DNA from: Deltaproteobacteria bacterium
Lineage (GTDB): Bacteria > Desulfobacterota > RBG-13-43-22
NCBI GenBank assembly: GCA_016219225.1
Contig: JACRBX010000262.1
Span: forward strand, 1 to 27,976
Direction: 5' to 3'
Length of the DNA: 27,976 nucleotides
In this document: positions 1 through 27,976 of the stretch, one piece after another
Layout: each line of letters begins with the position of its first letter
Position numbering within the stretch: position 1 is the first letter of the stretch
The notes under the pieces: generated by a model
The model's database searches: none
Told to the model about the DNA's origin: nothing
What the model saw: only the letters and a program-made list of their open reading frames with translations
Translations under genes and position numbers: made by a program

Positions 1-84
1 CCTGCGGCTGCCTATCGAGAGGCCTCTCTGCGTCGATATTATCCATGCGTCTGTTATGGTACGCCATCTCTGTTGCCGAACAAG

Positions 85-2070
85 CTATTGAACAGATTTC
101 TGAATAATATCATTAAATTTCGGCATATTCAGAGGCATGGTTGGGTCCATGGTCCTCTCTTTGATTGCCAGCGCCCTGCGAAAGAGAGTCTCTGCACCGT
201 CGTAATCCCCTTTGGATTGAAGGAGTACGGCCAGGTTGTTCAGGCTTTGGGCTGTAGCGGGGTGATCGGGACCGGATTGTTGCTCGTTCATTGCCAATAA
301 AAACCTGACAAATGGAATGGCCTCGTTATATCGCGCTCTGGCATGAAGACAACCATAGAGCCCTACCAAAAGTTTGCTATTAAGCCGTTCATTGGGGCGC
401 ATATTCTGATGTGACCAAAGAGCCTCAGCATGGGGGAATAGAACCTCCCATGCAGGCCAGTTCTCAAATTCAAAAGCCGGATAGGGGGCGAACGTTGTCA
501 GAAGGGCGGTCGATTTATCGATCACTTCATCCTTGATGGAAGACGTAATCTGGTGCCGCTCCACTGCCTGCACCAGGCCGTGGACGGAGAATCCTTCAAG
601 GGCTTCTGGCCTTATCATGGAGTAGCGGATCAGGGCCTCCTTCCATTCACGGAGTTCAATTTCATCCGGCTCAGGAATATTATCATCGCCAGAGAGACGG
701 GCCTGTTCAGCCACGATGGATGCGCCATGGAGAACCATAGCAAAGGGAATGGGCGTAGGTGCCATAAATGAGGTGAGCCTGAGTATGGCCCGGGATCCTG
801 GAGGGAGTTGGTCAATGGTTGTGCGCCAGGTATTAAAGACGGCGTCAGGATACTCCGTTGCACCTTTGGTGCCCTTGGCAAGCAGTCTTCGTTCATTTTC
901 GGCCTTCTCATAAAGGGTTAAATATTTTCTATATCCGAACCCCTGACCCTGCCCTTTGTTCTGAATCTCTATATAGGCTGCGGCCTGCTCAAGGGCGAGG
1001 GGCAGATATCCGAGTTTGCCTGCCAGCTCATCACAGGCCGTCTTATCGTCCCCGGTCAGGTTCTCCCATTCGAGATGGGCCCGTTTGAGCAGCAACTCCC
1101 GCGCCGGTTCCTTATCGAGGACCCAGACCGGGGTCTGTTCAATGCCGGTCTCCCAGTCCGTGAAGCGGGAAGTGATGATAGTATGACAGTTGCCTGTTTT
1201 GGGAAGCCAGGAAAGGATTGTATTTTCATCAACCGCATCGTCAAAGATGACCAGCCGGAGGGGTGCGTCGAGGCGCTTAAGCTCTCTCAGTACTGAAGCG
1301 GCCTTCTCATCCTCCTTCAATCCTTCGCCGGTCCTTTCCGGGAACAGGAGTGGGTAGAGACCTGCCATCTCCGTGACCACGCCGGCCTTACAGCTTATCC
1401 AGAACATCTGGCGGTAACAGCGCCAGAATTTTTCTGCATACTCCCGGGCTAAGGTAGTCTTGCCAACCCCGCCCAGCGCGGTAACGGCCTGGATATGTCC
1501 CTGGGTCAGAGTGGTGGTGGGATTGGTAAAAAGCCTTTCATGTATCTCATCCATCAGGGCCTCACGACCCACAAAGTTCGGGTTATGGGAAAAGCGGAGG
1601 TGGGCTACCCTCTGCTCTTTCACCTCAGGGAGTGGGGCAGCAAGTAGTTTCCGCAGGGCCTCAAAGAGTACTGGCCATCGGTCTGAGGTGTCTTTTCCGG
1701 TTAGATCAATGACATCCCCTTGAAACCTAAGGAGAGGAGGAGTAAAGACCTCCTCAAGGGTACCCTCGAATACCAATGGGATGATCGCTTCGGCGCCATA
1801 GGTCTCGTACTTCGTCCATTCCTTCGTTTTCCAGCGCGGGGTGAGAACGGGAATAACGATCCGGCTGTTCTCACAACCAGCCTCGATCTCCCGATGCCAG
1901 TCGCAGCCGGGATCCAGGCGCTTCTTATCGAACCAAATCCTGGGATTTTTGGGGTCATCGCCGTTGAAACCGGCGGCGACAAGGCGGTCGTAGAGTTGTT
2001 GCGCCATGGATAGATCGTTAGAGGAGTAACTAATAAAAATGTCGTAGGTTTGATTAGCTTGATCAGACAT
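85..2070 (-). CDS. TIR-NB-ARC (STAND NTPase)-TPR protein, NLR-like
   Basis: 661-aa ORF. The N-terminus has a TIR-type strand (YDIFISYSSND) and a candidate catalytic Glu in TKEW. NB-ARC motifs: P-loop GGVGKTTLA, Walker B LVIFDDA, TSR and LPLAL (GLPL-like). The C-terminus has only ~2-3 TPR_12-like repeats (GPDHPATAQSLNNLAVLLQSKGDYDGAETLFRRALAI). Confidence 0.85.
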   Translation of the reverse strand: MSDQANQTYDIFISYSSNDLSMAQQLYDRLVAAGFNGDDPKNPRIWFDKKRLDPGCDWHREIEAGCENSRIVIPVLTPRWKTKEWTKYETYGAEAIIPLVFEGTLEEVFTPPLLRFQGDVIDLTGKDTSDRWPVLFEALRKLLAAPLPEVKEQRVAHLRFSHNPNFVGREALMDEIHERLFTNPTTTLTQGHIQAVTALGGVGKTTLAREYAEKFWRCYRQMFWISCKAGVVTEMAGLYPLLFPERTGEGLKEDEKAASVLRELKRLDAPLRLVIFDDAVDENTILSWLPKTGNCHTIITSRFTDWETGIEQTPVWVLDKEPARELLLKRAHLEWENLTGDDKTACDELAGKLGYLPLALEQAAAYIEIQNKGQGQGFGYRKYLTLYEKAENERRLLAKGTKGATEYPDAVFNTWRTTIDQLPPGSRAILRLTSFMAPTPIPFAMVLHGASIVAEQARLSGDDNIPEPDEIELREWKEALIRYSMIRPEALEGFSVHGLVQAVERHQITSSIKDEVIDKSTALLTTFAPYPAFEFENWPAWEVLFPHAEALWSHQNMRPNERLNSKLLVGLYGCLHARARYNEAIPFVRFLLAMNEQQSGPDHPATAQSLNNLAVLLQSKGDYDGAETLFRRALAIKERTMDPTMPLNMPKFNDIIQKSVQ

Positions 2071-2162
2071 AAGGCTGAATCCTTTGAGTTGCGGTCCCAG
2101 TAGTGGTTCCTTCGTTACTCATGGTGTACTCCTTCGTGGGTGTCGCGTTATCTTCGAATAGG

Positions 2163-2984
2163 TTATTCCATGTCTCTCAGCAAATCACCCAGCACCATGA
2201 TCGGCTTCCAGTAGATGCCCCGCTTGAATTTTTCAACATCCATCTGAAGCCCGATGGTGTTCTGCATTATTTTGAGTTTGCTGTCGATACTACAAACGGG
2301 GCGCCATGAGCAACGGCAACCCTCGTGCAGGCCATTGGTAAAAACCGCCGGCTCAATGGTCTCCCACTCCTCGGCGGTGCGGACCAGGCTGAGGTGTTTT
2401 AGGCAGGGCCTGCACAGTCGGTCGTCGACGGGTCCGGTCATCAGAAAGAGTCCCCCATCGGCCGAGAAATCCACATCTTTAGTCTGGCGACTCTCTTTGC
2501 CGTTCACGTCCATCCGCCCGTGCCAGTACCAGGGCTTTCTTAGATCCGTCTCGGGCTTGGCCGCCACCCCGAGCCACCAAGCGGCTCGCTCCAGGTCCTT
2601 GGGAACCCCCTGGCCCTTTTCATACATCCGTCCGAGGCACTCCTGGGCCGCCCTGTGTCCCCCCGTGGAAGCCAGGGAGAATCGCTTGAAGGCCTTCGCG
2701 TAGTTTTTGGACACACCTTCTCCCTTCAAGTACATGAGGCCCAGCCGGTAATCGGCAGTACGGCAGATACTATTGGCAGCCAGGCGTCGATACCACCTGG
2801 CCGCCTCGGCGAAATTCTGGGTTACTCCCTCGCCCTTCCTATACATCTCCCCCAGGGTGAACTGAGCCCAGGCGTCACCCTGTTTGGCCTGCCGCCGGAG
2901 GCTTTTCAAGTCACTCTTGGTTCGATTCAAGGTACCGGCTCCAGCGTCACGAATCTCATCATCGGGAACATTCCTGCCAGTCAA
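2163..2984 (-). CDS. Sel1-like repeat (SLR) protein with a C-terminal MuF/SPP1-gp7-like Cys/His module
   Basis: There are at least three Sel1 repeats (AQFTLGEMYRKGEGVTQNFAEAARWY; LGLMYLKGEGVSKNYAKAFKRF; LGRMYEKGQGVPKDLERAAWW). The C-terminal DDRLCRPCLKHL...LHEGCRCSWRPV resembles the D-x-R-V-R-P-x-H ... N-C-R-C signature of Phage_Mu_F (PF04233). The only in-frame start is TTG at 2984, since the first ATG lies inside a repeat, so the start is uncertain. Confidence 0.7.
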   Translation of the reverse strand: MTGRNVPDDEIRDAGAGTLNRTKSDLKSLRRQAKQGDAWAQFTLGEMYRKGEGVTQNFAEAARWYRRLAANSICRTADYRLGLMYLKGEGVSKNYAKAFKRFSLASTGGHRAAQECLGRMYEKGQGVPKDLERAAWWLGVAAKPETDLRKPWYWHGRMDVNGKESRQTKDVDFSADGGLFLMTGPVDDRLCRPCLKHLSLVRTAEEWETIEPAVFTNGLHEGCRCSWRPVCSIDSKLKIMQNTIGLQMDVEKFKRGIYWKPIMVLGDLLRDME

Positions 2985-3093
2985 GCAATATGATTTCTTC
3001 CATTTCTCATCCTAAGGTTTTACCTAATGCTTTTACCGCAGAGTCGCAAAGAGCGCAGAGGAGATTTTTTTTTGCTTTCCGTTGAGAGGGCGG

Positions 3094-3141
3094 AAAACAA
3101 AAAGAGCTCGTTCCATTTGCCTGCCTCTCACAGGCAAATGG
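3094..3141 (-). terminator. Terminator-like stem-loop downstream of the RyR operon
   Basis: On the minus strand: CCATTTGCCTG-tgagagg-CAGGCAAATGG, an 11-bp perfect stem at 3113-3141. It is followed after 9 nt by CTCTTTTTGTTTT. The spacer before the U-tract is non-canonical. Confidence 0.4.
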
Positions 3142-3256
3142 AAAATCTCTAACTTAGCGTACTCGGCGTCTCGAACGAGTCCTGTTTTTATTAAGACGAG
3201 TGGGCGGTGAAATTGTTTTTTATAGTGCAACCTATTTTATGTTCTCGGTAGTAATT

Positions 3257-3544
3257 CTATACCTTCTCTATCCCATACCCCAATCCCACTATCACCTTCA
3301 ATGTCTCCATGGCCGTCATCCGGTCGTATTCTTTCTCCGACTCGAGCAGGTCAGCGTAGGGGATAAGGTCCGGGTGTTTCTTGGTTTTATCGTCTCTCTC
3401 CGGCCCCCAGGTCCAGCCTTCACTCATCCGCTGTTTTGACCAGATCTCATGAGTATTCTCGGCCAGGTGTTCCGTCAGTTCCACGAGGTCGTTGGTAAGG
3501 GTGACTTTTGATGTGTCAATGGGTTTCGGTGTGTATGCATTCAT
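3257..3544 (-). CDS. Stand-alone RyR-domain protein
   Basis: LAENTHEIWSKQRMSEGWTWGPERDDKTKKHPDLIPYADLLESEKEYDRMTAMETLKVIVGLGY matches the RyR repeat signature (PF02026). The ORF opens at TTG 3595. I prefer ATG 3544 because AAGAGGA lies just upstream. Confidence 0.8.
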   Translation of the reverse strand: MNAYTPKPIDTSKVTLTNDLVELTEHLAENTHEIWSKQRMSEGWTWGPERDDKTKKHPDLIPYADLLESEKEYDRMTAMETLKVIVGLGYGIEKV

Positions 3545-3575
3545 AAGTCCTCTTTTCTCTGTCCACCCGTATTCT

Positions 3576-6203
3576 TCACTTCTCGATAAAGACAATCTTC
3601 ATTCCCGCCTCACGGGCGAAATCAGGATAATGCCGGATCGTGTCACGGTCCTTGCCCTTATCTTTATCGCTTAATTTCGAGAACGGGATCAAACAGTCAT
3701 GTTGCTTCTTCTCGTCATCTCGCTTAGGATTGTAGCACCACCCCTTTTCAAGATGCCAGATCATCCAACCCTCATGCTCAGCTTCCGCCAGGGCCAAGAG
3801 ATAGTATTCCAAATGCTGTTTCACCTTATCTTCTTCTGCAGCGCTTGCCGTCCCTTCAACGAGGGTCAGCCCGATAAGGGCCAGCAAATTCAACATCCGT
3901 TTAGCTGCGGCGCGGTTGGATTCCTGAAAGAAGGGAGATAAATTTCCAAAATCCTTGTCGGTTTCAGGTTTCGACCATCCTTCCTTTTTCCCTAAGGCCC
4001 GGAAGGTTTCGCTTATGGCTGGGGCAATTTGTTTGATCTGCTCCATGGTCAAACGTGCTTCAGGGGAAAATATTTTGGGAGCATTAGAGCAAAGGAAAAT
4101 AAACTCTTCCGCATTCGTGTGCATCTCCAATTGGTTTAAGGGCATTAGCAGGGATCGGTGCAGCGTCCCTGGCCGAGCAGCAGCAAAGGGCTGGAGGGCT
4201 TTACCTAGGGATCGGGATCCGTGCATATACTCTTTCACGTGGAGCAAAGCATGGGCTAATCCCTCGTCAATCTCAAGCTTGTCGTCCTTTCCACATTTAA
4301 GCTCGGAGCGGCCCATGAGAGCACGCCGGATAGGGAAGAAGGTATCTGTCGGATCGGTGATAAAGTCATGTCCTCCAACCTTTTCAATCTGCTCCTCCAC
4401 ACTGCTGCCGGGCTTAAGATGAATTTTACGTTGATTTGGCCCAATAACGTCTAAGTAGGCATCAATCCGACTCTTGAAATCAGACCCCTTGGCAAGACGA
4501 AAATCATTATACGCCTGAACATCCACACCACTTATCTTTGATGGATCAGGCGGCCCGAAGGTTTCGAAGGTCCAGCTTGTCCCTCCGGCAAAGACAAAAA
4601 TACATTTCCCCAGGGTATGGGTGAGTTGACCTTCCTGGAATTTACCATCCTGCATGGGGGCAAGAAGATACTGGAGCCATCTGAATTTTTGGGAATCAAA
4701 CTCATCGAAAAAGGCAACCGGCAGTTGCCCCTGCAGGACTCGGTCACGGATCTGGTGAAAGGCGCCAATGAGATCGTCAGGAGAATTAAACTGAGAAAGG
4801 TTAAATTCCAACCAACCGTCTAAGGTTACCGTGCTGGCAGCGATTTCTTTCACAGCAAAAGATTTACCGGCGCCAGGAGGACCGAATACCCCGATAGAGA
4901 GGGGCTTCTTTCCTGATTCCTTTTTGTCTTCGTATCGTCGAATTACTTCTAATAGAGAGCGATAGGCTTCCATCTCTGTCCGGTCGGCTGTAAAAAGCTT
5001 GCCAATGCTGAGATGCGGCAGGCTTTCCAAAGCAATAGGACCGCGCAGAAGAACAAGCCGGGCCAGATCGAATACCGGCTTGAGCTGTGATTGACGGAGA
5101 ATACTCCAGGTCGAATCCGCCGGAGGGGATGAAGAATACACTGCCCTGGAATACAGGGTTCCAGGATGTTTTATTACTCCTGCCAGCCTCTTTGACGGGA
5201 ACCCCTGGGGTTCCTCTCCGGCAGGGCCATGCCCTTTTTCTCTGAGGTCTCTCATGGCGGCCAGCCCGCCCTCAAGGGCAGAGGCTATGTCAGGGATTTC
5301 AAGATTATCGGATAGCCGCCATGCCACGGCCGCTGCAAGACAGGAGAGAAACCCGAATCCTTTCCCCTCGGTCTTATATGAATGCTCCCCTTCGATACTG
5401 CCGGCGTTATGGATCAAATGGATGTAGGCTTTGGACAGTTCGGTTCCATCAGTAAGATCGATCCAGAGAGCGCCCTCCGATTCGAAGGTGATAATGAGAT
5501 GTCTGCATTTCACGAGATTGGGCAGAACACCCTCAGGTCTCAGTTCACGAAGTACCCCTTCAATGGTTTCTTCCCACGACAAACCAGCATGGAGTCTGGC
5601 CGGTGACTTACGCAATTCATGGGCGGACATGATCACGATCAGTTTGTTACGGTGGTTTATGGTGAGGTGGTCCCAGAGCTCTTCAACCCCCACCGGCGAT
5701 GTTGTCTTCAGGACTATCCACCGGGCTGTGGTAAGCCTCTCCTTCTGCCAGTTTTCTGGGCAATCCCTGAAACCCATCCCTCCTTCGGAGATGACCATGA
5801 TCTCGGGGCTTTCCGGTAGATCCGCCGCAATAGGCCATTGAACGCAACTTTTCTCTCCGTCATTAAAACCGAAGCCCATGGCCTCGCTGACCCGCCAGAA
5901 CTGGCGATCAGGAGAAATACCTTTTGGAAAAGGACGCCAGTACGCGTAGGCATGTTCGGCATTATTAAGGCCGAATGCCGCATCATTAGGCATGGCATCC
6001 TGAACAGTAAGACGGGAGGTCCACCCTTGCTTGTTCCCCTGAAGCAGCTCCTTCAGTATGCCTTGAACCAGGGCAGCTCCACCTATTTCCGGTTTTACCT
6101 TTACCCCGACCCTGGGCCTTTGTGCATAATGAAAACGTCGTCCTTCATAGACATGCTGGTCAATGATGAAATCACCTGTTACGAGAATGGCGTTGGCAGT
6201 CAT
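3576..6203 (-). CDS. PfkB/ribokinase-like domain - AAA+ ATPase - 2x RyR domain fusion protein
   Basis: The N-terminal ~400 aa align by eye to HldE/RfaE-type PfkB kinases (ILVTGDFIIDQHVY, EIGGAALV, IMVISEGGMG, HLIITFESEGALWID). The GAGD anion-hole motif is replaced by GKGF. The AAA module has Walker A GPPGAGKS and Walker B VAFFDEFD. The C-terminal RyR repeat is EHEGWMIWHLEKGWCYNPKRDDEKKQHDCLIPFSKLSDKDKGKDRDT, preceded by a weaker RyR-like repeat. The ORF extends to ATG 6335 (919 aa), but ATG 6203 has AAGGAG plus a 6-nt spacer and starts exactly at the PfkB first strand. Confidence 0.8.
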   Translation of the reverse strand: MTANAILVTGDFIIDQHVYEGRRFHYAQRPRVGVKVKPEIGGAALVQGILKELLQGNKQGWTSRLTVQDAMPNDAAFGLNNAEHAYAYWRPFPKGISPDRQFWRVSEAMGFGFNDGEKSCVQWPIAADLPESPEIMVISEGGMGFRDCPENWQKERLTTARWIVLKTTSPVGVEELWDHLTINHRNKLIVIMSAHELRKSPARLHAGLSWEETIEGVLRELRPEGVLPNLVKCRHLIITFESEGALWIDLTDGTELSKAYIHLIHNAGSIEGEHSYKTEGKGFGFLSCLAAAVAWRLSDNLEIPDIASALEGGLAAMRDLREKGHGPAGEEPQGFPSKRLAGVIKHPGTLYSRAVYSSSPPADSTWSILRQSQLKPVFDLARLVLLRGPIALESLPHLSIGKLFTADRTEMEAYRSLLEVIRRYEDKKESGKKPLSIGVFGPPGAGKSFAVKEIAASTVTLDGWLEFNLSQFNSPDDLIGAFHQIRDRVLQGQLPVAFFDEFDSQKFRWLQYLLAPMQDGKFQEGQLTHTLGKCIFVFAGGTSWTFETFGPPDPSKISGVDVQAYNDFRLAKGSDFKSRIDAYLDVIGPNQRKIHLKPGSSVEEQIEKVGGHDFITDPTDTFFPIRRALMGRSELKCGKDDKLEIDEGLAHALLHVKEYMHGSRSLGKALQPFAAARPGTLHRSLLMPLNQLEMHTNAEEFIFLCSNAPKIFSPEARLTMEQIKQIAPAISETFRALGKKEGWSKPETDKDFGNLSPFFQESNRAAAKRMLNLLALIGLTLVEGTASAAEEDKVKQHLEYYLLALAEAEHEGWMIWHLEKGWCYNPKRDDEKKQHDCLIPFSKLSDKDKGKDRDTIRHYPDFAREAGMKIVFIEK

Positions 6204-6327
6204 GACGATCTCCTTTGATTGGAAATGATATTCGGTTTCTTTATGATGGAAAAGATCACCGATTGGTGGGGCATCAGAGAGGGCTTCTCCATTTTTATTA
6301 TTTGGGTATGTGTGTAATGAACGTTGG

Positions 6328-9300
6328 TCATTCATCCTCCAGGGGCGGCGGCTGTGCCTTGCGCCATTCTAAGAACTGGTCCAGGGAAATGCGGGTCGCT
6401 CCATAATAAAGTTTCAGGAAACAGACCTGTCCGTTGGCTTGAGTGAGAACAAGGGTGCCATCGGATCTGAGGAGACGCGCTGTGCCGTCAGAATCGGCAT
6501 GCCAACGGGCACAGAGGACGATCTTTTGCCCCTTTACTGGAAGATTGACTTCTCCATAACGGCGTTCTGCTCTGGCAAATATGTCGGAGTAATAAAGGTC
6601 TCTTCCAAGATAAAGAGGTATTGATTCGGGATATCGAATGCAGAATTCAATGAAGTTCAATACTTCAATACAAGCTCCGGTTTTACTATCCCAGATGCGC
6701 AGGATATGATCCCAAGCCCACGAGAGTATCCGCCCGTCGTTGAGCTGAAGGGCGCCATTGGTCCAGTTTGTATGCCCCTCAAGTACGACGAGGGGGCGTC
6801 CGTCTGTATCCCAGAGGCGCAGGGTACGATCATCAGACCACGAGAGTATCCGCTCGTCGTTGAGCTGAAGAGCGCCATTGACCCAGTTTGTATGCCCCTC
6901 AAGTACAGCGAGGGGGCGTCCGTCAGTATCCCAGAGGCGCAGGGTATGATCACCAGACCAGGAGAGTATCCGCCCGTCGGTGAGTTGCAGGACGCCCTTG
7001 ACCCAGTCTGTATGCCCCTCAAGTACGGCCAGGGGGCGTCCGTCAGTATCCCAGAGACGCAGGGTATGACCATCAGACCAGGAGAGCATCCGTCCGTCGG
7101 TGAGCTGAAGAGCGCCACGGACCTGGTACGTATGCCCCTCAAGTACGGCGAGGGGGCGTCCGTCTGTATCCCAGAGGCGCAGGGTATGACCATCAGACCA
7201 GGAGAGCATCCGTCCGTCGGTGAGCTGAAGAGCGCCACGGACCTGGTACGTATGCCCCTCAAGTACGGCGAGGGGGCGTCCGTCAGTATCCCAGAGGCGC
7301 AGGGTCCTATCACCCGACCACGAGAGTATCCGCCCGTCGGGGAGCTGAAGGGCACCTTTGACCTCGAATGTATGGCCCTCAAGGACAGAGAGGCAAGGGC
7401 TGACGTCTGCTTCTTCCACTCTTTGCATTCGCCGCAACCACACCCAATCAACCTTGCCCGCGTGGAGATATTGCTCCGCCGCAATCGTTATCGGGCTGTT
7501 ATCGGCATGTTCAATGGCCAGTTGCAGCAGAATCTTGTGACCTGGCCATTCGTCGTTTCCACGGCGGAGGATGTGAATTTTCTCCCGGAAGGAGGTCGAC
7601 CAAAACTCAAGCCGTTTCGCTATCTCCGCTGGGGCTCGCCTCTCCAGCGTCCCGTAGTCGTAGGAAATCGAATCAAACAAGCCTAGTTCGCATTTCCGCA
7701 TCAGCCACGGGAAGTCGGTCACCAGTTCACCGGCTTCCATCCAGTCACCCGCGTCGGCTTGATGGCCGACAAGCTGCTGAAAGAAGTAGCCGTCATCCGG
7801 GCCTGAAGGCCAACTATCTGGGCATTTTCCGCGATAGGCATCGAGCAAGGTCCGGTGCAGGGCCTTTGGCTCGCCAGCCAAACGGGTGGCGAAGTCATAC
7901 ACGAGGTCGTGCAGGCGGAAGCGGCGTTCAATGGCTTCCCCCGGCTGGGCGGCCTTCTGGTCGAGCTGGATGAGGGAGCGCTCGGACAGGCTGATGAGCA
8001 GTTTGCTGCAGTTGCGATCGCTTAACGGCCCGGTGTGCTCCCACAGTACATGGACAGCAGCTTCCGGCACTGTCCGGCCCGTCGCGAAGACGGCGAGTTC
8101 GGCGAAGCGCGGTTTCTCCACGTCCTTCAGCGCATCGTAACTGGCCTTCATCGCGTTCCAGATGGTACGATGCTGTTCGTTGGTCTCCTCGCGGTTCTCC
8201 GGCCACTCCAGATCCGCTTCGCGCAGGGCTGCGACGATGTCCTGCCAGGAATGCCCTGCTTTTGCCATGCCGCCGCACAGCGCCACGGCCAACGGCAGGC
8301 ATCCGCACTCCCTGACCACTTCCTGCGCCTCGCGTGGAAGGGCGGCACGTTCCATGTCCACTGCGCCGGCGAGCAGTTGCAGCGCCTCCGGCTCGGTGAA
8401 GAGCGACACCGGCACGCACTCGCCGCCCATGGTGCTCAGGATGCCAATATCGCGCGTAGTGACCAGCGCCCGGCAGCGCGGGCCCAGTACATCGAAGGCT
8501 TTGGCATCCGAAGCATGCCAGACGTCATCAAGGACAAGCAGTACGGCCTTCTGAAGGAGCAGTTGTCGGAGGACACCCTGTCCTTGGACTTCGGTTTGAA
8601 ATGGCTCCTGACTGCCGAGGTGTCGGGCCACGTCGCGCAGGAGGCTAACGCGATCAGGTGGCTGGCCGACGGCGACCCAGATGATGCCGTCGGGGTAGGA
8701 GTGGCGCACCTCGGGGTCGCGTGCGAGTGCCGCGGCCAGCACGGACTTCCCGATGCCCCCCATGCCCTGCATGCCGACGCGCGCGGCGGCGCCGCTGATG
8801 ACGACGGGCTTCTGAAGGTCCACGAGCAGAGCGTCCTTGACGCGGCGAAGAAGATCGGGCCGGCCGAGAAAATTCGGCGGCAGGTTCGGCACACCGTAGA
8901 GCGCCCCCAAAGGCGGGGCGTCGAGGCGAAGATTCGCGATGAGCTTGGCGAGTTGGACCGGATACTGGGCATCGTCACGGAAATCGTCGCAGTGAAGCAA
9001 TCCCAGTTCGCCGGGAATGTCCTGGTAGTCGCCCCGTAGGAGGATGGGGATGACGGGCTTGTCGAGTTCGAGCCCCCAACGCCATTCCTGACGGACATAA
9101 TCGGAATGCGCCGCCTTCGGACCGACCACCAGCACTATCCTGTCCCGCGCGCGGATAGCGTCAGCGATCTCCTGGTGGAAGGTGAGTTGCCGAGACGGCA
9201 ATGAGACGCGGTCGAACCAGACATCAAAGCCAGCGGCGGTGAGATCGGTATGAAGCCGCACGACGAAGGATTTGGCGGGATTATACGGCTCGCCGTCATC

Positions 9301-9333
9301 GCCTCGGGCGTATGACAGGAATACCTTGGTCAT
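6328..9333 (-). CDS. TIR-NB-ARC (STAND NTPase)-WD40 protein, NLR-like
   Basis: 1001-aa ORF with AAGGAG 9 nt upstream of ATG 9333. The TIR starts at KVFLSYARGDD, with a candidate catalytic Glu in YVRQEW. Canonical NB-ARC motifs are present: GMGGIGKS, LLVLDDVW, ALVTTRD and GCLPLAV. Six 40-aa WD40 units (LEGHTxxVxGALQLxDGRxLSWSxxxTLRLWDTDGRPLAV) are followed by a degenerate blade. Confidence 0.92.
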   Translation of the reverse strand: MTKVFLSYARGDDGEPYNPAKSFVVRLHTDLTAAGFDVWFDRVSLPSRQLTFHQEIADAIRARDRIVLVVGPKAAHSDYVRQEWRWGLELDKPVIPILLRGDYQDIPGELGLLHCDDFRDDAQYPVQLAKLIANLRLDAPPLGALYGVPNLPPNFLGRPDLLRRVKDALLVDLQKPVVISGAAARVGMQGMGGIGKSVLAAALARDPEVRHSYPDGIIWVAVGQPPDRVSLLRDVARHLGSQEPFQTEVQGQGVLRQLLLQKAVLLVLDDVWHASDAKAFDVLGPRCRALVTTRDIGILSTMGGECVPVSLFTEPEALQLLAGAVDMERAALPREAQEVVRECGCLPLAVALCGGMAKAGHSWQDIVAALREADLEWPENREETNEQHRTIWNAMKASYDALKDVEKPRFAELAVFATGRTVPEAAVHVLWEHTGPLSDRNCSKLLISLSERSLIQLDQKAAQPGEAIERRFRLHDLVYDFATRLAGEPKALHRTLLDAYRGKCPDSWPSGPDDGYFFQQLVGHQADAGDWMEAGELVTDFPWLMRKCELGLFDSISYDYGTLERRAPAEIAKRLEFWSTSFREKIHILRRGNDEWPGHKILLQLAIEHADNSPITIAAEQYLHAGKVDWVWLRRMQRVEEADVSPCLSVLEGHTFEVKGALQLPDGRILSWSGDRTLRLWDTDGRPLAVLEGHTYQVRGALQLTDGRMLSWSDGHTLRLWDTDGRPLAVLEGHTYQVRGALQLTDGRMLSWSDGHTLRLWDTDGRPLAVLEGHTDWVKGVLQLTDGRILSWSGDHTLRLWDTDGRPLAVLEGHTNWVNGALQLNDERILSWSDDRTLRLWDTDGRPLVVLEGHTNWTNGALQLNDGRILSWAWDHILRIWDSKTGACIEVLNFIEFCIRYPESIPLYLGRDLYYSDIFARAERRYGEVNLPVKGQKIVLCARWHADSDGTARLLRSDGTLVLTQANGQVCFLKLYYGATRISLDQFLEWRKAQPPPLEDE
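6667..7386. repeat. Intragenic tandem repeat, 6 x 120 nt (WD40 blades)
   Basis: The period is exactly 120 nt. Units 7027-7146 and 7147-7266 differ at 3 of 120 nt, all synonymous, because the encoded blades are identical. Confidence 0.95.
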
Positions 9334-9582
9334 GATTCGATGCTCCTTTTAGAGTCAATGTAGTATATAGCGACGCTGTTAGCTTATGAATTTGGAAATA
9401 AAGAAAAACCTTTCTAATCGGCTACGGCTTGATCGAATAACCGATTTGTTCACAGATTGAATAGAGATTCCCTGCTTTCTTCTCAAGAAGGGTATGGGCA
9501 TGCCCAGTTTCAATCAGGTCGTCTTGTTCTTAGGTTCGTCTCTTTATTGCTCGTGACTCTTTGATATGACTTTGCTTTTTGG

Positions 9583-9638
9583 TTGAAAGACTATAACATG
9601 GAGGGAAACGGAGTCAAGAAGAATAATAGAGCGGAAGG
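9583..9638 (+). repeat. Dispersed repeat, copy C
   Basis: An ungapped hand alignment to 11734-11789 gives 43/56 identities (core GTCAAGrAGAAwAATAGAGyGrAAGG). Confidence 0.6.
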
Positions 9639-9651
9639 CCGGGAGGGTTTG

Positions 9652-10167
9652 CTAAATCCGATCCAGGATAACCGAGTCTATCTCTATCCCGTTGCCATCC
9701 CCACCGGTCACCGAAATGGTTATTTTATGGTCTCCTGGCTGCAGGGTTACGGGACCCAAGTCGGGGCTTTCGGCGAAATTGTTCCATCCCAAACCAAAAT
9801 CACCGGTATCTTCTGAAGTGAATTGTCCAACTGAGCTGCCATCCAATTGTATGGAAACCACTTCCGTTGGGCCGTTATTGTCATTGCTATACCGGACCCT
9901 TAGCCTGTAATTGGTATTGGTACCGGGACAAAGGGGGAAGGTGATGATCCGGGTCTCATTGGCGTGGAGCCAGACCGTGGCCTGTCCACCGGCATTGGAC
10001 CGGGACATCACCTGACCGGCGCCGGAACCGTTTTCAGCCTGGAGCACGATTTGGGTGGCGGCTGCAAGGCAACTTCCCCCTCCGCTGCCGCGGTTACCGC
10101 CTCCGCCTCCACACCCGGCATGACTGAGTAGAATGATTAGAGCTACATAAAGCCTTGATTTGTTCAT
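9652..10167 (-). CDS. Lipoprotein with a carbohydrate-binding-module-like beta-sandwich domain
   Basis: An internal ATG at 10167 opens a signal peptide with a lipobox (MNKSRLYVALIILLSHAGC) and a Gly-rich linker. The body (QAENGSG..., YRLRVRYSNDNNGPTEV, GWNNF, IEIDSVIL) resembles CBM6/35-like or galactose-binding-like domains. No clear SD is present. The long ORF continues upstream in frame to 10329. Confidence 0.55.
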   Translation of the reverse strand: MNKSRLYVALIILLSHAGCGGGGGNRGSGGGSCLAAATQIVLQAENGSGAGQVMSRSNAGGQATVWLHANETRIITFPLCPGTNTNYRLRVRYSNDNNGPTEVVSIQLDGSSVGQFTSEDTGDFGLGWNNFAESPDLGPVTLQPGDHKITISVTGGDGNGIEIDSVILDRI

Positions 10168-10185
10168 CACCGGCCCGGGTTGAAG

Positions 10186-10326
10186 CGATCGGTCCAATAC
10201 TGATCTTCGAACCGCCCGATCCAATTCATCGAGAAATTGCTTACCAAGACCATCAACCTGTTCATTGTACCAGACGACAGCGTCATCGAGTTCCTGCTGG
10301 GCCAACGTGAGAAAGCGTATTTTCAT
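10186..10326 (-). pseudogene. ParE/RelE-family toxin, N-terminal ~47 codons only (truncated)
   Basis: MKIRFLTLAQQELDDAVVWYNEQVDGLGKQFLDELDRAVRR is a typical ParE-type N-terminus. Its ATG overlaps the antitoxin stop (TGATG at 10324-10328). The similarity ends after ~45 aa, where the frame runs into the lipoprotein signal peptide. Confidence 0.6.
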
Positions 10327-10544
10327 CAACGGCGATACTTTTCTATAACATCCTTATATGATACTGACGGAATATGGCCTAATTTGTAAGCATCCCAACG
10401 TTTGCGCGCCTCCTCCGCCCAAATCCGATCCAACTCCGGGTCCGGTTTATCAAGATCGGTAAGGATTGCATCCACCAATCGCAGTTTTTCAACGTCCGAT
10501 AAAGAATTTATTTCCTCGGAAAGCCTTTCTGCTGTGGTTGTCAT
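10326..10544 (-). CDS. Putative addiction-module antitoxin component (TIGR02574-like)
   Basis: LSDVEKLRLVDAILTDLDKPDPELDRIWAEEARKRWDAYKLG matches the 'putative addiction module component' family that pairs with ParE/RelE toxins. GGAGG lies 7 nt upstream of ATG 10544. Confidence 0.7.
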   Translation of the reverse strand: MTTTAERLSEEINSLSDVEKLRLVDAILTDLDKPDPELDRIWAEEARKRWDAYKLGHIPSVSYKDVIEKYRR

Positions 10545-10840
10545 GATAACACCTCCGTTATTAAAACTATGCAATGCTTCGATTTTGGTTTTTTTATGAA
10601 TTTATCAATCATAACACTTCGTTCCCAAGACAGCAATCGATTGCGCTCCAGGCAAAAACGGCCCGCTTGAGACTATCGACCAGGCGCACGACATCATCTG
10701 TGCCACCGGCTTTCTACCAGTCATAAAATTTTTTGGGGGTCATGTTGAATTCCTGATTATGTTTTCTTCGCGCCGAAACAACCTACTCACTCGGAGCGCG
10801 CCGTTTGCGCGATCGGATGCAGCCGATGATTAGCTGCTTT

Positions 10841-11041
10841 TCATGCTGCTTTGAGCTTTGCAATTAGCTCCCGTACCGCCGGCACTATTTCTATTGGGAC
10901 TTCCATAACCGTTTGACCCGAAATTTCAAAAGCTGCCTCGTCTTCAGCGGCGGCTTCTTCCTCAGACTGAGATTCATAATGGGCCAATATACTATTCACA
11001 CGCTCTGCGTCCCATCCCGGTGGAAATTTGCTTTGTTTCAT
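10841..11041 (-). CDS. Small acidic protein, putative antitoxin partner of the upstream gene
   Basis: 66 aa (PPGWDAERVNSILAHYESQSEEEAAAEDEAAF). It overlaps the preceding gene by 4 nt (11038-11041). The function is inferred from context only. Confidence 0.45.
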   Translation of the reverse strand: MKQSKFPPGWDAERVNSILAHYESQSEEEAAAEDEAAFEISGQTVMEVPIEIVPAVRELIAKLKAA

Positions 11042-11322
11042 CTCTTTTTTCTCCTCCTTCGGCGGCGATATGCGACCAATGGTTTGCCTACAAGCTCATA
11101 GTCTGTAATCACAAAAACACTATTGGGCGCAGGATCGGGAACATAAATGACCCTGATATATCTCCCTCCCGATGTTTTTCCAATGGCGACTCTTGATCCT
11201 TCCCGTCCCGGTCGATCTTCGCCCGGGGTGGCGAGAACCTCTTCCACCTCCATTTCCTCAACGTCATGGCTATAGATATGGGGTAATTGCGTCTCTGGAT
11301 CAATGTAATAACGTATATTCAA
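11038..11322 (-). CDS. BrnT-like (DUF497-like) toxin candidate
   Basis: 94 aa. The pattern H-D-V-x-x-x-E-V-E-E-V-L ... GKTSGGRYIRVIY ... VITDYEL resembles BrnT-type toxins, and the C-terminal tail is basic. The start is TTG, with AAGGTGA 4 nt upstream. Confidence 0.45.
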   Translation of the reverse strand: MNIRYYIDPETQLPHIYSHDVEEMEVEEVLATPGEDRPGREGSRVAIGKTSGGRYIRVIYVPDPAPNSVFVITDYELVGKPLVAYRRRRRRKKR

Positions 11323-11363
11323 TACGTCACCTTTATGTCATTCTTTCAGCGGCAACGTTCGCA

Positions 11364-11684
11364 TCACTGGGGACCGTCAGCCGCAGGTTGGCTGCTATCC
11401 GGGTGCAGGCGAACGTCCGGCGTTTCAACATTCCCTTCTAATTTCCCTGTTGCCATAAAATAAAGCGACTCAGGTGCAATATCAAAACCACAATCCCAGG
11501 CAAGAGTAGGCCAGGAGTCAAGGTAAAAACGTGAGAACACTACGGGATCGCGTAAGGGTGAGGCAATTGCATATTTGTACACAATATCTCGAAGATCAAC
11601 TTCTCCTGTTTCCCCGGTGTTAAATTTTAGCTCAATCCGATAGTCATTGATATACCGTGCTTCTAATACAGAAATACATTCCAT
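11364..11684 (-). CDS. DUF2442 domain protein
   Basis: The layout (IELKFNTGETGEVDL ... WPTLAWDCGFDIAPESLY) is characteristic of DUF2442. GAGAGGA lies 6 nt upstream of the ATG. Confidence 0.65.
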   Translation of the reverse strand: MECISVLEARYINDYRIELKFNTGETGEVDLRDIVYKYAIASPLRDPVVFSRFYLDSWPTLAWDCGFDIAPESLYFMATGKLEGNVETPDVRLHPDSSQPAADGPQ

Positions 11685-11733
11685 ATTATTTCCTCTCTTA
11701 TGGAACGGGGCCGGAATTGGGACAGTCGTCCAG

Positions 11734-11908
11734 TTCGAAAAAGTATAGCATAGGGCAAAACGGGGTCAAGGAGAAAAATAGAGTGAAAGGGGGAATCATG
11801 GGGTCGCATCTTTCATATTGACTTTTGTCAGTCATCACGGCCCAGACGACAAGCCCCGACTACACCAGATCCTTGAGAAAAAGATGGGCCGAACAGAGGC
11901 GTATCCCT
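11734..11908 (+). repeat. Dispersed repeat, copy A (longest)
   Basis: The left part matches copy C. Segments 11765-11790 and 11853-11908 match copy B at 22/26 and ~85% identity, with ~60 nt of extra sequence between them. Confidence 0.6.
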
Positions 11909-12000
11909 TCCTTGGTGGTCAGGTCAACATCCGGATCAAGGGTCACCTTTAAACGGCTATGCTAAACGCTGGCAGATCGAAATCAATATCCATGAAAACG

Positions 12001-12222
12001 TTAAGCGGCAAATTTAATAATTTCCAGTTCCGCAGCGTAATCGGCTTTCTCAAGAATTTGATCCACTCGTTCCATAATATTATCTTCTAATAGATATTCA
12101 TTACAATTTTTACATTGGAGTACCGGCAATTCTTTTAAAATAATGATGGTCTCCTGGTCCACCTTAAAAGGCAAGGTGGTAATAATAGGCTCCATTTCAG
12201 ATCCACAAACATGGCATTTCAT
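12001..12222 (-). CDS. YgiT-type (MqsA-like) zinc-finger protein, putative antitoxin
   Basis: MKCHVCGSEM...LQCKNCNEYLL is the CxxC...CxxC YgiT-type finger (TIGR03831-like). It overlaps the DUF4258 gene by 4 nt (ATGA). Confidence 0.75.
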   Translation of the reverse strand: MKCHVCGSEMEPIITTLPFKVDQETIIILKELPVLQCKNCNEYLLEDNIMERVDQILEKADYAAELEIIKFAA

Positions 12223-12563
12223 TTTGACGGTCTCCTTGTTTTAAAATCTTCATTCCATTCTTGGGAATCTGGCTGATAGGCGGTAATAACCCGAATGTTA
12301 TTTCCAGGCATATCTATAGCAAACTGGACATGAAAAATATTGCCCTTATTCCAAGAATAAACCAGGTAACTGGGAAAATATTTGTCATCTGGATATTCTT
12401 CGATGATTTCGAACTGTGAAACGGAATCCAATATTTCGTTTCGGTTAATAAATCTTTCTTTTAATCTCATAGTTACATGATAAGTCCAGAAAATTTTTCT
12501 CTCCTTTATGCAACGCTGAATATAGCTTAAAGGATCAATAGGAATTCGATGCCTATCGTTCAT
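12219..12563 (-). CDS. DUF4258 domain protein, putative toxin
   Basis: WTYHVTMRLKERFINRNEIL ... NNIRVITAYQP is the DUF4258 signature. I take ATG 12563 as the start, although the ORF opens at TTG 12578. Confidence 0.75.
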   Translation of the reverse strand: MNDRHRIPIDPLSYIQRCIKERKIFWTYHVTMRLKERFINRNEILDSVSQFEIIEEYPDDKYFPSYLVYSWNKGNIFHVQFAIDMPGNNIRVITAYQPDSQEWNEDFKTRRPSK

Positions 12564-12883
12564 AAAGATTCCCGTCAAATCTGAATTGACAACTTTTTAA
12601 GGAGTAAAAAAGTATAATAAATTAACATTTTTAAGTTTACAAGACAATGTTTTTCAAGATCCGGGTTAATTTTCTCTTATTAACGGTCTCATTGTAATAG
12701 CGACTTGGTGGAGGCTGTATTGGGCCAGGCAAAGATACCAAATTTAATATGGGGATGGAAAGGAGTCTGAACTGGGATAGATTTGAGAAGGTCTTTTCCG
12801 GGGGGGAAATTTTTTCGTCAAAAATGATAGCGGGGGTAAGGAGAGGCCCTCTTAATTTACATAGCTCGGGAGGCTTTTCAACC

Positions 12884-12934
12884 TTTACACTGGAATTTTT
12901 TTATGCTATATTAGTTACTAAAGTTTAGTAACTA
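12884..12934 (+). promoter_or_regulatory. Sigma70-type promoter plus a 23-bp perfect palindromic operator
   Basis: The promoter is TTTACA (12884-12889), a 17-nt spacer and TATATT (12907-12912). The palindrome TAGTTACTAAA-G-TTTAGTAACTA (12912-12934) starts at the last base of the -10 element and ends 23 nt before ATG 12958. Confidence 0.6.
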
Positions 12935-12957
12935 TAAAGGTGATAGGGAGCCGTGAG

Positions 12958-14082
12958 ATGCAAAATCCATTCTATTTCAGAGTGTTACCATTGACAGCGC
13001 CCTTCTGTGATAGAGAGAAAGAACTGGACCAGTTGGTGGCCCATGCTCAGAACAGGGCCAACGTCGTTTTTTTCTCTCCGAGAAGATATGGGAAGACATC
13101 CCTCGTCCAAAGGGTACAGGAAAGATTGAAGAGAAAGGGACTCGCGACGGTCTATATCGATTTGTTCGGCATCGATTCGCAGGAAGACCTGGCTGCCAGA
13201 ATGGCCTCCCGGCTCTATTCCTATTGTCATGAAAACGAAGGCCTCTTTAAAAAGGCGATGAAATTTTTATCCTCCTGGAGGCCGGTAATCAGACCTGATC
13301 CGGAGTATGGCGTTTCCCTGACCGTGGAGCGATCCGTCGGGCGGAAGGGGGCCGATCTCCTCAACAGTACCCTCGATGGCTTTGGTAAGTTCATCCAAGA
13401 AGAAAAGAAGGGTGTTCATATTGTCTTCGATGAATTTCAAGAGATCTCGGAGTTACGTGAGTCCCTCCAAATAGAAGGAATGCTGAGGGCGCACATCCAG
13501 ACTCACAGCCGTGCCTCTTACTTCTTCGTGGGGAGTAGGCGGCGCGTTCTAACTGATATCTTCAACATTCGAAAGAGGCCTTTCTATCGCAGTTCTATAA
13601 ACTTTCCGTTAGGTCCTTTACCCTTTGAAGAAGGAGTCCGTTTCGTAGTTGAACAGTTCAAAAGGGGAGGAAAATCATGCCCGGAGGAGATCGGAAAGAA
13701 AATCCTTGAAAAAACGGGTGGCTATCCCTATTACGTCCAGAGAGTGCCTTATTCGATCTTTGAGGTCAGCGGTAAAAAGGTGACTGAGGAGGACTATATT
13801 AAGGGGTTCCAGAAAACCGTTGAAGAAGAGGGCATCGTATATGAAGCGATAGTTCAAGCCCTTTCACTTCAACAGATAAAACTCCTTTCCGCGTTTGCTC
13901 TGGAGCCGACTGAAAAGCCTTACTCTGTCGATTACATGGGCAGGCATGGCCTCGGCTCTGTCGGCGGCGTCCAGGGAGCACTTAAGAGATTGTTGGAACT
14001 GGACTATATCGAAAAGAAGGCTCCCCTCTTCGTGATCGTCGATCCCCTCTTCGGGATCTGGCTCAGACGCCTTAAGGAATGA
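12958..14082 (+). CDS. AAA+ ATP-binding protein, archaeal-ATPase family (PF01637-like)
   Basis: Walker A FFSPRRYGKTSL and Walker B HIVFDEFQEI follow the PF01637 pattern. GGGAG lies 7 nt upstream of ATG 12958. The ORF opens at GTG 12940. Confidence 0.8.
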   Translation: MQNPFYFRVLPLTAPFCDREKELDQLVAHAQNRANVVFFSPRRYGKTSLVQRVQERLKRKGLATVYIDLFGIDSQEDLAARMASRLYSYCHENEGLFKKAMKFLSSWRPVIRPDPEYGVSLTVERSVGRKGADLLNSTLDGFGKFIQEEKKGVHIVFDEFQEISELRESLQIEGMLRAHIQTHSRASYFFVGSRRRVLTDIFNIRKRPFYRSSINFPLGPLPFEEGVRFVVEQFKRGGKSCPEEIGKKILEKTGGYPYYVQRVPYSIFEVSGKKVTEEDYIKGFQKTVEEEGIVYEAIVQALSLQQIKLLSAFALEPTEKPYSVDYMGRHGLGSVGGVQGALKRLLELDYIEKKAPLFVIVDPLFGIWLRRLKE

Positions 14083-14160
14083 GGGGACTCCGGCCCAAAC
14101 CCCCACTTAACCTGTTTGTAAAATATGTATTGATGGACTATTTATAAGTCCATCAGTATT

Positions 14161-14251
14161 GTCAAGGAGAAAAACATGGCGAAAGGCAAGGAGACCCCGA
14201 CTTACACCAGATCCTTGAGAAAAATATGTATCGAACAGGGGGGTATCACTT
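14161..14251 (+). repeat. Dispersed repeat, copy B
   Basis: GTCAAGGAGAAAAACATGGCGAAAGG ... CCCCGACTTACACCAGATCCTTGAGAAAAATATG matches copy A. It overlaps the 5' end of the small ORF 14176-14370. Confidence 0.6.
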
Positions 14252-14373
14252 TGAGATTTCTTTTGTTTTTCCGGGCAGGAAAGGAAAACCCCTTGACTCA
14301 CCAGCCTGGTTCAATTTATACTCAGATAAATTTACAATCCCAAAAATATTTATCCATCAAGAAAAGCTGAGCT

Positions 14374-14790
14374 ATGAAAATAGGAGTCTTAGACGGTCAG
14401 GGCGGCGGGATCGGGAGCGCCATCATCAAGAAATTACGGGAGGAATTCAACGAAAAGGTGGAAGTAATCGCCTTGGGAACCAATTCCATCGCCACCTCCC
14501 AGATGTTGAAGGCCCGGGCCAATAAAGGGGCGACGGGGGAAAATGCCATCATTCAAACCGCTCCCAAGATGGACATCCTGATCGGGCCGATTGGGATTGT
14601 TTTGGCCCAGTCCATGATGGGTGAGGTTACCCCGGCTATTGCCCGGGCGGTCGCTGAGAGCCCAGGTTTGAAATTTTTGATCCCCCTTACCCAGGAACGG
14701 GTTGAAGTGATTGGGTTATTTTCAGAACCGCTCCCCCACCTGGTGGAAAAATTAATGATTCGTTTAAAGGAGTGTATGGAAAATGTGTGA
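14374..14790 (+). CDS. DUF3842 family protein
   Basis: MKIGVLDGQGGGIGSAIIKKLRE ... ALGTNSIATSQMLKA ... ILIGPIGIV is the pattern I recall for DUF3842 proteins. Confidence 0.7.
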   Translation: MKIGVLDGQGGGIGSAIIKKLREEFNEKVEVIALGTNSIATSQMLKARANKGATGENAIIQTAPKMDILIGPIGIVLAQSMMGEVTPAIARAVAESPGLKFLIPLTQERVEVIGLFSEPLPHLVEKLMIRLKECMENV

Positions 14791-14971
14791 AGCCGCAGCA
14801 TTTATTATTCGTGACGGGAAAGAAGAACTGGTTTTGGATAGTGTGGACCTTTTAGAGCCGGATAATGGCCAGATTCGATTGGTAAACATCTTCGGCGAAC
14901 AAAAAATCCTTTCAGCCAGGATCAAAAAATTGTCTTTAGTGGATCATAAGATTATTCTGGAGGAGAGATGA
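14783..14971 (+). CDS. CooT-family (nickel-binding) small protein
   Basis: MCEAAAFII..., NIFGEQK and DHKIILEE match the CooT-family signature, including Cys2. It overlaps the DUF3842 gene by 8 nt. Confidence 0.75.
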   Translation: MCEAAAFIIRDGKEELVLDSVDLLEPDNGQIRLVNIFGEQKILSARIKKLSLVDHKIILEER

Positions 14972-14973
14972 TT

Positions 14974-15092
14974 CAGATACTGGATGCTGGTTTCTGGATA
15001 TTGGATAAAATAAAAATGAACAAAAGATGATGATATTACAAGCACACTGGATCGACCTATTGGCCTTTTGCCCAGTATCAATCCAGTATCTG
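14974..15092. repeat. Inverted pair of heptanucleotide tandem arrays
   Basis: CAGATAC TGGATGC TGGTTTC TGGATAT TGGATAA (14974-15008) is paired with its inverted partner at 15072-15092. There is a perfect 12-bp inverted repeat, CAGATACTGGAT (14974-14985) against 15081-15092. Confidence 0.8.
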
Positions 15093-15120
15093 TCTCACTT
15101 TACACAAGGAGGATATGGAG

Positions 15121-15750
15121 ATGATCGAGGATGTCTTAAGCAAGATAAGCTGGCTGGGGCACGATGGTATTTTATACCAGGATAAAAAGACCATTTATTT
15201 CGATCCCTTTCAGATTCCCGGAGGACCGCCGGCCGATCTTATCCTGATCAGTCATGACCATTTCGATCACTGCTCCCCGGAGGATGTAAAAAAAATCCAA
15301 ACCAAGGATACGATCATTGTGACCGAAGCGAATTCGGCCAAAAAACTTTCCGGCAAGATCGAAATCCTCAAACCTGGAGAGACCAAAACCATTCAAGGCA
15401 TCAGGATTGAGGCGGTCCCCTCCTATAATACCAATAAGGATTTTCACCCAAAAGTTAACAGTTGGCTGGGATTTATTGTCACATTGGACGGGGCGCGTCT
15501 ATATCACCCAGGAGATACGGATTATATCCCGGAAATGAAAACCATCCAGGCCGATATAGCCTTCCTTCCGGTCTCCGGGACCTATGTGATGACCGCCAAA
15601 GAAGCGGTGGAGGCGGCAAAGGTGATAAAACCCAAAATCGCCGTTCCGATACATTATGGGGCTATAGTGGGATCGGAAGCCGATGCCCAGGAATTTAAAG
15701 CATTACTCAAAGGGATAGTGGACGTTCGAATTTTACCCAAGAAGGGATAA
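15121..15750 (+). CDS. MBL-fold metallo-hydrolase
   Basis: Contains the SHDHFDH (HxHxDH) motif and later conserved His/Asp residues. AGGAGG lies 8 nt upstream of ATG 15121. An alternative ATG at 15115 has only a 2-nt spacing. Confidence 0.85.
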   Translation: MIEDVLSKISWLGHDGILYQDKKTIYFDPFQIPGGPPADLILISHDHFDHCSPEDVKKIQTKDTIIVTEANSAKKLSGKIEILKPGETKTIQGIRIEAVPSYNTNKDFHPKVNSWLGFIVTLDGARLYHPGDTDYIPEMKTIQADIAFLPVSGTYVMTAKEAVEAAKVIKPKIAVPIHYGAIVGSEADAQEFKALLKGIVDVRILPKKG

Positions 15751-15755
15751 AAAGA

Positions 15756-15840
15756 GAGCGCTCAGCGGTAAGCTTACAGCAATCAGCAGGATCCCATTTT
15801 TCTGGATTTTTTCTGAGGGCTGAATGCCGATCGCTGATAA
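15756..15840. repeat. Inverted pair of heptanucleotide tandem arrays between convergent genes
   Basis: GAGCGCT CAGCGGT AAGCTTA CAGCAAT CAGCAGG (15756-15790) faces CTGAGGG CTGAATG CCGATCG CTGATAA (15813-15840). The arrays are about 69% complementary by hand alignment. Confidence 0.7.
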
Positions 15841-15844
15841 CTCC

Positions 15845-16504
15845 TCAATAGTAGCGGTGGGTTTTTCGGCGGTTACGACTTATGAACCAGCCCAACAATA
15901 ATCCTATAAAAAGGACCGCTGAACCGGCTAAAAACCATTTGATCTGTTCTTCGTTACGCGGTCCTTTTCCTTTTTCAGCCAATTCGGCAACCTGTTTTTT
16001 GTAAAGATTGATCTCTTTGTTCAGTTGATCGTTTTTGGTCTTAAGTTCCGCCAGTTCATGGGAAGGGGGTTGATTTTTTCCCTGCTGGAGGGTTTGGGTC
16101 AGTTTTTTGGCTTCTTCGGTTTCATGTAACAGCCTATTTTTTTCCTGGATCAACAGGTCTCTTTCCCGGCCCAGATTTTGGTTGGCTTCTTTTAACCGTT
16201 GAAGTTCTTCCTGAAATTTAGGATCGAAGGAAGGGGCCGGCTTAACCTGATCTACCAAAAAACGAGTAGCCAGCCAACCCATTGTTCCATCCGGCAGTTT
16301 AACCTTCGACCAATTTTTATCCCCCTCAAGGACCTCAACGCGATCCCCGGTTTTTAGCATGGTTATAATCCGTTGTTCTATTCCGGTCCCGGAACGTAAG
16401 CCCACTTCGATTCGGTCGGTAATATACATAGACTTGGCCCATAAGGAAGCAGGGCAATAGAAAAGGAATCCTATAATCAGGGCGAGTAAGATACGGGAAG
16501 CCAT
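15845..16504 (-). CDS. SH3-domain protein with coiled coil and C-terminal membrane anchor (YgiM/TIGR04211-like)
   Basis: Has a signal peptide, an SH3_3-like segment (GDRVEVLEGDKNWSKVKLPDGTMGWL), a long coiled coil and a C-terminal TM helix followed by RNRRK. I take ATG 16504 as the start, with GAGGGG upstream. Confidence 0.75.
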   Translation of the reverse strand: MASRILLALIIGFLFYCPASLWAKSMYITDRIEVGLRSGTGIEQRIITMLKTGDRVEVLEGDKNWSKVKLPDGTMGWLATRFLVDQVKPAPSFDPKFQEELQRLKEANQNLGRERDLLIQEKNRLLHETEEAKKLTQTLQQGKNQPPSHELAELKTKNDQLNKEINLYKKQVAELAEKGKGPRNEEQIKWFLAGSAVLFIGLLLGWFISRNRRKTHRYY

Positions 16505-16577
16505 CTTTCCCCTCAATTGAGAGTAGAATTAGGCATTTATTAGCAAAATTGGAAGCGGAAGTCAAGAAAATTACAAT

Positions 16578-16608
16578 AAAAAAGCCCCCAAAGACGAGGG
16601 GGCTTTTT
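16578..16608 (-). terminator. Rho-independent terminator of groESL (bidirectional shape)
   Basis: GCCCCC-N8-GGGGGC (16584-16603) is flanked by A6 and T5 runs, 23 nt downstream of the groEL stop. Confidence 0.75.
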
Positions 16609-16630
16609 GAACATCCTATGGTTTTATGAT

Positions 16631-18259
<1,629 letters not shown>

Positions 18260-18271
18260 CTACTCCCTCCT

Positions 18272-18559
18272 TTATTCGATCACGCCTAAGATATCGTCTT
18301 CTCGCATCATTAAATACTCTTCGCCTTCGATTTTGATCTCGGTTCCGGAATATTTCCCAAATAGAATCTTGTCCCCGACCTTGACATCCAGGGTAAGCTT
18401 GGTCCCGTTTTCCAAGACTTTCCCAGGACCTGCGGCAATGACTTTGCCTTCCTGGGGCTTTTCCTTGGCAGTATCCGGGATAATAATCCCCCCTTTGGTT
18501 ACTTCTTCTTCTTGGATCCTCTGGACAATTACTCGATCATGTAATGGCCTGATTTTCAT
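18272..18559 (-). CDS. groS: Co-chaperonin GroES
   Basis: [40 protein letters not shown] is canonical GroES. GGAAGGAG lies upstream of ATG 18559. Confidence 0.97.
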
Positions 18560-18594
18560 AAATTCACTCTCCTTCCTAAAAATTATGGGTCTTG

Positions 18595-18621
18595 TTAGCA
18601 CTCCCTTTTGGTCAGTGCTAA
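18595..18621 (-). promoter_or_regulatory. CIRCE operator (HrcA binding site)
   Basis: TTAGCACTC-N9-CAGTGCTAA has one mismatch to the consensus TTAGCACTC-N9-GAGTGCTAA. It lies 36 nt upstream of the groES ATG. Confidence 0.85.
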
Positions 18622-18648
18622 TATAAGTTCAAAGGTTCTTAAATTCAA
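18620..18648 (-). promoter_or_regulatory. Sigma70-type groESL promoter
   Basis: On the minus strand: TTGAAT (18648-18643), a 17-nt spacer and TATATT (18625-18620). It abuts CIRCE. Confidence 0.55.
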
Positions 18649-18797
18649 GTCTAAAATAAAAAAAATTATAGAATCGCGAAAAGGTTTCTGGATGACTGTG
18701 CAAAAAGGCAAAAAAAGAACTTTTATTGGTCGATCTAAGGAGTTACGGCTGTCTTTTCTTTGCCCTGGCTTTCTGGTATAATAGTTTTTCAAATATC

Positions 18798-18971
18798 TTA
18801 ATACGAAAATAGCTCAAAGCCGAAAGCTCAAAGCAAACCAAAAACAATTAAATCGACGCATGACGAAGCATGAAAAAGGATTCAAGGGGTCCAGGGGCCA
18901 AGGGTCCAAGTGAAAGGCGTGGAATTTAAAACCTTGAACCCTGGAATCCTTGAACCCTATTTTAGTACTAA
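18798..18971. repeat. Composite intergenic element: inverted terminal 15-nt boxes enclosing heptamer arrays
   Basis: TTAATACGAAAATAG (18798-18812) and CTATTTTAGTACTAA (18957-18971) are 13/15 complementary. Inside are GCTCAAA GCCGAAA GCTCAAA GCAAACC (18812-18839), a second array at 18878-18910 and its inverted partner at 18932-18958, about 80% complementary. Confidence 0.7.
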
Positions 18972-18978
18972 GGAGATT

Positions 18979-20181
18979 ATGAACATCAGAGAGCAATTAG
19001 AAGCTATTGAGGAAACAACCCTTTCCCCTTACGCCACTAAAAGCGCCAAAAGTATGGGGCGGACCCTCCATGGCGATGAACCGGATGCCTTCAGGACCGC
19101 TTTTCAGCGAGACCGGGACCGAATACTTTATTCCAAGGCCTTTAAAGATCTCCAATATAAAACCCAGGTTTTTCTGATCAGCGAAGGAGATTTTTATCGA
19201 ACCCGGTTGACCCATACCCTCGAAGTGGCCCAGCATGCCCGAACTCTGGCCAGGGCCCTTCGGTTAAATGAGGATTTATGCGAGGCCATTGCCTATGCCC
19301 ATGACCTGGGCCATGCCCCTTTCGGACACACGGGAGAAATAATCTTAAACGAGATTCTGAAGAAGGAGGGGGGGTTTGAACATAATCTCCAGAGCCTGCG
19401 AGTCGTTGATCTTTTGGAAAAACGATATAAGGCTTATGACGGGCTGAATCTATGTTTTGAAACCCGGGAAGGTATTGCCCGGCACACGACCCTCTATGAT
19501 CATCCCATCGTTCCAGCGGAATTCAAAAACACGCCCTCCCCGACCCTGGAGGCCCAAATAGTCAATATTGCCGATCCCTTGGCCTACTGTGCCCATGACC
19601 TGGAAGATGCCTTGAATGCCGGCTTTCTGTCCATGAACGATATCCCTCAAATGGAAAACCCCCTGGTCGCTCGGGTTTTAAGAAAGTGTGGAGATCGATA
19701 TCCCGGCTTCGATGATGGGGATACCATCATTCGGGCCCGATTATTGGTCCGGACCTTGATCGAGGAAACCAACATCATGGTCATCGAACAAACGCATAAA
19801 AATTTGCGGCGCCTGAAAATCCATACCCTTCAAGAGGTTCGAAAAGCCCGGATCCCCATTGTGACTGCCCCTGACAAGGATTGGGAAGATTTTAATCAAT
19901 TGAAAAATTTTCTTTTTGAAAATGTCTATAAACGTCCCCAGGTCTGCATTATGAATGAAAAAGGGAGACTGATTATTTCGGGGTTGTTTCATCACTTAGA
20001 AAAAAATCCGGACATGTTGCCCAGATTCTATAAATTTCGGTTCGGTCAGGCCGAAAATAAAAAGGCCGGACGTCGGGTACTGGCGGACTACCTGTCAGGC
20101 ATGACAGACCGCTATGCCATGGACCTCTATCAGATGATGTTCGAACCCTATGAAAAAGTCATGTTTGGTTTCAGGGAATAG
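18979..20181 (+). CDS. dGTPase-like HD-domain triphosphohydrolase (type 2 dGTPase family)
   Basis: Contains FRTAFQRDRDRILYS, RLTHTLEV and AHDLGHAPFGH motifs. AAGGAG lies upstream of ATG 18979. Confidence 0.85.
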   Translation: MNIREQLEAIEETTLSPYATKSAKSMGRTLHGDEPDAFRTAFQRDRDRILYSKAFKDLQYKTQVFLISEGDFYRTRLTHTLEVAQHARTLARALRLNEDLCEAIAYAHDLGHAPFGHTGEIILNEILKKEGGFEHNLQSLRVVDLLEKRYKAYDGLNLCFETREGIARHTTLYDHPIVPAEFKNTPSPTLEAQIVNIADPLAYCAHDLEDALNAGFLSMNDIPQMENPLVARVLRKCGDRYPGFDDGDTIIRARLLVRTLIEETNIMVIEQTHKNLRRLKIHTLQEVRKARIPIVTAPDKDWEDFNQLKNFLFENVYKRPQVCIMNEKGRLIISGLFHHLEKNPDMLPRFYKFRFGQAENKKAGRRVLADYLSGMTDRYAMDLYQMMFEPYEKVMFGFRE

Positions 20182-20758
20182 AGGAATAAATCTTTATGGT
20201 TTGGCCTGGTTGGGGTTTGTTTTTTGAGGAGAGCCGGTTCCAGTGCCTGATATCTTCGGGTTGCACATGGAATTGTTGGGCAATCGAATTGAAGGTGTCC
20301 CCTTTTTTTATCTTATAGGTTGTCGCTTTGGGGGCAGCCTTTTTAACTCCATGGGTTTCCGGTTTTTTTGCCAGGACCGTTAGTTGTTCCTTTAGGGCCG
20401 TTGCCTGTTCCTGCAGGGCCTTTACCTGCCCCTCTAAACCCTTCTGCCCTTCCTGTAAGGATTGGATTTCATTTTTCAAAGGGCTTGATTCCCCCTTCAA
20501 TTTCTGTACCTCTTCTTTGAGGGCTTTGAATTCAGGGGATTCCGATTGTTTTTGGGTTGGAATGAATCCCGGCGGCAGGACCATCCAAAGGCCCAAAGCC
20601 AGAACCACCAGTCCGACCAGGATTATCGGGATAAAAAGCCATTTTTTTGCAGAGGCCGGATGGGTCCTTCCCTGGTATCCTGAAGAGGATGAACACTCAT
20701 CCGGTTCATGGGCGACCTCGACTTTCGGTTCTTTTCTTTCTTCCAAATCATCTACCAT
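20171..20758 (-). CDS. LysM-domain membrane protein with coiled coil
   Basis: Has a TM helix (WLFIPIILVGLVVLALGLWMVL), a coiled coil and a C-terminal LysM domain (YKIKKGDTFNSIAQQFHVQPEDIRHWNRL). ATG 20758 lies 1 nt after the upstream stop codon. Confidence 0.75.
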   Translation of the reverse strand: MVDDLEERKEPKVEVAHEPDECSSSSGYQGRTHPASAKKWLFIPIILVGLVVLALGLWMVLPPGFIPTQKQSESPEFKALKEEVQKLKGESSPLKNEIQSLQEGQKGLEGQVKALQEQATALKEQLTVLAKKPETHGVKKAAPKATTYKIKKGDTFNSIAQQFHVQPEDIRHWNRLSSKNKPQPGQTIKIYSSIP

Positions 20759-20759
20759 A

Positions 20760-21257
20760 TTAAACCTCAAAATCAACCTGGATTTTAAAAATCTTTTCTG
20801 CGGGAAGGCTGATCAATTCCTTGATCCCGGTCCGGCGTTTAATGGTTTTAAGGGCCGATTCGATTATTTCCTGAGACTCGGCGATAAAAGTAAACCAGAT
20901 ATTATAATCGCCCTCCCTTTCATAATTATGGGTGACCCCGGCATATCGATTAACCTCTTCAATAAAACCGGGCAGTTTATCCATCGGAACCCGTGCGGCA
21001 CAAAGGGTGCTGGTAAAGCCCAGTTTGCGGGAGTTAAAATTTGCCCCGATGCGCCTGATTATTCCTCCCCGGCTCATGCGCTCCACCCTGGAGATGACCT
21101 CTTTTTCTTTAAGTCCAAGCCGCTCGGAAACCTCCCGATAGGGTCTGGTCTTGAGAGGGAAATGAGACTGAATTTCATTCAGGATGGCCCGATCGAGCCG
21201 ATCGAGCCTGTAAGGCGGGTCTTTTATAGGGGATTCTTTTTTTTTGCGTTTATCCAT
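20760..21257 (-). CDS. Siroheme decarboxylase subunit (AhbA/AhbB, NirD/L/G/H-like, Lrp/AsnC fold)
   Basis: LDRLDRAILNEIQSHFPLKTRPYREVSERLG ... GVTHNYER is the AhbA/B-type signature. The gene sits next to a NirJ-like radical SAM gene and hemB. Confidence 0.8.
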   Translation of the reverse strand: MDKRKKKESPIKDPPYRLDRLDRAILNEIQSHFPLKTRPYREVSERLGLKEKEVISRVERMSRGGIIRRIGANFNSRKLGFTSTLCAARVPMDKLPGFIEEVNRYAGVTHNYEREGDYNIWFTFIAESQEIIESALKTIKRRTGIKELISLPAEKIFKIQVDFEV

Positions 21258-21260
21258 AGC

Positions 21261-22385
21261 CTATTGCCCATAGCCCATTGCCTGCTTTTTCGGCTGATAA
21301 GTACAAAGCGGTTCTTCGGTCAAATAATTTCCGGTGGCTTCAAAGGCGCGGGCCCGGCAACCGCCGCAAACCCGAAAATATTCACAGTGACCGCACTTGC
21401 CTGAATATTGGGACCGGTCCCTGATGGCCGAAAAGACCGGAGAGGATTCCCAGATCTCCTTAAAGGTCTTTTTTCTAATATTTCCGGCATCGACTTCCAG
21501 GTAGCCACAGGGCTGGACTTGCCCTCGATGGGAGATAAAAGAAAACCCGGTTCCTCCCAGACAGCCCCGGGTGACAGCATCCAATCCGTGGGACTCAAAA
21601 GTGATTTTTCTCCCTTCCTGGTGGGCCGTCTCTCTGAGGATCCGGTAATAATGAGGGGCGCAAGTGGCCTTTATGGAGAGGGGAATCTCTTCCCTTCTCT
21701 TAACCAGCCAGGTCAAGGTATCTTCATAATCCTTGGCCGAAATAGTCTGGTCGGATAGGGCCCTGCCCCGACCGGTCGGGACCAGCATAAAAATATGATG
21801 GGCTACGGCCCCCAATTCAAGGACTTTTTCCTGGATCCGGGCCAGGTCCTGAAGATTATGCCGGGTTACGGTGGTATTGATCTGAAATTCCAAACCAACG
21901 GATTTGGCTGCTTCTATTCCTTTGAGAATGCCATCATAGGCCCCTTTTACCTGCCGAAAAAAGTCGTGGCTTTCGGCCGTGGCCCCATCCATACTGATGC
22001 TGATCCGCTGAATGCCCGATTCTTTCAATTTTCGGGCATTTTTAAGATCCAGCAAGGTGGCGTTGACGGCCATGACCATGCGCAGTCCCAGGGAATGGCC
22101 ATGCCGGGCCAATTCAAAGATATCCGGCCGGAGCAAGGGTTCTCCGCCGGTCAAAATAACCACCGGCTGTCCGACCTCCCGGATTTGATTCAGGAGTAAA
22201 AGGCCTTCGGCCGTAGTCAATTCATCGGGATAGGTGCCCATTTCGGCCGAGGCCCGGCAATGAAGGCAAGACAGATTGCATTGCCGGGTCACCTCCCAGG
22301 CCACCAGACGGATTTCCGGGATTGATGGAAGAGACCCGGTTGCTTTTTCCACCTGAGGATTTATGGAATGTTTATGGCCTTTCAT
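21261..22385 (-). CDS. Radical SAM/SPASM enzyme of the alternative haem pathway (AhbC/AhbD, NirJ-like)
   Basis: Has the CNLSCLHC (CxxxCxxC) radical SAM motif and a C-terminal SPASM-type Cys cluster (CGHCEYFRVCGGC). I cannot separate AhbC from AhbD by eye. Confidence 0.8.
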   Translation of the reverse strand: MKGHKHSINPQVEKATGSLPSIPEIRLVAWEVTRQCNLSCLHCRASAEMGTYPDELTTAEGLLLLNQIREVGQPVVILTGGEPLLRPDIFELARHGHSLGLRMVMAVNATLLDLKNARKLKESGIQRISISMDGATAESHDFFRQVKGAYDGILKGIEAAKSVGLEFQINTTVTRHNLQDLARIQEKVLELGAVAHHIFMLVPTGRGRALSDQTISAKDYEDTLTWLVKRREEIPLSIKATCAPHYYRILRETAHQEGRKITFESHGLDAVTRGCLGGTGFSFISHRGQVQPCGYLEVDAGNIRKKTFKEIWESSPVFSAIRDRSQYSGKCGHCEYFRVCGGCRARAFEATGNYLTEEPLCTYQPKKQAMGYGQ

Positions 22386-22394
22386 AAAATGTCC

Positions 22395-23378
22395 TCATGA
22401 TCGGGCCTGGTGCAAAAGGGCCGCTGCCTGCTTGGCAAAATAGGTCAGGATCAGGTCGGCCCCGGCCCTCCGAATGGAGGTCAGGCTCTCCAGGATCACC
22501 TTGTCTTCATCCAGCCAGCCCTGTTGGGAAGCCGCCTTGATCATGGCATATTCGCCGCTTACACTATAAGCAGCCACCGGCAGGTCGAATTCATCCCGCA
22601 CCCGGCAGATCACATCCAGGTAGGGCAAGGCCGGTTTGACCATAATGATATCCGCCCCTTCCTCAACATCCAGATTTACTTCACGAAGGGCTTCCCGAAC
22701 ATTGGCCGGATCCATTTGATAGGTCTTTCGATCTCCAAATTTAGGGGCCGATTCGGCGGCTTCCCGGAAAGGACCATAATAGGCCGAGGCGTATTTGGCC
22801 GAGTAGGCCATAATAGGTATATGCTCAAAGCCGTTTTCATCCAAAGCCTGTCGGATCTCAGCCACCCGGCCGTCCATCATATCGCTTGGAGCGACCATAT
22901 CGGCCCCGGCCTTGGCCTGGGCCAGGGCGGTTCGGGCCAAAAGCTCTAAGGTGGCATCGTTATCGACATCCCGCCCCTGGATTATTCCACAATGTCCATG
23001 GCTCATGTATTCGCATAGACAAACATCGCCGATGACAATCAAATCAGGTACTTTTTCTTTTAAGGCTTTCATGGCCCGCTGGATAATCCCGTTGGGATCA
23101 TAAGCCCCGGAGGCCTTTTCATCTTTTTTGTCGGGGATCCCAAAAAGGATGACCGCCGGTATCTTGAGGGCCCGAACTTCCAGGGCCTCTTTGATGAGTT
23201 CGTCTATGGAAAGTTGAAAAATTCCGGGCATGGAAGAGATCGGTCGCCGGATCCCTTTGCCGAAAACTACGAACATGGGATAGATCAGGTCATTAACCGA
23301 AAGCGAAGTCTCCCGGATCATTCTTCTAAAGGATTCATTTTGGCGCAGTCTCCTTGGCCGATAGTCTGGGAAAAGCAT
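22395..23378 (-). CDS. hemB: Porphobilinogen synthase (delta-aminolevulinate dehydratase), Zn-type
   Basis: [21 protein letters not shown] (the Cys-rich Zn site) and the active-site Lys context are present. AGGAG lies upstream of ATG 23378. Confidence 0.95.
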
Positions 23379-23413
23379 GGGTCACTCCTAATAATTTGGT
23401 TTTTAAGGATATA

Positions 23414-23648
23414 TTAAGCCCTCATGCCCCTTTGGGGCGCCACGAAACATGAACATGCGAATATCGAATATCGAATAATGAATGTCGAAGTAAGGTTGGT
23501 TTTGAACCCGTAACCCGCAACTCGTAACCCGTAACTCTATTTTCGTACTAAGCGCTCATGCCCGGGTCGGGCACTACGAAGAATGAAAATGTCTTTCGCC
23601 GACCCCCGATCCCTGACCCCCGATCCCTGAACGTTATTTTCGTATTAA
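23414..23648. repeat. Composite intergenic element: two copies of a ~44-nt hairpin motif, three heptamer arrays and two 15-nt boxes
   Basis: Hairpin motifs lie at 23414-23457 and 23548-23591. The heptamer arrays are CGAATAT x ~5 (23458-23492), AACCCGT x ~5 (23505-23539) and CCGACCC/CCGATCC x ~5 (23599-23633). The boxes are CTATTTTCGTACTAA (23537-23551) and TTATTTTCGTATTAA (23634-23648). Confidence 0.8.
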
Positions 23649-23659
23649 ATATAATACCC

Positions 23660-24343
23660 TTATAATTTCAGACCTTCGGCGATTTCTTTTAGAGCCGGGA
23701 AACTCCGGATGGTTATTATTTCTTTATTAATATCGATTATATCTTTCTGTTTCATCTTGGTCAGGGTTCGAGAAAGGGTTTCCCCAATGGTTCCCAGGCG
23801 ACTGGCCAGCAAGCTTTTTTTAGTTTTCAGGTGAATCTTCAGACCATCGGTTGGTATGTTGGAAATATTTTGGGCCTCTTCCAGGAGAAAACGGGCCAGC
23901 CGGGCAGAGACTTCTTTTAACGAAAGGTCTTCCACTTGTTGGGCCAGTTGTCTTAATAATAAAGAAAGACCGGTCATCATATTCAGGGCTAATTGGGGGC
24001 TCTCCTGGATCAGAGCCAGGAAATCCGATTTTTTCAGGTAATAGAGCCGACTGTCCTCCAAGCCCTCGGCTGAGGCCGGATAAGTTTTTCCTGAAAAGAC
24101 GGCGGCTTCGGCGATGGTCTCTCCCGGTCCCACGATTCGCATAACATATTCCTGACCTTGAGGAGACATCCGGTATATCTTGATCTTGCCGTGGGCGACC
24201 AGGTAAAACCCATGGGCGCCATCGCCTTGTGAGAAAAGAATTTCCCCTTTTTTAATGGTCTGAAGAACGGTAATTCCTTTGACCTTGTGTATCCCGGCCT
24301 CATCCAGACCGCTAAACAAGGGATTCCTTTTTAACAATTCCAC
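23660..24343 (-). CDS. Crp/Fnr-family transcriptional regulator
   Basis: Has an N-terminal cNMP-binding-type beta-roll (GEILFSQGDGAHGFYLVAHGKIKIY) and a C-terminal HTH (RLGTIGETLSRTLTKMKQKDII). Confidence 0.85.
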   Translation of the reverse strand: MELLKRNPLFSGLDEAGIHKVKGITVLQTIKKGEILFSQGDGAHGFYLVAHGKIKIYRMSPQGQEYVMRIVGPGETIAEAAVFSGKTYPASAEGLEDSRLYYLKKSDFLALIQESPQLALNMMTGLSLLLRQLAQQVEDLSLKEVSARLARFLLEEAQNISNIPTDGLKIHLKTKKSLLASRLGTIGETLSRTLTKMKQKDIIDINKEIITIRSFPALKEIAEGLKL

Positions 24344-24598
24344 TATGCTGCCATCCCGTTCCCCATTTTTTCAGAGCCTATTTTTATAAATAATATAAAT
24401 TTATTTAACTTTAGTCAATGGACTATTAAGATCGGCTGGTCTCCTGGTAGAAAAAATGTTTTTTGCCCCCCCTAAAATACAGTTAAATTTCCGTTAATTT
24501 AAAGTATCCCCATTATTTATTCTCAGGTCATTTTTTTAGATAATGAACCAAAAATGGGAATGATCCCAAAGCGGTCAAATTCTAACGGGAAGGTGAAA

Positions 24599-24877
24599 AT
24601 GGCGCATAATAATAATTTTGCAGAGTATTGGTTGTCGGCAAACAGGCAGGAAACCATTGATTGCCCTTATCAGCCTGGAAATTTAAGGATCTCGAAAAAT
24701 GCTTGTCTAAAACGGTATAAGGCTTCAGAAAAGGCGAAATTGGAAATGATCAACCATGTCGATCTTTTTACTTATACGGTTGGACAGGGGCTTTTGCGAT
24801 GCAAGACGTGTCCAATTGTGAAAGCGTTGCCGGATCGACAACCGGCAGGGATATTAAGCCATAGCACCAGGATGTAG
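24599..24877 (+). CDS. Hypothetical small Cys-containing protein
   Basis: 92 aa from ATG 24599, with GGAAGGTGA upstream. I recognise no family. Confidence 0.4.
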   Translation: MAHNNNFAEYWLSANRQETIDCPYQPGNLRISKNACLKRYKASEKAKLEMINHVDLFTYTVGQGLLRCKTCPIVKALPDRQPAGILSHSTRM

Positions 24878-24897
24878 GTTTCCTGGCGATTGTTTTT

Positions 24898-25356
24898 ATG
24901 AGGCATAACAGGACAGCGATCGGCTTTCCGGCAGGACTGCTGGTGGGCTTTGCGGCGGGTTTTTTAGCCACACTGATTTTCCACCAACTGATGCTGACGG
25001 TGCTGTGGTCCATAGGCCTGGCGCCGTCCGGGCCTTTCTCTATGAAAGCCACCCAACCCTTCGGGGTACCTGCCGTCCTCTCGCTGGCTTTCTGGGGCGG
25101 GATGTGGGGTATTCTATTGGCGCTGATCCAGGGCCGCTTTCCGCAAGACGGTTACTGGATAAGTACTTTTCTGTTTGGCGCCATCCTGCCTTCCCTGGTC
25201 GCCCTTTTGGTGGTGTTGCCGTTGAAGGGCCGACCCATAGGAGGGGGCTGGCCCCCGCCTCTATTGCTGACCGTATTTCTAAACAACGGCGCCTGGGGTA
25301 TCGGCACCGGCCTGATTCTTAAAGCCCTGTCGGGACGTTTCAGGACGTCGCGATGA
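24898..25356 (+). CDS. Hypothetical integral membrane protein (~4 TM helices)
   Basis: Four hydrophobic segments are visible. There is no clear SD and I recognise no family. Confidence 0.5.
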   Translation: MRHNRTAIGFPAGLLVGFAAGFLATLIFHQLMLTVLWSIGLAPSGPFSMKATQPFGVPAVLSLAFWGGMWGILLALIQGRFPQDGYWISTFLFGAILPSLVALLVVLPLKGRPIGGGWPPPLLLTVFLNNGAWGIGTGLILKALSGRFRTSR

Positions 25357-25599
25357 ACTCTTCTGAAATAGCGATACCGGATACTGGATAATTCACATAA
25401 CCACCATATTTCAAATAGCTTCGGTTAGGGCTTTATTCCCACCATTCCACCTATAGAACTCCAATCGTAGTTTCTTTTTTTTTGCCGGGGATCACCTGAG
25501 GCGAATAAAACTTGACCTCCTTCTCTTAATTTTTTATTCTTTTTGTTCTCAATCCAGTTTAATAAAATATCAGCCCGGAAGGATGCCGAGGAAAGGTCA

Positions 25600-26655
25600 A
25601 TGTCTATTACGTCCATTGTGGTATTGTTCGGAGGGGGGATTGTTGTCGGGCTCTTCCTGCCCCTTTTGTCGAGGCTTCTTAACTTTCGATTCATCACCGA
25701 CTTGTCTTTACCGCTCAGGAGTTGGCTGGCCAATCTGTTTTCCGGGATAGGCCGCCTTTTCCGGAAGCGGGGCCAATCACGGGAGGTAATCCCTGATCGG
25801 AAAGGGGTAGCCGCTCCGCGGATGGATCCCCGGGAGCAACAACTCAGTGATTCGGCCCAGGTGATCCGGGCCATTTTGCTCAATTTAGCCGGTCTTATCC
25901 AACGGGCCGACCAGGCCGCCCAAACTTCCTCAACGACCCTGGGAGGGGTTCGGACCACTATTGAAGACATGCGACTTCCCCCGGACCTAAGCGAGGTCCA
26001 TGATCGTCTTCTGATCGAAATCGACCGCATGATTTCCAGTAACACGACCCTTAAAACGGAATTGGCCCGCTCCAAGGATAACCTGGAGGCACAACGTCGG
26101 CAGATCGAGAATTTAAAGACCGCAACCCGTATCGACGGTCTGACCCAACTGGCTAACCGGGCCTATTTCGACGAGAAGCTGGCCGAGTTGATTCTTTTAC
26201 AAAAGCGTTACCAGGATCCGTTCTCGCTGATGATGATTGACGTGGATAACTTTAAACCCATCAACGATACTCATGGCCACCAGGCCGGCGATCGTATCTT
26301 AAAGGGCGTGGCCTTTAAATTGAAGTCCACCATCCGGGAAAGTGATTTCCTGGCCCGCTACGGAGGAGACGAGTTCGCCCTGGTCCTTATCAAGGTATTG
26401 GGACAGGAGGCGGTTGAGTTAGGATGGAAGCTCTGCCGGGTCCTGGAAGAGAGCCGCTTCCTCCTCGATGGAAAGGATTTTACCGTAACTATTTCTGTCG
26501 GGGCTGCCGAAGCCTTAGCGGGTGACACGCCGGAGACCTTGACCAGGCGGGCCGACCAAGCCCTCTATCAGGCCAAGCAGGAAGGACGGAACAGGGCGTC
26601 CCTGGCTCAATCACCGAAGACGGCCGGCAGCCCGGGGAAATCTAAAGCCCATTAA
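25600..26655 (+). CDS. Membrane-anchored diguanylate cyclase (GGDEF domain)
   Basis: Has an N-terminal TM helix, a coiled coil, DVDNFKPINDTHGH, and RYGGDEF preceded by an RESD (RxxD) I-site. GAGGAAAGG lies upstream of ATG 25600. Confidence 0.9.
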   Translation: MSITSIVVLFGGGIVVGLFLPLLSRLLNFRFITDLSLPLRSWLANLFSGIGRLFRKRGQSREVIPDRKGVAAPRMDPREQQLSDSAQVIRAILLNLAGLIQRADQAAQTSSTTLGGVRTTIEDMRLPPDLSEVHDRLLIEIDRMISSNTTLKTELARSKDNLEAQRRQIENLKTATRIDGLTQLANRAYFDEKLAELILLQKRYQDPFSLMMIDVDNFKPINDTHGHQAGDRILKGVAFKLKSTIRESDFLARYGGDEFALVLIKVLGQEAVELGWKLCRVLEESRFLLDGKDFTVTISVGAAEALAGDTPETLTRRADQALYQAKQEGRNRASLAQSPKTAGSPGKSKAH

Positions 26656-26660
26656 GGCGG

Positions 26661-27230
26661 TCAGGGTTGGGCCGTTCGGCGGCCTAATTCAAAGGCTTCC
26701 CCTTTGGCCCCTTCATCCTGGGCGATCTCTCCCTTATTGGTGGCGGAGGCCATAACGGCTCCCATCCAGCTAAGTCCGGTAAAGTCCGCCGTGGTTTTAA
26801 AGCTGTGGATAATAGGGTCGGCCGTGTGTACATTCAAATCGCCGCAGACCGTGATCAAACCGATCCTTTTTCCCTTCATTTTGGAATAGTAAACCTTATG
26901 CCATCTCCATTCCGCATCAAAAAAGACGCACCACCTGTCCAGGTAGGCTTTCATCTGGGCGGTCATGGACCAGAAATAAACCGGTACGCTGTGGATAAGG
27001 GCGTCCGCTTCCAGGATCTTCCGCTGGATCTCCGGCATGTCGTCTTCGATAGCGCAGAGCCCCGTTTCGTTACATTTTTTACAGTCATAGCAGCCGGAAA
27101 TCTTTTTCAGATTGAGGAAGATTTTTTCAACCTCCGCCCCGGCCTCCTGGGCACCTGCCAGGGCCTGGTCCAAGAGTATATCGCTGTTGCCCCCGATTCG
27201 GGGGCTCCCCATAATGCCCAATACCTTCAT
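26661..27230 (-). CDS. Iron-sulfur flavoprotein / NADPH-dependent FMN reductase family
   Basis: MKVLGIMGSPRIGGNS is the flavodoxin-like start. The compact motif CYDCKKCNETGLC (C-x2-C-x2-C-x5-C) is typical of Isf proteins. Confidence 0.8.
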   Translation of the reverse strand: MKVLGIMGSPRIGGNSDILLDQALAGAQEAGAEVEKIFLNLKKISGCYDCKKCNETGLCAIEDDMPEIQRKILEADALIHSVPVYFWSMTAQMKAYLDRWCVFFDAEWRWHKVYYSKMKGKRIGLITVCGDLNVHTADPIIHSFKTTADFTGLSWMGAVMASATNKGEIAQDEGAKGEAFELGRRTAQP

Positions 27231-27338
27231 CTTTGTCCTCCTGATTTTTGATTAAATTTAATGGTATAGGAATTTAAGTTAGGAATAGTATCAAAAAGCA
27301 ATCGGAAAGGGAAGGAACAATTGCCTGAATCAGGGAAT

Positions 27339-27367
27339 GCCCCGGGCCGCCCGGGGGGATTTTTTTA
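27339..27367 (+). terminator. Orphan intrinsic terminator on the plus strand
   Basis: A GC-only palindrome CCCCGGGC-c-GCCCGGGG is followed by GGA and T7. No plus-strand gene lies upstream of it. Confidence 0.5.
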
Positions 27368-27527
27368 TTTACCTTTCCCCTTTGCAATTATTTAAGAATA
27401 TAATATATTATTTAGATGGGCCCTTCGGTTTTGGCCTTTTTGTCCCCCTTTCCTTTCCTGGGCTTGTTTTATGGTTTTCTTAAATAAACCAAAGTTGATG
27501 TCAACCTTTAAGCCATTTATTCCAACC

Positions 27528-27579
27528 ATCCCTATAAAATTTAGTTGACTTTTTTATTTTTATTTTATTTTATAGGGAT
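27528..27579. promoter_or_regulatory. 13-bp perfect inverted repeat bracketing a TTGACT hexamer
   Basis: ATCCCTATAAAAT (27528-27540) and ATTTTATAGGGAT (27567-27579) are separated by a 26-nt AT-rich spacer that contains TTGACT. The element lies about 210 nt upstream of the AbfD-like ATG. Confidence 0.4.
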
Positions 27580-27790
27580 AAACATCTATCCAATCAAGGT
27601 TTTTATTGCATCAGCTAATCCGCAAATATTGAAAAACGAATAGGGATGATTAATATAACCTTACTAAAAAACAGAAAATGCCCCTATGGAAAGGAGATGA
27701 AAGAAAGGAGCAGCAAAATAGGGACCATTAAAACAACTTTTGAGGGCTATTGTCAGTGAGGCAAAAAAACATACTTAATTTGGAGGAAAA

Positions 27791-27976
27791 ATGAGGACAA
27801 AAGAGCAATATATCCAAGGCCTTTCCGGGATGAAACGGAATCTTTATTTTGACGGCCAGTTGATCGACCGCACGGACGAAGTGCAGATGGACTGTCTCAA
27901 TACCATCGGCACCACCTATGATGAGGCGGCCAAACCGGAGAATCAGGAGCTGTGTACGGCCATCTCCCATCTGACC
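27791..27976 (+). CDS. 4-hydroxybutyryl-CoA dehydratase / 4-hydroxyphenylacetate 3-hydroxylase family protein, 5' partial
   Basis: GGAGG lies 4 nt upstream of ATG 27791. MRTKEQYIQGLSGMKRNLYFDGQLIDRTDE resembles AbfD/HpaB-family N-termini. The gene runs off the window end, and the listed antisense ORF 27728-27970 is its shadow. Confidence 0.7.
   Translation, partial: MRTKEQYIQGLSGMKRNLYFDGQLIDRTDEVQMDCLNTIGTTYDEAAKPENQELCTAISHLT

Follow-up and report, generated by a model that had tools for sequence, protein, structure and literature searches.

The window analysed here is a stretch of 27,976 nucleotides (contig JACRBX010000262.1, assembly GCA_016219225.1, Deltaproteobacteria bacterium). Three genes are packed in an operon-like manner on its minus strand, in the order TIR-NB-ARC-WD40 gene (gene 1), 875-aa gene (gene 2) and small RyR gene (gene 3), with coordinates given in Table 1; frames, overlaps and gaps agree with the first-pass annotation. 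Gene 1 ends with a TGA stop at 6330-6328 and is overlapped by 8 nt by a 919-codon frame opening at ATG 6335. By the signals around it, the true gene 2 start is instead ATG 6203, as the annotation had preferred: an AAGGAG ribosome-binding site lies 7 nt upstream, and this start is common to all homologues and to the NCBI annotation (875 aa). The stop codon of gene 2 occupies 3578-3576. A TTG-extended frame of gene 3 (3595) overlaps gene 2 by 20 nt; judged likewise, the true gene 3 start is ATG 3544, which has an AGAGGA site. It lies 31 nt past the gene 2 stop and yields a protein of 95 aa, like the orthologues of 94-99 aa.

The only strong stem-loop follows the third gene, as had been noted. 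The hairpin at ~3143-3111 folds with -26.1 kcal/mol (z = -5.1; 0/200 shuffles fold as well), and CUUUUUGUUUU is found five bases past it. Nothing comparable was detected inside the trio, where the minus strand shows a single, weak terminator-like pattern, located in the coding sequence of gene 2, and the count of such patterns does not exceed that in shuffles. The three genes are predicted from this layout to be co-transcribed. The candidate promoter upstream of gene 1 matches 10/12 positions, although sites of this kind are no more numerous in the region than in shuffles, and a weak promoter-like site is also present in the 124-nt spacer. GC content is 60% in gene 1 (GC3 about 70%) versus 51% in gene 2 (GC3 53%); the two may have been brought together here only recently. 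Past the terminator of the trio lies the Sel1-repeat/TIR-NB-ARC-TPR pair, and positions 1-14 kb of the window form an island with this second TIR-STAND gene, toxin-antitoxin genes and an ATPase_2 gene.

Table 1. Features of the three-gene locus and its surroundings (window coordinates).
Feature	Position	Strand	Basis or remark
Gene 1, 1001-aa TIR-NB-ARC-APAF1_C-WD40 STAND protein	6328..9333	-	Pfam
TIR domain of gene 1	8941..9324	-	catalytic Glu E83 in SDYVRQEW
NB-ARC (STAND NTPase) module of gene 1	8134..8781	-	Pfam, E 4e-35
WD40 repeat array of gene 1	6687..7383	-	5.8 copies of a 120-nt unit, 88% matching (DNA level)
Spacer between genes 1 and 2	6204..6327	-	124 nt, without terminator-like structure; carries AAGGAG for ATG 6203
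Gene 2, 875 aa: ribokinase-like domain, AAA+ ATPase, helical region, C-terminal RyR	3576..6203	-	
Ribokinase/PfkB-like fold, aa 1 to ~400	5004..6203	-	AF2 model and Foldseek against PDB
AAA+ ATPase module, aa ~430-640	4284..4916	-	weak Pfam AAA, bpMoxR, AAA_5
Possible degenerate first RyR-like repeat, aa ~720-785 (tentative)	3849..4046	-	family consensus IAPAIHETYRxLGxxxGW ... SNRAAA
RyR domain (PF02026, R12-type) of gene 2, aa 790-871	3591..3836	-	Pfam, alignment
Gene 3, 95-aa single-repeat RyR protein	3257..3544	-	Pfam RyR, 2e-35
Intrinsic-terminator-like hairpin and T-tract	3094..3143	-	14-bp stem; end of three-gene unit
Promoter-like site (candidate only)	9590..9617	-	TTGACT-16 nt-TATAGT with TG, upstream of gene 1
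Adjacent, probably separate unit	85..2984	-	Sel1-repeat gene 2984..2163 and second TIR-NB-ARC-TPR gene 2070..85

The domains assigned to gene 1 at first pass were recovered with Pfam: TIR_2 at aa 4-131 (3e-18), NB-ARC at aa 185-400 (4e-35) and WD40 from aa ~650 to ~900. Pfam also places APAF1_C at aa 490-621, with the WD40 array being presumed to be the ligand-recognition part. The catalytic Glu column is kept in 58/58 aligned TIR domains adjoining gene-2 homologues, E83 of gene 1 included.

Gene 2 belongs to a family of 1731 clusters (50% identity, E <= 1e-30), which is cellular: a search of 2.9 million viral contigs gave one weak partial match only. Pfam supports the annotated AAA+ (weakly) and RyR (1e-12) domains. 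The N-terminus had been called PfkB-like, which holds in the structural model for the fold and fails for the sequence. The AF2 model (pLDDT 84, pTM 0.85) finds its best Foldseek matches in the PDB in HldA, ribokinase and Pfk-2 (E 4e-8, TM 0.5-0.58), and an N-terminal VTGD..D..GG motif is kept; a PfkB signature was found neither by Pfam nor by comparing the family profile with the PDB. The family shows virtually no variation in Walker A (GPPGAGKS) and Walker B (FFDEFD) of the AAA+ module, in which an LLAPMQDG motif is also conserved. Directly upstream of the canonical RyR repeat, 18/27 family members, the window gene not among them, give a weak second match to the small-RyR profile, and a mirrored helix-helix-strand pattern of this possible first repeat appears in the gene 2 model.

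Bacterial RyR domains (PF02026) had been described at first pass as lacking an assigned function, and the link between cADPR and ryanodine receptors as only an evocative analogy; both statements have been overtaken by work on phage proteins. Two 2026 preprints show nanomolar affinity of phage RyR domains for 2'cADPR, 3'cADPR and cADPR, and cleavage of TIR-made 2'cADPR/3'cADPR by some of them (PMC13232231; 10.64898/2026.06.04.730250). Of the residues of the phage protein RyDEP, H75 and W78 are invariant and H100 and D117 nearly so across an alignment in which both gene 3 and the gene 2 RyR domain are represented. Gene 2 keeps all four ligand/catalytic residues (HEGW, KQHDC, GKDR), with H810, W813 and D852 invariant in 27 homologues, and the same residues (H, W, H, D) are conserved in gene 3, whose identification as a stand-alone RyR gene stands.

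Linkage of genes 2 and 3 to TIR genes is conserved across many phyla. Of 81 gene-2 loci, each from a different species, 35 have a TIR gene no further than 5 kb away, mostly on the same strand, and 18 have one at 500 nt or less (16/18 on the same strand). TIR genes number 17.3 per 100 kb over the first kb beside gene 2 versus 1-4 per 100 kb at 4-10 kb, and SLOG density likewise peaks sharply in the first kb. The main neighbour cluster carries N-terminal TIR_2 in 33/63 and DUF4062 in 15 members (Pfam). All nine informative relatives of at least 58% identity have a TIR gene nearby, retained despite shuffled gene order; same-strand TIR genes occur in the close relatives L001, L004, L084, L088, L169, L170, L171 and L172, with a TIR-NB-ARC-TPR gene directly upstream of gene 2 in L170 and a TIR-NB-ARC-APAF1_C-WD40 gene of gene 1 architecture in L172. 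The conserved partner is a TIR-domain protein as claimed, but its architecture varies and is not specifically TIR-NB-ARC-WD40: some are TIR alone, others TIR-STAND with WD40 or TPR repeats, and further forms occur. Among the more distant gene-2 loci, about half lack both TIR and SLOG within 5 kb, some loci with full 10-kb flanks being among them, and likewise about half lack TIR when distances of 5-10 kb are considered, so that TIR is not an obligatory neighbour family-wide. A frequent fourth member is a SLOG-SLATT membrane protein, present in 28/81 loci and in L169, L170 and L172, and absent from the window.

An independent set of 80 metagenomic loci with gene 3 orthologues, mostly contigs of 1-5 kb, contained TIR in 25, gene 2 in 15, SLATT in 8 and SLOG in 6, and the window order of gene 2 followed by RyR recurred in 6. 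On some contigs (e.g. L094, L103, L130), small RyR and TIR genes form apparent RyR-TIR pairs, and no further effector can be seen there. As a member of the system, the small RyR gene is optional.

Several of these associations are covalent. One protein (P0126) joins the gene 2 architecture to a C-terminal TIR_2; another (L004:13545-15986) is TIR-NACHT-wHTH-RyR, with RyR in the sensor slot; a third (L031:4574-6097) combines TIR with a gene-2-type AAA+. In a NACHT-TPR protein (P0215), the ribokinase-like/AAA+ core of gene 2 occupies the N-terminal slot, which in the general STAND/NLR layout holds the effector. Nearby, RyR is the C-terminal module of RelA_SpoT-LSDAT-RyR and K+ channel-RCK-RyR proteins, in which RelA_SpoT and the K+ channel are plausible output domains.

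TIR-STAND proteins are usually taken as self-contained NAD+-depleting sensor-effectors. From the domain content, operon-like packing, conserved linkage, fusions and ligand-residue conservation obtained here, we lean, with modest confidence, towards a different reading: that the trio is a Thoeris-like TIR nucleotide-signalling defence module with RyR domains as signal receptors. Linkage and fusions likewise favour the earlier proposal that genes 2 and 3 are an effector or regulatory arm coupled to the TIR-NLR. Gene 1 is proposed, from its domains, as infection sensor and signal synthase, gene 2 as signal-gated effector, and gene 3 as free signal binder or glycosidase (buffer or off-switch). The WD40 array would recognise the invader and NB-ARC would oligomerise, activating the TIR domain, which would convert NAD+ to an ADP-ribose-derived signal, most likely a cADPR isomer. 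Binding of this signal to the C-terminal RyR of gene 2 would switch on the AAA+ ATPase and the ribokinase-like module, and the latter, as the output, would have a ribose-containing metabolite as its target or would halt the cell by other means (abortive infection/growth arrest). Gene 3, playing on the host side the part of the RyR sponges and glycosidases of phages, would bind or hydrolyse the same signal and thereby fix the threshold for activation or shut the system down. If so, bacteria possess an antiviral alarm in which RyR domains, on a large ATPase and a small protein, read a TIR-made NAD-derived signal, a role of RyR previously known only from phage counter-defence. Counting against this reading are the failure to detect a PfkB catalytic signature in the ribokinase-like domain, the distant gene-2 loci without TIR, the GC difference between genes 1 and 2, and the binding of ATP/ADP by the animal R12 domain, by which the ligand might be a common adenine nucleotide; gene 2 may be an accessory rather than the effector, since SLOG-SLATT, a classical killer effector, is also present in many relatives.

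Instead of effectors, genes 2 and 3 could be the arm of a TIR system responsible for shut-off and recovery, which we consider unlikely. Their RyR domains would then act like RyDEP, hydrolysing cADPR isomers to ADPR; the ribokinase-like/AAA+ part would handle the ADPR ribose so that NAD+ can be recycled, or would reset the oligomer of the TIR-STAND protein; and killing would fall to the TIR NADase itself or, in relatives, to SLOG-SLATT. The RyDEP catalytic dyad (His and Asp) is indeed kept in both RyR domains, but this conservation does not show hydrolysis, the same residues being present in non-catalytic phage RyR proteins of the sponge type (PMC13232231). DyoEdafos RyDEP is encoded between ribose-phosphate pyrophosphokinase and nicotinamide phosphoribosyltransferase genes (PMC13232231), a precedent for an RyR domain paired with a ribose-phosphorylating fold, and both the SLOG-SLATT genes beside gene 2 and the RyR-TIR pairs would suit such an arm. 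The window has no SLATT effector, however, and an 875-aa ATPase is big for a housekeeping off-switch; P0215 places the gene 2 core in an effector slot, and the fusion of RyR to output-type domains argues for a sensor role.

It is improbable that gene 1 is a stand-alone Avs/bNACHT-like NADase and that genes 2 and 3 belong to another defence or stress system sharing the same islands. The island at 1-14 kb, the GC difference, the promoter-like site in the spacer and the roughly half of distant loci without TIR within 5 kb would all agree with independence; the sharp peak of TIR and SLOG beside gene 2, the strand bias of the closest TIR genes, TIR retention in every informative close relative and the fusions of gene 2 or its AAA+ to TIR and of RyR to TIR-NACHT speak against it, as does an RyR ligand that is a TIR product (PMC13232231; 10.64898/2026.06.04.730250). 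We likewise give little credence to RyR sensing ATP, ADP, ADPR or the NAD+ collapse caused by TIR, with gene 2 as a second line after depletion. TIR-STANDs are generally regarded as NADases. The pocket of animal RyR Repeat12 accommodates ATP/ADP and drugs (as cited in 10.64898/2026.06.04.730250 and in PMC13232231), and the RyDEP structure after reaction holds linear ADPR (PMC13232231). Set against this are the nanomolar affinity of phage RyR for cADPR isomers, the co-occurrence of RyR with SLOG and LSDAT, the known cADPR-isomer or ADPR sensors, and a linkage specifically to TIR genes in a survey that covered TIR among NADase families.

The earlier statement that no named defence system contains RyR, or a PfkB-like/AAA+ partner for a TIR-NLR, agrees with the sources consulted: neither PADLOC-DB v2 nor NCBIfam (June 2026) contains a named system that matches gene 2 or gene 3, no Thoeris model of PADLOC v2 or NCBIfam reaches threshold, and the PADLOC TIR-NLR model does not match gene 1 at E <= 0.01. 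In the December 2025 Thoeris survey (10.64898/2025.12.03.692087), the main text contains no RyR, ATPase or kinase occurrence, and the portion of the supplementary text consulted no RyR or PF02026. Like Thoeris (types I-XI), the trio has a catalytic-Glu TIR protein encoded beside a protein with a small-molecule-binding domain; gene-2 neighbourhoods repeatedly contain SLOG/SLATT partners, which types I, III and VII also have, and phage RyR proteins that inhibit Thoeris bind Thoeris signals. Here, in contrast, the receptor would be RyR rather than SLOG or Macro, the effector an unnamed ribokinase-like/AAA+ protein, and the TIR is fused to a STAND NTPase and WD40, a class deliberately left out of that survey.

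With the phage proteins RyDEP (DyoEdafos gp78) and RyR Tad (Pectobacterium phage CB1 gp68), genes 2 and 3 share the PF02026 single-repeat fold and the His/Trp/His/Asp ligand residues, and gene 3 is similarly small. Unlike these, they are host-encoded in TIR operons rather than in phage anti-defence loci and would serve as receptor or regulator rather than in immune evasion; the identity of gene 3 to RyDEP is only about 30%, versus 53-69% to its own orthologues adjoining gene-2 homologues. Small host removers of a messenger with viral homologues used for evasion have an analogy in the type III CRISPR ring nucleases (host Crn, viral AcrIII-1), whose fold and ligand are unrelated to those of gene 3, for which the role is a predicted one. 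Gene 1 has the tripartite build of Avs, bNACHT and TIR-NLR proteins (N-terminal TIR, STAND NTPase, C-terminal repeat sensor); those act alone, whereas gene 1 tightly precedes RyR-bearing partners conserved with TIR. In the plant TNL-EDS1-helper-NLR pathway, a TIR-NLR makes ADPR-derived small molecules and a separate receptor triggers the response (summarised in 10.64898/2025.12.03.692087); the likeness is one of logic only, a signal-making TIR-NLR with a separate reader, as RyR differs from the EDS1 lipase-like heterodimer and the outputs are unrelated. The bacterial proteins, soluble ATPases or small proteins, lack the Ca2+ channel of animal ryanodine receptors. Gene 3 nevertheless resembles the first Repeat12 repeat of RyR2 (residues 860-948, per-domain E-value 1e-18), gene 2 may hold a comparable degenerate-plus-canonical tandem, and RyR is joined to K+ channels in the bacterial neighbourhoods.

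In the packing that the first-pass annotation had described, the three genes lie on the minus strand of the window (table), and its coordinates were reproduced: gene 1 (the TIR-NB-ARC-APAF1_C-WD40 STAND gene), gene 2 (the ribokinase-like/AAA+/RyR gene) and gene 3 (the small RyR gene) are separated by gaps of 124 nt and 31 nt, with an 8-nt overlap between gene 1 and the 919-codon gene 2 ORF from ATG 6335, and a 20-nt overlap between gene 2 and the TTG-extended gene 3 ORF from 3595. ATG 6335 was rejected as the start of gene 2, being without a ribosome-binding site and backed by no homologue; ATG 6203, already named as the better-supported start, has AAGGAG 7 nt on its 5' side. Orthologues of gene 3 are 94-99 aa long, compared with 95 aa from ATG 3544. 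A minus-strand consensus scan gave a single weak terminator-like site within the trio, inside the coding region of gene 2, and such sites were no commoner than in shuffles, in keeping with the claimed lack of an internal terminator. The strong stem-loop after the third gene has a 14-bp stem and a folding energy of -26.1 kcal/mol (z = -5.1); none of 200 shuffles folded as well, and a T-tract follows five bases beyond. On these checks of ORFs, gaps and hairpin, the earlier description is accurate and the start codons are settled. Gene 1 (GC 60%; GC3 about 70%, with 68-74% in the TIR and NB-ARC parts) stands apart from genes 2 and 3 in base composition, gene 2 having a GC of 51% and a GC3 of 53% against a window average of 50% GC. 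This jump between 6328-9333 and 3257-6203 suggests separate acquisition, or exchange, of the STAND gene.

Pfam searches with gene 1 gave TIR_2 (aa 4-131, E 3e-18), NB-ARC (185-400), APAF1_C (490-621) and WD40 repeats. Its E83 aligns with the catalytic Glu column, which is kept in 58 of 58 TIR domains partnering gene-2 homologues. At the DNA level, the WD40 part contains 5.8 copies of a 120-nt unit with 88% matching, and two of the repeats are identical as protein, a pattern that resembles concerted evolution of the sensor repeats or their rapid diversification.

Among the other domains proposed by the first-pass annotation, Pfam recovered AAA weakly in gene 2 (483-549 of the 919-aa form) and RyR in both gene 2 (E 1e-12, 48.5 bits) and gene 3 (E 2e-35, 121 bits; PF02026 cut-off 27.4 bits), and did not recover PfkB. 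In an alignment of 27 gene 2 homologues, with a mean column identity of 45%, the Walker A (GPPGAGKS) and Walker B (FFDEFD) motifs were essentially invariant. The first ~400 residues had no sequence match in Pfam, including PF00294, or, with the family profile, in PDB sequences, including those of PfkB proteins; hhalign against E. coli RbsK gave a probability of 0.3% and aligned only the N-terminal GD..D..GG, and no conserved acidic residue was seen by eye in the consensus at the position expected for the catalytic aspartate of GAGD (DTxGAGD). However, an AlphaFold2 model built from the alignment (pLDDT 84.3, pTM 0.85) matched HldA, ribokinase, pseudouridine kinase and Pfk-2 in Foldseek (E 4e-8 to 1e-6), with a probability of 1.00 and target TM of 0.5-0.58 for the ribokinase/PfkB-family matches, and a 'VTGD..D...GG' stretch near the N-terminus resembles PfkB substrate-binding motifs. 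The N-terminal domain is predicted to be ribokinase-like by fold; as the PfkB sequence searches gave no significant match, the predicted fold is the sole support for this domain, so that the PfkB-like label holds for the fold and not for the sequence signature. A weak second match to the small-RyR profile was found just 5' of the canonical repeat in 18 of the 27 family members, a tentative sign of a tandem arrangement, a degenerate repeat and then the canonical one, like animal Repeat12; of the two pockets, only the second would have kept all ligand residues. In a representative library of 1.84 billion proteins, the gene 2 family comprises 1731 clusters (50% identity) at E <= 1e-30, labelled 'RyR domain-containing' or 'AAA family ATPase' and bearing no other name.

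The earlier statement that no function is assigned to bacterial RyR domains has been overtaken, as ligand binding and cleavage by phage RyR proteins have been reported (PMC13232231; 10.64898/2026.06.04.730250). RyDEP, gp78 of Mycobacterium phage DyoEdafos, has a catalytic dyad of H75 and D117, with W78 and H100 contacting the ligand, and further phage RyR proteins are nanomolar sponges for the same Thoeris signals (PMC13232231). Independently, 'RyR Tad' (Pectobacterium phage CB1 gp68) was reported in June 2026 to bind 3'cADPR, 2'cADPR and cADPR via equivalent His/Trp/His/Lys-Asp residues (10.64898/2026.06.04.730250). R12 domains bind ATP/ADP too (cited in 10.64898/2026.06.04.730250 and PMC13232231). 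We aligned DyoEdafos gp78, the CB4 homologue of gp68, gene 3, the RyR domain of gene 2 and other RyR domains, and found H75 and W78 invariant and H100 and D117 nearly so, the latter two having equivalents in both gene 2 and gene 3. Across the 27 gene-2 homologues, H810, W813 and D852 (875-aa numbering) are invariant, and H835 and K851 are kept in at least 90%. As aligned, the gene 2 RyR domain has every residue that binds cADPR isomers in the phage RyR proteins. The two 2026 phage preprints were the only literature found on bacterial RyR-domain systems; both deal with viral proteins only, and host RyR proteins in TIR operons appear in neither (PMC13232231; 10.64898/2026.06.04.730250). In DyoEdafos, the RyDEP gene lies between genes for a ribose-phosphate pyrophosphokinase and a nicotinamide phosphoribosyltransferase, as published (PMC13232231), a pairing of RyR with a ribose-phosphorylating enzyme that echoes the RyR and ribokinase-like fusion of gene 2.

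For the neighbourhood survey of gene 2, one genome per species was scanned; relatives were found in at least 337 species and 80 loci were kept, spanning Desulfobacterota, Planctomycetota, Verrucomicrobiota, Acidobacteriota, Chloroflexota, Actinomycetota, Bacteroidota, Bacillota, Alphaproteobacteria and one archaeal MAG. ORFs were called in all loci and neighbours clustered; the greedy choice of ORFs places some starts too far upstream and can join separate genes, and suspect cases were excluded from the evidence. Because it grew with each round, an iterated RyR profile was left out of the counts in favour of single-round matches and Pfam. Three neighbour clusters recur. The STAND/TIR cluster is present in 43 loci, and Pfam searches on 63 of its N-termini gave TIR_2 in 33, DUF4062 in 15 and nSTAND1/NACHT/AAA_16 in 10-21. 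A family with an N-terminal SLOG-like domain (GHR...AEGADR...WDGxxxxGxGGT) was found in 27 loci by clustering and in 31 by profile search, the domain either making up the whole protein (~193 aa) or joined to a 4-TM region with a sub-threshold SLATT score (SLATT_1 E 1e-8, 35 bits vs a cut-off of 41); directly downstream of gene-2 homologues no other neighbour is as frequent as this family, which is absent from the window. RyR- or TrkA_N-containing neighbours occur in 21 loci. With an iterated TIR profile, 35 of 81 loci have a TIR ORF no more than 5 kb from the gene-2 homologue, and in 18 the distance is at most 500 nt, with both genes on the same strand in 16 of these 18. The density of TIR genes is 17.3 per 100 kb in the first kb vs 1.1-3.6 at 4-10 kb, and that of SLOG genes 15.2 vs 0-2.2 at 2-10 kb, which bears out the proposed co-occurrence of gene 2 with TIR genes. 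A TIR or SLOG gene is found within 5 kb in 48/81 loci; about half of the distant gene 2 loci have neither as a neighbour.

Apart from L086, which is uninformative because the locus ends 232 nt upstream of gene 2, every close relative (table) has a TIR, so that in this clade TIR is always present and the gene order shuffled. Conserved content with shuffled order is a classical signature of a functional system. The more distant locus L031 (35% identity) repeats the window order of a protein ending in WD40, gene 2 and RyR, and adds a TIR plus gene-2-type AAA+ protein. In the closest relative, L084, IS elements (rve, Transposase_mut) have broken the flanking TIR/STAND/TPR genes, and gene 2 and the small RyR gene are intact.

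The small RyR proteins encoded next to gene-2 homologues are orthologues of gene 3 (53-69% identical), with a divergent copy in L004 (29%). An independent metagenome scan with the small-RyR alignment gave at least 474 relatives, of which 80 loci were kept, many on contigs of 1-5 kb. Linkage of the small RyR gene to TIR genes, as had been supposed, was borne out here, with TIR in 25 of the 80 loci, the gene-2 core in 15, SLATT in 8 and SLOG in 6, and at least one of these in 40. The order gene 2-then-RyR recurs in six loci (L092, L115, L116, L135, L152, L153), and RyR directly adjoins a TIR gene in ten (L094, L095, L098, L103, L104, L130, L156, L158, L164, L166). Gene 3 is present in 5/9 close relatives and in few distant ones, and is optional.

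Fusions place the same domains in single proteins (table). The whole gene 2 architecture is extended by a C-terminal TIR_2 in one protein, a TIR joined to gene-2-type AAA+ forms another, and in a TIR_2-NACHT-wHTH-RyR protein RyR stands where a TIR-STAND protein has its sensor. In the general STAND/NLR layout, the N-terminal slot holds the effector. In P0215, the ribokinase-like/AAA+ core (gene 2 residues 1-787) occupies this slot and a protein-pattern sensor stands in place of RyR; mainly because of this protein, gene 2 is read as an effector with an exchangeable sensor. Other RyR proteins were seen in the surveyed loci. RelA_SpoT (small alarmone synthetase-like) proteins with C-terminal RyR adjoin gene-2 or small RyR genes; two of them also have LSDAT/SLOG, which places two nucleotide-sensor domains on one putative toxin. 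Ion_trans_2 K+ channel-RCK/TrkA_N-RyR genes adjoin small RyR, SLOG, TIR or gene-2 genes, RyR channels thus lying in TIR-rich neighbourhoods. A 1494-codon ORF joining the gene 2 N-terminal/AAA+ core to a complete Peptidase_M1 aminopeptidase could be genuine or could stem from an error in assembly or ORF calling, and was excluded from the evidence.

Features of the window and of surveyed loci (L, locus; P, protein)
Feature	Position	Strand	Description
Gene 1	9333..6328	minus	1001 aa
Gene 1 WD40 part	6687-7383	minus	DNA repeat
Gene 2	ATG 6203 to 3576	minus	875 aa, annotated form
Degenerate RyR-like repeat (tentative)	3849-4046 (gene 2 aa ~720-785), and homologues	minus	IAPAIHETYRxLGxxxGW ... SNRAAA
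Gene 3	ATG 3544 to 3257	minus	95 aa
Hairpin	3143-3111		After gene 3
Sel1-repeat gene	2984..2163	minus	Directly after trio terminator; precedes TIR-NB-ARC-TPR gene
TIR-NB-ARC-TPR gene	2070..85	minus	TIR part matches PADLOC candidate family PDC-S66
Unstab_antitox antitoxin gene	10574..10326	minus	Then 225-aa ORF; region 9652-10574
DUF2442/DUF4258 pair	11364-12578	minus	Toxin-antitoxin-like
ATPase_2/AAA_16 gene	12940-14082	plus	Weak PADLOC PDC-S01 match
HD/HD_assoc protein	18910-20181	plus	Full-length PADLOC dGTPase match, E 1e-94
Relative, 76% to gene 2	L084		Upstream ThsB_TIR, 96-aa RyR gene, TIR_2 and NPHP3/TPR fragments broken by IS element; downstream TIR fragments
IS elements	L084:3840-5681 and 12648-13874		rve, Transposase_mut
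Relative, 72%	L169		SLATT end, gene 2, TIR (352 aa), RyR
Relative, 65%	L170		SLOG fragment, RyR, TIR-NB-ARC-TPR, gene 2
Relative, 61%	L171		Upstream TIR (227 aa)
Relative, 61%	L004		RyR (96 aa), 1445-aa STAND, gene 2, TIR (357 aa), TIR-NACHT-RyR protein
Relative, 60%	L001		Gene 2, TIR-NACHT-WD40
Relative, 60%	L088		122-aa TIR ORF abutting gene 2 start
Relative, 58%	L172		TIR-NB-ARC-APAF1_C-WD40 (gene 1 architecture), SLOG-SLATT, TIR, gene 2, DUF4062-NACHT
SLOG-like neighbours	L172:4505-6514, L075:12640-14292, L061:12608-13189		Examples; about 25 other loci
Fusion	P0126		Whole gene 2 architecture, C-terminal TIR_2
Fusion	L004:13545-15986		TIR_2-NACHT-wHTH-RyR
Fusion	L031:4574-6097		TIR, gene-2-type AAA+
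Fusion	P0215		Ribokinase-like/AAA+ core, then NACHT, TPR
RelA_SpoT-RyR	L117:4117-6792, L015:1807-4359, L049:7649-10213		LSDAT/SLOG in L117 and L015; TPR repeats in L117
K+ channel-RCK-RyR	L120:810-2633, L053:8108-9916, L074:8540-10366, L038:52-1824, L096:386-2266		Ion_trans_2, RCK/TrkA_N, RyR
Peptidase_M1 ORF	L047:9995-14479		1494 codons
RyDEP locus	L082:49183-50613		Mycobacterium phage DyoEdafos

As the first-pass annotation had held, genes 2 and 3 belong to no named defence system in PADLOC-DB v2 or in NCBIfam of June 2026, where neither has a match; in PADLOC-DB v2, gene 1 has no more than weak TIR-level matches. ThcB4 of NCBIfam scored 25.7 bits against gene 1 (cut-off 220), the matches of this model to the TIRs being far sub-threshold, and the partner TIR and SLOG-SLATT proteins are below every Thoeris or SLATT cut-off. 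A December 2025 survey that introduced Thoeris types V-XI, along with 29 putative ones, removed Avs-type TIR proteins from its screen; RyR, ATPase and kinase do not occur in its main text, nor RyR or PF02026 in the accessible part of its supplementary text (10.64898/2025.12.03.692087). The trio shares with Thoeris a TIR protein with the catalytic glutamate and differs in matching no named type model; judged by these profiles, it is outside every named Thoeris type. Since no named system matched, we read the trio as probable TIR nucleotide signalling in which both the receptor domain and the effector family are new, and a Thoeris-like system is the most economical reading.

Other readings account for parts of the evidence. 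Gene 1 has the Avs/bNACHT-type layout of an N-terminal effector domain, a STAND NTPase and a C-terminal repeat sensor, and may act by itself; its conserved same-strand partners argue against a stand-alone function. A phage origin or an anti-defence role of gene 2 was rejected: an IMG/VR search gave one weak partial match only, and the window, with genes 2 and 3 in the company of housekeeping genes, comes from a Deltaproteobacteria MAG contig of 27,977 bp, so that they are not phage-encoded like anti-Thoeris proteins. The gene 2 family is cellular and essentially absent from viral contigs. Also rejected was a MoxR-vWA-beta-propeller ternary conflict system, as the AAA+ domain of gene 2 is sub-threshold for bpMoxR (20.8 bits vs a cut-off of 27) and a vWA partner turned up in no neighbour scan, the domain being reported neither in the window proteins or ten individually scanned locus proteins nor in the lists of the 25 most frequent neighbour families. 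SLOG-SLATT is a classical effector; as it occurs in many relatives and not in the window, gene 2 might be an accessory or recovery factor.

Under the Thoeris-like reading, the TIR-STAND protein of gene 1 would sense infection and make an ADPR-derived signal, for which the RyR domains would be receptors; gene 2 would act as signal-gated AAA+/ribokinase-like output, and gene 3 would buffer or end the signal, as a free binder or a glycosidase. This proposed logic is similar to that of the plant pathway from TNL via small molecule to receptor, and to that of host and viral ring nucleases in type III CRISPR. Several points weigh on this reading: the missing TIR or SLOG neighbours at about half of the distant loci, the SLOG-SLATT effector of many relatives, the want of a recognisable catalytic motif in the ribokinase-like domain, the ATP/ADP binding of R12 domains, and the deviating composition of gene 1. 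If the reading is correct, TIR-based immune signalling would gain RyR/R12 as a new receptor domain, together with a new effector family, the latter large and unnamed (about 1700 clusters at 50% identity in many bacterial phyla); a bacterial TIR-NLR would, as in plants, stand upstream of a signal receptor distinct from itself, and the phage RyR sponges and glycosidases of 2026 would have their host-side counterpart. A wider joint reading, which we consider rather doubtful, is that RyR (R12) domains are native, widespread receptors for TIR-made cADPR-type signals in bacterial immunity, gating the ribokinase-like/AAA+ protein, RelA/SpoT synthetases, TIR-NACHT amplifiers and K+ channels, that phage sponges and glycosidases were captured from gene 3-like host off-switches, and that R12 of the animal ryanodine receptor descended from this immune receptor; if so, cADPR-RyR signalling would be of bacterial immune origin.

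Over its first 14 kb the window is a variable island, with a second TIR-NB-ARC-TPR gene and Sel1, an ATPase_2 gene and two toxin-antitoxin-like pairs; from 14 to 28 kb, most genes are housekeeping ones (GroEL, ALAD, a radical SAM enzyme, CRP, GGDEF), and a dGTPase-type gene lies there too. The DUF2442/DUF4258 pair and the ATPase_2 gene fit a variable defence island, and the HD/HD_assoc protein could, from its profile match, be a housekeeping or a defensive dGTP triphosphohydrolase. The first ~45 residues of the 225-aa ORF look ParE/RelE-toxin-like by eye, without profile support, and are followed by a Gly-rich linker and a CBM6/Endotoxin_C-like domain; this ORF may have arisen by fusion of a truncated toxin with an unrelated gene.

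Follow-up and report, generated by a model that had tools for sequence, protein, structure and literature searches.

Gene order at the locus

The window that we analysed, i.e., the whole stretch of 27,976 nucleotides of contig JACRBX010000262.1, carries on its minus strand a row of genes in which the gene of a three-module protein stands among genes of TIR-bearing STAND proteins and of a small RyR-domain protein:

9590..9617 (-): promoter-like TTGACT-16-TATAGT, 10/12 with TG extension, upstream of the TIR - NB-ARC - WD40 gene (consensus scan)
6328..9333 (-): TIR - NB-ARC - WD40 STAND protein, 1001 aa (Pfam TIR_2 3e-18, NB-ARC 4e-35, WD40)
3576..6203 (-): PfkB-like - AAA+ - tandem RyR gene, 875 aa (ORF list, Shine-Dalgarno, homologue starts)
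3257..3544 (-): stand-alone RyR-domain protein, 95 aa (Pfam RyR E 1.9e-35)
2163..2984 (-): Sel1-repeat protein, 273 aa, in the co-oriented gene row (Pfam Sel1 3.2e-21)
85..2070 (-): second TIR - NB-ARC - TPR STAND protein, 661 aa (Pfam TIR_2 7.7e-15, TPR_12, NB-ARC; PADLOC PDC-S66)

The TIR - NB-ARC - WD40 gene lies immediately upstream of the PfkB-like - AAA+ - RyR gene on the same strand, the 95-aa RyR gene starts about 30 bp 3' of the stop codon of the latter, with AAAGAGGA preceding its ATG, and the TIR - NB-ARC - TPR gene forms the end of the row. The site at 9590..9617 is a possible operon promoter, only suggestive since promoter-like sites are no more numerous than the shuffled expectation. 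No phage gene was found among the window genes scanned. The 95-aa protein matches Repeat12 of RyR2 (E 9e-19 per repeat) and may serve to buffer the signal or act as a glycosidase; small stand-alone RyR genes also occur in loci L009, L010 and L025 of our sample.

The initial annotation had extended the three-module gene over 3576-6335, which is the longest open reading frame for this gene in the ORF list. Its start has to be moved, as an AAGGAG Shine-Dalgarno sequence lies 6 nt 5' of the ATG at 6203, where the NCBI call and all homologues also begin and which is almost certainly the true start. The unusual combination of PfkB-like, AAA and RyR modules that it had described was recovered in full. 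Neither the literature searched nor PADLOC, which has no model for the 875-aa protein, yielded an account of this combination. The PfkB-like - AAA+ - RyR protein is a previously uncharacterised, widespread bacterial protein.

Three modules in one protein

The following features were assigned within the gene, with column counts taken from an alignment of 266 family members:

5169..6203 (-): ribokinase/PfkB-like domain with beta-lid, kinase-degenerate, aa 1-345 (AF2, Foldseek, hhalign)
6144..6185 (-): beta1 loop LVTGDFIIDQHVYE, D11 and D15 kept (hhalign, checked by translation)
5352..5369 (-): EGKGFG, counterpart of the PfkB anion-hole TGAGD(x), F283 for the catalytic Asp (hhalign register)
4404..4913 (-): AAA+ ATPase core (weak Pfam AAA, bpMoxR and AAA_5 matches, weak PDB matches, motif conservation)
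4860-4883 (-): Walker A GPPGAGKS (K447 266/266)
4695-4712 (-): Walker B FFDEFD (D500 and E501 each 266/266)
4461-4490 (-): KGSDFKSRID with R579, putative Arg finger (R579 266/266)
4179..4403 (-): AAA+ lid and variable insert (alignment; lid assigned from motif position)
4206-4223 (-): HGSRSL with R664, putative sensor 2 (R664 and S665 266/266; assigned from motif position)
3846..4037 (-): RyR repeat 1, degenerate (hhalign against repeat 2, Foldseek, column counts)
3579..3827 (-): RyR repeat 2, canonical (Pfam RyR E 1e-12 to 2e-14)

Residues 1-450 found no match in Pfam, NCBIfam or PADLOC; PF00294 gave none at E<=10 in the 27 members scanned, let alone at the Pfam gathering threshold, and a family-profile search of PDB sequences gave none with the N-terminal domain. 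The AlphaFold2 model of this domain (27-sequence alignment, pLDDT 85.9, pTM 0.88) matched 209 PDB structures at E<=1e-3 in Foldseek, and the best 50 were all ribokinase-family kinases (LacC, HldA at rank 2, pseudouridine kinase, ribokinase, Pfk-2), with E 1e-9 to 1e-7 (best 1.4e-9), probability 1.0 and target-normalised TM of 0.43-0.58. The model thus bears out the ribokinase fold foreseen in the initial annotation, and we are confident in the prediction of a ribokinase/PfkB fold. The pairings with HldE/RfaE domain I that had been made by eye were reproduced by hhalign, both against the single E. coli HldE sequence (E 0.0032 across 135 columns) and against a six-sequence PfkB profile (285 columns colinear, E 4e-5, probability 43%). 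The latter alignment sets TGAGD against EGKGF and F283 opposite the catalytic Asp, in the very register from which the loss of this Asp had been claimed.

This loss is conserved among homologues: the catalytic-Asp column holds F141/Y42/I35/L16/V14 in the 266 members, and across positions 279-285 no column contains more than 4 Asp. We considered C288 as a ThiD-like substitute base and ruled it out, given that it lies five residues past the Asp column and is A/T/V/S in 43 members. For NXXE, no conserved Asn is present at positions 192-194 in either plausible register, while residue 196 is acidic (D137/E103) and could match the NXXE Glu with a one-residue shift of the register. Judged from these columns, the phosphotransfer base is lost across the whole family. 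What the domain shares with HldE domain I, HldA and ribokinase (PF00294) is the beta-lid fold, the GDxxxD beta1 loop (D11 kept in 261/266; D15, which pairs with the LD of HldE and the ribose-binding Asp16 of ribokinase, in a column of 249 D and 8 E), the GG motif aligned to that of HldE (G41 265/266, G42 262/266) and the [ST]xxxG strand, with an acidic residue 140 in 265/266 aligned with the SDYAKG region of HldE, where the equivalent strand likewise bears one. It differs from them in the replacement of the catalytic Asp by Phe/Tyr, the apparently lost NXXE Asn, the missing Pfam match, the AAA+ fusion and new invariant Arg, Lys and Trp residues; near-invariant are R23, R104, R146, K166, R198, W89 and W103, and H325 gives way only to the aromatic Tyr and Phe, a pattern suggestive of base stacking. 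With a PfkB fold, a lost base and kept sugar-site residues, a non-catalytic ribose or nucleotide pocket is a reasonable reading of the alignment.

The second module had been called a classical AAA module. Its GPPGAGKS and FFDEFD motifs are present and invariant; the label "classical" rests on a Pfam AAA (PF00004) score of 22.4 bits against a cut-off of 21.2, covering only 67 residues, and on weak PDB matches to Cdc48/p97/FtsH (E 1e-3 to 0.3). The pore-loop equivalent is D-L-I-G, without an aromatic residue, and presumably resembles that of p97 D1. From its motifs, the module is predicted to be an intact ATPase motor. Proteins of the classical AAA type usually remodel other proteins. There is also a weak similarity to the MoxR-vWA-beta-propeller family bpMoxR (PF20030; 20.8 bits, under the Pfam cut-off of 27), whose conflict loci are rich in STAND, TIR and WD40 proteins in "multicellular-type" bacteria (Kaur et al. 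2020, PMC7159879), a setting common to both. However, bpMoxR systems pair with vWA proteins, and among clustered neighbours no vWA protein recurs here, a VIT-vWA gene adjoining only locus L064. On score and on the absent vWA partner, membership in the bpMoxR ternary system was rejected; RyR or ribokinase-like domains find no mention in Kaur et al. 2020 (PMC7159879).

The initial annotation had counted two RyR repeats at the C-terminus. Pfam RyR (PF02026) matches all 24 of 24 members at 48.5-54 bits against a cut-off of 27.4 and detects one repeat only. The profiles of repeats 1 and 2 match each other (hhalign probability 81%, E 1.2e-5), and the model of residues 690-875 (AF2, pLDDT 91) aligns with the whole tandem Repeat12 of RyR3 and of the Bt-hRyR12 chimera (Foldseek, 177-200 columns for 186 query residues, E 2e-6); hence there are two repeats, as counted, the first of them degenerate and missed by Pfam. 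In repeat 1 the His-bearing loop is deleted, KDR has become SNR, and the H731 column is Ser here, as in only 5/266 members; the full set of ligand residues is not present. In repeat 2, H810, W813, R828, H835, K851 and D852 are each kept in 230-263 of the 266 members (H810 263, W813 261, H835 241, D852 253). The tandem shares its two-repeat fold over its whole length with Repeat12 of animal RyR1-3 (Foldseek E 2e-6 to 1e-4, TM 0.5-0.6); it differs in its bacterial context, in the lack of an ion channel and in having one of two pockets intact. The animal R12 domain is a binding site of adenine nucleotides and dantrolene. It binds ATP and ADP, and the ligand here could therefore be an ordinary adenine nucleotide.

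Closer precedents come from phages, where RyR domains of the same PF02026 family either bind 2'/3'cADPR and cADPR with nanomolar Kd values or act by cleaving these molecules, according to two preprints of 2026 (PMC13232231; 10.64898/2026.06.04.730250). Repeat 2 carries the gcADPR-binding His/Trp/His/Asp set (plus Lys/Arg) of RyDEP (H75/W78/H100/D117; PMC13232231) and RyR Tad (H129/W132/H154/D171; 10.64898/2026.06.04.730250) at the same spacing, H-3-W-22-H-17-D, and phage RyR proteins in BFVD were matched by the model with E 4e-4 to 1e-2. In contrast to these phage-encoded, small, single-repeat homodimers, the 875-aa protein is host-encoded and chromosomal, its RyR part pairs a canonical with a degenerate repeat inside one chain that also bears large enzymatic modules, and it is predicted to receive the signal rather than destroy it. 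As a multidomain chromosomal protein without a homologue in the phage records searched, it was not assigned to RyDEP or RyR Tad.

Distribution and association with TIR genes

At 50% identity, homologues form 1,991 clusters at E<=1e-3 and 1,408 at E<=1e-10; among the 150 matches listed (E<=4e-62) nearly all are 850-950 aa long, shorter ones being likely fragments. Carriers comprise at least 337 species genomes from many phyla, three homologues are plasmid-borne, and a tblastn search of 50,697 phage records found none. Three distant homologues that we looked up all have TIR, ThsB_TIR or DUF4062-STAND neighbours. In a sample of 75 non-redundant genome loci, each with at least 3 kb of flank, TIR occurs in 39 and DUF4062 in 20; one or the other lies within 10 kb in 48 loci (64%), within 3 kb in 40 and within 300 bp in 19, and one further locus scored as negative carries DUF4062-NB-ARC-TPR (Pfam). 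These genes thin out about tenfold away from the 875-aa-type gene, their density being 22.9 per 100 kb within the first kb and 2-5 per 100 kb at 6-10 kb; within 1 kb, 29 of 34 are co-oriented, gaps of 0-36 bp between genes are found repeatedly in different phyla, and the catalytic-Glu column is kept in 65 of 68 neighbourhood TIRs. Taken with a TIR fusion, the frequency, distance decay and co-orientation give substance to a TIR link that had at first been speculative, and it is now strongly supported. About one third of the loci, e.g., Clostridium loci and a plasmid, have neither TIR nor DUF4062 in the available flank, so that the link may be non-obligatory or the partner may lie elsewhere in the genome.

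Fusions extend this picture. P0174 joins the full PfkB-like - AAA+ - RyR protein to an HTH-like segment (Sigma70_r4_2) and a C-terminal TIR_2, while P0196 aligns to residues 1-814 and continues with NACHT-TPR in place of RyR repeat 2, which sets the PfkB-like-AAA part in the N-terminal effector slot of a STAND protein and thus indicates an effector role; both are single metagenomic cluster representatives in which assembly or frameshift artefacts are possible. The RyR tandem occupies the usual STAND sensor position in a TIR-NACHT-wHTH protein (L010), and RyR in neighbouring genes is fused to RelA/SpoT, NUDIX-RelA/SpoT and a TrkA_N (RCK)-domain protein. A putative SLOG-like-TM protein is encoded in 27 loci. 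On a plasmid of Methylobacterium, the large gene closest by encodes a SIR2 protein of 2082 aa instead of a TIR.

A candidate effector of TIR-based immunity

What the analysis shows are the folds, the conserved motifs, the gene neighbourhood and the fusions. In our view the 875-aa protein probably represents a new receptor/effector that responds to ADP-ribose signals made by TIR proteins; that it belongs to TIR-based (Thoeris-like or STAND-TIR) immune operons and most likely serves there as the signal-activated effector is a proposal for which we see an even chance. Once infection is sensed, the adjacent TIR proteins, i.e., the TIR-NB-ARC-WD40/TPR STAND proteins here and short ThsB-like TIRs at other loci, would turn NAD+ into an ADP-ribose-derived nucleotide. 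This nucleotide would be bound by the tandem RyR/Repeat12 in the intact pocket of repeat 2, with repeat 1 as degenerate structural partner, and the ligand-bound tandem would switch on the single AAA+ module, whose catalytic residues appear all intact. The ribokinase-like domain would no longer transfer phosphate and may use its sugar site and basic/aromatic pocket for output or substrate docking, possibly holding a second ADPR-like ligand. We infer the identity of the ligand, the direction of signalling and the PfkB-like-AAA part as output. As the only module with an experimental cADPR-binding precedent, with the residues of repeat 2 kept and with the domain swaps pointing the same way, the RyR domain is by analogy the likelier signal sensor, rather than the kinase-like pocket. 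Several points could count against the effector reading, namely the STAND-borne TIRs, the third or so of loci free of TIR, the ATP/ADP binding of R12 and the risk of fusion artefacts; the SLOG-like-TM protein of 27 loci could be the real effector and the 875-aa protein a regulator, and for a dead kinase joined to an AAA+ module we can name no toxic activity. STAND (Avs-type) TIRs are usually viewed as NAD+-depleting effectors, not signal makers, and for this reason Yirmiya et al. left them out (10.64898/2025.12.03.692087).

In the initial annotation it was the degenerate PfkB-like pocket that would sense an ADP-ribose-like TIR product and drive the AAA+ module, the RyR part being accessory in this reading. 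Its non-catalytic sugar pocket remains reasonable, since sugar-site residues are kept while catalytic ones are lost; the near-invariant Arg/Lys and Trp and the Tyr/Phe-only H325 also fit it, ADP-ribose would by analogy look like both ribokinase substrates joined in one molecule (adenosine-PP-5-ribose), and P0196 retains the domain though RyR repeat 2 is gone. Its role as the TIR-product sensor is not supported in that form: PfkB-fold signal receptors are without precedent in immune systems whereas direct biochemical precedent belongs to RyR domains, P0196 places the PfkB-like domain at the effector and not the sensor position, and of the two it is the RyR tandem that recurs with other putative effector or enzymatic domains (RelA/SpoT, NUDIX, TrkA_N) and with TIR-NACHT. 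We hold this reading unlikely, and both domains could sense in a variant with two ligand sites. Still less probable is an off-switch, in which the RyR domains of the 875-aa and 95-aa proteins buffer or hydrolyse cADPR and the AAA+ module dismantles TIR/STAND oligomers, preventing autoimmunity or resetting the system. The recurrent stand-alone RyR genes, the SLOG-like-TM protein as alternative candidate effector and the protein-remodelling habit of classical-type AAA proteins would fit, as would the RyDEP glycosidase dyad H75/D117 (PMC13232231), equivalent to H810/D852 (kept in 263 and 253 of 266); yet RyDEP homologues with the same residues are mostly non-catalytic sponges (PMC13232231), many loci hold TIR genes and an 875-aa-type protein without another candidate effector, and the P0196 architecture indicates an effector role.

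Slightly less probable again is a system of its own that is found with TIR-STAND genes only through common defence islands and whose RyR part senses the ATP/ADP or NAD+ level: R12 of RyR1/RyR3 binds ATP, ADP and AMP-PCP (6uhh, 9ls7, 9l9b and 7tzc are among the Foldseek matches), and the TIR-free loci and the SIR2 neighbour in Methylobacterium would be accounted for, but the distance decay, the co-orientation bias, the recurrent short gaps across phyla and the fusions to TIR (P0174) and TIR-NACHT argue otherwise, and among clustered neighbours no other defence gene family recurs beside the gene. Every RyR-domain protein of the prokaryotic world that has so far been characterised by experiment is a phage anti-Thoeris factor (PMC13232231; 10.64898/2026.06.04.730250) and three homologues are plasmid-borne, which might point to a RyR sponge by which a mobile element or prophage shields itself from Thoeris; given no homologue in the phage genomes searched, no phage genes among those scanned in the window, and a chromosomal, TIR-co-oriented setting in many phyla with one TIR-fused relative, such an anti-defence role seems very improbable. 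Least credible of all is a working kinase that phosphorylates a metabolic carbohydrate or nucleoside; the fold and kept sugar-binding residues would suit it, against a catalytic Asp missing in 266/266, an NXXE Asn absent in either plausible register, PF00294 matched in 0/27 members and no metabolic neighbour genes.

The signal-activated effector that we favour invites comparison with Thoeris effectors (ThsA SIR2-SLOG, sensor-effector fusions, types I-XI), which likewise stand beside TIR genes with the catalytic Glu and join a nucleotide-binding domain to an output module. Theirs are SLOG, Macro or other described sensors whereas the putative sensor here is the RyR/R12 tandem, and the TIRs of the window sit inside STAND proteins, the class that Yirmiya et al. 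omitted. A dead ribokinase with AAA+ output finds no mention among the 29 effector types in the searched portions of the main text and supplement of Yirmiya et al. 2025 (10.64898/2025.12.03.692087). Architecture and fusions, as read from sequence, appear consistent with a partner that would detect what the TIR makes and carry out the defence. Some PfkB-like - AAA+ - RyR loci also pair with short ThsB-like TIRs, e.g., L003, where the TIR gene immediately downstream matches the PADLOC ThsB models.

Gene row and domains of the encoded protein

The 875-aa protein under study (hereafter the target) is encoded by a minus-strand ORF that spans 3576..6335 at its longest, the first 44 codons of which are without conservation. 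An AAGGAG motif lies 6 nt upstream of the ATG at 6203, and both the NCBI call (HY879_21665, 875 aa, Deltaproteobacteria MAG) and all homologues begin at MTANAILVTGDF; residues are numbered from this ATG. The gene is the second of five co-oriented genes standing in one row:

6328..9333, minus strand: TIR–NB-ARC–WD40 protein
3576..6203, minus strand: target, PfkB-like–AAA+–tandem RyR
3257..3544, minus strand: stand-alone RyR protein of 95 aa, about 30 bp past the target stop
2163..2984, minus strand: Sel1-repeat protein
85..2070, minus strand: TIR–NB-ARC–TPR protein

Our promoter and terminator scan returned site counts no better than those of shuffled sequences, so that the operon structure is read from orientation and spacing only.

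Residues 1–450 of the target have no match in Pfam, NCBIfam or PADLOC; PF00294 matches none of the 27 family members scanned, even at E≤10, and the family profile finds nothing at E≤10 among all PDB sequences. Structure prediction settles the fold as that of a ribokinase, as the initial annotation had proposed from alignment by eye: the AF2 model of the N-terminal domain, based on a 27-sequence alignment, has a pLDDT of 85.9 and a pTM of 0.88, and its top 50 Foldseek matches in the PDB are ribokinase-family kinases throughout (E 1e-9 to 1e-7; 209 matches with E≤1e-3), the best being LacC, HldA (rank 2), pseudouridine kinase, ribokinases, Pfk-2 and fructokinases. The TM-scores, normalised to the Foldseek target, are moderate (0.43–0.58), which is expected given lid movement and insertions. 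Profile alignment by hhalign gave 135 columns against E. coli HldE (E 0.0032) and 285 colinear columns against a six-sequence PfkB profile (E 4e-5, probability 43%), and reproduced every pairing with HldE that had been made by eye, including that of TGAGD with EGKGF; against E. coli RbsK alone the match covers just 47 columns and is meaningless.

Conservation of the PfkB-like domain in the 266-member family alignment
Retained sugar site, D11: 261/266
Retained sugar site, D15 (equivalent of ribokinase D16): 249 D and 8 E of 266
Retained sugar site, G41/G42: 265/262 of 266
Retained sugar site, acidic residue at 140: 265/266
Lost phosphotransfer, catalytic-Asp position: F 141, Y 42, I 35, L 16 and V 14 of 266; no conserved Asp in 279–285
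Lost phosphotransfer, NXXE Asn: absent in either register; the acid at 196 may persist
Family-specific invariants: R23, W89, W103, R104, F145, R146, K166, R198, E271, G324-H325-G326 (H325 swapped for Tyr or Phe only)

The loss of the GAGD Asp, noticed at the outset in the target, is thus shared by the members aligned. Since the sugar site is kept, phosphotransfer is lost and a set of family-specific residues is invariant, the domain is a dead kinase that is strongly constrained and whose predicted pocket is basic and aromatic. Such a pocket fits a ribose-containing anionic ligand, and ADP-ribose, we infer, could act like a bisubstrate mimic of the reaction that ribokinases catalyse. Two other residues were considered for a catalytic role. 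C288, as a ThiD/ThiK-like catalytic Cys in place of the Asp, was rejected, because it aligns five residues downstream, in the helix, and is A, T, V or S in 43/266 members, the pattern of a buried small residue; H325 is unlikely as a catalytic His, its Tyr/Phe replacements being a stacking pattern.

The AAA+ module that follows scores weakly against Pfam AAA (22.4 bits over 67 residues), and its sequence matches in the PDB, to Cdc48/p97/FtsH/Rpt, are weak as well (E 1e-3 to 0.3). GPPGAGKS and FFDEFD, the motifs by which the module was first recognized, are invariant across 266 members together with R579 (in KGxDFxSR) and R664–S665 (in HGxRS), and we predict that the module is very likely an active ATPase. 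By eye, an LLAPMQDG segment resembles the classical LLxxMDG motif, and the pore-loop equivalent, DLIG, is without an aromatic residue. Membership of the MoxR–vWA–beta-propeller ternary system was considered and rejected: the score for bpMoxR, the AAA+ protein of that system, is sub-threshold and no vWA partner recurs.

At the C-terminus Pfam sees one RyR repeat, and a profile-profile comparison matches the ~65 residues before it to that repeat (E 1.2e-5, probability 81%). The model that AF2 gives for residues 690–875 (pLDDT 91) superposes over 177–200 columns on the complete Repeat12 tandems of human RyR3 and of a Bt-hRyR12 chimera (E 2e-6 to 1e-4, TM 0.5–0.6) and also matches phage RyR proteins in BFVD, so that the two repeats counted in the initial annotation are both recovered, one of them degenerate. 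This first repeat lacks the loop that bears the His and has SNR in place of KDR; moreover residue 731 (window 3846-4037, minus strand), a His in 253/266 members, is Ser in the target, one of five such members, which further erodes the already degenerate pocket. Repeat 2 keeps E809, H810, W813, R/K828, H835, K851 and D852 in 230–263 of 266 members. Two phage PF02026 anti-Thoeris proteins, each described in a 2026 preprint, offer a comparison: the glycosidase RyDEP has the ligand residues H75, W78, H100 and D117, and most of its homologues are nanomolar sponges (PMC13232231); RyR Tad gp68 binds 3'cADPR, 2'cADPR and cADPR via H129/W132, K147/H154 and K170/D171 (10.64898/2026.06.04.730250). The His-3-Trp-22-His-17-Asp spacing of these phage proteins is identical in repeat 2 (H810, W813, H835, D852), and R828 and K851 occupy the two Lys positions of RyR Tad; repeat 2 is therefore predicted to have the cADPR pocket in full, as far as it is known.

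The 95-aa stand-alone RyR protein (3257-3544, minus strand) resembles Repeat12 of vertebrate RyR2 to a striking degree (E 9e-19 for the single repeat, 5e-66 for the whole receptor) and keeps the His/Trp/Arg/His/Asp ligand residues, with Tyr, not Lys, before the Asp. Small genes of this kind recur in the window and in three loci of relatives of the target (L009, L010, L025).

TIR neighbourhoods and variant architectures

At 50% identity the family falls into 1,991 clusters when matches with E≤1e-3 are counted and into 1,408 at E≤1e-10, and among the 150 matches listed (E≤4e-62) nearly all are 850–950 aa, the shorter ones being likely fragments. Genomes of at least 337 species, spread over many bacterial phyla, carry it, as does one Methanobacteriota MAG. 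The gene is also present in cultured strains (Intrasporangium oryzae NRRL B-24470, Humibacillus xanthopallidus DSM 21776, Oligosphaera ethanolica DSM 24202, Clostridium polyendosporum JCM 30710), which makes experiments feasible.

Three distant members all have TIR, ThsB_TIR or DUF4062-STAND neighbours. On a wider scale, ORFs were called in 80 genome loci and searched with iterated in-house HMMs, and counts were made over the 75 non-redundant loci whose flanks reach 3 kb or more. TIR is found in 39/75 and DUF4062 in 20/75; these counts are lower bounds, since the in-house HMMs miss some copies, such as the DUF4062 that Pfam finds in locus L030, and they are kept separate because the profile-profile comparison of the two neighbourhood sets is weak (probability 7%, E 0.005). 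One or the other lies within 10 kb in 48/75 loci (64%), within 3 kb in 40 and within 300 bp in 19. As an internal control, TIR/DUF4062 genes become sparser with distance, from a density of 22.9 per 100 kb over the first kb to one of 2–5 between 6 and 10 kb. Of those within 1 kb of the family gene 29/34 are co-oriented with it, and the catalytic-Glu column is kept in 65/68 neighbourhood TIRs. About one third of the loci have no TIR or DUF4062 in the flank available, for example on Clostridium chromosomes and a plasmid. In L087 (Methylobacterium sp. FF17 plasmid pA, NZ_CP107533.1) a 2082-aa SIR2-family protein, not a TIR, is encoded near the family gene, with transposase genes between; SIR2 is another NAD+-consuming defence domain.

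Clustering of the genes within 5 kb gave three recurrent families only. The largest is a TIR/DUF4062–STAND supercluster (51/82 loci). The second, an unannotated family (190–820 aa, 27 loci), is often directly downstream, in about half of the cases within 35 bp; its N-terminus matches weakly a nucleoside-deoxyribosyltransferase (Nuc_deoxyrib_tr), putatively SLOG-like, with GxTGHR...GAD...GGT motifs, and one copy has a faint match to DUF4231, which we take to be SLATT-related. It has no PADLOC match. By our own reading the hydrophobic C-terminal half is a putative TM region, and the protein is possibly a second signal-gated membrane effector. Examples are:

L081:12640-14292, plus strand
L003:13191-14975, plus strand
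L077:12602-13183, plus strand

The third family, RyR- or TrkA_N-containing proteins (16 loci), includes TrkA_N(RCK)–RyR, whose N-terminus is hydrophobic by eye, RelA/SpoT–RyR and NUDIX–RelA/SpoT–TPR–RyR. Gene orders vary: [RelA/SpoT–RyR][target][TIR-STAND] in L055 and L056, [TIR][target][c2] in Intrasporangium oryzae (L036), and [target][ThsB-like TIR][c2] in L003, with a ThsB match in PADLOC.

The link to a TIR-generated signal, offered speculatively in the initial annotation, gains from these counts and also from a fusion: the metagenomic cluster representative P0174 extends a complete target-type protein by an HTH-like segment (Sigma70_r4_2) and, at the C-terminus, TIR_2. A second representative, P0196, aligns to target residues 1–814 and switches to NACHT–TPR at the start of RyR repeat 2, which would put PfkB-like–AAA in the effector position of a STAND protein, with a protein-sensing module instead of the RyR pocket. 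Conversely, a Syntrophobacteraceae MAG encodes TIR–NACHT(NPHP3_N)–wHTH–[RyR tandem] (L010:13545-15986, plus strand), the tandem of which, 33% identical to that of the target across both repeats, occupies the sensor position, usually TPR/WD40 in STAND proteins. If its RyR domain binds TIR products, this protein would form a self-amplifying loop. Other genes neighbouring family members encode proteins with a C-terminal RyR:

L055:7649-10213, plus strand: RelA/SpoT–RyR, toxSAS-like, matching PADLOC candidate PDC-S33
L008:3698-6613, plus strand: NUDIX–RelA/SpoT–TPR–RyR
L059:8108-9916, plus strand: TrkA_N/RCK–RyR with a hydrophobic N-terminus (putative TM), a combination reminiscent of the animal channel

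Taken together, these exchanges, each informative fusion being a single representative that calls for read-level confirmation, argue for the RyR tandem as input and PfkB-like–AAA as output. In L053 (9995-14479) PfkB-like–AAA is fused to an M1 aminopeptidase (PepN-like), which may be an assembly or deletion artefact.

Candidate roles in TIR signalling

The best reading, to which we give about an even chance, is that the target is a receptor and effector of a TIR pathway. Neighbouring TIR proteins would make an NAD+-derived nucleotide, the RyR tandem would bind it and, once loaded, would switch on the AAA+ module, and the dead ribokinase domain might deliver the output, serve for docking or hold a second ligand. 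The initial annotation had instead placed the sensor in the PfkB pocket, which is compatible with a two-site model. Rivals to the receptor and effector role are a regulator that buffers or resets the signal and an independent neighbour in the same island sensing ATP/ADP. A metabolic kinase, which the ribokinase fold might evoke, is effectively excluded. The predicted cADPR pocket is shared with phage anti-Thoeris proteins, but an anti-defence role is unlikely because the 50,697 phage records searched hold no homologue and because the gene, a chromosomal one, runs in the same direction as TIR genes or is joined to TIR.

No PADLOC model covers the target, and plasmid copies are labelled in RefSeq just 'RyR domain-containing protein'. 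The literature searched describes neither a PfkB-like–AAA–RyR protein nor host RyR proteins in TIR operons. In the available parts of the Thoeris survey of Yirmiya et al. (10.64898/2025.12.03.692087), which left out Avs-type TIRs, the main text names no RyR, ATPase or kinase, and the supplementary files examined hold no RyR/PF02026, their AAA matches being strain names; the Aravind conflict-system papers (including PMC7159879) and a 2026 STAND survey mention neither RyR nor ribokinase-like domains. We place the target within TIR nucleotide signalling, where its predicted receptor and effector parts form a new architecture, and our data indicate that bacteria themselves deploy the RyR domain inside TIR operons. 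If confirmed, TIR signalling immunity would gain new classes of both receptor and effector, the latter being the degenerate ribokinase plus AAA+; TIR domains embedded in STAND/NLR-like proteins could feed diffusible signals to separate effectors, and may even reach the RyR-sensing TIR–NACHT protein in a possible amplification loop. The origin of the phage RyR sponges would be explained, and the long-debated link between cADPR and the R12 domain of the ryanodine receptor would become testable in a simple bacterial system.

A wider reading, tentative and on balance doubtful, would make the RyR/Repeat12 tandem a host-side receptor domain of prokaryotic immunity that recognises the cyclic ADP-ribose signals made by TIR proteins, plugged into PfkB-like–AAA+, RelA/SpoT, NUDIX, TrkA_N/RCK and TIR–NACHT outputs, and the source of phage RyR sponges and glycosidases; in the target it would gate an effector of a new type, with the AAA+ motor producing the output and the dead ribokinase domain binding ADP-ribose in the manner of a bisubstrate mimic. 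If true, this would give an evolutionary rationale for the cADPR–ryanodine receptor connection in animals.

Flanks and repeats of the gene row

Past ~10.6 kb come toxin–antitoxin genes, after which most genes of the window are of housekeeping type (GroEL, HD-domain phosphohydrolase, radical-SAM/SPASM enzyme, HemB, GGDEF protein). Toxin–antitoxin-like small genes flank the TIR row:

9652-10574, minus strand: 225-aa ORF (9652-10329), its N-terminus resembling by eye a ParE/RelE-type toxin and followed by a CBM6/Endotoxin_C-like beta-sandwich, overlapped by an Unstab_antitox gene (10326-10574)
11038-11684, minus strand: small genes including a DUF4258 gene (11038-11322)

Between these genes and an ATPase_2/AAA_16 gene (12940-14082), the G+C content drops to 0.36 at 12001-13000, against ~0.5 elsewhere, and this stretch may be a boundary of acquired DNA. 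Within the row, the Sel1-repeat protein (2163-2984) has a Cys-containing C-terminal segment of ~110 residues without family match, and its gene is not recurrent in related loci. The TIR–NB-ARC–WD40 gene contains a 120-bp (40-aa) tandem array (6687-7383, minus strand; 5.8 copies, 88% identity), two WD40 units of the protein being identical (LEGHTYQVRGALQLTDGRMLSWSDGHTLRLWDTDGRPLAV); internal repeats this similar suggest that the sensor domain has recently expanded or been homogenised.
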